From: Acidobacteriota bacterium
Lineage (GTDB): Bacteria > Acidobacteriota > Thermoanaerobaculia > Multivoradales > UBA5704
Length of the DNA stretch: 64,000 bases
Reading direction: 5' to 3'
Assembly (NCBI GenBank): GCA_040005235.1
Contig: JBDTZG010000018.1
Span: 32,777-96,776, forward strand
The translations under genes were made by a program, and so were the position numbers. The notes beneath the pieces are model-generated. The model did not search any database. It saw only the letters and a list, made by a program, of their open reading frames with translations, and was not told where the DNA came from. Below are positions 1 to 64,000 of this stretch, one piece after another. How positions within the stretch are numbered: position 1 is the stretch's first letter; every line of letters begins with the position of its first letter.

Positions 1-948
1 GCGTTTCCCGATGTCATCTACGAGCTGAAACCGAACGTCTCGGGGACTTTCCGGGGGAAGAGCCTGCGCACCAATGCTCAGGGGTTGCGGGGGTCTCGCG
101 ATTACTCGACGCTCAAACCTGCGGGCACGTTCCGGATCGCCGGGATCGGCGATTCCGTGATGTTCGGCTGGGGCGTGGGGGAGGGCGAGCCTTACCTGGA
201 GATCGTCGAGCGGGAGCTGGCGGCCCGGGGCCGCCCGGCGGATGTCTTGAGCTTCGCGGTTCCGGGGTACAACACGTCGCTCGAAGTGGCGGCGTTCGAG
301 CACCGTGCGCTGCCGTTTTCGCCGGACCTGGTCATTCTCCATTTCATCGGCAACGACTTCGGCCTGCCGCACTTTCTGCGCCGGCGGGATGCTCCTCTCG
401 CGCGCGGCGCCGCCCCTTCCCGGTGGCTGCTGTGGGAGCTGCTCAAAGCTCGCTTCACACCCCCTTCGCCCGACGATGAGGTCGATCCCGACCTGATCGG
501 CCACGACACGACCGGCGGCGCGCCGGGGGAGCGGTACGAGGCGCGCAAGCAGTACGAGGGGATCGTCGGCGAGGCGGCGTTCGTCAAAGCGCTCGCTCAC
601 CTGCGCGAGCTGACCGCCCCGCGTGGCATTCCGGTGATCGTGATGGCGTTAGGCGGCGACGACGGGCGCGGCAAGCTGGCGCGCGAGACGGCGGAGAAGA
701 ACGGGTTTACGTTTTTGAACGCGGCGGGACATTTTTACGACTATCTGGTAGCCCATGACCTCCAGCACGACCGGAAGAACTGGGTCACCGTGTTTCGCAT
801 CCCGCATGACGGCCACCCGAACGCGCTCGGCCATCGGCTCTACGCGGAAGTGCTGCTCGAAGAGCTGGCGCGGCGGGGAGTCGTAAGCTCGGCGTCATCC
901 CCACCAGTCTCCTCCGGATCGGCCCCGCCGAAAGGAAACACCCCTTGA
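1..948 (+). CDS. SGNH/GDSL hydrolase family protein (5'-partial, frame open from the window start)
   Basis: GDS nucleophile motif (AGIGDSV), GYN block II, GND block III and DGHPN catalytic motif. Confidence 0.8.
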   Translation, partial: AFPDVIYELKPNVSGTFRGKSLRTNAQGLRGSRDYSTLKPAGTFRIAGIGDSVMFGWGVGEGEPYLEIVERELAARGRPADVLSFAVPGYNTSLEVAAFEHRALPFSPDLVILHFIGNDFGLPHFLRRRDAPLARGAAPSRWLLWELLKARFTPPSPDDEVDPDLIGHDTTGGAPGERYEARKQYEGIVGEAAFVKALAHLRELTAPRGIPVIVMALGGDDGRGKLARETAEKNGFTFLNAAGHFYDYLVAHDLQHDRKNWVTVFRIPHDGHPNALGHRLYAEVLLEELARRGVVSSASSPPVSSGSAPPKGNTP

Positions 949-1472
949 GTCGAGCCGAGCGCCTCCGTCTGCTGTTCGCGGTCCTGTTGGTCGTCTTGGC
1001 GCTCGATCAAGCGACGAAGGTGCTGGCTCGGATGCATCTGGCGCAGAGCCCGGGGCGGAGCTATCTCGGGGGAGTGGCCCGGCTCGAATACGCCGAGAAC
1101 CGCGGCGCTTTCTTGAGCCTGGGGGCGAACCTCCCCTCGGGCTGGCGCGAGGGGTTGCTCACGGGGCTCAACGTCCTCTTGGTTGTCGGCCTCACGTTCT
1201 ACCTGATCCGCGGCAAAGACCTAACCCGCTGGCCGACGCTCGCTCTCGCGTTGTTGATCTCCGGCGGGCTCGGCAACCTGATCGACCGGGTGATTCGCGG
1301 CGGCGCGGTGGTCGATTTCATGATTCTAGGGATCGGACCGGTGCGAACGGGCGTGTTCAACGTTGCGGATCTTTGCCTGACCACCGGGGCGATTCTGTTC
1401 GCCTTCACCGGTGCCACCTCGGGGCGGCCGGAAGAGCCGGAGCCGGACGCCGAGGGGTCTGAGGCCGAGTGA
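945..1472 (+). CDS. lspA: Lipoprotein signal peptidase II
   Basis: DQATK, N-x-GAF, GNLIDR, VVDF and FNVAD motifs; several hydrophobic segments. Confidence 0.93.
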   Translation: MSRAERLRLLFAVLLVVLALDQATKVLARMHLAQSPGRSYLGGVARLEYAENRGAFLSLGANLPSGWREGLLTGLNVLLVVGLTFYLIRGKDLTRWPTLALALLISGGLGNLIDRVIRGGAVVDFMILGIGPVRTGVFNVADLCLTTGAILFAFTGATSGRPEEPEPDAEGSEAE

Positions 1473-1479
1473 GCATCCG

Positions 1480-2412
1480 GTGAGCAACGATCGCCGGAAG
1501 CCCCCGAAGGACCCGGTCGACTCCAAGGGCGACGGGGAGTTGGCGCCGCTCGCTCCGGTCCTTGGAGCCGCCTGGCGTTTTCGCCCGAAAAGCCCTTCCC
1601 CCGTAGATCCGGGGATCGCGGACCCTCCAGCAGACGAGGAGCGGCGCGCTGCCGTGGGGGAATTTCTCGGCGATCTGGCGCACACGCTCGCCGCCCGCGG
1701 CGAAGCGGAGGTCGGGGCGCTGCTCGACCGGTCCGAGCACGAGCGACGCCAGGCGCTGCGCGACCGGCCCGAGCTGGGCACTCAGGAGATTGCGGCCTAT
1801 CTGCTGGTCCGCTGCCGCGCGGACTGGCTGGACGAACCGGACGGGGCGGTCGATACGGCGCGGCTGGCCATCCGGCTCCTTTCGGACGAGGTTCGAAATA
1901 CTGATCTGACGCCGAACGAACGCGCGGCCCTCCTCGCGTTTTCGTGCGATCACCTGGCCGCGGCGGAACGGATCGCCCTTCGGGCTGACGAGTTGCGGCG
2001 TCGGCGCGGGCCTCGGCCTCAGCGACCGGAGGTACCCGAGGGCGATACCTATCCAATGGGTACCTCTGCTTCTTCCCCCCTTTCGGAAGTGGCCGAGGAT
2101 GCCCTGGCGGTGGAGGTGGAAGCGGCGCTCGACGATCTGCGCGACGCGAGCCTGGATCGCGGGCGGCCGTACGAGGCGGCGCTCGTGGTTCTGGATCGGG
2201 CGCGGTTGGCTCTCGACCGAGGCGGCGCGGAGGGCCTGGAGGAAATCGCCCAGGCCGAGGCGGAGCGCTTTCTCGATCCTCACTTTTCGCCGGTCCCGCG
2301 CGAAGCACTTCGCAGGCTGGCCTTTGAGGCCGGGCGCGGCACCGCCGATCTGGATCTTCTGTTCGATCTGACGGGGATCCTGATCGCCGCACAAGCCGGG
2401 TTTTTGAGGTGA
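1480..2412 (+). CDS. Hypothetical alpha-helical (TPR-like, degenerate) protein; start uncertain
   Basis: Fills the gap between lspA and nadE with host-like codon usage; Ala/Leu/Arg/Glu-rich helices. Confidence 0.5.
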   Translation: MSNDRRKPPKDPVDSKGDGELAPLAPVLGAAWRFRPKSPSPVDPGIADPPADEERRAAVGEFLGDLAHTLAARGEAEVGALLDRSEHERRQALRDRPELGTQEIAAYLLVRCRADWLDEPDGAVDTARLAIRLLSDEVRNTDLTPNERAALLAFSCDHLAAAERIALRADELRRRRGPRPQRPEVPEGDTYPMGTSASSPLSEVAEDALAVEVEAALDDLRDASLDRGRPYEAALVVLDRARLALDRGGAEGLEEIAQAEAERFLDPHFSPVPREALRRLAFEAGRGTADLDLLFDLTGILIAAQAGFLR

Positions 2413-2488
2413 ATCCGACTGCTATGCTTCGTGAGACCGCTCGGCGCGCCCGCCGATCCGCTCGCCGGCCGACCTTCAAGGAACCTCC

Positions 2489-4444
2489 ATGCGCCTGATC
2501 AAGATCGCCATCGCCAGCCTCGACGCGACCGTCGGGGCGGTGCGCTCGAATACCGACCGGATGCTTCGGATGGCGCGCGAAATGGCGGCCGAGGACGTGA
2601 CGCTCGGCGCGTTCACCGAGCAATCGATCGGCGGCTATCCGGCCGAGGATCTCGTGCAGTGGCGGGCGTTCCTGGCTGCGCAGCGGACCGAGCTGGAGCG
2701 CTTCGCGCGCGAGACCTGCGACTTGAAGACGGTGTTCGCGGTGGGGCTCGCGGTGCCGGTCGGCGGGCAGATCTTCAATTGCGCCGCGGCCGTTCACGGC
2801 GGTTCGATCCTCGGCTTCGTGCCGAAAGAGAAGCTGCCCACCTACAACGTCTTTTACGAGGCGCGGACGCTCTCCCAAGGGGCGCGCGGCCTGGCGCTCG
2901 ACGCGGGGGGCGTGCCGCTCGGCGACTATCTGTTCGATTTCGATTTCGGCACCGTGGCGCTCGAAGTCTGCGAGGACGCCTGGTCGCCGGACGGTCCGAT
3001 GCGCCGGCGCTGCTATTCGGGAGCCGAGCTGGTGGTCAACCTTTCGGCTTCGCCGTTCCGGCTCGGCTTCGTCGGCACCCGCCGCGAGATGCTCGCCACC
3101 CGCTCGGCCGACAACGAGGCGACGTTGGTCTACGCCAACGCGGTCGGCGCGCAGGACGGTTTGATCTTCGACGGCGGCGGTTTCGTGTTCCAGAACGGCC
3201 GGCGGGCGCTCGACCTCGAACGCTTCCGCGAGGGGTGGAAGTCCTGTGTGATCGACCTCGATCGGACCCGCCGCATCCGCCAGGAGAACACCACCTGGCG
3301 GGTCGATTGCGAGGATTTTCAACGCGCTCAGCCGCGCGTTCCGACGATCGACCGCCGTGGCCAGCCGACCGCCGATCGCTCGAAGCTCGCCTATCCCGCT
3401 CCTTCCGGCGGCAGCTTCTTCCTTCCGGCCCCTTCCGATCCTTCCGCTCCGCCCGAGCCCACGGCGCGCGAGGAGGTGCTCGATGAGCTGTTCGAGGCGC
3501 TCGCGCTCGGCGTCCGCGACTATTGGGTAAAGACCGGCGCCTTCAAAGGTTTGGGCATTGCTCTCTCCGGCGGGCGCGACTCGGTGCTGACGATCCTGGT
3601 CGCTTGGCGGGCGGCGCAGCTCGCGGCTCCCGGGCTCTCCGAGGACGCCCTCCGCGCCCGGGTCGGCGAAACCGTGCAGGCGTTCTACATGCCGACCCGC
3701 TACTCGGCCGAGACCACCCAAGGTGCCGCGGCGAAGCTCGCCCACGAGCTGGGGATTCCGCTGCGCACGGTGGCGATCGAAGAGGCGTTCGATCGCGAGG
3801 TGGAAGCGACCCGCGCGATGCTTGGGCTGGGCGACCCAGGCGTCTCCGATGCCGCCGCGGAGCCGAGCGAGATCACCAAGCAGAATGTCCAGGCCAGGCT
3901 GCGCGCCGGGCGGATGTGGAACTGGGCGAACACCTCCGGCTACCTGTTTCTTCAGACCGGCGACATGAGCGAGAAGGCGGTCGGCTATACGACCATCGGC
4001 GGCGATCTCGAAGGGGCGCTCTCGGTGATCGCCAACGTGCCGAAAACGGTGGTGGTGGCGCTGCTCGAACGGCTCCACGCCCGGTTCGGCTTCGAGGGGG
4101 TCGCGATGACGCTCGCTACCGAGCCCGGGCCGGAGCTGGCCGCGGCGCAGACTGCCGAGAGCGAGCTGATGCCGTTTCCGGTGCTCGATGCCTGCCTGCA
4201 CCTCTACGCGGGCGAAAAGCTCGCCCCCGACGAGGTGGCCGCCGCCCTTCCTTCGCTCTTCCCCGACATCCCGCAGGAGCGCCTCGCCGCCTGGGCGAAT
4301 CGGTTCGCGACGCTATTTACCCGTTCGATCTACAAATGGGTCCAGGCGCCGCTCGCCCTCCACGTCGGCTCGCTCGACCTAGACCGCGAACGGGCGCTCC
4401 AGCTCCCCGTGGTCCAGCGGAACGAGTGGAGCGGCAAGGGGTAA
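2489..4444 (+). CDS. nadE: Glutamine-dependent NAD+ synthetase
   Basis: N-terminal nitrilase-fold domain with E-K-C triad (FTEQ, PKEKLP, VCED); synthetase domain with SGGRDS, NVQARLR and TGDMSE...GYTTIGGD. Confidence 0.93.
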   Translation: MRLIKIAIASLDATVGAVRSNTDRMLRMAREMAAEDVTLGAFTEQSIGGYPAEDLVQWRAFLAAQRTELERFARETCDLKTVFAVGLAVPVGGQIFNCAAAVHGGSILGFVPKEKLPTYNVFYEARTLSQGARGLALDAGGVPLGDYLFDFDFGTVALEVCEDAWSPDGPMRRRCYSGAELVVNLSASPFRLGFVGTRREMLATRSADNEATLVYANAVGAQDGLIFDGGGFVFQNGRRALDLERFREGWKSCVIDLDRTRRIRQENTTWRVDCEDFQRAQPRVPTIDRRGQPTADRSKLAYPAPSGGSFFLPAPSDPSAPPEPTAREEVLDELFEALALGVRDYWVKTGAFKGLGIALSGGRDSVLTILVAWRAAQLAAPGLSEDALRARVGETVQAFYMPTRYSAETTQGAAAKLAHELGIPLRTVAIEEAFDREVEATRAMLGLGDPGVSDAAAEPSEITKQNVQARLRAGRMWNWANTSGYLFLQTGDMSEKAVGYTTIGGDLEGALSVIANVPKTVVVALLERLHARFGFEGVAMTLATEPGPELAAAQTAESELMPFPVLDACLHLYAGEKLAPDEVAAALPSLFPDIPQERLAAWANRFATLFTRSIYKWVQAPLALHVGSLDLDRERALQLPVVQRNEWSGKG

Positions 4445-4549
4445 ATCGGGCGATTTGAAGATTCTTTGCCCGAAGTATCGGGATGAACGAGGCCAATTAC
4501 GTCTTCTCTGTTCCGTGAGCACTTTTGCTCCCGGAAATGGAGATGACCG

Positions 4550-5095
4550 ATGGAACTTGAAACCCGCTTCGTCCCTCACCCCGCCAACGCACCCCTTGCG
4601 CCGCCGCTCTCCCCGCCTCTTCCTCCGCCACCACCCCCTCTGCCGCCCCGGCCGCTTTCCGCGGTCGATCGCCTTGTGCTCGCGATCCACGAGGCCACCC
4701 GGCCGCAGGGTCCCGGCGCGCGGATCGATCCGCACGGCATCGGCGACCGCCTGCGCCGCGCCTCGGTCGGTGCGGCCGATCTGCTCTCCCGCCTCGATCC
4801 CGACCACCCGGAGGGGAGGCCGCGGACGGTTCGCCTGGGGGAGCTGGCCGAGGCGCGCAGCCGCCTGGCGGAGGTCGCCTATTACGTCGATCTCGGCGAG
4901 CGGCTGGGTCTGCTCGACGCCTGCGAGGCATTGAATCTGTTCGAGATGGGCCTCGCCGCGAGCGTAGATCTCGCCGGCCGGCTCGACCGGTTGATCTATG
5001 CGAGGGGCGACGGTAGGCCCGGTGAGGCGTTTGATCCGGCGGTGACGATGAGGATCGAAATTCCGGTTGCCGTGCGGGAGGCGAAACCATGTTGA
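4550..5095 (+). CDS. Four-helix-bundle (IVS-protein-like) protein with a polyproline N-terminus
   Basis: GDRLRRAS and ARSRLAEVAYYVDLGERLGLL resemble four-helix-bundle family motifs; GGAG RBS upstream. Confidence 0.5.
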   Translation: MELETRFVPHPANAPLAPPLSPPLPPPPPPLPPRPLSAVDRLVLAIHEATRPQGPGARIDPHGIGDRLRRASVGAADLLSRLDPDHPEGRPRTVRLGELAEARSRLAEVAYYVDLGERLGLLDACEALNLFEMGLAASVDLAGRLDRLIYARGDGRPGEAFDPAVTMRIEIPVAVREAKPC

Positions 5096-5127
5096 CAGAT
5101 TTCTGCATTGTGTCAGAAGATCTCTGC

Positions 5128-5367
5128 ATGAGAACGACTCTGGACTTCGAAGACAACCTCTTCCGCGAAGCCAAGGCCCGCGCCGCCGAGCTGGGCGAGC
5201 CCCTTACCCGTCTGCTGGAGCGCTCGCTCCGGCTCTATCTGCACGGTGGCCAGCCGGCGGAGGCGACCTTCCGCTTCGCCCCGCTGATCAAAAGCGGCCG
5301 CAGCGCTCCGGGAGTTGACTGGGACGACCGAGACGCGCTGTTCGAGAGGATGGAGGAGCGCGGATGA
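5128..5367 (+). CDS. vapB: VapB-type ribbon-helix-helix antitoxin
   Basis: MRTTLDFEDNLFREAKARAA N-terminus; ATGA overlap with a PIN toxin. Confidence 0.85.
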   Translation: MRTTLDFEDNLFREAKARAAELGEPLTRLLERSLRLYLHGGQPAEATFRFAPLIKSGRSAPGVDWDDRDALFERMEERG

Positions 5368-5798
5368 TCGCGGTGGATACCAACATCCTGGTCTACGCCC
5401 ACCGTGCCGAGCTGCCGAAACATTTGGCGGCCCTCGCTCAACTGACGGCGCTCGCCGAGTCGCCGGAGGTTTGGGCGATCCCGGTCTTCTGCCTGGGCGA
5501 GTTCGTGCGGGTGATCACCCATCCGAAGCTGTTCAATCCGCCCCACTCGCCGAGCGAAGCGGTAGGCGCGATCGAACGGCTGACCGCGTCGCCGTCGCTC
5601 CGCATCCTGAATCCCGGACCGCGTTTTCCGGCGCTGTTCGGCGAGGCGATCCGCGCGGCCGAGGCAAAAGGGAACCTGGTCTACGACGCCCAAATCGTCG
5701 CGGTCTGCCGCGAGGTCGGAGCACGAAAGCTGCTGACCGAGGATCGGGATTTCGATCGGTTTCCAGGCTTTGCCACTGTGCGCCTCGCGCCGACTTGA
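5364..5798 (+). CDS. vapC: VapC PIN-domain toxin
   Basis: IAVDTNILVYAH, EF.RVITH, GNLVYDAQI and TEDRDF acidic PIN residues are intact. Confidence 0.9.
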   Translation: MIAVDTNILVYAHRAELPKHLAALAQLTALAESPEVWAIPVFCLGEFVRVITHPKLFNPPHSPSEAVGAIERLTASPSLRILNPGPRFPALFGEAIRAAEAKGNLVYDAQIVAVCREVGARKLLTEDRDFDRFPGFATVRLAPT

Positions 5799-5946
5799 GC
5801 GGAATACGCACGTCTCGCTTTTCTTGTCCCGGGCACTCTCAAGGTTCAGAGGGATGCGCGCTTAGCTCTTTGCGCATCAGGTGACCGCTCGCGCGTGGCG
5901 GGCGGTCCCTTCCCCTCCCCAACCTTCAATCCCTAGGGAGATTGCC

Positions 5947-6408
5947 ATGAAGAGTCCGCTTCGCACCGCCGTCGCCGCCCTTGCCCTTCTCGGTGCCGCT
6001 TCGATCGCCGAGGCCAAATGGGTCCCGGTTCACAGCGTATGGTCGGACAATTCGCCGTTGGCCGTACGGGACGGCGCCACCGGCGTTTGGTCTACGCCGA
6101 CCCTCGGCTATTCCTCCTCCAACTGGCAGGAAGGGACGCCGCAAGCGTTCTCCCACGCCGTGGCGTTGAGCGGCGACCACCTGTACGAGTTCCGCCTGGT
6201 GACCGTTTCGACCTCGACCAACGACCAGATCGACAAGCTCTGGGACGTCTACAAGGACGGCGTTCTCGCCTGCAATGATTGCGTCGGCCGCGTCTATGGT
6301 TTGAGCGGAGCGATCGGCGACTACTTCAAAATCTACGTCGGAACCCCGACCGGCTACGCCGAGCTCTGGCACTTCTCGGGCTACATTACGAACCGGTTCG
6401 ACTACTGA
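5947..6408 (+). CDS. Secreted hypothetical protein
   Basis: GGAG RBS; Sec signal peptide ending AEA; beta-rich mature part with CNDC. Confidence 0.75.
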   Translation: MKSPLRTAVAALALLGAASIAEAKWVPVHSVWSDNSPLAVRDGATGVWSTPTLGYSSSNWQEGTPQAFSHAVALSGDHLYEFRLVTVSTSTNDQIDKLWDVYKDGVLACNDCVGRVYGLSGAIGDYFKIYVGTPTGYAELWHFSGYITNRFDY

Positions 6409-6421
6409 TCCTCGACGGAGC

Positions 6422-6455
6422 GGGGTAGAGGGCGCATCGAAGCGCCCTCTACCCC
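6422..6455. terminator. GC-rich hairpin (terminator or GTAG REP-like palindrome)
   Basis: GGGGTAGAGGGCGC-atcgaa-GCGCCCTCTACCCC, a perfect 14-bp stem just after the stop codon. Confidence 0.6.
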
Positions 6456-6583
6456 CGCCCGCCTCACCGCTGCCAGGCGTACGACACCTTGAAGAACACC
6501 GATCGCCCCGTGGCGGCGAGGTTGCCGTTTTCGATCGGTTCGGAATGCGTAGAGGAGGGAACTTTTGTTTTCGGTGGGGCAGC

Positions 6584-7591
6584 TTACCAATTCGGCTCGG
6601 GTAGGCAGTAGCGCGGGATTACCTTTGCGCCGATCGAACGAATCGTGCCGGCCAGGGTGGATTCAACTCCTGCACCGAAGATCCACCCCTCTTCTTGAGC
6701 AAGGACTCTTTCATTAGGGTTAGGAATGTTCGGCACAAAGAGACTGGCGATCTGGTCCTGCTGATCGAGCTGCCGGAAGGCTTCAACCAGAGCGAATACC
6801 TGAGCTTCATCCCGGCACGCGAAGCAGGTCGGGTCTGGTATCGGACCCAGAATTCCGGGCCAGATTTCCACGTGGAGAATGTAAGGGCCGGGAGCAGATG
6901 CTGCGGGCGAAGCGAAGCCTGTCTGAAACGGCCAGACCTGACTGTGCTCGGCGAACTTCTCGACAAGCGAATGCACGACGGGAATTCCAAGCAACGCCTG
7001 GCTTCCAACGGATCCTGAGGTGAATAGTTTCCACGCCGACTGAATGGTCGGGTTTCCGTCCTTTTGGAGTTGGATCTCGGTTCGGCGGTACTCTCCGAAT
7101 CTTTGGCTTTCGGGCAGCGCCTTGAAATCGGGCTTAGTAGGAAGGAGGGAGGCACATTTCTTATCGTCTGGGCAGGACCAGAAGGGGCCTATGAACGAAG
7201 GAACGCCGATTTTTTCGTTGAGGTGAGCGGCGGCCCGAAATCGATTGTTCGCATTGGCGATGCCATTCTCATCGTCACGGATGACAGAGGCAATTTCCCT
7301 CCAGACCTGCTGCCAAGCGTCTCGACCTTCGTCGAGTCCCAGCCATGTGGCGAATCCTCTCGGGTACGAATACGCGAAGTCGAAACCGACGAGAACCCGA
7401 AGTTTCTGGCTCACCGCGTCGGCGAGAAGGCTCTCCGCAAATTCTCGCGCCTTCGTTCGGGTTGAAAGATTGGCGGTTTGCGGTGGGCCCCCATCGGATC
7501 GTCCCCAGGCAATCCAGATGCTGTCTCTTCCTGTTTTAGGGGTGGAGCTCGCACTCCAATCGACCATCAGATAGCCATCGAAAATCGACAT
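6584..7591 (-). CDS. Hypothetical protein, DUF429-like/RNase H-like fold
   Basis: N-terminal VDWS, GFDFAYSYP, GSVGSQ, VWPF, VEIWP and EEGWI motifs; GGAGGG RBS; lower GC than the flanks. Confidence 0.6.
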   Translation of the reverse strand: MSIFDGYLMVDWSASSTPKTGRDSIWIAWGRSDGGPPQTANLSTRTKAREFAESLLADAVSQKLRVLVGFDFAYSYPRGFATWLGLDEGRDAWQQVWREIASVIRDDENGIANANNRFRAAAHLNEKIGVPSFIGPFWSCPDDKKCASLLPTKPDFKALPESQRFGEYRRTEIQLQKDGNPTIQSAWKLFTSGSVGSQALLGIPVVHSLVEKFAEHSQVWPFQTGFASPAASAPGPYILHVEIWPGILGPIPDPTCFACRDEAQVFALVEAFRQLDQQDQIASLFVPNIPNPNERVLAQEEGWIFGAGVESTLAGTIRSIGAKVIPRYCLPEPNW

Positions 7592-7678
7592 AACGCCCTC
7601 CCTGTGAGTCAACAAATATGCAATGTTTCGGCCGAAGCTGTCATACAGTTGCGGTGGTCTGAGTGAGGATCTCACGAA

Positions 7679-7873
7679 ATGAGCAAGAAACGCGTCAAGA
7701 CCGATACGGCGTTGAGACAAACGCCTCCGAAGAAAGCTTCCTCGGCCTTCGAGAGGCTCCAAGTTTTCGCTGGGATTGTGGATAGCGGCGGTCTCCAGCT
7801 TTCGACGGAAGCCGGGAAGCGCTTCCGCGAGATCTTGCGAAGGAAGTCAGCGGAAGAGTCCAAACGGGTCTAG
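7679..7873 (+). CDS. Small hypothetical protein (64 aa)
   Basis: GAGGA RBS upstream of the ATG; ends just before the DUF427 gene. Confidence 0.35.
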   Translation: MSKKRVKTDTALRQTPPKKASSAFERLQVFAGIVDSGGLQLSTEAGKRFREILRRKSAEESKRV

Positions 7874-7893
7874 ACATCGCGGAGAAGCAACCC

Positions 7894-8175
7894 ATGGCAC
7901 GAGCAACCTGGAAAGGCGCCACGATCGCGGAGAGCGATACGTTCGAGATCGTAGAAGGTAACGTCTATTTTCCGCCCGACGCGGTGAAGGAGCGGCTTGC
8001 ATCGAGCAGCACAACGACGGTCTGCGGCTGCAAGGGTACGGCGAACTACTACAATGTGGTGGTCGACGGCGAGGAGAACTGCGATGCCGCTTGGTACTAC
8101 GCCGATCCGAAGCCGGAGGCGGCGAACATTCGTGGCTTTGTCGCGTTCTGGCGCGGCGTGACCGTCGAGCGGTAA
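7894..8175 (+). CDS. DUF427 domain protein
   Basis: IAESD...VEGNVYFPP, C.CKGTANYY, AAWYY.DP and FVAFW.GV motifs. Confidence 0.9.
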   Translation: MARATWKGATIAESDTFEIVEGNVYFPPDAVKERLASSSTTTVCGCKGTANYYNVVVDGEENCDAAWYYADPKPEAANIRGFVAFWRGVTVER

Positions 8176-8236
8176 GCCCGCCGATCGGGGGAAACCTCGG
8201 GAAACTCTTCGGCAAAGTCCACAGCAGGAGGTTCAA

Positions 8237-9118
8237 ATGGAAGACCTGAAATCGAAGCCGCTCGGCTCCGTCTCGAACGATGACCTGATCGAAACTCGAC
8301 GCACCCTCCATTGGGCGATGGCCGCCGCCTCGGCGCCGGGCAAGCAGCTGATCCCGGCACGGCCGGATGCTGCGGAGCAGAGCCTCGTCTGGGACAGTGG
8401 GCGCTCGGCGTTCCTTCAAGGCCAGATCGCCGGGATTCATGAAACCTTCCGCTCCGCCCTGGTGGTGGACCCGCCCGCGCTTGCCCTGTTCGACAAGGCC
8501 GGCGACGAGATCGCCTCGCATCCCCTGGCCGGGCAGACTCTCGACGAGGTGTACGCCTGGCTGACGGTCGAGGTCGAGACCCGGATCGAGCATCCGCTGG
8601 GAAAGCCGCTCGAACGCCCCCTCCCGAACCAGCCGGAAGAGACCGAGATGCCCGACGCCGGCGTGGCGCACGGCGCGCCGTTCCAGTTCAATCTCGGCGG
8701 GCCGGCCGAGCTGGCGCGCTGGTTCGCATTCGGCGCGGGTCGGTTCGAAGAGATCTTGGCGAACGACCCTCAGGCGGGGGAGATTCTGCTCTGGCCCCAC
8801 CATTTCGATCTCGCGACTCTGATCACCCTCGCTGGAGAGGGCGAGAACGCCAGCACCGTGGGCGTCGGCCTGTCGCCGGGCGATTCCACTCGGCCGCTGC
8901 CCTATTTCTACGTTAACGCCTGGCCGACCCCGAAGGAACCGGCGTTGCCTGCACTCCCTTCGGGCGGCGTCTGGAACACCGAAGGGTGGTTTGGCGCCGT
9001 GCTCGAAGGCGCGCCGCTCCTCGCGCTGGGGACGGCGGAAGAGCAAGCCGCCGCAGCGCGGGACTTCCTGGCAGTGGCTCTCGAAGCTTGCCGGAGGTTC
9101 GTGCGCGAGGCCTCCTGA
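8237..9118 (+). CDS. Hypothetical protein (DUF5996-like)
   Basis: R.TLH.A, WPHHFDLA, G.SPGD, PYFYV and W.TEGW.GA motifs; strong AGGAGG RBS. Confidence 0.65.
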   Translation: MEDLKSKPLGSVSNDDLIETRRTLHWAMAAASAPGKQLIPARPDAAEQSLVWDSGRSAFLQGQIAGIHETFRSALVVDPPALALFDKAGDEIASHPLAGQTLDEVYAWLTVEVETRIEHPLGKPLERPLPNQPEETEMPDAGVAHGAPFQFNLGGPAELARWFAFGAGRFEEILANDPQAGEILLWPHHFDLATLITLAGEGENASTVGVGLSPGDSTRPLPYFYVNAWPTPKEPALPALPSGGVWNTEGWFGAVLEGAPLLALGTAEEQAAAARDFLAVALEACRRFVREAS

Positions 9119-9122
9119 AAAA

Positions 9123-9162
9123 GAAAACCGCCCGCCGCGAAGACTCCCACGGCGGGCGTTTC
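9123..9162. terminator. Probable bidirectional intrinsic terminator
   Basis: AAAAC-CGCCCGCCG...CGGCGGGCG-TTT hairpin between convergent genes. Confidence 0.7.
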
Positions 9163-9191
9163 AATTTCGCAAACCGGCCGTTTCGTGCCCC

Positions 9192-12140
9192 TCAGGGCGC
9201 CACGTTTACCGCCACGACCGGTCCAATCGCGCCGAAGAATTCCACGCACTCTTGGATCATCTCGACCTGGAAGTCGTAAGTCCCTGGCGTGGAAGGGGCA
9301 ATACCGTTGATCGTCAGGGTTGCCTGCTGCCCGGGGGCGAGGGTCGTGGGGAAATCGACCCGGCCTGGGTTCCAGGCGGGGTTGCCGATTTGGGCGAGGC
9401 GGTAGGCGTTGCACTGCGCGCCGATCGGGCTCCAGGTGAGGCCGCCGACGTTCTTGACCGTTACGGTTGCGGAGTAGGGTTGCCCCGCCGTCATGCTCGT
9501 CGGCACGGTCTGGGAGAGGATCTGCGCCTGCTTGCCGCCGCTCTCCACGTTGATTGCGAGGCTGGGGCTCGTGGCGCCGAAATACTCGACGCATTCGTGC
9601 ACCATCCGCAGTTGGAAATTGAAGGTTCCCGTCGTGGAAGGGGCGGTCAAGGTGAAGCTCAACGTCGCACTTCCCCCCGCCGCGACCGGGGCGACCAGCT
9701 CGATTCGCGAGGGCTTCCAGACGGCGTCGCCGACCTGGGCTAGGCGATAGGCGTTGCACTGCGCTCCGACCGGGTTCCAACGGATTCCGCCGAGATTCTT
9801 GACCGTTGCGGTCGCTGTATATTGCTGGCCGGCGGTCATCGTCGAGGGCACGTTCAAGGCGACGAATTGCGCGTTTTTCGTGTTGTTGAGGCAGGTGCTC
9901 GGCGCGGAGTGGCACGCCTCGTTGCCGGCCGGATGGGCGACCACCTGGTAGTAGTAGGTTGCGCTGTCCGCGACCGCGCCGTCGGCGAACGAGGTCGTGC
10001 CCAGGTCGTCCGCGATCTTGGCAAATCCCGCGTTGCAGCCGGTCTCGTTGCGAAAAACATCGTAGACCAAGCCGCCGCCCGAGTTAGGCCACGTGACCGT
10101 GGTGGTGTTATCGCCGTCGGCCAGGTCGATCGTCGGCGGTGCGGGTTGGGTGCAGCCGCGAAAGCAGACGCTGGCTCCCGGGTCGGTCGCGCAGGCAATG
10201 CCGTGTCGGTCGAAGGCCGCGAACAGCTGGCACGAGTGAGGGGTGCCGTTGGCAAGGTTTCCGTCGTCGTCGTCCATCGCCCGCATGGTTTTCCACCAGG
10301 ATCCGATGTTGCACCCGTTCGAGGTGTAGGTCGGACCGGTGACGCAGGTGAAAGCGTTGGTGGCCGTCGAACGTGACAGGTACCAGAGCCTTTCGAGGAC
10401 GTTCCAGGAGCCGCTGCCGCCCGGTTTCGGCAGATCGCGGTTGGCGAAGTCCCACACCGCCTCGGTGGGGACGTTCGCTTCACAGTGAGGCTCGCCGCCG
10501 CAGGGTCCGTTCCCGGTGGTGCCGCAGCGGAGCTGGGTGTAGTTGGCGACGGTATGGGGCACCGCCGAGGCATGCCGGCCCCAGTCGATATCGCGCAGCC
10601 CCGTGCAGGACGTGCATGGATCGCCGTACGAGTCGCAGTTGGCCGGGCGAAATCCCGGGCCGACGCAGGAGTTGTGCAGCGTGAGGGCGGCGATCACGTC
10701 GGCATAGGCCTCGGTGTTTGCCGTGTCCAGGCCTGCGCCGTCGTTCTGATCGACGCCGTGGCCGAGCTCGTGAAGGATGAACCCGGGCTCCTCTCCGCTC
10801 GCGCCGCAAGAGCCCGCGAGTCCTTCGTAGAGCAGAATCCGGCTGCCGTTCCAGAAACCGTTACAGGCGCCGCTGTTGTTGACCGAGACGACCACCTGGC
10901 TGTTGAGCCAGGGATTGCCGGGCAGCCAGCCACGGACGATGTCCTTGCCTCGGTTGACGTGGTAGAAGCTGGTCCGCGCGGCCCGAGTGTTGCCCGTTCC
11001 GCCGAAGCCCGGCGTCGCGCAGTTGCCATCGGTCGTCGTGCCGAAGGGAAGGTCGCCTGCGGGGTTCGAGTTGAGCAAGATTCCGCCGCACGTTTCGGCG
11101 ATGCCTACGAACAGGCCGTTGAACGTCGAGCTGACCGGCGATCCGCTATAGGTGTAGGTACCGGCCGAGTTCGCGCTCTGGCCGCCGCCGAGATCGATGA
11201 AAGGCATCGGCCGGAGGATTTCCGCTCCGGCGCCCGAATCGGGAGCCACGCCGCCGGTCGCCCCGGCGTCGAGATCGGTGTTGAGGAATTCGACGATCTC
11301 CCCTGTCGTGGCGTCGATCCGAGCGCGCCAGGTGCCGATCACCCCTTTGCGGCGAAACGAGATCTGCCAGACCGTCTCCAGGCCGTACCCTCGGGCGAAG
11401 TCGAAGCCTTCGGCGAAACGGTCGTCGCGCACCGCGATCGGCAGCAGATGGAGCGAGCCGCGATCGACCAAGCGATCGACCGCCGCGTCGAACTTGCCGA
11501 CATAGGCCGAGAGCTTGGCGTAGGCTTGAGCGCGAGTCACCCGGACCGGCGGTGCCTCGGCAAGGGCCGACGGCAGCCGTTCGCTGCCCATCTGGATCAG
11601 GTTGCCGTGGCCGACGCGAAAGACGATTCGCGCCCCTTCGACGGCGAGGTCGCCTCGCATCACGTCGAAATCGATCTGTGTTAGTGAATCCGAAGCCGGT
11701 CCGGAGCGACCGGGGTTGAGACGAAGGTCCTTTCCGTCGGTCCCGAAAAGGCCCGGATGATCGGCGAGGAATCGGCGTGCGACACCTTCGAGGCTCGGCA
11801 AATCTGCGGTTTTTCCCACTCCGCGAGCCCAGGGGATGCCCGCCCCCTCGGCCGACTCGACGAAACCGTTGTGGGCATCGAGGTAGGCGTTCCAATCTCC
11901 GTGGTCGAGCTGGAACGCGTTCCAGGCGCGATCGAGATTGGAGGAGAGGGCGGCGCGTCGATCGGCGAGCGGCACGAGCGACTCGCGAGGCTCGAAACGT
12001 TGGTCTCCGCGCGCGAGCGCAACGAAAGGGCTGTTCGGTTCGAGTGGCGCCTGCGCGAGCGTCGCGCCGGAGAATGCGAGCCCGATCATTCCCAGCACGA
12101 ACGGGCGAAAGTGGGAAAAGGCACCGAGCCGGGGTCGCAT
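9192..12140 (-). CDS. Secreted zinc metallopeptidase (M36/M4-like) with propeptide, FN3-like domain and two Ig-like (NBR1-Ig-like) C-terminal domains
   Basis: Signal peptide; FTP/PepSY-like region (ARIDATTGEI); HELGH plus a downstream E (NTEAYAD); DDDDGNLANGTPH; duplicated C-terminal domains. Confidence 0.8.
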   Translation of the reverse strand: MRPRLGAFSHFRPFVLGMIGLAFSGATLAQAPLEPNSPFVALARGDQRFEPRESLVPLADRRAALSSNLDRAWNAFQLDHGDWNAYLDAHNGFVESAEGAGIPWARGVGKTADLPSLEGVARRFLADHPGLFGTDGKDLRLNPGRSGPASDSLTQIDFDVMRGDLAVEGARIVFRVGHGNLIQMGSERLPSALAEAPPVRVTRAQAYAKLSAYVGKFDAAVDRLVDRGSLHLLPIAVRDDRFAEGFDFARGYGLETVWQISFRRKGVIGTWRARIDATTGEIVEFLNTDLDAGATGGVAPDSGAGAEILRPMPFIDLGGGQSANSAGTYTYSGSPVSSTFNGLFVGIAETCGGILLNSNPAGDLPFGTTTDGNCATPGFGGTGNTRAARTSFYHVNRGKDIVRGWLPGNPWLNSQVVVSVNNSGACNGFWNGSRILLYEGLAGSCGASGEEPGFILHELGHGVDQNDGAGLDTANTEAYADVIAALTLHNSCVGPGFRPANCDSYGDPCTSCTGLRDIDWGRHASAVPHTVANYTQLRCGTTGNGPCGGEPHCEANVPTEAVWDFANRDLPKPGGSGSWNVLERLWYLSRSTATNAFTCVTGPTYTSNGCNIGSWWKTMRAMDDDDGNLANGTPHSCQLFAAFDRHGIACATDPGASVCFRGCTQPAPPTIDLADGDNTTTVTWPNSGGGLVYDVFRNETGCNAGFAKIADDLGTTSFADGAVADSATYYYQVVAHPAGNEACHSAPSTCLNNTKNAQFVALNVPSTMTAGQQYTATATVKNLGGIRWNPVGAQCNAYRLAQVGDAVWKPSRIELVAPVAAGGSATLSFTLTAPSTTGTFNFQLRMVHECVEYFGATSPSLAINVESGGKQAQILSQTVPTSMTAGQPYSATVTVKNVGGLTWSPIGAQCNAYRLAQIGNPAWNPGRVDFPTTLAPGQQATLTINGIAPSTPGTYDFQVEMIQECVEFFGAIGPVVAVNVAP

Positions 12141-12321
12141 GAGTCTCTCCGTGGTGTCCGGTACTCAGCCGAAGCCGACCGTGACAAAAGCCCATTTGTG
12201 CAAGACGAAGACCAGACCCGGAGGAGGACGTAGGCCCTGGGAACTTCGCTTCTATGGAAGGTGAGTCGGCAAGAAGTGCCGATTTGATATTCAGTAGCGG
12301 GCCGAACCCCGGCCAGATGTT

Positions 12322-13932
12322 TCAGTCCGCCACGACCACCCGGTCCCGCCCTTCCTGCTTTGCGCGGTATAGCGCGCGATCGGCGGCGGCGACCCATGGA
12401 GCGGGCGAGGGCTCTCCCGCGGGGATTACGCTCGCGACCCCCACCGAAAGGGTGACCATCGGCTTGACCGTCGAGCTGGGATGGTCGATCGCGAGCCCGG
12501 CGAGCCGCTCGCGGGCCTGCTCGGCGAGCAGCGCGGCTCCGGCGAGGTTGGTGCCGCTCAAGATCACCAGGAACTCCTCGCCGCCGTAGCGGGCGACCAG
12601 GTCGCCCGGGCGCTGCACCGAGTCGCGGAGGACGCCCGCGATGCGTTGGAGACACCGGTCGCCCGCGATGTGCCCCAGGCTGTCGTTGTAGGCCTTGAAG
12701 CAATCGACATCGCAGAGGAGCAGCGACAGCGGCTCCCCGGTCCGGGCGAGCCGGCGCCATTCGAGGTCGAGCGCCTCTTCGAGCCGGCGGCGGTTCGCGA
12801 CTCCGGTGAGCGGATCGATTTGCGATATCTGTTGGAGCGTTCGATTGGCGCTCTGCAGATGCCGGTTGGCCTCTTCGAGCTGGCTCTTGGTCACCGAGAT
12901 CTGCTCGTTCAGCAGCGCCATCTCGATCGCCCCGGCCACCTGGTCCGCGACCAGATCGAGCAGGCGCTGGTTTTCGACCGAAAACGCCTCCGGATCGTCG
13001 TTTTCAAGGTTGAAGGCGCCGAGCGTGCGGTCGCCGAAGCGGATCGGCGAGACGTATTCGGCTTTGACGTCGAAGGAGACCGCCCGATAGTCGGGATCGT
13101 CCGCGACATCGCGCACCAGCTGGGGCCGGCCGAGCCGGATCGCGCGGCCGACGATCCCGGCGTCGATCGCCCAGGTTTCGCGATCCGAAACGTCGATCGG
13201 CGTGCGCGTCGCCACCGCGTGGTACGACCATTCCACCTCGGACGCCGCAGCGACCACGATGTCGACCAGCAGGAAATCGAAGCGGCGCTGAATGTAGGTC
13301 GCAATGCGGTGGAGGATGGTGCGCAGGTCGGCGCCGCCGAGCGCGGCGCGCGAGACCTCGGTCAGTACCTCGAAATGGAGCGCCCGTTGGCGGGTCGCCT
13401 CGAACAGGCGCGCGCTCGCGATGGCGCCGGAGATCTGATCGGCGATCGCCTCAACGGTCGGCAGGTGCCGGGAAAAGGCGGCCGGCCGCGGGCTTTCCAG
13501 GTTGAGCACAGCGACCACCACGCCGCGATGGCGGATCGGCGCGCACAGCTCCGAGCGGGTCCCGGGGAAGATCTCGACGAAGTCGGGGTGTTCGGCGGAG
13601 TCGTCGATCAACAGGGTGCGGCCGGTCACCGCGACCTCGCCCACCACGCCGCTGCCGAAGGGCCGGCCGTAGCCGGGGCGGACGTCGGTCGCCACCGAGC
13701 TGGTGATCGCCTCGCAGACGAAGCCTTGGCGCTCCTGATCGAGGCTGATCAGGGCGACCAGCTCCCAGCCGAACGCCGCGGCGAGCGCGTCGGTCACCCG
13801 CTGGAGCATCGGGCGCAGCTCCAGATCCTCGGTCGCGATCCGTGCGATCGCGGCCAGCGCGGCCAGCTCGCGATCGACCGTCGGCGCGGGGGGAGGACCG
13901 CCTCCCCGACTTCTGCCCCGTTTTTCCGGCAT
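12322..13932 (-). CDS. GAF-GAF diguanylate cyclase
   Basis: Two GAF domains (G.VG.VA/GIVGRA, SELCAPI, LNLES/FNLEN), a coiled coil, DPLTG, RYGGEEF and an RPGD I-site. Confidence 0.92.
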   Translation of the reverse strand: MPEKRGRSRGGGPPPAPTVDRELAALAAIARIATEDLELRPMLQRVTDALAAAFGWELVALISLDQERQGFVCEAITSSVATDVRPGYGRPFGSGVVGEVAVTGRTLLIDDSAEHPDFVEIFPGTRSELCAPIRHRGVVVAVLNLESPRPAAFSRHLPTVEAIADQISGAIASARLFEATRQRALHFEVLTEVSRAALGGADLRTILHRIATYIQRRFDFLLVDIVVAAASEVEWSYHAVATRTPIDVSDRETWAIDAGIVGRAIRLGRPQLVRDVADDPDYRAVSFDVKAEYVSPIRFGDRTLGAFNLENDDPEAFSVENQRLLDLVADQVAGAIEMALLNEQISVTKSQLEEANRHLQSANRTLQQISQIDPLTGVANRRRLEEALDLEWRRLARTGEPLSLLLCDVDCFKAYNDSLGHIAGDRCLQRIAGVLRDSVQRPGDLVARYGGEEFLVILSGTNLAGAALLAEQARERLAGLAIDHPSSTVKPMVTLSVGVASVIPAGEPSPAPWVAAADRALYRAKQEGRDRVVVAD

Positions 13933-14050
13933 GTCTCGATCTTACCCGGGGTGGAAGGCGAAGGGGAGGGGCATGCCGGCCGCGAAAAAGTACGCCCCGA
14001 CCTCTGCCATACTTTCGGCCTCGACTTTCTTTGCTCCCGAAAGGACCGCC

Positions 14051-15217
14051 ATGAGCTCTACCGAACCCGCAAATCCAGCCGACTCTTCGAGATCGGAACG
14101 CTGGTACGACCTTGGGCCGGTCGAGGAGCTGAAATCCAAACCGCTCCAGCAGATCGTGATCGGCCGGACCAAGATCGCCCTGTCGTTTCAAAACGGCGCG
14201 TTCGGGGCGGTCTCGGGCGCCTGCAATCACGTCGGCGGGCCGCTCGGCGAAGGGCATCTGGATGGCGAATATGTCGTCTGCCCGTGGCACCACTGGAAAT
14301 TCCATCGAACGACCGGCGAAGGGGAGCCGGGGTTCGAGTCCGATTGCGTGCCGCGCTACTCGCTCCGCGAAGAGGAGGGCCGCCTCTGGGTCGACCTGCA
14401 ACCCGCGACGAGGCGGCACAAGGCGGCGCACGATCCACATCCCCTCACCCGGCCGGTCGAGCGCGAGGTCGGGCCGATCCGCGTGCTCGGTATCGCGACG
14501 ACCGTGATGGACAACGCCTATCCCCGCTACTCGACTTCGGACGAGCTGCTCGAAACGGCGCTCCATCACGCCGGGTCCCACGGCGCGGTCACCCGTTTGA
14601 TCCGCCTGCGCGAGCTGGAGTTCCGGGCCTGCGAGGGGTACTACTCGAAAAGCTCCCACGCCTGCACCTGGCCCTGTTCGATTACCCAGATGGACCCGGA
14701 AGACCAGCTCGACCAGGTCTACGAGGGGCTCGTCCATTGGGCCGACGTGGTGCTCGTCTCCACCCCGATCCGCTGGGGCTCGGCCAGCTCGCTCTATTAC
14801 AAGATGGTCGAGCGGATGAACTGTGTGCAAAACCAGGTGACGCTGTCGAACCGGGTGCTGCTGCGCAACAAGGTCGCGGGCTTCATCATCACCGGCGGCC
14901 AGGACAACATCCAGGCGGTCGCCGGCCAAATGCTCGGTTTCTTCGCCGAGATCGGCTGCGTCTTCCCGCAGTTTCCCTACATTGCCCACTCGCGCGGCTG
15001 GACCGCCGAGGACATGGAAAAGAACGTCGCCTTCGTCAAGAAAAGCACGGAGCTGCACGACGCCGCGCGCGAGCTGGCCGAACGCTCGCTCTCCATGGCC
15101 GAAGCCCTGGTCACCCACACGATCGAAGGCGACCACATGGTGCGCGCCGGACGGAAAGGGTTCTCGCGCGAAGGAATCGAGACGCCCGTAGCGATCGCGG
15201 CCGCGGCGGAAAGCTGA
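14051..15217 (+). CDS. Rieske [2Fe-2S] domain fused to an iron-sulfur flavoprotein/NAD(P)H-FMN reductase domain
   Basis: CNH...CPWH Rieske motif; C-terminal flavodoxin-like domain (ACEGYYSK...CTWPC, STPIRWG, GGQD). Confidence 0.85.
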   Translation: MSSTEPANPADSSRSERWYDLGPVEELKSKPLQQIVIGRTKIALSFQNGAFGAVSGACNHVGGPLGEGHLDGEYVVCPWHHWKFHRTTGEGEPGFESDCVPRYSLREEEGRLWVDLQPATRRHKAAHDPHPLTRPVEREVGPIRVLGIATTVMDNAYPRYSTSDELLETALHHAGSHGAVTRLIRLRELEFRACEGYYSKSSHACTWPCSITQMDPEDQLDQVYEGLVHWADVVLVSTPIRWGSASSLYYKMVERMNCVQNQVTLSNRVLLRNKVAGFIITGGQDNIQAVAGQMLGFFAEIGCVFPQFPYIAHSRGWTAEDMEKNVAFVKKSTELHDAARELAERSLSMAEALVTHTIEGDHMVRAGRKGFSREGIETPVAIAAAAES

Positions 15218-15219
15218 GC

Positions 15220-16473
15220 ATGCGGCGCTTCGCCCTCGCGGCCTCTCTGCTGCTCGCGGGTTGTTTTGAGGGAACCGCGCTTGGCGCTCAGGCGCCGCGT
15301 CGGCCGTTCCCGCAACACACGGCGTATGCCGCGGGATCGATCCTTCCCGGCAATCATTCGCGGTCGGAGCTGGATGCGGCGGCCTTGGCGTTTTATCGGC
15401 TATGGAAGGCGCGTTACCTCGTTGCCGGCTGCGGCGCGGGGCGCTATTACGTGGCGGTCAACGCCGACGGCAAATTTCCCGACCCGGAGGTGCTCTCGAT
15501 CTCCGAAGGGCACGGCTACGGCATGCTGCTCACCGCGGCCTTCGCCGGAGCCGACCCGGACGCCAAGGCGATCTTCGACGGCCTCTATCGCTATTTCCGC
15601 GACCATCCGAGCGACCGAAATCCCAACGTGATGGCCTGGAAGCAGCTAGCCGATTGCGAGGACGCCCCGGACGGCCAAGACACGGCGACCGACGGCGATC
15701 TCGACGTTGGCTACGCCCTTCTGCTCGCCGACCGGCAGTGGGGAAGCGCCGGGCCGATCAACTATCTGGCCGAAGCGCGAAAGGTGATCCGGGCGATCCG
15801 CGCCGTCGAGCTCCATCCGGCCGACGCGACGATCCAGCTCGGCAGTTGGGTCTCGACCGATCAACCGCGCCATTTCAACTCGACCCGCACGTCGGACTTT
15901 CTGCCCGGCCATTTCAAGGCGTTCCGTTTCGCCACGGGAGACGCCCGTTGGGCGACCGCCGCCAATCGCGTCTACGCCCTGGTGCAGCGGATGCAGTCGG
16001 TTTACTCGCGCGGAACCGGCCTGCTCCCCGACTTCATCGAGCGAACGAACGCCGCGCCCCGTCCGGCGAGCCCCGGCTTCCTCGAAGGCCCGAACGACGG
16101 CGCCTACTACTACAACGCCTGCCGAGACCCCTGGCGCCTCGGCCTCGACGCCCTGCTCTCAGGAGACACCCGTGGCCGCACGGCGGTCCGGAAGATCTCC
16201 GCCTTCCTCCGCACCCACGCCGCGGGCGACCCCGAACGGCTGCGCGCCGGTTTCCGCCTCGACGGCAGCGATCTGCCCGGCAACGACTACACCGACCTCT
16301 CCTTCCTCGCCCCGGCCACCGTCGGCGCCCTGCTCGAACCCGAGCACCCAGAATGGCTCGAAGGTCTCTGGGACGAGGTCGTCGGCACCCCGATCGACGA
16401 AGCGGATTACTACGGCAACACGCTCAAAGCGCTCGCCCTGCTCGCCGTTTCGGGCAACGCGTGGCGGCCGTAG
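15220..16473 (+). CDS. Glycoside hydrolase family 8 (endoglucanase/chitosanase/licheninase-like), secreted
   Basis: ISEGHGYGM, ATDGDLD, R.SDF and YYYNACR.PWR motifs; signal peptide with a possible lipobox (LAGC). Confidence 0.9.
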   Translation: MRRFALAASLLLAGCFEGTALGAQAPRRPFPQHTAYAAGSILPGNHSRSELDAAALAFYRLWKARYLVAGCGAGRYYVAVNADGKFPDPEVLSISEGHGYGMLLTAAFAGADPDAKAIFDGLYRYFRDHPSDRNPNVMAWKQLADCEDAPDGQDTATDGDLDVGYALLLADRQWGSAGPINYLAEARKVIRAIRAVELHPADATIQLGSWVSTDQPRHFNSTRTSDFLPGHFKAFRFATGDARWATAANRVYALVQRMQSVYSRGTGLLPDFIERTNAAPRPASPGFLEGPNDGAYYYNACRDPWRLGLDALLSGDTRGRTAVRKISAFLRTHAAGDPERLRAGFRLDGSDLPGNDYTDLSFLAPATVGALLEPEHPEWLEGLWDEVVGTPIDEADYYGNTLKALALLAVSGNAWRP

Positions 16474-16512
16474 CGCGGGGGCAAAATCAAAATCCCCGCC
16501 GCTCAATGGATC

Positions 16513-16785
16513 GAGATCACGGAGACGCGGCCCTAAGCCGCACAGAAATTCGCTGACGCGGCCGAGAAAATCGCTGAGGCCACCCGGCCAAACGGTAAAG
16601 TCACCGGGCCAATCCCTGAAGCCGCAGAGCGAAACGGTGAAGCCGCCGAAAAATTCGCCTAAGCCACTCAGAAAATGGGTGAAGCCACTCAGAAAATCAC
16701 TGGGGCCACACAGAAAATCACTGAAGCCACTGAGAAATTCGCTGAAGTCCCCTAGAAAACTCCTGAGGTCACGCAGAGTGGTCAA
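16513..16785 (+). repeat. Tandem array of about 13 degenerate 21-bp units (consensus GAAGCCACNCAGAAAWTCRCT)
   Basis: Exact 21-bp register, e.g. gaagccactcagaaaatcact / ggggccacacagaaaatcact / gaagccactgagaaattcgct. Confidence 0.9.
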
Positions 16786-16821
16786 TTTCTCGGTGGCGCG
16801 ACCGGATGATTGGACCCTTTC

Positions 16822-17117
16822 GGTGAATTATCCGGTGGCTTCATCGAATTTCTGTGTGGTTTCAGCCATCCTCCGGGGAAGTTGAACGACGTGTTGTGTA
16901 GTTTCGGTGCTCCGTTACGTGGCTTGGGCAACCGTTTGAGTGGCTTCAGTGATTTTCTGGGTGACTTCAGCGAATTTCTGGGTGGTTTCGCCCGCTGCGA
17001 CCGTGGTTTTGGGGCAATTTGAGGTGCTTCGTGGCGCTTTGCGGGGCTTGGTTGCCTAACGCTGCGTGGTTTCGCGGGATTTCCTGCGTGGCTTCGCGGG
17101 AAGTCCCGCGTGGCTTG
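16822..17117 (-). repeat. Second array of about 14 units of the same 21-bp repeat in inverted orientation
   Basis: Reverse complement gives gaagtcacccagaaaatcact, gaaaccacccagaaattcgct and gaaaccacacagaaattcgat; the distal units are 20-22 bp. Confidence 0.85.
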
Positions 17118-17343
17118 GCCCCTTCGGTAGCGGGTTTTGGGAGGCTGGCCGGAGTGACGGAGACGGCGCTGGGATTTGTGCGGCGGTTTGTGTAGCGGCC
17201 GGACTGCGTCCGTCTTATCTTCCAAAAGAACCGGGCTCCTGTCGAGCTGAGGATCCCGCGGATAGGGCAATTCTTGCCTGGGGTAGCGTAAACTCTAGGG
17301 CACAGTTCGAATCCAACGCGGGATTGCGCCCAGCCAACCGGGC

Positions 17344-20300
17344 GTGGAGGTTGCGAGAATGTCGGTTCGGATTGGACCGATGGCTGAATCCGTGCGCCGA
17401 TGGGGAGGGTGGCCAGTTGTTCTCGGCCTCGCTCTTGGTGCGGGGGTGGCTTCTCGCCAGCAACTCAGCGTTGCCGAGTTCAAGGGTTCTACAAAGGACC
17501 ACGAATCTCTGATCGAAGCGTTCGCGGGGTACAGCCCGTTTGAAGTTCGGCTTTCGGGTTTCTCCGCTTACACTTCCTGCGTCAACCTTGAAAGTGCCCC
17601 GACCTCTCGCTGTAGGGCTATCCGGTTTGATGCCCAGCAAAGAAAGAACCAGCGCCACGCAGTTTTCGAAATCGATCGCTCTGGTTCTCAGGGAAGATCT
17701 TCTGACCTTCACGCGTTGGGGATCGCCAATCTAATCAGAGATCCAAAGTATCTCTTGACCGCAGTAAGCGCTCTTGAGAAAGCACGGGAGACCGCAAAAA
17801 CTCACCAGGTTGAGATTCTTAATGACCTTGGTGCCGCTTACTACGTTCAGGCTCTCGAGACCAAGAGCCCGGCTTCGTTCGTCAGGGCACTTGAAGTCCT
17901 AGAGAGAGCTCACCGGCTTTCGCCCCGCGATTCAGTTGTTCTCTTTAATCGGGGCCTCGCCGAGTGGCGCCTAGATCTCGATTCTGCGGCGATTGCCAGC
18001 TTCTCAGCTGCCGAATCGGCTGAGCAGGGAACAGGTTGGGCTGTCGAATCAGCGTCCCGAATCGTGTCCATCCTGCGCCTAGAAGAACATATAAAGAGAA
18101 ACTCCCTACCAATTTTGTCGAGCGAACGGCTTCTCGCCGCTTCGCCTCGGCAGATCGAGTCATGGGCCAAAGAAAGACCCCAGGATGTTCGCCTCGTCAT
18201 CGAAGGGCAACTTCTGGGGGACTGGGTATCGGAAGGGAACGATCCGATCCGAGCGAACTTGCTCCTGCAAGCCGGCCTTCGAGCCGCGAAAGAGTTGCAA
18301 CGCATTCATGGAGACGAATTGCCCGCCGCGACCCTATCCGTCATCGAACGCGCCACGATAGATAGGGCACCACGGATTCAAGAACTTCGTGCCGGGCATC
18401 TGGCATTTGCAAAGGGAATTGAGCTCCTTGAAGTAGATGAACCGGCCCGTGCAATCGCCGCCTTCTCGATAGCAGAAAGCACTCTGCGGTCCGAAGGCAG
18501 CCCGTTCTCGTACTGGGCGGACTTCCATCAAGGCGTGTGCGAGTACTATATGGGCAAGACCGAGGAGGTGCTACTCCGGTACGCGGCTCTTGAAAAGGAG
18601 ATTGCGGCTCGCCCATACCCGAATCTCAAGGCTCGCATCGACTGGATGCTGGGTCTGACTCTGATGGTCCAGGGGCAATTCCATTCGTCGGAAGCGGCGT
18701 ACGAGCGAGCAATCGACCGATTCAAAGAGACTGGCGAAGATGGCAACGCCGCGTATCTCGCTGCTCTAACCGGAAAAGATTTACGTCTGATGGGAGCCGC
18801 TGACTCCTCTTGGGTGGCACTTGCGCACGCTCTTCACAACCGTGATCTCGTGCAGCCAAAGGAGCGGGTCATTACTATCCTTAGGCACGCCGCAGAGAGC
18901 AGCGAAGCACTTGGGGCCAACCTTGCAGCCACGCACTTCTTTGATGAGCAGGTGGCTGTTGCGGGTCAGCTCGGGAAGGCATTCGATCTTTGCGACGCCT
19001 TGGTCCGACGTGCTCGAGCTGCTACAGCGAGCGCCGTTCCGAACCAGGTAGTCAGGGACCTTCAAACTGCTTTCAGTCTCTTGCCATCGATACCTGCGGC
19101 CCTCCAAGCGCGTGCAAGAGCCGATATCTCCGCGGTTCGGGGGGAGTCGCTGGTCAAAACCGATCCACGTCAAGCGATGCCGGCTTTGGATTCCGCTCTC
19201 CAGTATTACGAGGTTCAGGGGAACTGGGTCGAGACCCTGCGAGTCGACCGCCTGCTTGCTGTCGGCGCTCTCGCCGGGAAGGATTTCGATGGTGCTGAGC
19301 GATTCCTGGAAGATGGAATCCGCTTGAGTGAGGATCAGCGAAACTCAATCTCTCGATCGGACCAGCGGGCTGCCTACTTCGCGCAAGCTCAGTCGCTTTT
19401 CGAAGCGATGATTGACTTGAAGCTTCGCCAACGACTGGATCCTGACGGAGCCTTCAGCTTTGCCGAGAGAGGTCGAAACCGTAGTCTTGCAGACTTAATC
19501 CTGACCTCCACCAAGGCGGAATCACCTGCTCGCCGACTTGCGAGTGGCCGCTTCAAGCGTCTTGACGTAATTAGTGCTCTGCCGGCCAGGACGTCGTTGA
19601 TTGAGTACGCCGTGCTCACTGATCGGCTCGTAATCTGGCGCCTTCGTCGAGAGAAGTCATCCGTTGTCGAGGTTTCAGTCTCTCATGATCGATTGGCAGG
19701 CAGATTGGCTGGCTTTCGTTCACTATTGCTACGTGGAACGTCCCAAAAAGAAATAAAGGCTGAGGCGGTGGAATTAACGGCCTGGCTACTTCCGCCGGAG
19801 CTCGGTCCATTTCATGAAAGCGAAGCGATTGTTTTTATACCTACAGGCCCGCTCCACGAGTTTCCCTTTTCCGCCTTGCTTTCACCAACAAGTAGACGGT
19901 TTTTGATCGAAGACTATCCACTACAAGTCTCTCCAAGTTCGGCGATTTTCGTTGCTGCGACGGAGAGCCTAGAGAAGCAGCCGAAAACGCCTCCGCGTGT
20001 TCTCCTCGTGGTTGATGACCCAGCCTTTGACCCTTCCCGGCATCCCACTTTGAGACGTCTACCCAATGCCGCTCTAGAGGCGCAGGAGGTCGCAGCATTA
20101 TATTCAAACGCTTCGCGTCTCAATGGGTCCGAAGCTACCATTGAAGCGTTGACTTCGCGCCTTCCTATGGTCGAAGTATTTAGTTTCGCCGGACATAGTG
20201 CCGCGCCCGGAGTAGGTGTCGCAGCGGATGCTGGCCTCCTTCTCGCTCCATCTCCACGCCAAGAGAGAGGAAATGACACACTGACACCGAGTTTCATCTC

Positions 20301-20628
20301 AACTCTCCACTTACCAAACCTCCGATTGGTCATCCTATCTTCGTGCGAGTCTGCATTGGGATCCTATCCGGCGAGCGAAGAGTCGGCGAGCCTTGCTTCT
20401 GCCTTCCTCGCCGCTGGAGCGCCGGCCGTAGTAGCTAGTTTATGGAATGTCGGAGACATACCTTCCCGTGCTTTCTCCGTAAAATTCCATCGCAGTCTGC
20501 GTGATGGACTAAGCCCAGTGCGCGCACTTCAGTTAACTGCAGGCGCTTTGATTCACAACAGGAATCCAAAATTGGCGAGCCCAAGCTCCTGGGCCGCCTT
20601 CGAACTCTGGGGCGGCTTAGCTCCGTGA
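17344..20628 (+). CDS. TPR-repeat, CHAT-domain (caspase-like) protein; start uncertain (17344/17359/17380)
   Basis: N-terminal hydrophobic segment; TPRs (ILNDLGAAY, VLFNRGLA); AF.FAERGR.RSL; PTGPLHEFPFSAL; catalytic H (FAGHS) and C (LSSCES); AGAPAVVASLWNVGD; PSSWAAF. Confidence 0.92.
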   Translation: MEVARMSVRIGPMAESVRRWGGWPVVLGLALGAGVASRQQLSVAEFKGSTKDHESLIEAFAGYSPFEVRLSGFSAYTSCVNLESAPTSRCRAIRFDAQQRKNQRHAVFEIDRSGSQGRSSDLHALGIANLIRDPKYLLTAVSALEKARETAKTHQVEILNDLGAAYYVQALETKSPASFVRALEVLERAHRLSPRDSVVLFNRGLAEWRLDLDSAAIASFSAAESAEQGTGWAVESASRIVSILRLEEHIKRNSLPILSSERLLAASPRQIESWAKERPQDVRLVIEGQLLGDWVSEGNDPIRANLLLQAGLRAAKELQRIHGDELPAATLSVIERATIDRAPRIQELRAGHLAFAKGIELLEVDEPARAIAAFSIAESTLRSEGSPFSYWADFHQGVCEYYMGKTEEVLLRYAALEKEIAARPYPNLKARIDWMLGLTLMVQGQFHSSEAAYERAIDRFKETGEDGNAAYLAALTGKDLRLMGAADSSWVALAHALHNRDLVQPKERVITILRHAAESSEALGANLAATHFFDEQVAVAGQLGKAFDLCDALVRRARAATASAVPNQVVRDLQTAFSLLPSIPAALQARARADISAVRGESLVKTDPRQAMPALDSALQYYEVQGNWVETLRVDRLLAVGALAGKDFDGAERFLEDGIRLSEDQRNSISRSDQRAAYFAQAQSLFEAMIDLKLRQRLDPDGAFSFAERGRNRSLADLILTSTKAESPARRLASGRFKRLDVISALPARTSLIEYAVLTDRLVIWRLRREKSSVVEVSVSHDRLAGRLAGFRSLLLRGTSQKEIKAEAVELTAWLLPPELGPFHESEAIVFIPTGPLHEFPFSALLSPTSRRFLIEDYPLQVSPSSAIFVAATESLEKQPKTPPRVLLVVDDPAFDPSRHPTLRRLPNAALEAQEVAALYSNASRLNGSEATIEALTSRLPMVEVFSFAGHSAAPGVGVAADAGLLLAPSPRQERGNDTLTPSFISTLHLPNLRLVILSSCESALGSYPASEESASLASAFLAAGAPAVVASLWNVGDIPSRAFSVKFHRSLRDGLSPVRALQLTAGALIHNRNPKLASPSSWAAFELWGGLAP

Positions 20629-20641
20629 GACTGAGGACACG

Positions 20642-21610
20642 ATGGCTACCTCATTTACTCTAGTTATTGCCTTCACAGGCCTAGTAGCGTTTGTGCCGGT
20701 GCCAGACAGCAATGCCCCCAAATCAGTGTGGGCACTCCTTGTAAACGCAGAGGATGGAAGTGGAAGTTGCAGCCCCAAAAAATCACATTTGCATCCTCAT
20801 TTTGCACAGATGCGAATCCCGAGTAAGAATCTTTGCACTAAGGCCTCCTGTCCCCCTGGATTACCTGAGGTCGTTTCATATGATCTCGAATCCACGGATA
20901 TTAAGCTAGAATCAACCGGTACGCCACCGGTGACAGTCTGCTGTACCAAGGGCTCCGAGAAGAAGGTATTCGAGATTTCGGCCGGAAATCTGACGCAGGA
21001 AGCGTCAGTGCCAGCATCGCCTTGTGAAGCCACTGACTTCTCGTGGGTTGCAGACATCAATAAGTTTTCGACCGATTTTGCGAAGGTCTGTGAGTATTGT
21101 CTCGACGAAGCATGGTCACTAATAAAAGTTCCTGCGGATCGTATCTCTGCAAGGATAAAGCTTACCTCCGGTCTGCTCCAAACAACGAGGTTAACTCGAA
21201 AGCGGTCCACTCTTGACTACGCCATATTTAAGGCAGGGTCGGGGGCGCGCGTCTACGAGAAAACATTGGCTGAAGAACTCGAGCTTACGGTGGTTCTTGA
21301 GGATAAGGCGGTCTTCCATCTTTGCGATTTTTTGCTTAATCCGGAATGTGATCATCAGAAAACAATCACTCTTTATCCAGAGAAGGCGGGAGAAGTTATC
21401 AGGGTGGTCTTGTCAAATGATGTGCCAAGGGGAAGCCCGGCTGATCGTTTGAACAAACATTTCTGGTTCTTTTACAAGTTGGCAGATGCCGTCCCGACTC
21501 CTTTCGACAGTGCCTCCGAGTGTCCGAAATCTGCATTGATTCCGACCCCGGAGAATGGCGATTTTGGCGATCCTCGCTGTCCGATGAGTCAGATGCTTCC
21601 ATATAAATGA
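20642..21610 (+). CDS. Hypothetical Cys-rich protein, CHAT-associated
   Basis: GAGGA RBS 13 bp after the CHAT stop; 322-aa open frame in low-GC DNA; 12 Cys. Confidence 0.8.
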   Translation: MATSFTLVIAFTGLVAFVPVPDSNAPKSVWALLVNAEDGSGSCSPKKSHLHPHFAQMRIPSKNLCTKASCPPGLPEVVSYDLESTDIKLESTGTPPVTVCCTKGSEKKVFEISAGNLTQEASVPASPCEATDFSWVADINKFSTDFAKVCEYCLDEAWSLIKVPADRISARIKLTSGLLQTTRLTRKRSTLDYAIFKAGSGARVYEKTLAEELELTVVLEDKAVFHLCDFLLNPECDHQKTITLYPEKAGEVIRVVLSNDVPRGSPADRLNKHFWFFYKLADAVPTPFDSASECPKSALIPTPENGDFGDPRCPMSQMLPYK

Positions 21611-21619
21611 GGAATCAGC

Positions 21620-23449
21620 ATGCGACGCAACTCGCGGAAAACCGGTGATACTAAGAGTGGGGCGAGCGAGCTAAATCTACCGATTGCGATCGCGGTTTGT
21701 TGCCTAATGTGGTCAGGCACTACGACCTTGGCGCAATCGGCAAAGCAGTGTCTGCCGGTTGTGCGGCCACCCAACCAGTTCAGCACCTCTGTGAAATCGG
21801 TAGCGGTTGCGGCAGGAGATGATGGCTGGTCGTGTTGGCTCACTCAAAGTTTTTTGACAGGAAAAGATCAAAATGGAACTTCCTGGCCAAACTTTGCGCC
21901 AACCGCATGGCAGAGGATACAGTCACAGGCTCCCTATTGGCCGGAATATCACTATGACAAAACAAAAGGGGGTGCTGACTATATTTTCCCTTATGGCTTT
22001 GATTCCGGCACGAGGCTACTTTTTTATGCTGGTCACGGAACGGCGACAGACTGGAGCTCTCACGACAAAACGATTAGGTTGCTGGACGTAAGAGTGGGAG
22101 ACGAAAAACTTAGATACCTGTGGCAATGTTCATGTGACGTCATGGCACATGGCATTCCGATCGATCTGGGTGCCGGAGAAGATTACTACCGGCCGCTCTC
22201 ATTCTTTTATTCGGGAGGCGGCGCCGATGATCGACGAAAGAGAAATGTCTATGCTCGATGGGAATCCGCGGCGGACCCAGGGTTGCGGTTAGCTTGTGGA
22301 GGGTCCAGTGCAATATGTGGTAATGCAGGCGCTACTACCAATCGGATATGGGATAATTTTTTGAACAGGAACTTTGACGTCACGGATTCATTCCTTGAGG
22401 GCGTTTTTAATTCGCCGTCCGGTGTTCCCCTTTGTCTTTCGCAAGGAGGAGATAAGATTAATAAGACAGCCATTTACGACCGAGATTTCAGCGGAGACAA
22501 GAACGAGGCCGCGTCATTTATGGGCCAGCGGTACTTATATTTGGCTTACCCTGTGCCATTTAGAAGGCATGGGCCCCTGCCAGTGGTAGGTAGCCACGCT
22601 ACACCCAAGCTGGGTCTTTACCCAGTTCTGGCGGTGAATAAGGAGCAGCCGGAGTCAAATAGTAACTGTAAAGACGTTAAGCCTGATGTGCAGTTTTCAT
22701 GTGAGGGTCAAGAATTAGGCGCGTGCTTCATAGACTCGAAGAGCGGTGCCGAGTATTATTGTGGTAAATCGGAATTTGGAGAGGCGCTTCCTTACTCTGA
22801 GAATCGCAAGAAAGAGCATGAATATATTGAGGCGGCGAAGAATTTTGTTTTAGCTCGGGGATGGGTTGTGCAGTTGGCGGACATTGCGGGATTTAGTGTG
22901 GTCATCGAGCGCGCAAAGATTGGCATGAAGGGTAATGGATTAGAACGATATCGGAAGAATGCCGTGGTCAGATTTAAGCAGAAATTCCGAGTGCCTTTTA
23001 GGGAAGGACAAGTTGAGGTGCCGGTGATTGGGTCTGGAGGGGAAATAGTTGTCCAGCTCAATAACGATGGGAAAGTGCGTAGCGCTACCAGGGTGTGGCG
23101 GGCAGTAAGGGATCTTCAAGAGACAAAAACCTTGGAACTCCTGGGTCCTGCGCAGGCCTTAGACGGTCTGTTGTCGAAACTCAAGGCGCGGCTGAGTGAC
23201 ATTCTTGGATTATACGATTTTCGAGAAGACAAGATATCGTTTGTTTGGGGCTACAAGGAAGAATCTGGAAATTGCCGACAGAAGGAGATGCGGATTGTAT
23301 ATCAGTTTACAGTAAAGCCATTCCCTGGGCTCGGTGAAAAAGGTGTCCATCCGATTGTCCTTGAGGCGCTCGGTCAAACGGGTGAAACGAAAGAGGGCGG
23401 CGATCGTTCGCAACTCGACACAAATTTTTGCGACGAGGGATTGGACTAG
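21620..23449 (+). CDS. Secreted DUF6345-like protein (putative His/Cys clan CD peptidase fold) with a C-terminal FTP/PepSY-like region
   Basis: Signal peptide; LLFYAGHG and VGDEKLRYLWQCSC motifs; GLR..CG; C-terminal VVRFKQ...VPVIG.GG.IVVQLNNDGKV. Confidence 0.65.
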   Translation: MRRNSRKTGDTKSGASELNLPIAIAVCCLMWSGTTTLAQSAKQCLPVVRPPNQFSTSVKSVAVAAGDDGWSCWLTQSFLTGKDQNGTSWPNFAPTAWQRIQSQAPYWPEYHYDKTKGGADYIFPYGFDSGTRLLFYAGHGTATDWSSHDKTIRLLDVRVGDEKLRYLWQCSCDVMAHGIPIDLGAGEDYYRPLSFFYSGGGADDRRKRNVYARWESAADPGLRLACGGSSAICGNAGATTNRIWDNFLNRNFDVTDSFLEGVFNSPSGVPLCLSQGGDKINKTAIYDRDFSGDKNEAASFMGQRYLYLAYPVPFRRHGPLPVVGSHATPKLGLYPVLAVNKEQPESNSNCKDVKPDVQFSCEGQELGACFIDSKSGAEYYCGKSEFGEALPYSENRKKEHEYIEAAKNFVLARGWVVQLADIAGFSVVIERAKIGMKGNGLERYRKNAVVRFKQKFRVPFREGQVEVPVIGSGGEIVVQLNNDGKVRSATRVWRAVRDLQETKTLELLGPAQALDGLLSKLKARLSDILGLYDFREDKISFVWGYKEESGNCRQKEMRIVYQFTVKPFPGLGEKGVHPIVLEALGQTGETKEGGDRSQLDTNFCDEGLD

Positions 23450-23698
23450 TTCCATTTGCCGCGGGAGGCATAGTCCGAGCGCATATACTTCCTGATCGGT
23501 TCCGCGAGGGTGCTGAGTAGCCAGTTTGTGAGCGCTCGGCGCGGCGGCTGGTCGCCGGGGCTCTTTGATCAGGCGCTTGCCGGGCATCCTCCTTGGCGAA
23601 AGCCGCAGGGCGTCCCTATGCCCCCCTCCCCCGGGCACGTACTTCTTCGTATAGTCTCGACCACAGACCGGAGAGGGCACAGAGAGGGACTCCTGGGG

Positions 23699-24397
23699 AT
23701 GCGCATTCTGGTCGTCGAAGACGAACCCGCGCTTTCCTCGGCGCTTGCCGAGTTGTTGCGGCGTGAGTTCTATGCCGTGGACGTGGCGGAGGATGGGGCT
23801 ACGGCGGAGGAGCTGGCCTCGATCAATGCCTATGACTTGATCGTCTTGGATTGGACGATTCCGGCTCCGAACGGGATCGAGCTCTTGCGCCGTTGGCGGG
23901 GGAAGGGGGATCAGACCCCTGTTTTGATGCTTACGGCGCGGAGCGGGGTGGACGACCGGGTGGATGGTTTGGACACCGGGGCGGACGATTTTCTGGCGAA
24001 GCCGTTCTCGCTTGCGGAGTTTTTGGCCCGGGTGAGAAGCCTATTGCGGCGGCGGACGCGGACGCTTCAGAGCGAGCTCTCCGCGGCGGATCTGGCGATG
24101 GACCGGGCGGCACGGCGGGTGACGGTCGGTGGTCGGCCGCTCGAATTGTCGCCCAAGGAGTTTGCTCTCCTCGAATTTTTGCTCACCCGGCGGGATCAGG
24201 TGGTCTCCCGCACCGAGATCTCCGAGCACGTTTGGGACGATTCGTTCGATTCGTTCGCCAACGTGGTCGACGTCACGATCCATCGCCTGCGGAAGAAGAT
24301 CGACGGCGATCGGCCGGATCGCCTGCTGCAGACGGTCAAGGGGGTCGGCTACGTGCTGCGTGGCGAGCGCAGGATCCCTCCCGAGCCAGAGGGCTGA
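23699..24397 (+). CDS. OmpR/PhoB-family response regulator
   Basis: MRILVVEDE, LIVLDW, LMLTAR, GADDFLAKPF; winged helix with LSPKEF and TVKGVGY. Confidence 0.93.
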   Translation: MRILVVEDEPALSSALAELLRREFYAVDVAEDGATAEELASINAYDLIVLDWTIPAPNGIELLRRWRGKGDQTPVLMLTARSGVDDRVDGLDTGADDFLAKPFSLAEFLARVRSLLRRRTRTLQSELSAADLAMDRAARRVTVGGRPLELSPKEFALLEFLLTRRDQVVSRTEISEHVWDDSFDSFANVVDVTIHRLRKKIDGDRPDRLLQTVKGVGYVLRGERRIPPEPEG

Positions 24398-26265
24398 TGC
24401 CTTTTTCGGAACTTCCGGCGCTTGTGGCACCGCCTCCTCCTGCCGGACCGAGGCGAGGTTTGCGTCTGCCGATCTTGATTCTGGTGCTCGGCGGCGCGGC
24501 GTCGTTTCTTTGGGGTACGACCTACAAGGTGTCCGAGCAGCAGCGGCTGCGGGATCGGGCGCTGATCCGCGCCACCCGGGAAATCAGCCTGGCGATGGCC
24601 ACGTCCCACCTCTGGCTCGAAGAGGTGCTGACCGGAGACCACATCGATCGACGGCAGATCTGGGGGCGGCTCGACCATGCGCACGATCTCGCGGTCCGCC
24701 TGCTCGACGGCGGCCGGATGCCTCAGGAGGGGATTGCGCTGCCTCCGATCGAGGATCGGGCGCAGCGTCGGCGGGTCGAAAACCTGCTCGCCGACATCGA
24801 CCGGCTCCGCAACCTGGCGCGCGAGCGGCTGCACGGTTTGGACACCGGTGTCGCGACCGGAGTGGGAACGGAAATCGATGCCCTGTATGACCTTCTGTTC
24901 GAGCATGCGATTAAAGAGGCGGCGGTGCTCGAACAGGAGCTTGAGGGGCGGATCCTGCGCGACGACGAGCGGACCCGCCGGACCTTTCTCGGTTTCCTCC
25001 TGCTCTGGCTGATGATCGTAATCGTTTCCGCGGCCGGTCTCTGGCGGCGGGAGGTGCGGCGGCTGGCGGCCGAGGAATCGCTGCGCAAGAGCGAGGCCCA
25101 GTTGCTCCAGGCGCAGAAGATGGAGGCGGTCGGTCGGCTCGCGGGCGGCCTCGCCCACGACGTCAACAACTTCGTCACCGCGATCACCAGCCAGTGCGAG
25201 CTGGTGCAGCTCGATGCGGAACCGGGCAGCCCGCTGGCCGTCCGGATGGACCTGGTGATTGTGACCGCACAGAAAATCTCTGGCCTCATCCGGCGGCTTC
25301 TGGCCTTCAGCCGGCGCCAGGCGATCCAGCCGCAGGTGGTGCGATTGAACACGGTCGTCGCCGGATTGGAGGCGATGATGCGCGGCTTGATCGGCGAGGA
25401 CATCCAGCTCGAAACCGTGCTCGGCGCCGAAGTCTGGCCGGTGAAGATCGATCTTTCCCAAGTCGAGCAGGTCATCGTCAATTTGGTCGTCAACGCCCGC
25501 GAAGCGATCCCGCGCGGCGGCCGGATCATGATCGAAGCGGTGAATTTTTCGATCGATCGCGGCCTGTTCGCGGGGCCGTCGGTGGTGGCGTCGGGCGACT
25601 ACGTGCTGCTCGCGGTGTCCGACACCGGCATCGGGATTCCGCCGGAGCTGAAGGATCAGATTTTCGAGCCGTTCTTCACCACCAAGACCGGCACCGGCAA
25701 CGGGCTTGGCCTGGCCACGGTATACGGCGTCGTCAAACAGTCGGGGGGCCACGTCTCGGTCTACAGCGAAGTCGGCCGCGGCACGACATTCAAGATCTAT
25801 CTGCCGCGGACGATGGAGGCCGAGCCGCAGCCCGCAGCCCTGGACGCGCCGAGCCTCGACCGGCGCAAGTCGGGCGGCAGCGAACGGATCCTGCTGGTGG
25901 AGGACAACGGCGCGCTCCGCGAGGCGACCGGCGGCATTCTTGCGGCCTACGGCTATCGGGTCACCGCGGTCGAGAGCGGGGAGGCGGCGCTCGATGCGAT
26001 CGACCGCGGGGTCGAGCTCGACCTGGTGGTCTCCGATGTCGTGATGCCCGGGCTCTCGGGCAAAGACGTGCTCGATCGCATTCGCGAGCGACGGCCGGAT
26101 CTGCCGGTGCTGTTCATGTCCGGCTATACCGACAACGTGATTTTCCGCCATGGCCTGCTCACGGGCGAGCTGGATTTCCTGGAAAAGCCATTCGCCGCCG
26201 CGCGCCTGACCGCCAAAGTGCGCGAGATCCTCGACCGGCCGCCGAAGGCCAATGGCCTGGCTTAA
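24397..26265 (+). CDS. Membrane-bound hybrid sensor histidine kinase with C-terminal receiver
   Basis: Two TM segments; QAQKMEAVGRLAGGLAHDVNN H-box; N, G1, F and G2 boxes; receiver DVVMPG...KPF. Confidence 0.92.
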   Translation: MPFSELPALVAPPPPAGPRRGLRLPILILVLGGAASFLWGTTYKVSEQQRLRDRALIRATREISLAMATSHLWLEEVLTGDHIDRRQIWGRLDHAHDLAVRLLDGGRMPQEGIALPPIEDRAQRRRVENLLADIDRLRNLARERLHGLDTGVATGVGTEIDALYDLLFEHAIKEAAVLEQELEGRILRDDERTRRTFLGFLLLWLMIVIVSAAGLWRREVRRLAAEESLRKSEAQLLQAQKMEAVGRLAGGLAHDVNNFVTAITSQCELVQLDAEPGSPLAVRMDLVIVTAQKISGLIRRLLAFSRRQAIQPQVVRLNTVVAGLEAMMRGLIGEDIQLETVLGAEVWPVKIDLSQVEQVIVNLVVNAREAIPRGGRIMIEAVNFSIDRGLFAGPSVVASGDYVLLAVSDTGIGIPPELKDQIFEPFFTTKTGTGNGLGLATVYGVVKQSGGHVSVYSEVGRGTTFKIYLPRTMEAEPQPAALDAPSLDRRKSGGSERILLVEDNGALREATGGILAAYGYRVTAVESGEAALDAIDRGVELDLVVSDVVMPGLSGKDVLDRIRERRPDLPVLFMSGYTDNVIFRHGLLTGELDFLEKPFAAARLTAKVREILDRPPKANGLA

Positions 26266-27884
26266 TCCAAATCGATCCAGTCGCCCTCGGGCACGAAGCC
26301 TTTCGTTGCGACGTCGAGCTTGACCAGATAGGCGCCGCGGGCGCCCATTCGCTTGCCCGGCCGGAAGCGGAGCGGGGGAGAGACTCCGGTGTCGTAGTGC
26401 TCGAAGGTTTCGAGGGTCGCGATCAGGTGGTCGCGGGTCAAGTCGCGGCCGATCTTTTCGAGCGCGGCAACGATCAACTTGATCGCCGCGAGCGCCGCTC
26501 CTTGAGTGCCGAGGTCTCCGGTGGAGAGCTTGTGCGCCGCGGCGAGCGCGCGCCATTCGGCTGAATCGGGGGAGGCGAGGTCGAGCGGCCGGATCGGGAA
26601 CGCGAGGCGGACCCCCGCGGCCAGACCTACGGGCAAGTCGAGCAGGGCGCGATCCGCGAACGCGCCGAGCGCCAGGAGCCGCGGCCGGGAGCCGAGCCGA
26701 TCGAGCGCGAGCAGCAGCGCCGAGGCATCGCGCGCCGGGCCGAGGTGGAGAATCGCGGCGACGTTTTTCCCGGCGAGATCGCGGGCGGTGGCCTCGACCC
26801 ACGGGTCGTTCGGACCGGCGGCCCCCGAGGTCGCCGAGTAGCGTCGAATCTCAGCGGGGGCGTAGGTCCGTCGCTCCGCTTCGGAAACCACGGCGTCGGC
26901 GAGCGGCGAGATTTCGGCGGCGTCCGAAGCGACCAGGGCGAATGTGGGGCGGACGGTTTCCTTGGCGATCGTCTCGACCAAGGCGCGCGCCTGATCGGCG
27001 GGCGAGGCGAGCAGGTAAAAGGTCTGGCGATCGAGATCGGCGTCGGCCGACGGAAACAGGCTGCTCGCGCCGACGGCCGGAACCTCGCGCTGTTCGAGCA
27101 ACTCGGCCAGGCCTACGTCCGAGCCCGGCGCGCCGGAAAGCTCCGGGGCGACCAGGGCGAGAATGGGCGTGCGATCGAGAAAAGCCGCGGCGATCCGGGT
27201 GCGGTCCGCCGCGTCTCCGGTGAGCGTTTCGGCTGCCAGCTCCAGCTTTCGGCCATAGAGGCCGCCGCGCTTGTTGACCTCGGCGATCGAGGCGTCGAGC
27301 AGCGCCTTCGTGACGGCACCCGGTTCGCCGGGAGCGAGCCAGGCGCCGAGGCGCACCGTGGTGGCCGAAACGCCGGGGACCGGCTCGTTATCCACCCGTT
27401 TGAGATAAGCGATCAGGTCGGCGATGTCGGCCTGGCTCATCTGGTAGCGCGGCATGGTGGGATTGAGGCCATTGCCGGCCGGATCCAGCCCCATCGTGAC
27501 CGCGCGCTTCACGCTTTTTTCGTCGTACGGCGGATGGGTACGGCCGAGCAGCGCGCCCGAACCGTACGGCTTGGTGAGCGACTCCCAGGTGATGTTCGAC
27601 GGGGCGATGCCCCCCTCGGGCCGGCCCCGGCCGTCGCGGCCGTGGCAGCTGCCGCAAGGCAGGGTGGCTCCGGGGACGGCGGTCTCGGGGCCGCCCGAAC
27701 CCATCACCGCGGAAATCTCGCCGCCCGAACCGCTCTCGCCGGCCAGGAACAGCCGCTTGCCGCGTGCCTCCTCGGGAGACAACGGCGGCGGCTCAACGGC
27801 CGCGGCGGCGAGCCGGGGGATGCTCAAAGCCGCGGCGAGCGCGACGAGCAGCGCCGCGAGAACGGATGGACGCCGGGTGCTCAC
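26262..27884 (-). CDS. Cytochrome c fused to a periplasmic substrate-binding (LivJ/Peripla_BP_6-like) domain
   Basis: Signal peptide; CGSCH haem motif with distal MPRY; N.RGGLYGRKLEL binding-protein motif; GTGA overlap with the upstream SCO gene. Confidence 0.85.
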   Translation of the reverse strand: MSTRRPSVLAALLVALAAALSIPRLAAAAVEPPPLSPEEARGKRLFLAGESGSGGEISAVMGSGGPETAVPGATLPCGSCHGRDGRGRPEGGIAPSNITWESLTKPYGSGALLGRTHPPYDEKSVKRAVTMGLDPAGNGLNPTMPRYQMSQADIADLIAYLKRVDNEPVPGVSATTVRLGAWLAPGEPGAVTKALLDASIAEVNKRGGLYGRKLELAAETLTGDAADRTRIAAAFLDRTPILALVAPELSGAPGSDVGLAELLEQREVPAVGASSLFPSADADLDRQTFYLLASPADQARALVETIAKETVRPTFALVASDAAEISPLADAVVSEAERRTYAPAEIRRYSATSGAAGPNDPWVEATARDLAGKNVAAILHLGPARDASALLLALDRLGSRPRLLALGAFADRALLDLPVGLAAGVRLAFPIRPLDLASPDSAEWRALAAAHKLSTGDLGTQGAALAAIKLIVAALEKIGRDLTRDHLIATLETFEHYDTGVSPPLRFRPGKRMGARGAYLVKLDVATKGFVPEGDWIDLD

Positions 27885-28465
27885 CCTTGATCCTTCGCGA
27901 CGCCTTCGACGATTTCCACGATCTCTTTCGGCTTGGCCACGCCGAGCGCCTTCTTCCACAAGCCGGTCCGGTCGTTGCCGATCGTGAAGACGGCGGAATG
28001 GGCTTCGCGGTTTTCCGAATAGAGGCCCAGCTTTCGGAGTGCGGTTTCCCAGTTCTCTTTCGTGCCGGTCAAGAAATACCACCCGGTCTTGGCGTGGAAG
28101 CGCTCGGAGAAAGCTTTCATCTTCGCCGGAGTATCCTTCGGATCGACCGAGAACGAAAGGATGACGACGTCCTTGCCCAGGCGGTCACCCGCCCATTCCT
28201 GGACCCGTTCGAGGGTGCCCGCCATGACCGGACAGACCCCTGCGCATTCGGTGAACATGGCCTGGATGATCACGATTTTACCCTGGAGCAGATCGGCGTA
28301 GAAGCGGTGTTCCGTGCCGTTTTGGTCGACCAGAGGCGCGTTCGTGAAGTAGCGCTCGGCGGGGCTGCCGGGACCGGTTTTCGATTCATCGGCTCGCGCC
28401 GCACCCGAAAGGCCGGCGCAGAAGAGCACGGCGAGCGAAAGAGAGACTGCCTTATGGAAACGCAT
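27881..28465 (-). CDS. SCO1/SenC family copper chaperone
   Basis: Signal peptide; LVDQNG, FTECAGVCP (CxxxC), SVDP.DTP, W.FLTG and the conserved His. Confidence 0.9.
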   Translation of the reverse strand: MRFHKAVSLSLAVLFCAGLSGAARADESKTGPGSPAERYFTNAPLVDQNGTEHRFYADLLQGKIVIIQAMFTECAGVCPVMAGTLERVQEWAGDRLGKDVVILSFSVDPKDTPAKMKAFSERFHAKTGWYFLTGTKENWETALRKLGLYSENREAHSAVFTIGNDRTGLWKKALGVAKPKEIVEIVEGVAKDQG

Positions 28466-28468
28466 GAT

Positions 28469-29110
28469 TCATTTCCCTTCCTTCGGGGGGGTCTTGAGCC
28501 CGGGCGGTTTATCGCGAAGACCGTCGCGAAGGCCTTCGAGCAGGCCGGCAAGCTGCGCCGCCGGGGCGAGAGAGTAGGCGCGGGTCCAGCGCTTGTCGCG
28601 ATCGTTGCCCAGCAGCAGCGACGGGGTATGCCGTTTGATGTCGACGTCGAAGGCGCCGAGCGATTTGAGCAGGCGGACGACCTCGTCCTTCTCGCCGGTG
28701 ACCAGCGTCCATCCGGGGCCGGCGCCGAGTTTTTCCGACCAGGCCTTGAGCTTGGCGGGCGTGTCCGACTGCGGATCGATCGATACCGAAATCAGGTGGA
28801 CGTCGCGCCCCGCCTGATCGCCCAGCAGCTTGCGCAGCTCGGCGAACCGCGCGCCCTGCGGCGTACAGATCGTGCTGCACGTGGTGAAGACGAAGTTGAC
28901 CGCGACGACCTTGCCTTGGATCAGGTCGCTGTAGAAATGAATCTTCTTGCCGTTTTGATCGACCAGAGAGATGTCCGGGATCGCCGGGGTCGCGAGGACG
29001 GCCAGATCGGTCGTGGCACCGGGAGCGGCTGTCGCCGGAGCCACCAAGAGCGCGAGGGACAAAGCGGTGCCGAGGACGACGGCGAGCGGAATCCGGTTGC
29101 GAAACGTCAT
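28469..29110 (-). CDS. SCO1/SenC family copper chaperone (second paralogue)
   Basis: Signal peptide; LVDQNG, FTTCSTIC, SIDP.SDTP, WTLVTG and His. Confidence 0.9.
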   Translation of the reverse strand: MTFRNRIPLAVVLGTALSLALLVAPATAAPGATTDLAVLATPAIPDISLVDQNGKKIHFYSDLIQGKVVAVNFVFTTCSTICTPQGARFAELRKLLGDQAGRDVHLISVSIDPQSDTPAKLKAWSEKLGAGPGWTLVTGEKDEVVRLLKSLGAFDVDIKRHTPSLLLGNDRDKRWTRAYSLAPAAQLAGLLEGLRDGLRDKPPGLKTPPKEGK

Positions 29111-31176
29111 GGCTGCAAAGCTCCCTGTTGCCGCTCTTGCTCCGGGATCGGGCCGGTCGCCTCGACCGGCTCGGCAGGCGCTTGCGTGGTGTCGATCACC
29201 GTGGCCGGCGACTTTTCGACCCTGAGGCCGGCCGACTTGGATTCGACGAAGACATAGTAGATCCCGCCCTCGGTCGGAGTGAAACGCGCCTCGTAGACTC
29301 CGGGCTCGACCTCGGCGGCCGGCAACATGCGGCGGTTGACGCCCGGCGAGAGAAACGTGACGATCCGGACGTCGGACGCTCCGGTGAGCAGGGAGTCGTC
29401 GGCGGTACGGTTGAGCCGGAAGCGGAGAGTCATCTCCTTCCCGGGTGCAACCTTGGAATTCGGCTGGAGCGCCGCGGCGATCACCGGCGGGCGACCGTCG
29501 GGTTTGTTCGGATTCTTTTCGATCGTGAAGGGGAAGCACCCGACCATCCGGGGCGAGTTGACCAACAGCGTCAGGTCGCGCCGGCCGGCGGGGCCGAGGA
29601 GAAAGGTGGTCGAATAGCGGCCCGGTCCGGCGGGGCGCAAGGAACGGTCGACGGCGAGCACCGCCCGCGGCTGCCGCGAGTAGTTCTGAAAACTGCCCAT
29701 CGGCGCCGCCATCCCCTCCTTGTAGTAATAGATCATCCGGTCTTGCGGGTTGGCGAGCAGGATGGCGTCTTCGCCGGGCGCCTGGACGATTCCGGCGGCG
29801 AGGGTGGGTAGGTCCATCCGGCCGGCCGGGTTTTGACCGCCGGGGAAATCGACCACCGGCACCGCCGCTCCTTCGTGGCCGACCTGCGAGAGCGGGATCA
29901 TCAAGATGGTCTCGCTGCCGCGATGCCGGACGTAGGCGATGTCCTGGCTGAACGAGACCTGGTCGGGCTCGCTCTCGACTCCAGGGCTCTGGATGATCCG
30001 CGGTCCGGAGGCGTCGACGATATGGACGACGTTCTTCTTCGGGTTCGGCACGAAACCGAGCCGGCCGTCGGGCGAAAAGCGGATCTGTGCCAGACCCGGT
30101 TCGGCCTGAAGCCGGGCTGCCGGCCGGTCGGGATCGGACGAGACGGAGACGATCGCGCCGTCCCCTTGGCAGGCCACGAAAGCCGAGCCGGCGGGTTCGG
30201 ACCAGGCGATCGAGACCGGCTGCTTGCAGGTCTTCACCCGGCGCAGCTCGGAAAGAGTGCGCACGTCGATCACCGAGACGTCACCTGAGTCGCGGCTGGA
30301 AGCGAAGACGTAGCGGTCGTCGAGAGAGATCGCGAGATCGTGCGGCCCGGTGCCGGTCGATATCGCCGCGGCCTGGGCGAGCTTCACGGTATCGATCGCC
30401 ACGACGCCCGGAGCCTTTGCACCGCCGTCGACCGCCACCCAAAGGTAGCGCTCGTCGGGTTGCAGCATCACCCGCCCGGCACCCTGGCCCACGGGGACGT
30501 TGGCGATCACCTTCCAGCTTTCGGTGTCGACCACCGCGACCTCGCCCGCTTCGGCCATCGAAACGTAAAGGCGGAGCTGGTCTTTGGACAACGTCCAGTC
30601 GGAGCCCGCGCTCTTGAGGAAAACCATGTCGAGCAGCTTGCTGCCGCCGAACGTGAACAGCGGATCGACGACGGTGATCGTGGCGTCCTCGTTGAGCCCC
30701 AGGACGAAATAGGCGTTCAGGTCATGTTCAGGCGGATTGAGCAGCGAACCGCCGACGAAGCCTTGGAGCTTTTTCTTGCACTCGTCCGGATCGCTCGGCT
30801 TGGCGCCCGGGGTGAGGGCATCGATCCAGGCGCCCGGAAACAGACCGTCCAGCGGGGCCTTGGTATTGGCGTCCTTGAACTCCAGGCGAACGCGGGCCTC
30901 TTCGCCTTCGCGCAGCGGAGCGCCGGGCCGGACGGCTTCGAGAAAGACCTCGACCGCGATCCCGCCGACTTCCGCTTCGCCGATCTGGCTGGAGCCGGGG
31001 GTCGTCGGGGCGGTTTCGGCGGGGAGGGCGGGAAGGTAGGCCGAGGGGGAGGAGGAAGGGGAGAGGACGGGAAGGGCGGGAGCCCCCCCGGCCAACGCCC
31101 TCCCCGCGAACGGGGAGAGCAGAAGGCCGAGAAGGGCACCCGCGACTCGCCCTGAGGCGGTCGGGTTATTTAACAC
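29107..31176 (-). CDS. YVTN/cytochrome cd1-like beta-propeller protein with a C-terminal Ig-like (YtkA-like) domain; start uncertain
   Basis: Signal peptide; repeated VAVVDT/VSVID blades; YYYKEGMAAPMG; EPGVYEARF. Confidence 0.78.
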   Translation of the reverse strand: MLNNPTASGRVAGALLGLLLSPFAGRALAGGAPALPVLSPSSSPSAYLPALPAETAPTTPGSSQIGEAEVGGIAVEVFLEAVRPGAPLREGEEARVRLEFKDANTKAPLDGLFPGAWIDALTPGAKPSDPDECKKKLQGFVGGSLLNPPEHDLNAYFVLGLNEDATITVVDPLFTFGGSKLLDMVFLKSAGSDWTLSKDQLRLYVSMAEAGEVAVVDTESWKVIANVPVGQGAGRVMLQPDERYLWVAVDGGAKAPGVVAIDTVKLAQAAAISTGTGPHDLAISLDDRYVFASSRDSGDVSVIDVRTLSELRRVKTCKQPVSIAWSEPAGSAFVACQGDGAIVSVSSDPDRPAARLQAEPGLAQIRFSPDGRLGFVPNPKKNVVHIVDASGPRIIQSPGVESEPDQVSFSQDIAYVRHRGSETILMIPLSQVGHEGAAVPVVDFPGGQNPAGRMDLPTLAAGIVQAPGEDAILLANPQDRMIYYYKEGMAAPMGSFQNYSRQPRAVLAVDRSLRPAGPGRYSTTFLLGPAGRRDLTLLVNSPRMVGCFPFTIEKNPNKPDGRPPVIAAALQPNSKVAPGKEMTLRFRLNRTADDSLLTGASDVRIVTFLSPGVNRRMLPAAEVEPGVYEARFTPTEGGIYYVFVESKSAGLRVEKSPATVIDTTQAPAEPVEATGPIPEQERQQGALQP

Positions 31177-34100
31177 GGAAGAGACCCCAGAGTCCGTCAT
31201 CGAGATGAGCCGGGGTGTAATCACGGTACAGGTAGTCGCCGGTCACTCCGACCATGCCGCCGGCCCCGATCTTGAGCAGTGCATCGAAGTGGTCGGAAGC
31301 CCCCATGCCGTCGCGGGTTCCCTTCCATTCGCACACCGGGTTGGAGCCCTGCCGGGTCGAGTTGGAGCCGGCCAGGACCGGGTACTCCTCCCAGACGTGG
31401 CCGTGCAGATCGAAGACGATCGGCAGCTCGTGACCGCCCGGGTGAACGACCCGCATGCGGACCGAGTCTCCCTTGGTGGCTTGGAACACCGGTGTCTCAG
31501 GATCGTTGTGAATCCAGGCGTTCTCCATCAGCTGATGGAACTGGGTGAAATTGCGGGTGTCGTTGGTCGACGTTTCGGGCGACCAGCCGGCCCGGAACCA
31601 GAGCGGCTCGGTGCGGTAGTTGATCGCCTTCTGGCCGGAACCTTCGGAGTCGACGTTGACGATCAGATTCGGGATCGCCGGGCCGAACGCGGGGTTGCTG
31701 TAGTCGTAACCGTCGCCCTTGGTGAAGCGCAGGTTCAGGTCGTCTTGGAACATCACCACGAACTCCCTGAACTTGCGGACGTCCGTGGGGCTGATAACCG
31801 CCGAGGCGCGCGATTTGCGGATCGACAGGTCGGTTTCCGGTACCAGGTCCTCGGTCCAGGTGGATCCCGGCGGCTCGATGATCAGAGCGCCGATCGCCCC
31901 CTTGCTCGCGTGCTTGATCGGGTCGGAGGAGGTAAGGCCCGAGCCGCCGAACTCGACGGCCAGAGGGGTCGATCCGACGAACGATCCGGCGTACCAGTAG
32001 TAGACGACTCCTTCGCCGGGCGCCACCGTCTGCTTGCCCAACTGAGCCGGGTTCAAGCCGACGTTCGTCCCGTCGCTGGTCATGATGTCGTACGCCACCA
32101 GCTGGGGGTGGAGACCGACGTCGAGCGAAGTCTTCACCTGGTCGGCGTTGAAGTTCTCGACGATCATCGGCATGCCGTTGAAGCCGTCGAGAAGATCGGT
32201 GTAGGCAGGCGGGATGTCGTTGTTCAGCTTGACTTCGATGCACTCTCCGGCCCGGGCGCGCAAAACCAGAGGCTCCCGTCGGACGCTCGGAATCAGCAGC
32301 GGCCGGCCCTGCGAGTAGTCGAGGTCGCTCTTGTAGACGAACATGATGGCGTCGGACTGGTGCAGCGGACCGACGCTGATGCCGCCGTGGCCTTCGGGCG
32401 GAGAGGGGTGATTCACCACGTCCGGCCGCCGGTTGTAGATCAACCCGGCGTTCGCTCCGAAACCGTCGTTCCTGAGAACTTCGGCGGCGGAAACCGCAGT
32501 GATGTCGAAGTGCCGCAGCGTTGAGGCCGAGGGGCAGTTGGTCGGGATGGCCGAGCCGGCCGCGCCATTCCCGACGAGCGCACGGCTCGTTTCGCCATCC
32601 GTGTCGAAAGCCTTCACTCCGACCGCGGTGGAGGCTTCCGTGACCCGATAGCCGCCGGCGACGTCGGTGCCTCGGGCGTCGGGGTTCGTGCTTTCCAAAA
32701 CCCGGAGGTCGGGCCGCGGGCCGCGGTAGGCGCGGATCAATCCCCAGAGGCCATCCCACTGCGACTCGGTCGCCGCGCCCGGCTTATAGAGGAAGTCGGC
32801 GAACTTGCCGTCGGCATTGAGCGCCGGGATGCGGCCGACTTCGAGGTCGAACCACTCGGAGATGCCCATGCCCTGCGAGTTGCGCCAACCGGAATCGGCG
32901 ACTTCCGCCTCGCGGAGCCACTTCATGCCGTGAACCGTCATGTTGTGCGACTCTTCGTGGGCGCCGACCAGGACGCGGATCTTCACCGTGTCACCCTCGT
33001 AGGTCCGCAGCAGCGGCGTATATGGGTCGCCCTTGTAGAGGCTCGAAGGATCGGTCAGCGGGCCGTACGGCGCCTTGGTCAGGAAGGGCGCGTACGGGAA
33101 GGTGTTGAACTCGGGATCCCATCGGTCGGTGCGGGTCTCGTAGGCGAACGAAAGATCGCCGCCGCGGCCGAGCAAACCGCCCGTGTACTGCTGCGGGGTG
33201 GCGCCGGACTGGTCGAGGACGCGCAGAGCGAGCGGCTCATTGCGGTAGTTGACCGTCTTGGTCCCTGGGTCGTCGGCGGAGACCGCTTCCGGGCAGGGAG
33301 CCGGCGGTCCGGGCGTTCCCGGAGGAGCGTTGACCGGGCAGTCGATCGGCTTCGAGTAGAGGATCGGCGGGGCTTCTTCGTTTCTACCCGGCGGGTTGAT
33401 CGCCCGCTTCGGATCGGCGAAGCCGAGCGCATTGGTCGGGCATTTCGGGCTGCCCGGCTCGTAGGCGAGGAAGAAGTCGCCGAACTCCAGCATGAACTCG
33501 CGGTAGTTTTCGGTCGAGCTGCTGATCACGGCCTGCCAGCTGGTCGGGCCGCCGTCCTGCGAGAGGCCCAAACCCATGTTGGTGCCGAGGGCGGTGCCGG
33601 TTTCGTTGTGAGCCCAGGCCGAGCCCGTGGGCTCGACGATCAGTCCGGCGTACAGGCCCACCTGCTGGTGGGTGGACGGCCCGAAGTGGTCGTGGGTGAA
33701 GACGGTGCGTAGCGTGCGCTTGCCGCCCTGGAGGGTGGTCATCGGGTCCGCGTACCAGCGCTGGACGGTGGTCTGGGCGCCCAGCCATTCGTTGGAGTCC
33801 GACGCGTCGTTGCATTCCGCGGCGTGCGAGCCGAAGAACGGGTGGACCTGCGCCACCGGGCAGGAGGTGGGGTTGAAGGCGCCCGCGGCGCAGCCGTTGG
33901 CGAGCCGGATCGCCTTGATGCGCTCGCGCACCTCGGCGGGGCTGAAGGTGCCGTCCTCGTAGTTCCAACCGTTGCCGCCGCCGTCGGAGGCGAGAACGTC
34001 GAACTTCACCAGGTGGATGTGCTGGCCGAGGATGTCGGTCGGGGTCTTCACCTGGAAGTCGTCGAGCTCATAGCTGTTGGGCACCAGGTTGGTGTTCCAG

Positions 34101-36424
34101 AACTCGATGCACTCGCCTGCATTGGCGCGGAAGAAGAACGGCTCCGGCGGCCGGGTTCCGGCGAGCGTCGGGGCGACGTCGTTCCACAGCGTGATCATGC
34201 GCGCCTGCGGGAAGTGCCAGCCGGCCTTGTTGATCACCATGTCGAGCTGGATGTCCGCCGCCTTGTAGTAGCGCATCGTCGAGCCGGTGGGGCAGGGGTC
34301 GGCGATCGGCGCGCCGCGCACCTGCTTGTGGGTGTTGACCAGGAAGTTCTTGGTGGCCGGAAGGTTGTCGGCCCGCGGGGTGGTGTAGCCGGCGGCGTTG
34401 TTGTGGAAGCTCATCGCGGTCAGCTCGACCGGCTCGCCGGTCTCCGCGAGGAACCTCGGGGTGAGCGAAGTGATGACCTTGTCGAAGCTGAGCCGGGTCT
34501 CGACGTGGGTCGCGGTGCCCTTGACCACCACGTGGCGTTGGAGGCCGCCGTCGTGAATCGTGTCGAGAGGGGGGTGCGGGGCGCGTCGGCCGGCGATGCC
34601 GGGGACGAAGAAAGGATAGCCGGGGTTCAACGTGCCCAAGATCACGGGCTGGCCGGTCGTCTGATCGATCCGGGCGATGCCCGGGATCGGCGCCATCGGC
34701 AGCACCGGAATCGGCACCAGGCCGGGGATCGGCGTGCCGGCCAGGATCTCGTTGTCCGGCAGTGCGCGGGATTTCTCTTTCGGGCGCCCGTCGGGATCCA
34801 TCACGGTGCCGAGCTCCAGCACGTCGTGGACGCGCCAGAGCGACCACATGCCCTGCGCGAAGTGGGGATAGAAATGGCAGTGGAAGATCGAGTCGCCCGG
34901 CGTCTTGTTCAGGTTGCCGCTACCGCCGTTGGTGATCTCGTAGGTGAAGCTGCCGCCCTGGCCGATCGCCTGAGAGTCGCTGTAGTTCGACTTGTCTTCC
35001 TTCGGCGTGTGCAGCCACTGGTGGGCGTGAAGGTGGAAGATGTGGTGGTTGTCCGAGCCCGCATGCGAGTTGCGGAACTTGACGTGGTCGTTCAAATAGC
35101 TGTGATAGACGTTCGACGGGTCGTCGGGGTAGAGCGCGACTTTCGCCTTGCGTCCCGGGGTCGGAGTGCAGGGATAGGGGGCGACGTTGTTGAACGACGG
35201 CTCGCCCATCTGATCGAGGTCGCTCTCGGTGCAGGGCGCGTTGGCCGGCACGTCGACCACCATCGCCGGGTCGCCGATCGCCCAGGAGGAGAGGAAAAAC
35301 TCTTCGTACATGCACTCCGGGCAGTCGAGCGCCGGGCCGACGCCCAGGCGGTTCGCGATGATCTCGGCGCCCGCTCCTCCGGCTCCGTAGTTGATTGCGA
35401 AGGCGTCGCGGACGCTGTGAAGCGTGTGCTGCAGCTCCCGGTCCTCGAACTGCGGAAACGCCTGTACCGCGCCGATCTCGTCGTGGAAGATGATCGTGAA
35501 CTCACGGAACGGCTCGTTTCGCTCGGGGTAAATCTTGGTGGTGGGGTTGGCGGAGGAAAGCATGCCGGCACCGGGACCGGTGATGATCGCGGTCAGGTCC
35601 GAATGGACCAGCGTCCGGGCGGTGGAAGAACCGGTGTACATCTTGAGGATCGGCTTGCCCGCATAGCGGTGGCCGACCGGATACGTCGCGGCGTAGTTCA
35701 AACGGGGGAAGCCGTTCACGTCGGTCGTGGTCGTCGCGCGGGACATGTCGGCTTCGGTCACCTGGCTTCGGTACCACTCGGAGCCCGAGGGTTCCACGTC
35801 GATCGCGCCGAACAGGCCCGCGGAGATCGAACCGGCGTCCGCTTCGCCGCCGATCGGGGCGCCCATGCTGTGGAAGACGAACGTTCCTTCCTGGGGGGCA
35901 TAGAGGAGATAGTCGATCGAACCGCCGGGCGGGACGATGCCCGACGTGGGGTTCTGGCCGACGGAGGAACCATCGCTCTTGATCGTGTCGACCAGCTGCA
36001 TGCCGATCGCATGGATCGAGGCGTCGCGCGTGGCGGGCTGCTCCTCGTCGCGCTGCGCGCCATCCAAAAGGTTGGTGAAATGGATGCGCAGGCAGTCGCC
36101 GACGTTGACCCTCAGCACCAACGGCCGCGGTCGCTTGTCGCGCCGCAATTGGACCTGGCCGTAGGCGAGGACGTAGCTGACGCCCGGATCGGGAAGGCCG
36201 TCCGGGTCGGCGAGCGGCAGGACGTCGCCCTTGAGCGCGTACATCATGCCTTGGGGTTCGAGGGCGCCGTATCGATTCCAGGTCCAGGCCTGGTCGAACG
36301 CCACGACGTCGGCGTCGACGTAGCCGGCGCAAGTCACCTGCGCGGAGGCCGGCAGGGCAGCAAGGCCCGAGAATAAGGCGATGGCACACAACAGCCATCG
36401 AGTTGGACGGGGTAAGGCGTTCAT
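31166..36424 (-). CDS. Giant secreted multicopper oxidase, MnxG-like (putative Mn(II) oxidase)
   Basis: About 1750 aa with signal peptide; Cu motifs HIFHLHAHQW, FHCHFYPHFAQGM, GQHIHLV and THDHFGPSTHQ; repeated cupredoxin domains (PLVLR..GDC/GEC). Confidence 0.85.
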   Translation of the reverse strand: MNALPRPTRWLLCAIALFSGLAALPASAQVTCAGYVDADVVAFDQAWTWNRYGALEPQGMMYALKGDVLPLADPDGLPDPGVSYVLAYGQVQLRRDKRPRPLVLRVNVGDCLRIHFTNLLDGAQRDEEQPATRDASIHAIGMQLVDTIKSDGSSVGQNPTSGIVPPGGSIDYLLYAPQEGTFVFHSMGAPIGGEADAGSISAGLFGAIDVEPSGSEWYRSQVTEADMSRATTTTDVNGFPRLNYAATYPVGHRYAGKPILKMYTGSSTARTLVHSDLTAIITGPGAGMLSSANPTTKIYPERNEPFREFTIIFHDEIGAVQAFPQFEDRELQHTLHSVRDAFAINYGAGGAGAEIIANRLGVGPALDCPECMYEEFFLSSWAIGDPAMVVDVPANAPCTESDLDQMGEPSFNNVAPYPCTPTPGRKAKVALYPDDPSNVYHSYLNDHVKFRNSHAGSDNHHIFHLHAHQWLHTPKEDKSNYSDSQAIGQGGSFTYEITNGGSGNLNKTPGDSIFHCHFYPHFAQGMWSLWRVHDVLELGTVMDPDGRPKEKSRALPDNEILAGTPIPGLVPIPVLPMAPIPGIARIDQTTGQPVILGTLNPGYPFFVPGIAGRRAPHPPLDTIHDGGLQRHVVVKGTATHVETRLSFDKVITSLTPRFLAETGEPVELTAMSFHNNAAGYTTPRADNLPATKNFLVNTHKQVRGAPIADPCPTGSTMRYYKAADIQLDMVINKAGWHFPQARMITLWNDVAPTLAGTRPPEPFFFRANAGECIEFWNTNLVPNSYELDDFQVKTPTDILGQHIHLVKFDVLASDGGGNGWNYEDGTFSPAEVRERIKAIRLANGCAAGAFNPTSCPVAQVHPFFGSHAAECNDASDSNEWLGAQTTVQRWYADPMTTLQGGKRTLRTVFTHDHFGPSTHQQVGLYAGLIVEPTGSAWAHNETGTALGTNMGLGLSQDGGPTSWQAVISSSTENYREFMLEFGDFFLAYEPGSPKCPTNALGFADPKRAINPPGRNEEAPPILYSKPIDCPVNAPPGTPGPPAPCPEAVSADDPGTKTVNYRNEPLALRVLDQSGATPQQYTGGLLGRGGDLSFAYETRTDRWDPEFNTFPYAPFLTKAPYGPLTDPSSLYKGDPYTPLLRTYEGDTVKIRVLVGAHEESHNMTVHGMKWLREAEVADSGWRNSQGMGISEWFDLEVGRIPALNADGKFADFLYKPGAATESQWDGLWGLIRAYRGPRPDLRVLESTNPDARGTDVAGGYRVTEASTAVGVKAFDTDGETSRALVGNGAAGSAIPTNCPSASTLRHFDITAVSAAEVLRNDGFGANAGLIYNRRPDVVNHPSPPEGHGGISVGPLHQSDAIMFVYKSDLDYSQGRPLLIPSVRREPLVLRARAGECIEVKLNNDIPPAYTDLLDGFNGMPMIVENFNADQVKTSLDVGLHPQLVAYDIMTSDGTNVGLNPAQLGKQTVAPGEGVVYYWYAGSFVGSTPLAVEFGGSGLTSSDPIKHASKGAIGALIIEPPGSTWTEDLVPETDLSIRKSRASAVISPTDVRKFREFVVMFQDDLNLRFTKGDGYDYSNPAFGPAIPNLIVNVDSEGSGQKAINYRTEPLWFRAGWSPETSTNDTRNFTQFHQLMENAWIHNDPETPVFQATKGDSVRMRVVHPGGHELPIVFDLHGHVWEEYPVLAGSNSTRQGSNPVCEWKGTRDGMGASDHFDALLKIGAGGMVGVTGDYLYRDYTPAHLDDGLWGLFRVK

Positions 36425-36586
36425 TCCTGTCTCCTTGGGCGACACCGGCGCCCGTTAGGTTTGAATCTGCGCCAACCCTAGGGCCCTCACCCTTACACCG
36501 GCATTACAGGAGGGCGAAAATGCCTGCCCCTCCTTTTCTGGTCTTTTGGCGAGCCGGGGTTTTTGAAGGCAGCATAAGCTCCGCGA

Positions 36587-37528
36587 ATGAGCACCCCGCG
36601 CGGCCGGTACGCCCCGACCCCGTCGGGCTGGCTCCATCTCGGCAATGCCCGAACCGCTCTAGCTGCGTGGTTATCGATCCGAGGCAAAGGGGGCACCTTC
36701 GTCTGGCGCCTGGAAGATCTCGACGGTCCACGCACCGTGCCCGGAATGGCCGAAGCCGCCGAAGAAGACCTCCGTTGGCTTGGCCTCGATTGGGATGAAG
36801 GTCCCGATCCAATCGGTGGCCCCTACGCGCCCTATATCCAATCGCAACGCGCGGAGCTCTATGAAGCGGCACTCGAACGCCTGGCGAAGGCGGGGCGTCT
36901 CTTCCCCTGCCGCGTCTCGCGCGCCGATCTTGCAAACTTGGCCACCGCCCCCCACGGTCGCCAAAAAACGCCGCCCTATCCGGCGAGCCTGCGCCCCAAG
37001 AATCTTGAATCCGGCTGGTTCGGAGCGATGCGCGCGAACCCGAATCCCGACGCCGCTCTCCGCTTCCGGGTCGATTGCGAGCCCGTCTCCTTCGTCGATC
37101 GAATCTGCGGTCCAATCACGGAGCGGGTGGACCAAACCGTCGGCGACTTCGTCCTAGAGCGCCGCGATGGGGTCTACGCCTACCAGCTCGCCGTCGTGGT
37201 GGACGATCTCGCCATGGGCATCACCGAAGTCGTCCGAGGCCGCGACCTGCTGGACTCGACCGCCCGCCAGGTCCAGCTGATCGAGGCTCTCGGCGGGAGC
37301 GTACCGAGTTACGCCCACCTTCCCCTGGTGGTGAACGCCGAAGGCGAGAAACTTTCGAAGCGAGATGATGCCCTGAGGCTTCGGACCCTCCGCGAAAGCG
37401 GCATCGCGCCCGAGGAGGTTGTCGGGAAGCTCGGCGCATCGCTCGGCCTCCTCGACCGCCCGGAGCCCTGCCGGGCAGAGGAGCTGGTGCCGCTGTTCCG
37501 GTGGGAAAGGGTGCCTGGAGGGGATTAG
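36587..37528 (+). CDS. gluQ: Glutamyl-Q tRNA(Asp) synthetase
   Basis: GRYAPTPSGWLHLGN, RLEDLD, YQLAVVVDD, VVRGRDL and KLSKR; no anticodon-binding domain (313 aa). Confidence 0.9.
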   Translation: MSTPRGRYAPTPSGWLHLGNARTALAAWLSIRGKGGTFVWRLEDLDGPRTVPGMAEAAEEDLRWLGLDWDEGPDPIGGPYAPYIQSQRAELYEAALERLAKAGRLFPCRVSRADLANLATAPHGRQKTPPYPASLRPKNLESGWFGAMRANPNPDAALRFRVDCEPVSFVDRICGPITERVDQTVGDFVLERRDGVYAYQLAVVVDDLAMGITEVVRGRDLLDSTARQVQLIEALGGSVPSYAHLPLVVNAEGEKLSKRDDALRLRTLRESGIAPEEVVGKLGASLGLLDRPEPCRAEELVPLFRWERVPGGD

Positions 37529-37584
37529 CGGCTTTGACATTGCCCCCCTCCCCGGGTACCGTGGGAACCTGGAGGGTTTTGCCG

Positions 37585-38970
37585 ATGCTGCGACGATTTT
37601 CACTCCTCGCCCTCTCTCTGGTCCTGGCCGCCGCGGTTGCGGTCCTTACTCCTGCCGTGGCCGTTGCGGGCGAGGCGTCCCATTTTGGGGTCAATATCCA
37701 TGCGCCCCTGGGCGCCGACGTGGCGGCGCGTTTGGACAAAGTTCGCGATTCCGGGATCGGCTGGGTGCGAATCGATTTCATCTGGCCTTGGGTCGAGCCG
37801 GCACAGGATCAATTCGATTGGCATGTCTACGACGCAATCGTGGCAGCGGCCCAGGCGCGCGGGCTGTCGATTTACGCCACGCTCGCCGATACCCCCGCTT
37901 GGGCGACCGACGGTCCCGCCCTCACGGGGGTGCCGCGAAACGTCGACGACTGGACCGACATCTGCGTCCGCGCCGCCGATCGCTACCGGGGACGGATTCA
38001 GGTCTGGGGGATTTGGAACGAGCCGAACCAGGACCGTTTCTGGGCGGGTAGCCGAAACGATTACATCGAGAAGATCCTGAAGCCGGGCTCGACCGCGATC
38101 CTCTCGGCCGATTCGGGGGCGCAGATCGCCGGGCCGGACCTGGCGCACCTGACCTCCGGGGACAGCGATTGGTACGTCTGGCTGCGCGACATTCTGCAGA
38201 AGGCGAGCGACCGGATCGACATCGTGGCGCACCACCTTTACGACAAGGACGGATCGCGCGATGTGACCAAGAAACTTACCGATGACACGCAGTTCGGCGG
38301 CAGCCCATCTCTCTGGCCGCTGGTGAACCCCTCTCTCCGCGAAGTGCTGCGCAATACCGGCTGGCTCGGCCGTCCGGTTTGGCTGACCGAGACCGGCTGG
38401 GCGAGCGATCAGGTGGGCGACACCGCGCAGGCCGGCGATCTCTCCGGCCTGCTCAGCGATTGGTTCACCGAGCAGCCGGGGCGCGAGTGGATCGACAAGA
38501 TCTTCATCTACGAGCTGATCGACGATCCGAACACCAGTGTGCCGCGCTGGGGCCTGCTGCGCGCCGACGGCTCCGAAAAGACCGCATATGCCGCGGTCAA
38601 AGGGTTCATCGACCTAGAACAGGGGCCCGCCGACGCGGCGGAATTGGTGTCGGTCAATTTCCCCTCATCCATGCGCAAGGGGTCGACGTTCACCACGACG
38701 ATCACTTTCAGGAACACCGGCACGACCACCTGGACCCGGGCCGCCAATTACAAGCTGGGCGCCGGGGACGATTCCGATCCGTTCACCCCGCCGCGCAAAC
38801 TGATCGGCCGGCTCGCCAAGATCCAGCCGGGCAAGACGGTCACTTTCAGCTTCCGCCTGACGGCACCGTCGCGAACCGGCACCTATACCTCCGACTGGCA
38901 GATGCTGCGCGAAGGAGTTCAGCGCTTCGGGGTCGTGGTGTCCCGTGACATCCGGGTCACGGCGCGCTAG
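37585..38970 (+). CDS. Secreted clan GH-A glycoside hydrolase (GH5/GH39-like) with a C-terminal Ig-like domain
   Basis: Signal peptide; WVRIDF.W, WNEP acid/base, WLTETG nucleophile; C-terminal FRNTGTTTW...LTAP...G.Y. Confidence 0.85.
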   Translation: MLRRFSLLALSLVLAAAVAVLTPAVAVAGEASHFGVNIHAPLGADVAARLDKVRDSGIGWVRIDFIWPWVEPAQDQFDWHVYDAIVAAAQARGLSIYATLADTPAWATDGPALTGVPRNVDDWTDICVRAADRYRGRIQVWGIWNEPNQDRFWAGSRNDYIEKILKPGSTAILSADSGAQIAGPDLAHLTSGDSDWYVWLRDILQKASDRIDIVAHHLYDKDGSRDVTKKLTDDTQFGGSPSLWPLVNPSLREVLRNTGWLGRPVWLTETGWASDQVGDTAQAGDLSGLLSDWFTEQPGREWIDKIFIYELIDDPNTSVPRWGLLRADGSEKTAYAAVKGFIDLEQGPADAAELVSVNFPSSMRKGSTFTTTITFRNTGTTTWTRAANYKLGAGDDSDPFTPPRKLIGRLAKIQPGKTVTFSFRLTAPSRTGTYTSDWQMLREGVQRFGVVVSRDIRVTAR

Positions 38971-38996
38971 GTGAGCGGGAGATTTGGGGTAGGGGC

Positions 38997-39039
38997 TTGA
39001 CACGCACCTTAATCTCGATCATCTTACTCACAAATGAGT
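38997..39039 (+). promoter_or_regulatory. Putative sigma70 promoter with an adjacent palindromic operator
   Basis: TTGACA-17 bp-CATCTT followed immediately by ACTCA-CAAA-TGAGT. Confidence 0.55.
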
Positions 39040-39211
39040 CGTACACGTCCCTCCTCTGCCGAGCCTCTGTCTCTCTCCCTCTGTAGTTAGCGGGCCGGGA
39101 GCGCTTTGGCGCTCCTGTTCCGCGTCTCCCCTGATCTGAAGTCTTCCCCCCGCGAACCGCATCTTGCGACACCGCGAACGGCTCGATCGAGCCGGGAAGG
39201 AGAGCCTTACC

Positions 39212-40843
39212 TTGCGGGCCCCGAATACGACCGAGCCCCCGACCTGGGAGCTGATCTACAAGCGGAATTCGATCGAGCGGCTGAAGCGCGACAAGCCGGG
39301 GCTCGACGTGATCGCGGAGATTCCCGCGATGATCGAGGACGGCTACGAGGCCGTTCCGGAAGAGGATCTCGTTCGCCTTCAGTGGTACGGGCTCTACCAC
39401 GACAAGCCGAAGACCGGCCGGTTCATGCTCAGGGTGAAGACCCCGGGGGGGTTCCTCACTCCGGAGAAACTGCGCGCGATCGGCCGCATCTCGCGCGATC
39501 TGGGCGGCGACTATGCCGAGCTGACCACGCGCCAGAATTTCCAGCTTCACGATCTTCCACTGGCGAGCCTGCCGAAGGTGCTCGCCGAGCTTTCCGCCCT
39601 TGGGCTGGACACGGCGGGCGCTTGCGGCGACAACGTACGCAACGTCACCGGCTGCCCGCTAACCGGGCTCGACGCCGAAGAGCTGTTCGACGTGCGGCCG
39701 CTGCTCGAAGAGACCGCCGCGTTCTTCCGCGCCCGGCCGGAGTACTCGAACCTGCCGCGGAAGCACAAGATCACGATCTCCGCCTGCCCCCACCAGTGCA
39801 ACGCGCCGGAGATCCACTGCATCGCCCTAATCGGCACGATTCGCGATGGCCGCGACGAGGGCGACCGCCGCGAGGGGTTTGCCGTCCGCGTGGGGGGAGG
39901 CCTCTCGACCTTCCCCCGCCTCGCCTCGGATCTCGGCGTGTTCGTGCCGAAGGAGCAGGCGGTGGAGGTTCTCGCGGCGATCGTCGACACCTGGCGCCTC
40001 GATCTGCGCTACCGGATGTCGCGCGCCAGGGCGCGGCTCAAGTTTCTGATCGAAGACGTGGGCGCCGAAGCGTTCCGCGCACGGGTGGAAGAGCGGCTCG
40101 GCTACGCCCTCGAAGACGGCCCGAGCGTCGAGCCCGTGCCTCATGCCGACCCGCTCCATTCCGGCCTCCACCCCCAGCGCCAGCCGGGGCTTTGGTACGC
40201 CGGTTTCCCCGTCCCCGCGGGGTTGATCTCGGGCACGCAGCTTCTCGCCCTGGCGGACCTTGTCGAAAGCTTCGACGGAGAGATCCGGCTCACCCGGCAG
40301 CAGAACTTTTTACTCGCCGACATTCCCGACGATCGGAAGGCCGACGTGGTCGCCGTCGTCGGACGGCTCGGTTTTCCGCTCGACGTTTCGGCTCTGCACG
40401 GCCGGTCGATCGCCTGCACCGGCGATCCCTATTGCAACTTCGCGGTCGCCGAGACCAAGCGGCGGCTGGGCACGATCACCGATCATCTCGCCGCGCGCTT
40501 CGGCCCTGCCGTGGCCGACCTGGCGATCCATCTCGACGGCTGCCCGCACGCCTGCGCCCATCATTGGACCGGAGACCTCGGCCTGCAGGGAACGACTCTC
40601 CGCGAACGCGGTCCGAACGGCGAGCGGCGCCAGGGGTTCGATGTCTTCCTGCGCGGTGCCCAGGGCAAAGACGCGGCGATCGGCCGCCCGGTGCTCAAGC
40701 GCGTTCCGGCCGATCAGATCCATCTCGTCCTCGAACGTCTGGTCGCCGCCTTTCTTTTGAACCGCGAGAGCGGCGAGCGACTCCAGCAGTGGCTCGCCCG
40801 AAGCGACGACGCCGATCTCATCGCGCTCTACCCGGAGGCTTGA
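39212..40843 (+). CDS. Ferredoxin-dependent sulfite (nitrite/sulfite) reductase, siroheme protein; start uncertain
   Basis: TTRQN, GACGDNVRN, NLPRKHK; ACTG...C and GCPHAC siroheme/Fe-S ligands; located beside cysH. Confidence 0.9.
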   Translation: MRAPNTTEPPTWELIYKRNSIERLKRDKPGLDVIAEIPAMIEDGYEAVPEEDLVRLQWYGLYHDKPKTGRFMLRVKTPGGFLTPEKLRAIGRISRDLGGDYAELTTRQNFQLHDLPLASLPKVLAELSALGLDTAGACGDNVRNVTGCPLTGLDAEELFDVRPLLEETAAFFRARPEYSNLPRKHKITISACPHQCNAPEIHCIALIGTIRDGRDEGDRREGFAVRVGGGLSTFPRLASDLGVFVPKEQAVEVLAAIVDTWRLDLRYRMSRARARLKFLIEDVGAEAFRARVEERLGYALEDGPSVEPVPHADPLHSGLHPQRQPGLWYAGFPVPAGLISGTQLLALADLVESFDGEIRLTRQQNFLLADIPDDRKADVVAVVGRLGFPLDVSALHGRSIACTGDPYCNFAVAETKRRLGTITDHLAARFGPAVADLAIHLDGCPHACAHHWTGDLGLQGTTLRERGPNGERRQGFDVFLRGAQGKDAAIGRPVLKRVPADQIHLVLERLVAAFLLNRESGERLQQWLARSDDADLIALYPEA

Positions 40844-40845
40844 AG

Positions 40846-41625
40846 ATGCTGCGCGATTTCCTCGACGAGTACGAAGCCGGCCGCCTGGCCGCCGATCTCG
40901 ACGGCGCCGAGCCGCAGGAGATCCTGGAATGGGCGCTCGACCGCTGGGGCGCGCAGCTCGCGATCTGCACAAGCTTTCAGGCCGAAGGAATGGCGCTGCT
41001 CGACATGGCGTGGCGAATCCGACCGGACGTGAGGGTTTTCACGGTCGACACCGGCCGGATGCCCGAGGAGACCTACGAGGTGATGGAGCAGGTCCGCGCC
41101 CGCTACGGCGTCTCGATCGAGGTGCTGTTTCCGGACGCCCGCCAGCTTGAGACCCTGGTGCACCGCCAGGGCCCGAACGGCTTCCGCGGCTCGGTGCCCC
41201 AGCGTCTGCTCTGCTGCCACGTGCGCAAGGTCGAGCCGATCCGCAAGGCTCTCGTGGGTCTCGACGTCTGGGTGACCGGCCTTCGGCGCGACCAATGGGC
41301 GAGCCGCGCGAACCTGCGGAAACTGGAGATCGACCACGACCACGGCGGATTGACCAAGCTCTCGCCGCTCGCCGACTGGAGCGCGGAAGAGGTGCTGGAC
41401 TACGTGCGCGAAAACGATGTGCCGGTCCACCCGCTCTACGCCCAGGGGTTCACGAGCATCGGTTGCACCCCCTGCACAAGGGCCACCCGGGCAGACGAGG
41501 ACCCGCGCGCCGGCCGCTGGTGGTGGGAAACGAACGCACCGAAGGAGTGCGGCATCCATTGCCCGATCGAAACCGGCGGCTTGGAGCACGAGATCGAATC
41601 GCTGGTCGCCGAGGAGGTCCGATGA
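40846..41625 (+). CDS. cysH: Adenylyl-sulfate (APS/PAPS) reductase
   Basis: TSFQAE, DTG, CC..RKVEP, TGLRRDQ, SIGCTPCT, GRW and ECGIH; the CC + CxxC pattern indicates the Fe-S APS-type enzyme. Confidence 0.93.
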   Translation: MLRDFLDEYEAGRLAADLDGAEPQEILEWALDRWGAQLAICTSFQAEGMALLDMAWRIRPDVRVFTVDTGRMPEETYEVMEQVRARYGVSIEVLFPDARQLETLVHRQGPNGFRGSVPQRLLCCHVRKVEPIRKALVGLDVWVTGLRRDQWASRANLRKLEIDHDHGGLTKLSPLADWSAEEVLDYVRENDVPVHPLYAQGFTSIGCTPCTRATRADEDPRAGRWWWETNAPKECGIHCPIETGGLEHEIESLVAEEVR

Positions 41626-42143
41626 GCGCCATCCTGACCGCCCCAGCGATCGAGGCGAGACCTTCGTCGGCGCCCCCCGCGCCGGAGCGATTGGCGATTC
41701 CGGCGCTCCACCGCGGCGACCTGCTGGAAGAGTTGTCAGCCTACACGGCGACCGTCCACGCCTCGACCGAGCGTTCGGACTTGGCAAGGCTTGCCGGATC
41801 GATTGCCACGGGAGAGGTCCCCGGAACCCTCCAGGCGCCGCTCGCGCGGCTGCTCGATCTGTCGCTCTCGACCGGCCGCGCCCGCAGGCTGCACGGGCCG
41901 GAAGCCGAAGGGGCGTTTCTCGATCTCTACAAGAAGACCCCCGCCGGTCTCGATCTCGTCCGCCGCGCCCGCGAAGCGGAAACGGCGCTGGGCGCCCTGG
42001 TCGGCACGACGCTCACCGGGATTTCGATCGCGGGCGGCAAGCCCGGCAGGGTACGGATCGAGCTTTCGACCTCTGTCGCGCGGCTGACGGTCGATGTCGA
42101 CCGGTCCGGCGTCTCGGTCGAAAGCGTGGCGGTCGAGCTGTAA
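41622..42143 (+). CDS. Hypothetical protein in the sulfur assimilation operon
   Basis: GAGGAGG RBS; ATGA overlap with cysH; host-like codon usage. Confidence 0.7.
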   Translation: MSAILTAPAIEARPSSAPPAPERLAIPALHRGDLLEELSAYTATVHASTERSDLARLAGSIATGEVPGTLQAPLARLLDLSLSTGRARRLHGPEAEGAFLDLYKKTPAGLDLVRRAREAETALGALVGTTLTGISIAGGKPGRVRIELSTSVARLTVDVDRSGVSVESVAVEL

Positions 42144-42162
42144 GGCTCGGGAGAACGATGCC

Positions 42163-42816
42163 ATGTCGTCCTATCCGGTCACTCTCGACCTCGCCGGCCG
42201 TCTCGCCGTGGTGCTCGGCGCCGGCCGGCCCGCGCCGGAAAAGATCGACGGTCTGCTCGCGGCGGGAGCGCGCGTTCGCCTGATCGCCCCGGAACCGTGC
42301 GAGCGGTTGCTCGGCCTCGCCGGAACCGGCGCGATCCAACTGCTCGCCCGGACCTATCGGGAGGGCGATCTTTCGGGCGCTTGGCTGGTGATCGCGATCC
42401 CGGAAGAGCTGGAGCCCCAACTCCCCGCGATCGCCCGCGAAGCGGAATCGCGACGCATCTTTTTAAACGTCATCGACCGGCCGCCGCTCTGCACCTTCGC
42501 CGCCCCGGCCATCGCCCGCCGGGGTGACCTCACGGTCGCGATCTCGACCGCCGGCCGCGCTCCCGCGCTCGCCGCCCGGATTCGCGATCGAATCGCCCGT
42601 CGCCTCGGGCCGGAGCTTGAACGGTTCCTGGAGATCGCCGCCCGTGCCCGTGCACCGCTCGCCGCCCAGCGCCCCGATTTCAGCGAGCGCCGCACTCGCT
42701 GGTACGCCCTGGTCGATTCCGACGCCCTGCGACTGCTCCGCTCAGGTCGAGAGTTCGAGGCGCATCGCCGGTTCGAAGAAATCCTAGGAATCGAGTTGCC
42801 CGAGGCCTGGCCGTGA
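42163..42816 (+). CDS. Precorrin-2 dehydrogenase/sirohydrochlorin ferrochelatase (CysG N-terminal/SirC-like)
   Basis: YPVTLDLAGR..VVLGAG, NVID.P..CTF..PA and AIST.G.APALA. Confidence 0.9.
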   Translation: MSSYPVTLDLAGRLAVVLGAGRPAPEKIDGLLAAGARVRLIAPEPCERLLGLAGTGAIQLLARTYREGDLSGAWLVIAIPEELEPQLPAIAREAESRRIFLNVIDRPPLCTFAAPAIARRGDLTVAISTAGRAPALAARIRDRIARRLGPELERFLEIAARARAPLAAQRPDFSERRTRWYALVDSDALRLLRSGREFEAHRRFEEILGIELPEAWP

Positions 42817-43727
42817 ACACCGAAGCGATCCGCTTCGACAGAATCGGCCCGGTCGAACCGGGACGTCGCGGCCACGTCTGGCTGGTCGGTGCCGGCCCGG
42901 GCGATCCGGAGCTAATTACCGTTCGCGGCCTCCGCTGCCTGCGCCGAGCCGAGGTGCTCCTCTACGACCGTCTGGTGAGCCCCGAGCTGCTCCTCGAAGC
43001 GCCCCGGACGGCGCTCCGCATCGACGTCGGCAAAGCTCCCGGTCGCCACGCACGAAAGCAGGAAGAGATCTGCCGGCTGCTGATTCATCACGCCCGCGCC
43101 GGCCGCCGCGTGGTGCGCCTCAAAGGAGGCGACCCGTTCGTCTTCGGCCGCGGCGGAGAAGAGGCGCTCGCCTGCGCCGAGGCCGGAATTCCCTTCGAGA
43201 TCGTCCCCGGCATTTCGAGCGCCATCGCCGCCCCCTCCGCCGCGGGCATCCCGATCACCCACAGAGGGGTGGCGGGCAGCGTCGCGATCGTCGCCGGTCA
43301 CTGCACTCCAGGCGCCCTGGAGCCCACCGATCGCATCGACTGGCCGGCCGTCGCCCGGCTTGACACGATCGTCATCCTGATGGGACTCGGCCGCCTGCCC
43401 GAAATCGCCGCCGCCCTGATCGCCGCCGGCCGTTCCCAGGAAACCCCGGCCGCCGCCATCGCGAGCGCCACTCTTTCCACCCAGCAGACGGTGGTGGGAA
43501 CTCTCGCCACCCTAGAGCGATTGGTCGCCGAAGCCGGCCTCGAAGCTCCTGCGGCGCTGGTCGTTGGAGATGTCGTGCGGGTGGGGGAGAGAATCGCCGA
43601 AGCGTGCTATGCCTGGGAGGCCGAGGTGCTGGCGGTGGGTTACGCAGGAACACCGGTTGATCTACCTCGGGGCGCACGAGACGAGCTACTTACTCAAAGC
43701 CCGCTGACAATCGCCCAAGGCAGGTAA
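42813..43727 (+). CDS. cobA: Uroporphyrinogen-III C-methyltransferase
   Basis: [37 protein letters not shown] and GIPITHRG. Confidence 0.95.
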
Positions 43728-43729
43728 AA

Positions 43730-43757
43730 CTCTCCCGACCCGAACGGGCCGGGAGAG
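43730..43757. terminator. Hairpin between convergent genes
   Basis: CTCTCCCG-ACCCGAACGGGC-CGGGAGAG stem-loop. Confidence 0.55.
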
Positions 43758-43783
43758 CCGAGATCCCCGTTGTCAGGCTCCGG

Positions 43784-44998
43784 TCAGGGGTTGCAAACCG
43801 GAGTCAGGTAGTAATTGTTGGCCCAGATAAACGGCACCTGGTTGCCGCCGGGACCCGCCTGGACGAGACAGTTCGCGGTGTCGAACGTTGGTGTGATGCT
43901 GGTGCCGTTCAGGTTGTTATAAGCGATGTGCGGGCACGGGCCGCTCGGGTGCCAGACAGTCTTGTAGTACATGTTGCCGTTGAAGACGAACGGCGTCACA
44001 CCGGGCCAGGTGAACATGTAGCAGTTGGCCCCGTCATAGGTTCCGCCGAACGGACAGGGGTTGGCCCCAGGCGACTTGGAGATGTAGTAGTTGCCGCCCC
44101 AGATGAACGGGTTCGGTCCGCCATTGGCCGATGCGATGAAGCAGTTAGCGCCGTCGAAAGTCGGCTGGATGCTGGTGTTGTTGAGCATGTCCCAGACTGC
44201 GTTGGGGCATTGGCCGCCCGGATGCCAGAGAGGCTTGTAGTAAAAGGCGCCGTTCCACACGAAGGGATCGTTGCCCGGCACCGACCACATGTAGCAGTTC
44301 GCGCCGTCGTAGACGCCGCCGGAAGGGCACGGGTTGGTGCAGGAGACTGGGAAGGTATTCACCGAGCAGCGGAGCGCGTCTTCGTCGTCACCCTCGATCG
44401 ACCGTGCGTTGTCGAAGTAGTCGGCGCGCATGGTGGGCCGGTTGAAGATCGGATGCTTGTCGGTATGGTGAATTCCCAGGGAGTGGCCCAGCTCGTGGGT
44501 GGCGACCGCACGGATGTCGAAGTTGGTATTGCTGACCGTCCAGTTTTCACTGTTGTTGAAGGTGACGTCGGTTTCGACGATCACCTGCCCCGCGACCAGA
44601 GTCAAAGCGGTCAGAGCCAGGCAGTTGCCCGTGCAGCCGTTGCCGACCGCCCAGACCAGAGAGTTCGTTCCGTCGGTTGTAAAGCCGGCCCCGGTGTCTC
44701 CCCCGTGAATCAAGTTGTAGTCCGTGCCGGACACACCGTTCCACTCATTGATCGCATGATCGAGACCCGTTCCGGCGTTGCCGCCGATGCCCGCCGGGTT
44801 GACGTGCCAGACGATGCTCCGGATGTTCCAATGCGTAAAGCCTCCGGAATCATTGCAGGGCACCTGCAGTCCCGCGGTCACGGTTCCGGTCGCCGTGTTC
44901 TGAATCATTCGGAACGCGTGCGCAGGGGCCGAAACGGCCAAAGAGAGAATCAGGCCGGCGGGCACGAACTTGAGCAAGCGAGCTCCGACGAACTTCAT
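43784..44998 (-). CDS. Secreted matrixin-like (M10) metalloprotease with C-terminal Cys/aromatic repeats
   Basis: Signal peptide; HELGHSLGIHH; Met-turn PTM; four (Y/F)D(G/T)ANC repeats. Confidence 0.85.
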   Translation of the reverse strand: MKFVGARLLKFVPAGLILSLAVSAPAHAFRMIQNTATGTVTAGLQVPCNDSGGFTHWNIRSIVWHVNPAGIGGNAGTGLDHAINEWNGVSGTDYNLIHGGDTGAGFTTDGTNSLVWAVGNGCTGNCLALTALTLVAGQVIVETDVTFNNSENWTVSNTNFDIRAVATHELGHSLGIHHTDKHPIFNRPTMRADYFDNARSIEGDDEDALRCSVNTFPVSCTNPCPSGGVYDGANCYMWSVPGNDPFVWNGAFYYKPLWHPGGQCPNAVWDMLNNTSIQPTFDGANCFIASANGGPNPFIWGGNYYISKSPGANPCPFGGTYDGANCYMFTWPGVTPFVFNGNMYYKTVWHPSGPCPHIAYNNLNGTSITPTFDTANCLVQAGPGGNQVPFIWANNYYLTPVCNP

Positions 44999-45594
44999 TT
45001 TCCACCTCCGTCGGTACCCGAGGCGACGATCGATTGGATTGAACGGACCAGATCGGTGAGAGCCATGCCTTTCGATCCTCCAGGAACGTCGGCATCTCCC
45101 TCTCGTTCTTCGTCGTCGGGGATCAACGATTCACCGGCGGCCTGGCTTACTGCCCAGACAACGCCGTTGCGAGTCTCCAGATCGAACGCTCCTTGGCAGT
45201 GCTCGGCCACCGTGGTCACCGCGCTGGACCCCGGCAGCTTCTCCTCGCGCAGGAAGAGCACGTAGCTCCGCCCGGGGATCAGGTTGGCGCTTCCAGGAAT
45301 CAACGTGGTGTATTTCCCGGCGGTGCCGCCCATTTGCGTGATCGTAAGGGTAGAGCCGACCCGGCCTTTGAGCACTTGGCTGGCCTGAAGTCGGAAATCG
45401 GTAAGGATCAGGCTGTTGTCTTGGTTCCAGTGAGACGAGGCGCCCTCGACGCTGACGACCACGATGGTTCCATTGCCTGTCACCAAGTTGTTCAAATCGG
45501 CCCGCTTGAGAGTGAGAGCATGGGCAGGTACAGCCAGAACCCCGGCCAAGGCGAGAGCCCCAATGCCGGCCAAACAAATTCTTCTCGATGTCAT
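44995..45594 (-). CDS. Secreted hypothetical protein coupled to the matrixin gene (OB/TIMP-like, inferred)
   Basis: Signal peptide ending AHA; VLKG...T.TQMGG...G.SYVLFL pattern; 4-bp overlap with the protease start. Confidence 0.7.
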   Translation of the reverse strand: MTSRRICLAGIGALALAGVLAVPAHALTLKRADLNNLVTGNGTIVVVSVEGASSHWNQDNSLILTDFRLQASQVLKGRVGSTLTITQMGGTAGKYTTLIPGSANLIPGRSYVLFLREEKLPGSSAVTTVAEHCQGAFDLETRNGVVWAVSQAAGESLIPDDEEREGDADVPGGSKGMALTDLVRSIQSIVASGTDGGGK

Positions 45595-46036
45595 GTGCCG
45601 TTCCTTATTCGGTCGCTTCAAGCCTGCAAAGGCGCAGACCTCCGGCACGGCCTGGAGAGCGGGACTTCGATCAACCGAGTCCGCTCCCGACCAGGCACCG
45701 GACCTCGCGTCCTGTGCCGAAGAGCTTCCAAACTCTCGTGTGTGAACGGACCCTACTTTCGAGACATTCGCCCGGCCTAACCAGGGCGGTCTCCCATCAA
45801 ATGAGTTTCGGCTCGGCCAAATCGAAGCGGCGATCTTCAACCATTCGACCCGATTTTGTTCTAGAATCCCAACAACGGCCGGAGAGGATGCCCCCTCTCC
45901 GGCCGGGGTGATCACCGAATTAGACCTCGGCGCTCACGGACAACCCTTCACTCCCCTTGGCGTCGGCCGGAGTTTTCGCTTTGGACTTCGCCAAGGGAGC
46001 CTTCCCTCCGCAAATCCTGAGGCCGTATGCCGAGCT

Positions 46037-47863
46037 TCAACAGCTCAGGGTTCCCAAAATCCCATCGATCGTTCCCTGCGAAAGCGAGTGGTACCTCGGC
46101 CGGGCCGTCTCGTAGATCCGGCGCCCTTGGGCTAAACCCTCGGGGGTTTTCGCCAGCTCGGTGTATAACGGCTTCAGGAACTTCCTCCGGCCCACCGTCA
46201 TCAGAAACCGCTCCAGCGCCCCCTCCGCCGCCGTGTATTTCACTTCGATCGCGCGGAGCAGCCAGGCGGCGAGGATTTCGGCGTTGGTGCTTTCGGTGAG
46301 GTGGAATTGGGAATCGAGTGCCGCGAGCTTTTCGAGGTCGAGCGGGGCGGCGAGGTTGCGGATGAAGTGGAGCCACTCGTGGGTGCTCCAGCCTTGGGTG
46401 GCGAGATCGGCGGGGGCGGTTCTGGTTCGCCAGGCTTCGATTTGGGCGGCGACTCTTTGGAAGGCGTCGGAGTGGGGTTGGGGCCGGTTTTCGGGGACGC
46501 CGGGATGGAAAACCCAGGTGTCGATTTCCAGTTTCTTTTCGAGATCCGGATCGTCGCCGATCAGGCGTTCGCGCAGGTCGGCGAGGCAGGTCGCGGTATC
46601 GACGGAGTGGAAAGCGTGGCGGTCGAAATAGCTGGTGACGAAGGCGTCCCAGCGCGCGCGGCCGACGTTTTCTTCGATCCAGCGCAGCAGTAGCGCGCCT
46701 TTTTCGTAGGCGATATCGGTCATGCCATCGTCCGGATCGCGGCCGGCGAGGTTGAGCCGGAGGCAGGTGTCCGGGCTTTCCGGTCCGCCGAGCAGCGCGA
46801 TCGTTTCGGCGAGATCCTGCATCGCGAGCACCTGCTCCATCTCCTCGAAGTCTCGACCGTAGACCTCTTCCATGATCCGGCGCTCGAAGTAGGTCGTGAA
46901 CCCTTCGTTCAGCCAAAAATCGTCCCAAGAGGCGTTGGTCACCAGGTTGCCCGACCAGGAATGGGCCAGCTCGTGGGCGACCAGCGAGACGAGCGAACGG
47001 TCGCCCGCGAGGATGGTCGGCGTTGCGAACGTGAGGCGGGGATTTTCCATCCCGCCGAACGGGTAGCTGGCGGGGAGGATCAGCAGGTCGTAGCGCCCCC
47101 AGCGGTAAGGGCCGTACAGCTTCTCGGCGGCGGCGATCATGCGCGGCGTGTCTACCAATTCCCAGTGCGCTTTTTCGATCACCGAGGGGAGCGCATAAAC
47201 GCCGCTGAGCGAATCAAACGACCGGAACGCCAGATCGCCGACCGACAGCGCGAGCAGGTAGGAGGGGATCGCCTGCGGCATGCGAAACGTGTAGGTGCCG
47301 GTTTCGGAAAGCGCCTGCGGGTTCTCGGCGCTCATCAGGGCGAGCAGGTCGGCGGGCACGCGAATCGTCGCGTCGTACGTCATTCGGACGCCAGGCGAGT
47401 CCTGGCAGGGGACCCAGGTGCGCGCGAGGATCGCCTGGCTCTGGGTGAACAGGAACGGCCGGGAGCTGCCGGCCTGCGCCGGATCGAGCCACTGGAGCGC
47501 CGCGGCTTCCGGCCGGGTCGAATATTCGATGCGCACCGCCGTCGTGTCCGGAGCGACCTCGATCGTAAGCGGCCTGCCGAGGTACGGCTGATCGTCCCCG
47601 AGCTTCACGCTGGCCTCGGCTCCTCCGGGCTGGAGCGTGACTCGATGGATGTCCAGATCGCGCGTGTCGAGCCAGAGGGCTGAAGCTTCCTGGTGGCGAG
47701 CCTTCCGAGCGAGCCGGAGGGTGGCCGAGCCGGCGAGTGTCTTCGCCTCGAAATCGACGGTCAGATCGAGACTCAGGTGATCGACTGCGATCTCGTCGGG
47801 ACGACCGCAGGAATGGAGGTCGCGGAGCGGTGCGGCGGCGGTCATTGGGGCGGTCATGGGCAT
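46037..47863 (-). CDS. M1 family aminopeptidase (leukotriene A4 hydrolase-like)
   Basis: GGMEN, HELAHSW...WLNEG, AYEKG and C-terminal VGRRKF. Confidence 0.93.
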   Translation of the reverse strand: MPMTAPMTAAAPLRDLHSCGRPDEIAVDHLSLDLTVDFEAKTLAGSATLRLARKARHQEASALWLDTRDLDIHRVTLQPGGAEASVKLGDDQPYLGRPLTIEVAPDTTAVRIEYSTRPEAAALQWLDPAQAGSSRPFLFTQSQAILARTWVPCQDSPGVRMTYDATIRVPADLLALMSAENPQALSETGTYTFRMPQAIPSYLLALSVGDLAFRSFDSLSGVYALPSVIEKAHWELVDTPRMIAAAEKLYGPYRWGRYDLLILPASYPFGGMENPRLTFATPTILAGDRSLVSLVAHELAHSWSGNLVTNASWDDFWLNEGFTTYFERRIMEEVYGRDFEEMEQVLAMQDLAETIALLGGPESPDTCLRLNLAGRDPDDGMTDIAYEKGALLLRWIEENVGRARWDAFVTSYFDRHAFHSVDTATCLADLRERLIGDDPDLEKKLEIDTWVFHPGVPENRPQPHSDAFQRVAAQIEAWRTRTAPADLATQGWSTHEWLHFIRNLAAPLDLEKLAALDSQFHLTESTNAEILAAWLLRAIEVKYTAAEGALERFLMTVGRRKFLKPLYTELAKTPEGLAQGRRIYETARPRYHSLSQGTIDGILGTLSC

Positions 47864-47896
47864 TCTCCTCGCGGCGAGAAGGAGGGTTGAGCGGAC

Positions 47897-48907
47897 CTAA
47901 CCCGGCCAGATCGAAGCGGCGATCTCCGCCAGCTCGTGCGCGTCGGGCGCGGGGACGGGCGGCTCCCCGGCGTCGAGCGCACGCTCCAGCCGGGCGATGA
48001 TTTTGAACAGCTCGGGGCGGCTGACTTTGGCCCCAGGCCCTTTTTCCTCCAGCCGATCCAGCGAGGCGAGCGCGAGCCGGGCGGGTAGGGCGTTGAAGGC
48101 GACGATGCCGCGAACGGCGCCCGCGAGCTGGATCGTCCGGACGTATTCGCCCGCCAGGCCGAGATCGCGGCGGGCGAGCGCGAACACCTCCTCGCGCGGC
48201 ACGTCGGGCGGCAGGTAGGTTCGCCCCTCGACCGCATCGCCCGCGGCGTCCTTCAAAATATTGACCAGTTGCAGCCCCTCGCCGAAATCGCGCGAGCGGA
48301 CGCGCAGCTCCTCGGCCACCGATTGCAGCTCCGGCCGGTCGAGCAGCAGTAGTTCGGTGAGCAGCTCGCCGACAATTCCCGCGACTACGTAGCAGTAGTG
48401 GCGCAGGTCGGTGAGGTCGACCAGAACCAGCTCGCCCCGGTCGGTCATCCGGTCGACGAAATCGGCCATGCCGAGCACCGTGCGCAGCGTAGAGGCCCGC
48501 ACCAGCTCGCTGGCTCGGGCGCCCAGCGCATACGCGGCTTCCAGCACGGCGGGCATTCGGACCATCAGCTCGCGGTAGCCCGGCTGCGCGCAGGGGACCG
48601 TCTCGCTCCAGAGCGCGGCGAGCCTTTCGGCCTCGGCCGGCGCGGGCGTTGCGAGCAGATGGCCGAACTGTTCGAGCGCCTCGCGGCGTTTCTCGCGCGG
48701 CCAGGTCGCGGCGTCCTCGAACGTGTCGGCGATGCGGAACAAAAGGTAGGCGAGCGTCACCTCGCGCCGCGTCGGTTCGGGCAGGTGTGGAATCGACAGC
48801 GCGAACGTCCGGCTGGTCTTGCCGAGAAGATCCTCGAAATCGGTTTCGGCATCGAGGGCCGGATCGACGATTGGATCCACGGCCGGGCTCGCGGGTTCGG
48901 TGGACAT
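47897..48907 (-). CDS. Squalene/phytoene synthase family protein (squalene synthase-like)
   Basis: TSRTFALSI, YLLFRIADTFED, YCYVVAGIVGELLT and FGEGLQLVNILKD. Confidence 0.88.
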   Translation of the reverse strand: MSTEPASPAVDPIVDPALDAETDFEDLLGKTSRTFALSIPHLPEPTRREVTLAYLLFRIADTFEDAATWPREKRREALEQFGHLLATPAPAEAERLAALWSETVPCAQPGYRELMVRMPAVLEAAYALGARASELVRASTLRTVLGMADFVDRMTDRGELVLVDLTDLRHYCYVVAGIVGELLTELLLLDRPELQSVAEELRVRSRDFGEGLQLVNILKDAAGDAVEGRTYLPPDVPREEVFALARRDLGLAGEYVRTIQLAGAVRGIVAFNALPARLALASLDRLEEKGPGAKVSRPELFKIIARLERALDAGEPPVPAPDAHELAEIAASIWPG

Positions 48908-48939
48908 TTCCGGGAGGATAGCAGGCCGGACCGCGCGGT

Positions 48940-49728
48940 TTAGCCGATTCTCGTACCTGGCAAATCTTCGCCACGGATCGCGGCGGCCAGCCGGCCCGCC
49001 GCGCGCCCATCGAGGATCGTCGAAGGAATGCCGCGCCGGGCAAGCGCCAGGCATGTTTCAAGTCGCAGGCGCATTCCGCCGGTGACGTCCGTGCCGCGCG
49101 CCGCGCCGATCGCCGCGTCTTCGAGCTTCGAGAGCCGGGGGATCGTCGTACCCGCCGCGTCGTACACCCCGTCGGTCTCGCCGAGCCAGAGCGCGCGGGA
49201 GATCTCGATTCCGAGCGCGGGCAGGCCGCGCGCGATTTCAGAGAGCACCGCCTCGGTCGAAGCGATCGAAGCGCCCCAGGTCCGATCGAGCACGACATCG
49301 CCGTAAACCACCGGCAGCAGGCCGAGCCGCAGAGCGTGTGCGAGGGGGCCGAGAAAGCAATCGACCGGGGCGCCGCCCTCGGCCAGCAGAAAACTAGAAG
49401 GCGCGAGCGAAAACGGCGCGAGCCCCGCGGCGCGGAGCGCCTCGACCACAAGAGAGTGGAGCGCCGCGGCCCGCTCCTGCGTGCGGCTCGCGCCCGCGAG
49501 GTTTCGGGGATCGAGAGGACCTTTCCCGAGACCCGCCGCCGCAGCGGCCACGTGACCAAACGAACCGCTGCCGTGCCCGAGCACGATCCGCTCGCCGTTC
49601 GCCTCCGCCGCCTCCCGCGCCGCCGCGATCTCTCGCGCCAGCCGTTCGATCCGCTCCGGATGCGCCTTCTCGGGGGTTTCCTTGTCGGTCAGCAAGCTGC
49701 CGCCGAGCTTGATCAGGAGGGCGCGCAT
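48940..49728 (-). CDS. ipk: Isopentenyl phosphate kinase (amino-acid-kinase fold)
   Basis: IKLGGSLLTDK, HGSGSFGH (IPK-type His), PVVYGD and DVTGGM; mevalonate operon context. Confidence 0.88.
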   Translation of the reverse strand: MRALLIKLGGSLLTDKETPEKAHPERIERLAREIAAAREAAEANGERIVLGHGSGSFGHVAAAAAGLGKGPLDPRNLAGASRTQERAAALHSLVVEALRAAGLAPFSLAPSSFLLAEGGAPVDCFLGPLAHALRLGLLPVVYGDVVLDRTWGASIASTEAVLSEIARGLPALGIEISRALWLGETDGVYDAAGTTIPRLSKLEDAAIGAARGTDVTGGMRLRLETCLALARRGIPSTILDGRAAGRLAAAIRGEDLPGTRIG

Positions 49729-49764
49729 GGTTGGGGATTCTATTTGAACCCATCGCCGCAGGGC

Positions 49765-50108
49765 GTAGAGACGCTCCAGTACCCAACCACGACAGAACCG
49801 GGTGCTGGCCGTCGGGGCGTCTCCTCGCGCGAAAACGCATCATCCATCGCCCACGGTCGGCAACGCGCGAAGGGTGCCTGCATGTGGGGTTGCGCGCACG
49901 ACGACAACCGCCTCGGATTGCGGGGGTACCGGATAGGTTCTTCCGGCCGATTTCACGCTGACCCGGTTCGGTCACGCCGCTGCGGGTGGCGCCGGGTAGT
50001 TGCGTCCGGGCGGTTCCACGCTGACCGGTTCGGTCGCGCCGCTATCGGAGACGCCCCGACGGGCTGGCACCCGGTTCTGTCGTGGTTGGGTACTGGGGGC
50101 GTCTCTAC
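49765..50108. mobile_element. Non-autonomous REPIN/MITE-like element with about 60-bp terminal inverted repeats starting GTAG
   Basis: 49765-49824 (GTAGAGACGCTCCAGTACCCAACCACGACAGAACCGGGTGC...GGGGCGTCTCC) is the near-perfect reverse complement of 50047-50108. Confidence 0.75.
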
Positions 50109-50123
50109 ATTCTTGAGGTGAGG

Positions 50124-51128
50124 TCAGATCAAATGCTCCGTCAACCGCTCCGGCCCGTCGCCTACGGCGTCGCGGATGACGAAACCTACGCTGGGAAGGC
50201 TTTCCAGGCGGTCGACGAGGTCGGCTTCGGATTCAGGCTCGCAGATGACGTGGACGTTCGCTCCAGCGTCCATGGTGGACCAGACGGCGAGGCCTTCTTG
50301 GCGCAGCTCGCGGACGGCGCGGAGGACTTCGATCGAGCCGGGGCTCCAGTAATGGATGGCGGGGCGGGATGACATGGCGACGAGGTGGAGGTCAATCGCC
50401 TCTTCTTCGATCGTGGCGCCAAGGAGGGCGAAATCGCGGTCGGCGATCGCGCTGCGCACTCGGTTCAGCCGGTCGGGGATCAGCTCCTGGCGGCGGGTGT
50501 AGTAAGGCGAGGTCTGGGCTAGCGCGTGACCGTCGCGGGAGGAGACCGATTTTGGACCGATCTCGACCACCGCGATGATGTCGCGAAGATCCCAATGCTC
50601 GGCCGCGGCGAGCGGGCGGGCGAAAGAATCCTCGTCCTGGGTGCCCGACCATTCGACGTAACCGCCGAGCACCGAGCGGCAGGCCGAGCCCGAGCCGCTC
50701 CTCCGGGCGAGGAGCGACGCTTCGCGCGGCGAAAGGCCGCGGCCGAGAGCGCTCGAAGCCGCGAGCGTCAAGGCGGAAAAACCGGAGGCGGACGAGGCGA
50801 GGCCAGCCGCGCTGGGAAAGTTGTTGCGCGTTGCGATGCGAAGCCGGCCGGCGCCCGGCGGGACGCCCAGCTCGCCGCGCAGGCGATCGAGATGGCGGAG
50901 GATCGGTCCGGCAAAATCCGCTTTCGGCGCGATGAAGCCACCGTCGGGTTCGGTCAGCCAGATCTCGTCCTCCGCCGCTTCGATCGGCTCTGCGGTGCAG
51001 GTGGAGACGCAGCGGCTCAGAGTCATCGAGATCGAAGGGTTCTTCGGCAGGCAGAGCGCGGCGTCGCTCACGCCCCAGTACTTGATGAAGGCGATATTGG
51101 CGGGCGCTTCGAACGTGGCTTTGCTCAT
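50124..51128 (-). CDS. mvaD: Diphosphomevalonate/phosphomevalonate decarboxylase family
   Basis: ANIAFIKYWG, NNFPSAAGLASSASG, SGSGSACRS and TMDAGANVH. Confidence 0.9.
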   Translation of the reverse strand: MSKATFEAPANIAFIKYWGVSDAALCLPKNPSISMTLSRCVSTCTAEPIEAAEDEIWLTEPDGGFIAPKADFAGPILRHLDRLRGELGVPPGAGRLRIATRNNFPSAAGLASSASGFSALTLAASSALGRGLSPREASLLARRSGSGSACRSVLGGYVEWSGTQDEDSFARPLAAAEHWDLRDIIAVVEIGPKSVSSRDGHALAQTSPYYTRRQELIPDRLNRVRSAIADRDFALLGATIEEEAIDLHLVAMSSRPAIHYWSPGSIEVLRAVRELRQEGLAVWSTMDAGANVHVICEPESEADLVDRLESLPSVGFVIRDAVGDGPERLTEHLI

Positions 51129-52222
51129 CCAGGCTCCTCGGATTCTTCGATTCGCAAACCTTGCGCCCCGAGCGCGACCTCGCGTCGGGTATACCCTTCT
51201 AAAATCGCCTGCGCATCGCCATCCTCGGGCATCACCACCAGGAGCGAGCCCGCGGATTCGCCGCTCGCCGCGCCGGCGCCCGAGATCTTCGCCGCACCGC
51301 CCGCCTCTTCGATCGCCCGCACCCGCCGTGCTACCGTTTCCGGCACCGCGCCCATCGAGTCGAGACAGGCCTCCGCCTCGCGGATGGGGTCGATCAGGTT
51401 ACGGCGGCTGCCGCTGGGAGTTTCGAGCTCGGTTCGAAACGCGCGCGTCGCCCGCTCGAAACGATCGAGTGTCTCGTCGAAGCGGCGAGGATCGCGGTCG
51501 CGCACGCGGCGCACCGCGGCGACCACCTCGCCGGTCGACTCGCGCGGCCTGCCGGTATCGTAGACCGCGATTTCGGAGAGGAGAGGCGAAGCGGAATCGA
51601 GGGTGGTGAAGCTCAGGCGGTCGGGGTGCTCCGTCGTCCGCTCCGCCCAGACCAGGCCGCCGCGGACGACGGTTTCGGTGTCGATGCCGGAAGGCCGGCC
51701 ATGCTGGCACCGTTCGACGTCGAGCGCCGCGGCGAGCAGAGCGTCGCGGCCTGTCGTGGCGCTGCCCATCGCCGCTTCGAACGCCGCGAGAACGCCCACC
51801 GCGGCGGCGGCCGAGCTGCCGAACCCGCTGCCCACGGGCAAGTTCGAACGAACGTCGATTTCGATGCCCGGCAGCTCTCGCGGCGAGAGGCCGGCGCGGG
51901 ATAGGGCCGCGCCGAGAGCGACTTTCACCAGGTGGGCGGCTTCCGTGCCGCGCACGGCCGAAAAATCGGTCGCGGGTTCGGTGTCGAAGCGGCTCCAGGC
52001 GGCGAAGGCCCGCGACGCGTGCTCGGCGATCTCGGTCCAGGTGGTCTGCTCGGTATGAGCGATGCCGGGTAGCGAAAGCGAAACCCCACTTGCGCCGATG
52101 GGAACCACCGTGACGCTCAGGCGTTTGTCGATCGCCGCCGCGAGCGCCGGTCGTCCGTAGACGACCGCGTGCTCGCCGATCAGAATCAGCTTGCCGGGAA
52201 CGGAGACGCGGACAGGGCGCAC
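51125..52222 (-). CDS. mvk: Mevalonate kinase (GHMP family); start approximate
   Basis: PGKLILIGEHAVVYG, PVGSGFGSSAA, HGRPSGID and KISGAG. Confidence 0.9.
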   Translation of the reverse strand: MRPVRVSVPGKLILIGEHAVVYGRPALAAAIDKRLSVTVVPIGASGVSLSLPGIAHTEQTTWTEIAEHASRAFAAWSRFDTEPATDFSAVRGTEAAHLVKVALGAALSRAGLSPRELPGIEIDVRSNLPVGSGFGSSAAAAVGVLAAFEAAMGSATTGRDALLAAALDVERCQHGRPSGIDTETVVRGGLVWAERTTEHPDRLSFTTLDSASPLLSEIAVYDTGRPRESTGEVVAAVRRVRDRDPRRFDETLDRFERATRAFRTELETPSGSRRNLIDPIREAEACLDSMGAVPETVARRVRAIEEAGGAAKISGAGAASGESAGSLLVVMPEDGDAQAILEGYTRREVALGAQGLRIEESEEPG

Positions 52223-52242
52223 GAAGCTCGGAGGGCCGAGCG

Positions 52243-53532
52243 TTAGTCGAACGAGAGAGCCGGCCGCTCGACGCCGCGTCCGAGCTTTTCGTGGGCGCGC
52301 GCCAGGTCCTGCGAGGTGAAGGCCGCCATCAACGACAGCTCGCCCGCGAGCACCGCGGCGCCGAGGATCTCGGCCAGCCGCATCGCGGCGACGCCCGGGC
52401 GCTCCGGATCGGGGGTGACGCCGAGGATCGCGAGCGCTTCGCTCTGAGTCTGAAGGCCGGTGCCGCCGCCGATCGCGCCGATCGGCACGTCGGGCAGGAA
52501 CACCGAGGCGAACACCGAGTCCTCGCCGCGCGGCTCGATGCAGGTGACGCCGAGCGACCCTTCGACCACGTGGGCGGGATCCTGGCCCGTGGCGATGAAG
52601 AAGGCGGCGAGGACATTGGCGAAATGGGCGTTGTAGCCCTTGGAGCCCGACGCGATCGAGCCGAGCAGGTTCTTCCTGTATTGCACCTCGACGAGCGCCT
52701 TGGCGTTGGTCTTGAGCACGTCCTGCAGCACCTGGGGACCCAGCACCACCTCGGCGTAAATGCGTTTGCCGCGCCCCTCCTGAAAGTTCAAGTCGGCGGC
52801 TTTCTTGTCGACGCAGTAGTTGCCGGAGAGGCCGATGCACGGCACGCCGGTCGCCGGCTCGATCAGGTCCGAGACCACCCGGTCGCAGGCGATGGTCGCC
52901 ATGTTCATGCCCATGGCGTCGCCCGCGTCGAAGCGGAAGCGGAGAAACACGGTGGTGCCGAACGCAAACGTCCGCACGTCGACCAGCCGCAGGTGGTGGC
53001 TGGTCTTTTCGGTGACCGCCTTCAAGTCGTCGAAGTGGTCTTTGATCCAGGCGAGAAAGCGCTGGGTCTGTTCGATGCCTGAAGTTCGGAAGACCGGCGC
53101 GCGGGTCATGCCGACGTCTTCGACTCTGACCACCGCGCCGCCCGCTTCGCGGATCGCCGTGCAGCCGCGGTTGGTGCTCGCGACCAGGGCCGCCTCGGTG
53201 GTGGCGAGCGGAACGTAGAACTCCCCCTCGGCGTAGAGGCCGCGCACGGACAGCGGACCGACCACGCCCATCGGGATCTGGGCGACGCCGATGAAGTTTT
53301 CGCAGTGGCGCTTGCTCGCGCGCTGCACGTCGAGAGAATGGTGCGCGATGTGGTGCAGCTCCGTCCGGGTGAGCCGTTCGATCGCCTCCCGGCGGATGTC
53401 GCTCGCCTCCTCGGCGGAGAGATCCCTCGGCAGCTGGTGGAAGTGCAGCTCGCGGGAGGCCAGCGCGCGGACGAGATCGTCGTGGCGCGAGCGGAGAGGA
53501 GCGAGGGGGGTGATGGAGCTGATCATGGTCAT
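52243..53532 (-). CDS. hmgA: Hydroxymethylglutaryl-CoA reductase, NADPH-dependent class I
   Basis: CENFIG, PLATTE, GDAMGMNM, SGNYCVDKK, TGQDPAH, GGGT and LAGELSL...H. Confidence 0.95.
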   Translation of the reverse strand: MTMISSITPLAPLRSRHDDLVRALASRELHFHQLPRDLSAEEASDIRREAIERLTRTELHHIAHHSLDVQRASKRHCENFIGVAQIPMGVVGPLSVRGLYAEGEFYVPLATTEAALVASTNRGCTAIREAGGAVVRVEDVGMTRAPVFRTSGIEQTQRFLAWIKDHFDDLKAVTEKTSHHLRLVDVRTFAFGTTVFLRFRFDAGDAMGMNMATIACDRVVSDLIEPATGVPCIGLSGNYCVDKKAADLNFQEGRGKRIYAEVVLGPQVLQDVLKTNAKALVEVQYRKNLLGSIASGSKGYNAHFANVLAAFFIATGQDPAHVVEGSLGVTCIEPRGEDSVFASVFLPDVPIGAIGGGTGLQTQSEALAILGVTPDPERPGVAAMRLAEILGAAVLAGELSLMAAFTSQDLARAHEKLGRGVERPALSFD

Positions 53533-53544
53533 CGCCTTATCGGA

Positions 53545-53579
53545 AATCCAGAATCGAGAATCTAGAACCCGGAATCCAG
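53545..53579. repeat. Five tandem 7-bp repeats
   Basis: aatccag aatcgag aatctag aacccgg aatccag between fni and hmgA. Confidence 0.7.
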
Positions 53580-53602
53580 AGTGCATCTTCCCGGAGGGAC
53601 AT

Positions 53603-54685
53603 TCAGCCCCCGTTCCTTCGTTCCAACCGCACCCGGGCCAAATCCGCGGGTGTTCTCGCGCCCAGGCAGAGCATCGCGATTTTTAGCTCGCGAATCGTCC
53701 GTTCGATCCGCTCGATCACCCGCTCCGGCGACTCGGTCGCCGCCGCGAGGAAACGATAGGCCATGCCGGCCAACCGCGCCCCGAGCGCAAGCGCCTTGGC
53801 GACGTCCAGGCCGTGGCGGATGCCGCCGCTGCCGAGAATCGTCAAACCGCCGATCCGCGCGAGCGCCGCGATCGACTCGGGAGTCCGCACGCCCCAATCG
53901 GCGAACAGCTCGCCCAAATCGAGGTCGCTCGCCCGCGCCGCCTCGATCCGCGCCCAACTGGTACCGCCCACTCCAGCGGTGTCGAGGATCGTAAAGCCGC
54001 GCGAGGAAAGCGCCCAGCCGGTCGCTTCGGAGAGGCCGGAGCCGACCTCCTTGACGATTACGGGCACCTCGATCTTTTGCGCCACCGCGGCCATCCGGTC
54101 GAGCAGGCCGGCGAAGTTTCGCTGCCCCTCGGGCTGAATCGCCTCTTGGAGCGGGTTCAGGTGAAAGACCAGGGCGTCGGCCCCGATCATCTCCACCGCC
54201 CGCCGGCACTCGTCGAGCCCGATCCCGTAGTTCAGCTGGACGGCGCCCAGATTCGCCAACAGGGGGACCGACGGTGCCAGATCGCGAACGCGGAAACTAT
54301 CAGCTTTGCTCGGGTCCTCCAACGCCTTGCGCTGGGAGCCGAGGCCGATCGCCACGCCGGTCGCTTCGGCGGCGATGGCCAGATTGCGGTTGATCCGCGC
54401 GGCGATTTCGGTGCCGCCGGTCATCGAGGAGATCAAGAGCGGAGCCTTGAGCGTCCGGCCGAGAAACTCGGTCGAAAGGTCGATCGCGTCGAAATCGAGC
54501 TCGGGCAGCGCCTCGTGACCGAACCGGTAGTCGTCGAACGCGCTCGCCTCGACCTGCATCCGGGTTTCCAGAGCGAGCCGGATGTGCTCGGCCTTGCGGT
54601 CGCGCAGCTCCGGATCGAGGAGAGCCGGGGGATCTTGGGGGTCGATGGTCGCCTCGGCCGTCTCCGCCGTTTCGAGCGCGCTCAT
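53603..54685 (-). CDS. fni: Type 2 (FMN-dependent) isopentenyl-diphosphate isomerase
   Basis: RKAEHI, SSMTGG, GSQR, HLNPLQE..QPEG, VKEVG, GGTSW and SGGIR. Confidence 0.95.
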   Translation of the reverse strand: MSALETAETAEATIDPQDPPALLDPELRDRKAEHIRLALETRMQVEASAFDDYRFGHEALPELDFDAIDLSTEFLGRTLKAPLLISSMTGGTEIAARINRNLAIAAEATGVAIGLGSQRKALEDPSKADSFRVRDLAPSVPLLANLGAVQLNYGIGLDECRRAVEMIGADALVFHLNPLQEAIQPEGQRNFAGLLDRMAAVAQKIEVPVIVKEVGSGLSEATGWALSSRGFTILDTAGVGGTSWARIEAARASDLDLGELFADWGVRTPESIAALARIGGLTILGSGGIRHGLDVAKALALGARLAGMAYRFLAAATESPERVIERIERTIRELKIAMLCLGARTPADLARVRLERRNGG

Positions 54686-55833
54686 GTCTCGCGCCCCCGC
54701 AGGTGGTCGAGCAGGCCGGAGAAGAAGACCTGCCCCTCGGGCCCGAGCGCGACGCCCGAAAGCGCATCGCGCGCGTCGGCGAGCCGGAAGTCGATCATCT
54801 CTTCGACCTTCGCCCGCGCGCCGGAGGCTTCGATCAGCCGCTGGATCTGCCGCGCCCGCAGCTCGTCGAGGCTCGGATCGCCGAGCGCCGCGGCGATCGT
54901 CGCCCGGTCGGCAGGGGTCGACCCGGCGAGCGCGTGATGGATTAGAAAGGTGAGCTTGCCCTCTTTCAAATCCGCCTCGACCGGCTTGCCGGTGCGCTCC
55001 GGGTCGCCAAACGTGCCGAGCAGGTCGTCCTGAAGCTGAAATGCTTCGCCCACCGAGCGGCCGTAGCGGCAGAGCGCCGCGGTTGACTCAGGCGGTGCTC
55101 CGGCGAGGAGCGCGCCGAGTTGAATCGGCCGTTCCGCCGTGTAGCGCCCCGATTTCATCTGGAGCACGCGCAGCAGCTCGGCTTGCCGCACCTCGTTCGG
55201 CCGGGTCCGGCGGCCGGCGATCAGCAGCTCGGAGTATTGGCCGGCGATCACCTCTTCGCACATCGCGGCGAAGGCGGCGAGCAGCTCGGAGCGCCGTGCG
55301 CCGTCGATGGGAAGTGCGAACACCTGCTCGACCGCCCAGGTCTGCGCGAGATCGCCCAACAGGATCGCGACCGAGATGCCGAACTCGCCCGCATCCCCGG
55401 CGAGACCGCGCGAGCGGTAGGCGTCGCGAAAGCGCACCTGCGCCGAAGGCTCGCCGCGCCGAAGTTCGGCGTGGTCCATCACGTCGTCGTGGATCAGCAG
55501 ATAGGTGTGCAATAGCTCGGTTGCGAGCGCGAGCGGCAGGGCCTCTTGGTCCTTCGTTCCGCCGAACGCGCGGTAGGTGAACCAGACGAACGCCGGGCGC
55601 AACCGCTTGCCGCCCAGGTTCGCCAGGTGGCCGATGCCGTCGATCAGCTCCAGCCGCGCCAGGTCGCCGCTTTCGCCTTCGCCGCGCGCCGCGCGCCGCT
55701 TGGCCGCGAGCAGTTCGTCGAGCGCCGCGTCGAGCCGGGCGCGAAAATCGGCGAACAGCGGGTCGAAAGACAAGTTTTCGCCGTGGAGCGGTCGAGCCTC
55801 CGGAGCGAAAGCGATGGCGATGGGCGAAGTCAT
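54682..55833 (-). CDS. Short-chain polyprenyl (FPP/GGPP) diphosphate synthase
   Basis: GGKRLRP; FARM HDDVMD with Tyr at -5; RRG; SARM FQLQDDLLG. Confidence 0.9.
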   Translation of the reverse strand: MTSPIAIAFAPEARPLHGENLSFDPLFADFRARLDAALDELLAAKRRAARGEGESGDLARLELIDGIGHLANLGGKRLRPAFVWFTYRAFGGTKDQEALPLALATELLHTYLLIHDDVMDHAELRRGEPSAQVRFRDAYRSRGLAGDAGEFGISVAILLGDLAQTWAVEQVFALPIDGARRSELLAAFAAMCEEVIAGQYSELLIAGRRTRPNEVRQAELLRVLQMKSGRYTAERPIQLGALLAGAPPESTAALCRYGRSVGEAFQLQDDLLGTFGDPERTGKPVEADLKEGKLTFLIHHALAGSTPADRATIAAALGDPSLDELRARQIQRLIEASGARAKVEEMIDFRLADARDALSGVALGPEGQVFFSGLLDHLRGRET

Positions 55834-55918
55834 CGAGATCTCGGCGCACGGGCGAGGCGCCCGTGCGCCGAATGGCGATCAGTCTAGCAGGGTCGGCGGC
55901 GTCCGCCCCCGAACGGCC

Positions 55919-57277
55919 TCAGGCGCCCTTCACCCGATAGCTCCGAAGCTTCCGGTTCAGGGTCTTGACGTCGATGCCCAGGATCCGCGCCGCGCGCGCC
56001 TTCAAGCCGCCGGTGTAATCGAGCGTCCGCATCAGGTGCCGACGCTCGATCTCGTCGAGCGGCAGCGGTTCGGACAGGTCGTCCGCCTCGCTCTGCGCCG
56101 GCAGGTTGGGGCGGAAGCCGTGGGGCAGATCCTCGACCGCGATCGTGTCGCCGCGCGAGAGCAGCACCGCGGTTTCGACCGTGTTGGCCAACTCGCGGAC
56201 GTTGCCCGGCCAGGAGTACGAGGCGAGCAGGTCGAGCACCGGGTCGGAGAACCGCTTGCGCGCGGTGCCCGGGACGTGGAACCGCTCCAGGTAATAGTCG
56301 AGCAGCAGCGGTACGTCCTCGCGCCGGTCGCGCAGGGGGGGCATGCGGATCTGCACCACGTTCAGGCGGAAGAACAGGTCGCGGCGGAACCTGCCGGCGG
56401 CGATCTCTTTTTCCAGATCGCCGTTGGTCGCTGCAACCACCCGCACGTCGATGGTCTTTTCGACCGTCGCGCCGACCGGGCGGATCTCCTGCGTGTCGAG
56501 CACCTGGAGTAGCTTCGCCTGCATCACGGGTTTCAGCTCGGAGACCTCGTCCAGAAAGATCGTGCCGCCGTCTGCGACCTCGAACAGGCCGGGTTTCGAT
56601 TCGACCGCGCCGGTGAACGCCCCTCGGGCATGGCCGAACAGCTCGCTTTCGAACAGCGCTTCCTGGAGCGCGCCGCAGTTGATCTGAAGGAACGGTTCGC
56701 GCCCGCTCGCGAGGTGAAGGGTCTTGGCCATCAGGCCCTTGCCGGTGCCGGTCTCGCCGGTGAACAGAACCGGAGCGCGCGAGGTGGCGATGGTTTCGAG
56801 CTTGCGCAGGACGTCCTGGATTCTTTGCGAGGTCGAAACGATCGGTCCGGTGAACGGCTGCTGCGCCGCGATCCGGCGCAAAACCGTGTTCTCGCGCGCC
56901 AGCCGGTGCCGTTCGACGGCGTGCGAGACGGTTCGCACGAGAGCCTCGGCGCCGATCGGTTGGCGGATGAAATCGAACGCGGTGCGGCGCATCGCCTCGA
57001 CCGCCTGTTCGAAGGTTGCCGCGGCCGAGGTGACGATCACTTCGGGGGCGAGCCCGGCGCCGCGCACCTCCGCGATCAGCTCCAAGGGGTCGCGCCCGGG
57101 CAGATCGAGGTCCAGGACCAGGACGTCGACGTTGAGGCGACCGATCGCTCGGGTGACGGTTTCACCGTCGTCGGTCGTCGCCACCATCAGCCCGGCTTGG
57201 CGAAGTGCTTTCTCGGCAAACGGGGCGAACGATTGGTCGCTGAGCGCAAGCAAGATTTGGGAACCGTTCATCGTCAT
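55919..57277 (-). CDS. Sigma54-dependent NtrC-family activator with an atypical receiver domain
   Basis: GETGTGK, ESELFGH..GAFTGA, FLDEV, WPGNVREL and a Fis-type HTH. Confidence 0.92.
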   Translation of the reverse strand: MTMNGSQILLALSDQSFAPFAEKALRQAGLMVATTDDGETVTRAIGRLNVDVLVLDLDLPGRDPLELIAEVRGAGLAPEVIVTSAAATFEQAVEAMRRTAFDFIRQPIGAEALVRTVSHAVERHRLARENTVLRRIAAQQPFTGPIVSTSQRIQDVLRKLETIATSRAPVLFTGETGTGKGLMAKTLHLASGREPFLQINCGALQEALFESELFGHARGAFTGAVESKPGLFEVADGGTIFLDEVSELKPVMQAKLLQVLDTQEIRPVGATVEKTIDVRVVAATNGDLEKEIAAGRFRRDLFFRLNVVQIRMPPLRDRREDVPLLLDYYLERFHVPGTARKRFSDPVLDLLASYSWPGNVRELANTVETAVLLSRGDTIAVEDLPHGFRPNLPAQSEADDLSEPLPLDEIERRHLMRTLDYTGGLKARAARILGIDVKTLNRKLRSYRVKGA

Positions 57278-57334
57278 GGCATTCTCTGATTTTGTGTCCG
57301 GCAAGGGTTGGCTGGAATCATCAAACGGGTCACA

Positions 57335-57352
57335 TTGCAGGTTCAGTGCCAA
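57335..57352 (-). promoter_or_regulatory. Putative sigma54 -24/-12 promoter
   Basis: Minus strand TTGGCACTGAACCTGCAA has exact GG-N10-GC spacing, about 60 bp upstream of the activator start. Confidence 0.6.
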
Positions 57353-57631
57353 GTCCTTTTCCCTTTGCTAAAGCGCTAGCGATTGAGCTGCCGGCGAAGT
57401 CCGGTGTCGACTACACTCTGCCTTAATAGGTGATTTTGACGGAGATTTTGATGCCTCGCATCTTGCCGCCGGCTGCGCCTGCTCGGCCACCGTGTTCGGC
57501 TGGGCGGCCGGGGGTGACCGTTCTCGTCGGCGAGTGGATGGTTTGAACGGATGCTCAATGAACTTGAACGATTTACAATTTCCTGCGTAGAAACGATCGC
57601 CCTGGGGACGGTCTGCTACACTTCCACTCTC

Positions 57632-59086
57632 ATGTCCGAGATTCCTTCGCGGCCCGCCGCAGACCGCATCGTTCCGCGCGCGCCTACTCCGGCGGGGAGC
57701 TCCGGCCGGGTCGGGATGATCTCTCTCGGCTGCCCAAAGAACCTGGTGGACAGCGAGATCATGCTCGGCGAGCTGTCGCGCCGGGGGTACGAGGTCGTGC
57801 GCGACCTCGAATCGGCCGAGACGGTGATCGTCAACACCTGCGGCTTCATCGAAGAGGCGAAGCAGGAGTCGATCGACGCCATCCTGGAGGTCGCGGGAAG
57901 GAAAGGTGACGGGGGAGTGAAGCGGCTTCTGGTGGCCGGCTGCATGGTCAACCGGTACGGCGACGAGCTGGCGCGCGAAATCCCCGAAATCGACGGTTTC
58001 GTCGGCCTCGACCAGCTGCGCGAGGTGGGCGAAGTGGTCCAGCTGGGCGGCGGTCCGCCCTTGCCCGCGCCCGCGCATCTGGTTTTCGATCACACCGCGC
58101 CGCGCCTGCTCACCACCCAGGGCTTCGCCTATCTGAAGGTAGCCGAAGGGTGCAACAACCCCTGCACCTTCTGTGCGATTCCGATCTGGCGCGGCCGGTT
58201 CCGCAGCCGCACGATCGACAGCCTGGTCGCCGAGGCGCGCGAGCTCGAAGCGGCAGGCGTCGTCGAGCTGAACCTGATCGCCCAGGACACCACCCGCTAC
58301 GGCGAGGATCTCGGCCACCGCCGCCACGGCCTCACCCGGCTGGTCGAGGCGCTGCTCGCCGGCACCTCGATTCCGTGGATCCGCTTCCTCTACGCCTACC
58401 CGACCACGCTCGACGAGGACCTGCTCCGCCTGATGGGCCAGGAGCCGCGCTTCTGCTCTTATATCGACATGCCGCTCCAGCACAGCCACGGCGACATCCT
58501 CACCGCCATGCGCCGGGGCGGCGACGCGAAGCGCTACCTGAAACTGCTCGACCGGGCGCGCCAGCTGGCGCCCGAAGTCTCGTTGCGGTCCACGTTCATC
58601 GTCGGTTTTCCCGGCGAGACCGAGGAGCATTTTCAAGACCTGCTCCGCTTCGTCGAGCGGGCGCGGTTCGACCATCTCGGCGCCTTCGCCTACAGCCCCG
58701 AGCCGGAGACCCCCGGCGCAAGTTTGCCCAACCGGGTGCCGAAGCAGACCGCGCGCCGCCGCCATCGCCAATTGCTCGAAATCCAGGCACCGATCGCGCT
58801 CGCCAGCCGCCGCGCCCACGTGGGCAAGCGGATGGCGGTGCTGGTCGAAGGGGTCTGCGAGGAGAGCGAGCACCTGCTCCAGGGCCGCCATCAGGGACAA
58901 GCCCCAGAGATCGACGGCCGCATTCTGATCAACGACGGCTCGGCGCCGGTCGGCTCGATCGTCGAGGTCGAGATCACCGAAGCGCACCCGACCGACCTGG
59001 TCGGCCGCATCGTCGGCTCCTTCGGATTGCGAACGCCCGGTGTGATCCCCGCCGAGCTCGACGAGTTGGCCGCGCTTCCCGCTTGA
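57632..59086 (+). CDS. rimO: Ribosomal protein S12 methylthiotransferase
   Basis: SLGCPKNLVDSE, NTCGFI, EGCNNPCTFC, IAQDTT.YG and QAPEIDG TRAM domain. Confidence 0.95.
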   Translation: MSEIPSRPAADRIVPRAPTPAGSSGRVGMISLGCPKNLVDSEIMLGELSRRGYEVVRDLESAETVIVNTCGFIEEAKQESIDAILEVAGRKGDGGVKRLLVAGCMVNRYGDELAREIPEIDGFVGLDQLREVGEVVQLGGGPPLPAPAHLVFDHTAPRLLTTQGFAYLKVAEGCNNPCTFCAIPIWRGRFRSRTIDSLVAEARELEAAGVVELNLIAQDTTRYGEDLGHRRHGLTRLVEALLAGTSIPWIRFLYAYPTTLDEDLLRLMGQEPRFCSYIDMPLQHSHGDILTAMRRGGDAKRYLKLLDRARQLAPEVSLRSTFIVGFPGETEEHFQDLLRFVERARFDHLGAFAYSPEPETPGASLPNRVPKQTARRRHRQLLEIQAPIALASRRAHVGKRMAVLVEGVCEESEHLLQGRHQGQAPEIDGRILINDGSAPVGSIVEVEITEAHPTDLVGRIVGSFGLRTPGVIPAELDELAALPA

Positions 59087-59099
59087 GGACGGACCCCCG

Positions 59100-60080
59100 A
59101 TGATCGTCATCCAGGACGCTCTGGACGCGAGCGATCCGCCGCGCGAAGGTATCGCCACGATCGGCAATTACGACGGCGTCCACCGTGGGCAGCAGGCGAT
59201 CCTCGATCAGGTCGCCTCCCGGGCGCGCGAAGCCGCCTGCCCGGCCGTCGTAGTGACCTTCGACCCGCATCCGCTGTCCGTCCTGCGCCCCAATCAGGCC
59301 CCGCTGCTGATCACCACGCCGGAGCAGAAGGAGCGCCAGCTGCGCGCGCTGGACGTGCAATATTTACTCATCGTCCGTTTCACCCGGGAGCTGGCGCGCA
59401 TGCCGGCGCGCCAGTTCGTGCGCGATTTCCTCCACCGGGAATTGGCGGTTCGGGAGATCCACGTCGGGTCCACCTTCACCTTCGGCCGCGAGCGCGAGGG
59501 GAATCTCGCCCTGCTCGCCGAGATGGGCCAGACGCTCGGATTCACCGCCCACCCGGTCGAAGAGGTGATCTACCGCGGCGAGCGGATCTCCAGTACCCGC
59601 ATCCGCGCGGCGATCGGCGACGGCCGGATCGCCGAGGCGAACGACATGCTCGGCCGGCCGTTCGCGATCACCGGCACGGTCGCCCGGGGCGATCGGATGG
59701 GCCAGCGGCTCGGCTGGCCGACGATCAACGTCGCCTCCGATCACCGCCTGCTGCCAGGCGACGGCGTCTACGTCTCGCGGGTCCATTTCCCCAGCTATCC
59801 GGCCACTTTCGACTGCGTGACCAACGTCGGAACCCGGCCGACCGTGTACGAGAACTACCAAAGAGTGGTCGAGAGCCATATCCTCGACTTCTCCGCCGAC
59901 GTCTACGGCGAACGGGTGGAGCTTCAGTTCCACCGCCAGCTGCGCGAAGAGCGGATTTTCCCGACCGTGATGGACCTCTCGGCCCAGATCGGGCGTGACG
60001 TCGAAGCGACGCGCGAGCACTTCGCGCGCAAACGGATGGAAGACGTAGAGGTCGGACCGGCACCGAAGGCCCGGGAGTAA
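59100..60080 (+). CDS. ribF: Bifunctional riboflavin kinase/FAD synthetase
   Basis: IGNYDGVHRGQ, TFDPHP, ISSTRIR, LGWPTIN, NVGTRPT and ESHILDF. Confidence 0.95.
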   Translation: MIVIQDALDASDPPREGIATIGNYDGVHRGQQAILDQVASRAREAACPAVVVTFDPHPLSVLRPNQAPLLITTPEQKERQLRALDVQYLLIVRFTRELARMPARQFVRDFLHRELAVREIHVGSTFTFGREREGNLALLAEMGQTLGFTAHPVEEVIYRGERISSTRIRAAIGDGRIAEANDMLGRPFAITGTVARGDRMGQRLGWPTINVASDHRLLPGDGVYVSRVHFPSYPATFDCVTNVGTRPTVYENYQRVVESHILDFSADVYGERVELQFHRQLREERIFPTVMDLSAQIGRDVEATREHFARKRMEDVEVGPAPKARE

Positions 60081-60267
60081 ACTCGGGGAAAAGATCGTTC
60101 AGTACAGAAGGATCGGTCGAAAGCGCCTCGGCAAAACGCCCGATCCCGGACTTTTGTCTCATACTCGAGACGCAAGTTGAGACAAATCGGCCGCCGAGGC
60201 CGGCATTCCATGCACCCACATTCGCGGCGGCCCAAGCCCGCCGCTCGAAGAAGGAGAGGGAACCAAA

Positions 60268-60606
60268 ATGGCGAACGACAAGATCGTCACGATCACCGAG
60301 CAGAACTTCGAAGTGGAGGTTCTCCAGTCGAAGGAACCGGTTCTGGTGGATTTCTGGGCCACCTGGTGCGGACCGTGCCGAACGGTGGCGCCGACGCTGG
60401 ACACGCTCGCGGACGAATTGCACGGCAAAGTGCGGATCGGCAAGCTGAACGTCGACGAGGAGCGCAACCTGGCGATCAAGTACGACATCAAGAGCATCCC
60501 GATGTTCATCCTGTTCAAGGACGGTAAGCCGGTCGACCGCGCGGTAGGAGCGATGACCAAGCCGGCGTTCCAGAATCTGGTCGGCAAGCACGTCGCGATC
60601 GCCTGA
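60268..60606 (+). CDS. trxA: Thioredoxin
   Basis: VDFWATWCGPC active site; SIP; AGGAG RBS. Confidence 0.95.
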   Translation: MANDKIVTITEQNFEVEVLQSKEPVLVDFWATWCGPCRTVAPTLDTLADELHGKVRIGKLNVDEERNLAIKYDIKSIPMFILFKDGKPVDRAVGAMTKPAFQNLVGKHVAIA

Positions 60607-60697
60607 ACCGGCCTGTCCGGGCCCGGAGGTAGGGGCGACCTCGTGGCCGTCCTGGTCTAGCACCCACGCCTCCCCCGGCCCGGGCGTCGTTTGCCCG

Positions 60698-61945
60698 ATG
60701 CCGCTCGCCGACCTCACCCGCGGCCGCGATCTGCTCGCGGCCGGTCTCGCCGATCTGGGCGCCCGTGCCTTGGTGATCGTCGCCCACTGCGGAAGCGATC
60801 CGGACATCGCCCCGTTCACCCGCGGAGCCCACCTACACGACTGCTTCGTCCTTGCCCTGCCCGGCTCGGCGCCGTGTCTCGGCTACATCTCGCCCATGGA
60901 GCGAGGCGAAGCGGCGGAAACCGGCCTCGATCTGCTTATCCCGGAAGCGCTCGACGTCGAAAAGCTGATCCAAGAAGGCGCGGAGCCCGCCCGCTTCTGG
61001 GCCGAAGTGCTGGCCAAGGGGCTGGCCCTCGCAGGTCTCGCCCCCGAAACCGAAGCCCACCGCCTGGCCCTCGCCGGCCACGCCGCCTCCGGGGTGATCC
61101 ACGCCGCAGCCCTAGACCTCGGCCGCCGCGGCTGGAGCTTTGTCGCCGGCAACGACCTCGCCCGTCGTTTCCGCCAAACAAAAACTGAAGAAGAGATCAC
61201 CGAAATCCGCCGCGCCGCGGCAGGAACCTGCGCCGCCTTCCGAAGAGTGGCCGAGATGCTCGCCCACGCGGCCCCTCGCCCGGAAGGGGACCTCCACCTC
61301 GAAGGCGAGCCCCTCACCATCGCCCGCCTCCGCCGCGAAGTCGCCCGAACCCTCGCCGAGCACGGGCTCGAACAGCCGAACGGCAACCTGATCGCCCCGG
61401 GAGAAGAAGGGGCGATGCCCCACTCGACCGGCACCAACGCCCGAGTCCTTAGGACCGGAGAGTCGCTGGTCGTCGATCTCTTCCCCAAGGGCAACCTCTA
61501 CGCCGACTGCACCCGCACCTTCTGCGTCGGAGAGCCGCCCCCGGCCCTCGCCGCAGCCCACGCCGCCGTCCTCGATGCGTTGCGCTACGCGCACGAAGCC
61601 GCCCGACCGGGAGTGCGCGGCTGGGCGCTCCAAGAGCAGACTTGCACCTTCCTTTCGTCCCGCGGCTACAAAACCCCGATCACTCACCCTGGAACCACCG
61701 AAGGCTACGTCCACGGCCTGGGCCACGGGGTAGGATTCGAGCTGCACGAGTTCCCCAGCTTCCGAAAGCATGCCGGTGCTGAAGGCGTCCTCCGCATCGG
61801 CGATGTCTTCACCCTGGAGCCCGGGTTATACCAGGTGGATGAAGGCTGGGCGGTCCGGCTGGAAGATCTGGTAGTCCTCGGCGCCGAGGGGTTTGAGAAT
61901 CTGACGCCGCTGCCGTACGAGCTGGATCCCGGGGTGTGGGTGTAA
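60698..61945 (+). CDS. M24 family Xaa-Pro aminopeptidase
   Basis: PH, VVDLFP, YADCTRTF, HGLGHGVG..LHE.P, TLEPGLY and VRLED. Confidence 0.9.
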   Translation: MPLADLTRGRDLLAAGLADLGARALVIVAHCGSDPDIAPFTRGAHLHDCFVLALPGSAPCLGYISPMERGEAAETGLDLLIPEALDVEKLIQEGAEPARFWAEVLAKGLALAGLAPETEAHRLALAGHAASGVIHAAALDLGRRGWSFVAGNDLARRFRQTKTEEEITEIRRAAAGTCAAFRRVAEMLAHAAPRPEGDLHLEGEPLTIARLRREVARTLAEHGLEQPNGNLIAPGEEGAMPHSTGTNARVLRTGESLVVDLFPKGNLYADCTRTFCVGEPPPALAAAHAAVLDALRYAHEAARPGVRGWALQEQTCTFLSSRGYKTPITHPGTTEGYVHGLGHGVGFELHEFPSFRKHAGAEGVLRIGDVFTLEPGLYQVDEGWAVRLEDLVVLGAEGFENLTPLPYELDPGVWV

Positions 61946-61990
61946 GGGTTTCAGGCTGGAGTTGCAGTGCAAGCCGCTAGCATTGCTATC

Positions 61991-62233
61991 GTGCTCCGAG
62001 AGCCAAAGGCCCAACTGATTGTACGGAACCTCGAAGAGGAGGTCGTTCGCGAGTTGCGGATGCGGGCGGCGAGCCATGGCCGCTCGGCGGAAGCGGAGCA
62101 CCGGGAGATCCTGCGTGAGGCACTGCTCCCCGGCAGGAGAAAGATGTCTCTTCAGGAGTTCCTCCTCACAATGCCAAATGTTGGGGAGGACGCCGACCGG
62201 AGCGAGGACCGTGGGCGGGACGTGGAGCTTTGA
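61991..62233 (+). pseudogene. FitA-like ribbon-helix-helix antitoxin; canonical start codon apparently mutated (AAG at 62006)
   Basis: (K)AQLIVRNLEEEVVRELRMRAASHGRSAEAEHREIL; family members normally start MAQL. An upstream GTG could substitute. Confidence 0.6.
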
Positions 62234-62621
62234 GCTATCTTCTCGACACGAAGGGACGCGCTGCGATCCGGGGGTAGCCACATGGTTTGCGGGAATCTCC
62301 AGGGAAGAGGTCTATCTGAGCGCGTTGACGATCGGCGAGATCCGCAAGGGAATCGAGAACATCCGGCGGCGTGATGAGAGGACGGCCGAAGCCCTGGAGG
62401 CCTGGCTTGCCGAGCTTGTGGCCACTTTCTCTGACCGGATTGTGCCGATTGACGAAAGCATTGCCGAGCGATGGGGTCGGTTCAACGTTCCAGATCCTTT
62501 ACCGGTGATCGACGGCCTTCTCGCCGCCACGGCGAGCGTGCAGGGCCTGGTTTTGGTCACTCGGAACATCCAGGACATGGAGCGGACCGGGGTCGCCTTT
62601 TTGAATCCTTTCAGCGCTTGA
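62230..62621 (+). pseudogene. FitB/VapC PIN toxin, frameshifted by an internal deletion
   Basis: TTG-SYLLDT runs into a TAG, while the rest of the PIN domain (CDPGV..W, LSALTIGEIRKG, DGLLAATA, VTRN..D) is in another frame; the NV.SELRK segment is missing. Confidence 0.8.
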
Positions 62622-62728
62622 AAGTTAGCCTCAACTGATCCCCGAAGGGAGAGGGATGGTAGCGGGGCGGAAGCCGACTCCAGAAAGAATTGGTCGCGCG
62701 GACCGACTGATCGACGATCAAGCGCCTA

Positions 62729-62797
62729 TCAAGGGAGCGGGTCGGAGTCGGCAGCGGTGATCAGTGGACCGCTATCCACGATCGCGATCGATATCAT
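62729..62797 (-). pseudogene. PIN toxin remnant
   Basis: MISIAIVDSGPLITAAD then a stop; an LDRR-like C-terminal scrap adjoins in another frame; overlaps the antitoxin end. Confidence 0.55.
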
Positions 62798-63018
62798 TGG
62801 CCCAATCTCTCGCCAGCGCCTCGTCCATCCGTTCGGCCGGGACCATCTCTGGGTCATGGAAAAGAGCCGCCCACGGAATATCCCGAGGCTCCGGTGGACC
62901 TGTCAAACCCTGAAGGATGAAACCGCGAATGACCTCGGACACGCTACTTTCGCGTCGCCGAGCCTCCGCCGACGAAATCGGCGAGATCATCCGGGAGGGT
63001 GATCGTTGTGCGTTTCAT
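62772..63018 (-). pseudogene. CopG/ribbon-helix-helix antitoxin, frameshifted
   Basis: MKRTTITLPDDLADFV in one frame continues as AEARRRESSVSEVIR...MDEALARDW in another frame. Confidence 0.7.
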
Positions 63019-63042
63019 ACCTGCATACTAGCGTCGCTCGTC

Positions 63043-63108
63043 AATGCCTACGACTTCACCACACCGGGCCAGTTGATCTCAGGCTTTCATCGCGAGGTGG
63101 AACCATGA
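63043..63108 (+). pseudogene. C-terminal remnant of a DUF6516-like toxin
   Basis: AYDFTTPGQLISGFHREVEP* overlaps (ATGA) the start of the HVO_A0114-like gene. Confidence 0.45.
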
Positions 63109-63358
63109 AAACCGTGACTCTTGACGTGCGAACGCCAGCCGAATCGATGAAGGACTTCGTACGCGCCTGGGAGACCGCCAAGCCTGCGACTTCGGCGCGG
63201 ATCAGCTTCGCTACCCCGGAACTGCTCTGGAAAGTTCTGACGGCTAAGCGATGGGCGCTGCTCAAAGCGCTTTGCGGCGCGGGTCCGCTCTCGATTCGCG
63301 AAGCCGCCCGGCGCGTTGGCCGGGACGTCAAGGCGGTTCATGGTGACGTCACGGCCCG
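63105..63358 (+). pseudogene. HVO_A0114-family winged-helix antitoxin, truncated after the HTH
   Basis: ISFATPELLWKVLTAKRWALLKAL.GAGPLSIREAARRVGRDVKAVHGDV; similarity then stops and the frame runs antisense to the next gene. Confidence 0.7.
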
Positions 63359-63437
63359 GTCCTACTCACCGAACTCCCCGCGGGCCACCTCCGCCGCCTT
63401 CCCCTCTCACAAGCACCTCGCAAAGGTAGCTGTCGCC

Positions 63438-63842
63438 TTAGCTCGTAATGGTGGGTGTCGCTTGACACCGGTAGGCCGCGTCCACGAAAGCTTCGTTGTA
63501 GTCGGCGGTATTGCGCGCGCTTGCGTCCAGCCGCCGCAGGCCGTTGGGGTCCCGGTTCTGCTCGAGGTTGATGAACTCGTCGCAATACAAGAAGGCCCGC
63601 GCAACATCGACCCGTTTGCCGGCCACGCAAGTCGCATCGCCATTGCACTGCGTGATCTGGCCGGTCCAGAACTCCAGACCGCCGGAATCGGCGGTCCGAT
63701 CCAAAAAGTCGAGGAAATGTTTCTGGACGAAGACACCCGCGTCGTCGATCGGATTTGCCGCAAGGGCGGGAATCGCCGCGAACAGCGCGGCGGAGAGAGA
63801 AAAGAGCACACGTATCCTACGCTGGACGAGATTCGAGATCAT
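63438..63842 (-). CDS. Secreted protein with a DUF4214-like repeat, probably truncated
   Basis: AGGAG RBS; signal peptide; FVQKHFLDFLDRTADSGGLEFWTGQI..C....C...RVDVARAF...EF; ends soon after NEAFVDAAY. Confidence 0.6.
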   Translation of the reverse strand: MISNLVQRRIRVLFSLSAALFAAIPALAANPIDDAGVFVQKHFLDFLDRTADSGGLEFWTGQITQCNGDATCVAGKRVDVARAFLYCDEFINLEQNRDPNGLRRLDASARNTADYNEAFVDAAYRCQATPTITS

Positions 63843-64000
63843 TAAGCTGTCTCCTGAAAAATCTTGCGGGAGAGATCCCGCACTTGGATTTGGAACTGCA
63901 GGTGAAGGATGGGGACAGGTGGAGGGCTCCAGAGTCGGAGCGCTCACCTAGCAGCCCGTGGCAGAAGGGCCGTTTTCCTGAGGTTCAGGTCCACTGAGCC

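Follow-up and report, generated by a model that had tools for sequence, protein, structure and literature searches.

A predicted phosphomevalonate decarboxylase and isopentenyl phosphate kinase operon in a soil acidobacterium

The window analyzed here, a stretch of 64,000 nucleotides from an acidobacterial genome, contains an operon that combines mevalonate pathway genes with a gene of the isopentenyl phosphate kinase (IPK) family and includes no phosphomevalonate kinase (PMK). The organism most likely makes isopentenyl diphosphate (IPP) by a pathway that is already known but new for these bacterial lineages, namely the route in which decarboxylation precedes phosphorylation and which is experimentally known only in haloarchaea and Chloroflexi. 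Judged from sequence, there is good reason to believe that the operon encodes a lower mevalonate pathway of this haloarchaeal/Chloroflexi type and that it is the organism's only route to IPP. In the proposed pathway, a class I HMG-CoA reductase would reduce HMG-CoA, mevalonate kinase (MVK) would phosphorylate mevalonate, and MvaD would act on mevalonate-5-phosphate as an ATP-dependent phosphomevalonate decarboxylase (PMD). IPK would then convert isopentenyl phosphate to IPP, Fni would supply DMAPP, and the polyprenyl synthase would carry out the elongation. The squalene synthase-like (SQS-like) enzyme would probably join prenyl diphosphates head to head.

Gene content and organization of the operon

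The list of open reading frames together with Pfam and NCBIfam profile searches defines a tight seven-gene operon on the minus strand (47897-55833). All seven genes named in the initial annotation (prenyl synthase, fni, hmgA, mvk, mvaD, ipk, and a squalene synthase-like gene) are present on that strand in the proposed positions (table 1). Two gene pairs, IDS/fni and mvk/mvaD, overlap by four bases (ATGA), the stop of the first gene lying over the start of the second. The identical gene order is spanned by a 20.8-kb contig of a ~94%-identical relative from a separate study, and the arrangement is therefore not an assembly artifact.

Table 1. Features of the operon and its immediate surroundings
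Feature	Position	Strand	Basis
Short-chain trans polyprenyl diphosphate synthase (IDS), operon gene 1	54682..55833	-	PF00348, 183.9 bits
fni, type-2 (FMN) isopentenyl-diphosphate isomerase	53603..54685	-	TIGR02151, 391.6 bits (cut-off 281.3)
hmgA, class I NADPH HMG-CoA reductase	52243..53586	-	TIGR00533, 451.3 (cut-off 441.8)
mvk, probable mevalonate kinase (GHMP), GTG start	51125..52222 (approx.)	-	TIGR00549, 156.6 bits
mvaD, predicted phosphomevalonate (mevalonate-5-phosphate) decarboxylase	50124..51128	-	PF22700 and PF18376
Spacer mvaD/ipk, 395 bp, filled by a dispersed inverted-repeat element	49729..50123	.	Inverted arms 49776-49824 and 50047-50096
ipk, predicted isopentenyl phosphate kinase, amino-acid-kinase fold	48940..49728	-	NF040647, 149.8 (cut-off 120)
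Divergent squalene/phytoene-synthase-family gene (SQS/PSY-like), last in operon	47897..48907	-	PF00494, 112.3 bits
Sigma-54-dependent response regulator, directly upstream of the operon (context only)	55919..57352	-	Response_reg, Sigma54_activat, and HTH_8 domains

The reductase passes the class I model and reaches only 40.7 bits with the class II model TIGR00532, bearing out its earlier description as a class I NADPH-type enzyme; its nearest solved relative is 6hr7 (394 bits), and translation may actually begin at one of the ATGs around 53525-53531. The 571-aa open reading frame listed for mvk over-extends into hmgA, and the N-terminus was read from the GTG at 52222. The gene falls slightly short of the mevalonate kinase cut-off (163.05); every match in the PDB is a mevalonate kinase and the PMK model TIGR01220 gives only 33.3 bits. 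The top NCBIfam matches of the IDS are FPP/GGPP-type synthases, each under its own cut-off. The SQS-like gene, found at 49 of the 80 related loci, can be placed only at the level of the PF00494 family: it does not pass the squalene synthase equivalog TIGR01559 (79.6, cut-off 286.75), its scores with the HpnC, HpnD, and CrtB models are even lower, and PDB squalene synthases are matched with only ~40 bits.

The ipk gene is the sole copy in the genome and matches IPKs in the PDB with up to 107.8 bits. It carries the His-bearing glycine-rich motif HGSGSFGH, and a His in this motif is described as an IPK signature (Dellas 2013, PMC3857490). Among 67 sequences, 58 matched a regular expression for the motif and the remaining nine show HGSGS[FY]GH. 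These features point to activity as an isopentenyl phosphate kinase. The mvaD and ipk genes nearly adjoin in most related loci; the element in the spacer has ~60-nt copies on 18 contigs of the genome, and a relative has 881 different bases in its place.

Genome content, distribution, and the supply of HMG-CoA

The genome of this soil acidobacterium (6.22 Mb, 100% complete by marker genes) contains no DXR, IspH, or IspE and therefore no MEP pathway. Only four GHMP-family genes are present (mvk, mvaD, thrB in a thr operon, and a sugar-kinase-like gene on contig 56), so that the genome has neither an IspE nor a GHMP-type PMK, and the animal-type PMK (PF04275) has no match in the genome at E values up to 10. 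The sole genome-wide match of TIGR01220 is mvk itself (24.7 bits), but because the Lactococcus control for this model fell short of the cut-off, the absence of PMK rests chiefly on the enumeration of GHMP domains, and a kinase of an unrelated fold is conceivable. The kinase on contig 56 has its closest resemblance to heptose-phosphate kinases (3k85, 90.7 bits). Its homologs occur in all 13 other genomes tested that have IPK and lack DXR, in 4 of 12 that have both, and in 11 of 16 that have only DXR, and it is not tied to the mevalonate pathway.

The proposal that the route extends to another bacterial lineage is supported as to the route but understated its spread, since the operon is found in at least four phyla besides the Chloroflexota. 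The same operon is present in Acidobacteriota, Gemmatimonadota, and an Isosphaeraceae MAG (Planctomycetota), and a core of HMG-CoA reductase, MVK, MvaD, and IPK in Rhodothermales (Rhodothermota). Outside the CPR and the Chloroflexota, ipk adjoins mvaD in 64 out of 70 loci (in three of the other six a contig ends <900 bp downstream) and none of the 70 contains a second full-length kinase. DXR is missing from two operon-bearing Gemmatimonadales genomes, whose only two GHMP-domain matches both fall within the operon. Of 301 genomes sampled from the phylum, 26 contain IPK and 14 of these lack DXR, compared with 5 of the 275 genomes without IPK.

As the initial annotation noted, HMG-CoA synthase (HMGS) and thiolase are not found in the window. 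Furthermore, HMGS was not found in the genome by four models or tblastn, nor in several near-complete relatives, one of them a single contig, and the pathway as read here is therefore incomplete at its entry. This allows a different reading in which the operon does not serve a de novo pathway: because there is no HMGS, it would be limited to HMG-CoA from leucine breakdown or to imported mevalonate, or it would be a decaying remnant. The genome does contain a second acyl-CoA carboxyltransferase that could be the beta subunit of methylcrotonyl-CoA carboxylase, and six relatives have a homolog of it at a distance of 2-36 kb from HMGS, which favors this reading. It is nevertheless rather unlikely, given that all seven genes are intact, that no MEP pathway is available as a replacement, and that the single-contig genome G089, which has IPK and no DXR, contains neither HMGS nor a carboxyltransferase match (at E 1e-100). 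It also bears on the entry into the pathway and not on the PMD and IPK steps. A tentative proposal for the entry starts from the occurrence of the PMD-IPK operon in Acidobacteriota, Gemmatimonadota, and Planctomycetota (and of its core in Rhodothermota), where it would often be the sole source of IPP. In the present genome and the near-complete relatives without a recognizable HMGS, HMG-CoA might come from an undescribed route, either a non-homologous synthase or an obligatory supply from leucine catabolism.

The substrate of the decarboxylase

The initial annotation assigned MvaD as a phosphomevalonate decarboxylase. All of the computational checks it proposed favor this assignment: PMK and MEP genes are absent from the genome, and three lines of evidence come from the enzyme itself. 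First, in a phylogenetic tree with an assumed CPR root and SH-aLRT support only, which includes no classical Firmicute or eukaryotic diphosphomevalonate decarboxylase (MDD) and no characterized enzyme, MvaD groups with the PMDs of the Chloroflexi. Second, among solved structures it matches 6n0x best (251 bits, compared with at most 169 bits for classical MDDs), and a passage in the literature names 6n0x as the Anaerolinea thermophila PMD with mevalonate-5-phosphate bound. Third, MvaD has the PMD state at both sites mutated in 6n0z, an engineered Anaerolinea mutant that differs from 6n0x by YWG-N to K and G-H to M: the site of the classical Lys21 is Val (V20, near Y17) and that of the classical Met is His (H201). 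According to Table 4 of Dellas 2013 (PMC3857490), the MDDs of bacteria, Sulfolobales, and eukaryotes conserve Lys21, and the decarboxylases acting on the monophosphate have it replaced. The same states hold throughout the clade of MvaD, with Lys or Arg at the Lys21 site in none of 69 informative sequences (71 in total, two truncated) and His at the Met site in all 71. The catalytic residues are kept: K193, S197, R151, and D287 align with K187, S191, R144, and D282 of the Enterococcus enzyme, and equivalents of K187, S192, R144, and D283 are retained in 71 of 71 clade sequences. Together these features suggest mevalonate-5-phosphate as the substrate.

Several other features count against the assignment. 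The SSRDGH motif was correctly described as replacing the classical Met with His and keeping the Arg, compared with the Enterococcus and Staphylococcus MDDs, and the Ser-Arg pair shared with classical MDDs (S197, R198) counts against the PMD reading. The retained Arg itself is, however, no counter-argument because the position varies across the 71 clade sequences (Leu 36, Arg 23, Ile 10, Val 1, Ser 1). Three features of the Roseiflexus enzyme listed in the same table are missing in MvaD (Arg83 is Cys26, Ala201 is Ser146, and Thr255 is Ser197); at the Ala201 and Thr255 sites, Ser-Ser and Ser are likewise found in the Anaerolinea PMD. MvaD passes the diphosphomevalonate decarboxylase equivalog TIGR01240 (227, cut-off 171.35), so annotation pipelines will label it a classical MDD; this model does not separate the two activities, as both the CPR enzymes and MvaD pass it. 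NF040704 (IPP_alt_MvaD), the curated haloarchaeal PMD equivalog, is not passed (138.3, cut-off 475).

The mixed active site, with Val for Lys21 and His for Met196 next to the retained Ser192 and Arg193, would also fit a dual-specific intermediate that accepts both the mono- and the diphosphate, of which only the monophosphate would matter in vivo because no PMK exists. A Chloroflexota enzyme with both activities is described in one account, which ties them to the loss of the Lys and the retention of the His (PMC11052028). Nothing in the sequence speaks against such an enzyme, which would differ from the PMD of the preferred reading in a side activity alone, and it is considered improbable. A classical route with a hidden PMK is very improbable: MvaD would be an MDD, IPK would only salvage isopentenyl phosphate, and the second phosphorylation would fall to the contig 56 kinase, a bifunctional mevalonate kinase, or an unrelated kinase, in line with the TIGR01240 match, the Ser-Arg pair, and the 13 out of 13 distribution of the contig 56 homologs, but against the presence of these homologs in MEP-only relatives and their lack in 8 of 12 genomes with both IPK and DXR, the resemblance to heptose-phosphate kinases, the absence of a third GHMP kinase from the two Gemmatimonadales genomes, the clade-wide loss of Lys21, the Leu, Ile, or Val in place of the Arg (47 of 71 sequences), and the linkage of ipk to mvaD. 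Flavobacterium johnsoniae reportedly runs the classical pathway with distantly related kinases, which would count for this alternative.

Comparison with known mevalonate pathways

The Chloroflexi are stated to be the only bacteria with the PMD-IPK route by Hoshino and Gaucher (2018, PMC6107057) and in a 2026 J Bacteriol review. If the present assignment is true, abundant phyla of soils and sediments commonly carry the route in the form of a compact operon, and standard annotation mislabels its MvaD as a classical decarboxylase. This would bear on reconstructions of mevalonate pathway evolution, on the metabolic modeling of Acidobacteriota and Gemmatimonadota, and on the choice of enzymes for engineering, and the missing HMGS poses a concrete, testable question.

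The closest known system is the alternative pathway of the Chloroflexota (the Roseiflexus castenholzii decarboxylase and IPK, Dellas 2013, PMC3857490; the Anaerolinea thermophila PMD, 6N0X/6N0Y), which likewise combines MVK, an MDD-like decarboxylase, and IPK without PMK and without the MEP pathway. Like MvaD, the Anaerolinea PMD, its closest solved match, has lost Lys21 and has His at the Met site. The window differs in its host phylum, Acidobacteriota, in the retention of Ser192 and Arg193 without the three Roseiflexus residues, in its class I reductase, and in uniting the seven genes in one operon, whereas the Chloroflexi are described with a class II reductase and dispersed genes (PMC6107057); only one of seven Chloroflexota loci has IPK nearby. 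The PMD and IPK of Haloferax volcanii agree with the window in reaction order and IPK family, but MvaD is no member of the haloarchaeal PMD equivalog. The classical bacterial operon (MVK, PMK, and MDD; Enterococcus and Staphylococcus MDDs 5V2L and 2HK2) shares the GHMP decarboxylase fold, the catalytic Lys, Ser, Arg, and Asp, and the TIGR01240 match, and the window departs from it in lacking PMK, in containing IPK, in the Lys21 to Val and Met to His replacements, and in the low scores to its MDDs. The Microgenomates-type CPR gene set (Hoshino and Gaucher 2018, PMC6107057) provides the nearest outgroup to the decarboxylase in the tree, and all three CPR loci differ from the window: each has two MVK-like kinases and no IPK at the locus, the Lys21 site is occupied by K, K, and R, respectively, and Asn stands in for the catalytic Asp in each.

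The mevalonate operon and its surroundings

The genes that the initial annotation had listed for the minus-strand mevalonate operon, and the coordinates it gave for them, were confirmed by open reading frame (ORF) calls, the sequence, Pfam and NCBIfam (see the table). The best solved relative of the HMG-CoA reductase (hmgA) is 6hr7 (394 bits), and an ATGA overlap joins both the polyprenyl synthase–type-2 IPP isomerase (IDS/fni) and the mevalonate kinase–decarboxylase (mvk/mvaD) gene pairs. An identical gene order is present on a 20.8-kb contig from a ~94%-identical organism in another study (run X3), and contigs from a further sequencing run (X2) match the window exactly except for a break within the mvaD-ipk spacer. 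This spacer contains an inverted-repeat element, ~60-nt copies of which occur on 18 contigs of the genome, often as inverted pairs (59 BLAST pieces); in the ~94%-identical relative the spacer is filled by 881 other bases instead. The gene of a sigma-54-dependent response regulator on the same strand ends 86 bases upstream of the first gene of the operon.

Elsewhere in the window, a stretch of low G+C content (0.52-0.60 vs ~0.67 elsewhere) that encodes a 1094-aa CHAT-domain protein and ORFs without a family match is probably an acquired island. A 1759-aa ORF displays only a weak multicopper-oxidase domain match and adjoins the gene of a protein with a match to the cytochrome d1 haem domain.

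Features of the stretch, with window coordinates and scores in bits
Feature	Position	Strand	Basis
Sigma-54-dependent response regulator	55919-57352	minus	
Trans-polyprenyl synthase (IDS)	54682-55833	minus	ORF call, Pfam
Type-2 IPP isomerase (fni)	53603-54685	minus	TIGR02151 391.6 vs cut-off 281.3
Class-I NADPH HMG-CoA reductase (hmgA)	52243-53586	minus	TIGR00533 451.3 vs 441.8; class-II model 40.7
Mevalonate kinase (mvk)	~51125-52222	minus	TIGR00549 156.6, slightly below 163.05; PMK model 33.3
MvaD	50124-51128	minus	ORF call, Pfam, NCBIfam
mvaD-ipk spacer	49729-50123		
Inverted-repeat arms within spacer	49776-49824, 50047-50096		
Isopentenyl phosphate kinase (IPK)	48940-49728	minus	NF040647 149.8 vs cut-off 120
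Squalene/phytoene-synthase-family gene (SQS-like)	47897-48907	minus	PF00494 met; all equivalogs far under cut-off
1759-aa ORF	31166-36445	minus	
CHAT-domain protein	17344-20628		
Low-G+C stretch	16000-24000		

Genome-wide search for alternative routes

The assembly around the window comprises 6.22 Mb in 140 contigs (100% complete, 0.33% contaminated). The search for phosphomevalonate kinase (PMK) and MEP-pathway genes suggested by the initial annotation was run on the whole genome and returned no match for DXR or IspH (controls were positive in nine and ten model genomes, respectively) and none for the animal-type PMK family. The GHMP N-domain model matches only four genes in the genome: mvk, mvaD, a homoserine kinase encoded in a thr operon and, on contig 56, a kinase of 327 aa. 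The genome thus contains no IspE and no GHMP-type PMK. The sole match to the PMK model TIGR01220 is mvk itself (24.7 bits), and because the control for this model fell below the cut-off in Lactococcus, the absence of PMK was judged mainly from the enumeration of GHMP domains. IPK is present as a single copy.

The interpretation of the contig-56 kinase as a hidden PMK is unsupported, as its distribution does not track the pathway and its neighbors are uninformative. The protein is closest to heptose-phosphate kinases (3k85, 90.7 bits) and its gene starts 9 bases after that of an M23 peptidase; the other neighbors (ECF sigma factor, Nuo/Mrp subunits) give no clue to its function. A survey of 41 relatives (E 1e-25 or better) found homologues in 13/13 genomes with IPK and without DXR, in 4/12 genomes with both and in 11/16 genomes with DXR only. 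This distribution is independent of the pathway, which indicates that the kinase belongs to the lineage rather than to the pathway.

The initial annotation had noted that HMG-CoA synthase (HMGS) is not in the window, and the same holds for the genome, in which no recognizable HMGS was found with four profile models (TIGR01835, NF003274, PF08540 and PF01154) or by tblastn searches that used HMGS from three relatives as queries. The weak matches to the HMGS models are FabH-like genes. Among these, the gene on contig 139 (63.9 bits, archaeal HMGS model) was rejected as a divergent HMGS based on its KAS-III Pfam domains and on orthologues with 64-65% identity in two MEP-only genomes (G039 and G079), and the matches from contigs 62 and 14 belong to ordinary KAS III. 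PF01154 identifies HMGS in 7 of 14 genomes that contain IPK and lack DXR, and in none of the other seven. Within these PF01154-negative genomes, the archaeal-type HMGS model gives a match of 163.7 bits with one in-frame TGA in G157 and at best FabH-like matches in G168, G286 (two contigs), G021, G089 (a single contig) and G147. HMGS is thus unrecognizable, despite the presence of HMG-CoA reductase and the lack of the MEP pathway, in the genome studied here and in a number of near-complete relatives, one of them a single-contig genome.

A leucine route to HMG-CoA was also considered and is less likely than not. No HMG-CoA lyase was found in the genome, and the sole HMGL-like protein is isopropylmalate/citramalate-synthase-like and adjoins a leuB-like gene. 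The genome contains a possible gene for the methylcrotonyl-CoA carboxylase beta subunit, and in six relatives a homologue of this candidate is located at a distance of 2-36 kb from HMGS; such homologues are widespread, and no match at E 1e-100 exists in G089, which is itself without HMGS. In two relatives, G007 (C34:21559-25846) and G041 (C1:303357-307667), a weak HMGS-like gene (30-34 bits, PF01154) is located ~2 kb from the homologue of this candidate beta subunit, and this proximity hints at a leucine/HMG-CoA gene cluster.

Residues and relatives of the decarboxylase

Among solved structures, MvaD is most similar to 6n0x/6n0y (251 bits), the phosphomevalonate decarboxylase (PMD) of Anaerolinea thermophila, described with mevalonate-5-phosphate bound in 6n0x (Aoki 2022), whereas classical diphosphomevalonate decarboxylases (DMDs) reach at most 169 bits. 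In the engineered mutant 6n0z, two aligned positions are changed relative to 6n0x (YWG-N to K and G-H to M), and these are taken to be the ones that its authors regarded as decisive for the diphosphate. At these sites MvaD carries Val20 and His201, and the Enterococcus and Staphylococcus DMDs carry Lys and Met; alignment with the latter two enzymes also bears out the earlier remark that MvaD has His at the classical Met site and retains the Arg. According to Table 4 of Dellas 2013 (PMC3857490), Lys21 is conserved across the DMDs of bacteria, Sulfolobales and eukaryotes and replaced in PMDs. The catalytic set of MvaD (K193, S197, R151 and D287) is intact. Counting against a simple PMD label, MvaD keeps the Ser-Arg pair, has Cys/Ser/Ser in place of Roseiflexus Arg83/Ala201/Thr255, scores 138.3 vs 475 with the haloarchaeal equivalog NF040704 and passes the DMD equivalog TIGR01240. 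The Arg site is variable among close relatives (Leu 36, Arg 23, Ile 10, Val 1 and Ser 1 in 71 sequences).

Species-representative genomes were scanned, and the best 80 of the 582 relatives identified were retained. Judged by record title, these 80 belong mostly to the Thermoanaerobaculia and other Acidobacteriota (53-66% identity), together with Gemmatimonadota (57-58%), Rhodothermales/Salinibacteraceae (51-54%), an Isosphaeraceae MAG (50%), a gammaproteobacterial MAG (47%), Chloroflexota (40-49%) and CPR (40-43%). Within this set, the order IDS-fni-hmgA-mvk-mvaD-ipk-SQS is common to the Acidobacteriota, three Gemmatimonadota and the Isosphaeraceae locus, and three Rhodothermota loci keep HMGR-mvk-mvaD-ipk. 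Outside the CPR and Chloroflexota, 64 of 70 loci include IPK, and in three of the six exceptions the sequence stops <900 bases past mvaD. The other three, all acidobacterial (L045, L055 and L085), have an SQS-like gene directly 3' of mvaD and no IPK within 8 kb downstream. None of the 70 loci contains two full-length MVK-like kinases, although in four of them one gene appears as two pieces. An internal contrast is provided by the three CPR loci (L050, L081 and L086), in which the Lys21 site is occupied by K, K and R, two MVK-like kinases precede the decarboxylase and the locus contains no IPK. All three CPR homologues have Asn at the catalytic Asp position.

A quick IQ-TREE analysis was conducted on 80 MvaD rows, drawn from the best 80 relatives and the window (L067, with <300 residues, was left out), with SH-aLRT support only and the CPR sequences (three rows) chosen as the root. 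The Chloroflexota (seven rows) branch at the base as a grade. A clade of 69 rows (support 100) consists of 60 rows that are acidobacterial by title, three Gemmatimonadota, three Rhodothermota, one Planctomycetota and two unlabelled rows, one of them the window; the MvaD of the window falls within a Thermoanaerobaculia group of 30 rows (support 98). This placement and the synteny point to an acidobacterium of the class Thermoanaerobaculia as the probable host. Because the tree includes no classical DMD or characterized enzyme (Roseiflexus, Haloferax, Staphylococcus), it does not by itself place this clade among the PMDs.

Distribution and comparison with known pathways

IPK is present above the cut-off in 26 of 301 sampled Acidobacteriota genomes: the genome studied here, 10/11 others of the same order, 0/17 others of the same class and 15/272 elsewhere in the phylum. 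Nineteen genomes lack DXR, 14 with IPK and five without, and 270 genomes contain DXR only; these tallies take in three genomes that carry an unpublished flag (G023, G048 and G146), each counted as lacking IPK and containing DXR. The remaining 12 of the 26 IPK-bearing genomes also contain DXR and may run both isoprenoid precursor pathways. Nine genomes outside the phylum, of unstated completeness, were checked as well. Two Gemmatimonadales genomes with the operon contain only the two GHMP genes of the operon and no DXR, DXR was not found in Longimonas, Isosphaeraceae and two Caldilineaceae genomes, and two co-assembled MAGs carry DXR.

Taken together, the genome-wide absence of alternatives, the residue states, the operon linkage and the internal contrast make it likely that the operon encodes a PMD-IPK pathway, in which MvaD would act as a phosphomevalonate decarboxylase. 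The literature searched contained nothing relevant on this route in the Acidobacteriota, Thermoanaerobaculia, Gemmatimonadota or Salinibacter. The Chloroflexi are described as the one phylum of bacteria in which PMD and IPK are known (Hoshino and Gaucher 2018, PMC6107057) and clear bacterial IPKs as confined to the class Chloroflexi (Dellas 2013, PMC3857490). The relevant passages of a 2024 paper (PMC11052028), which extends PMD within the Archaea, name the Chloroflexota as the sole bacteria, as do those of a 2026 J Bacteriol review. The pathway is therefore of a known type, in lineages where the literature found does not place it.
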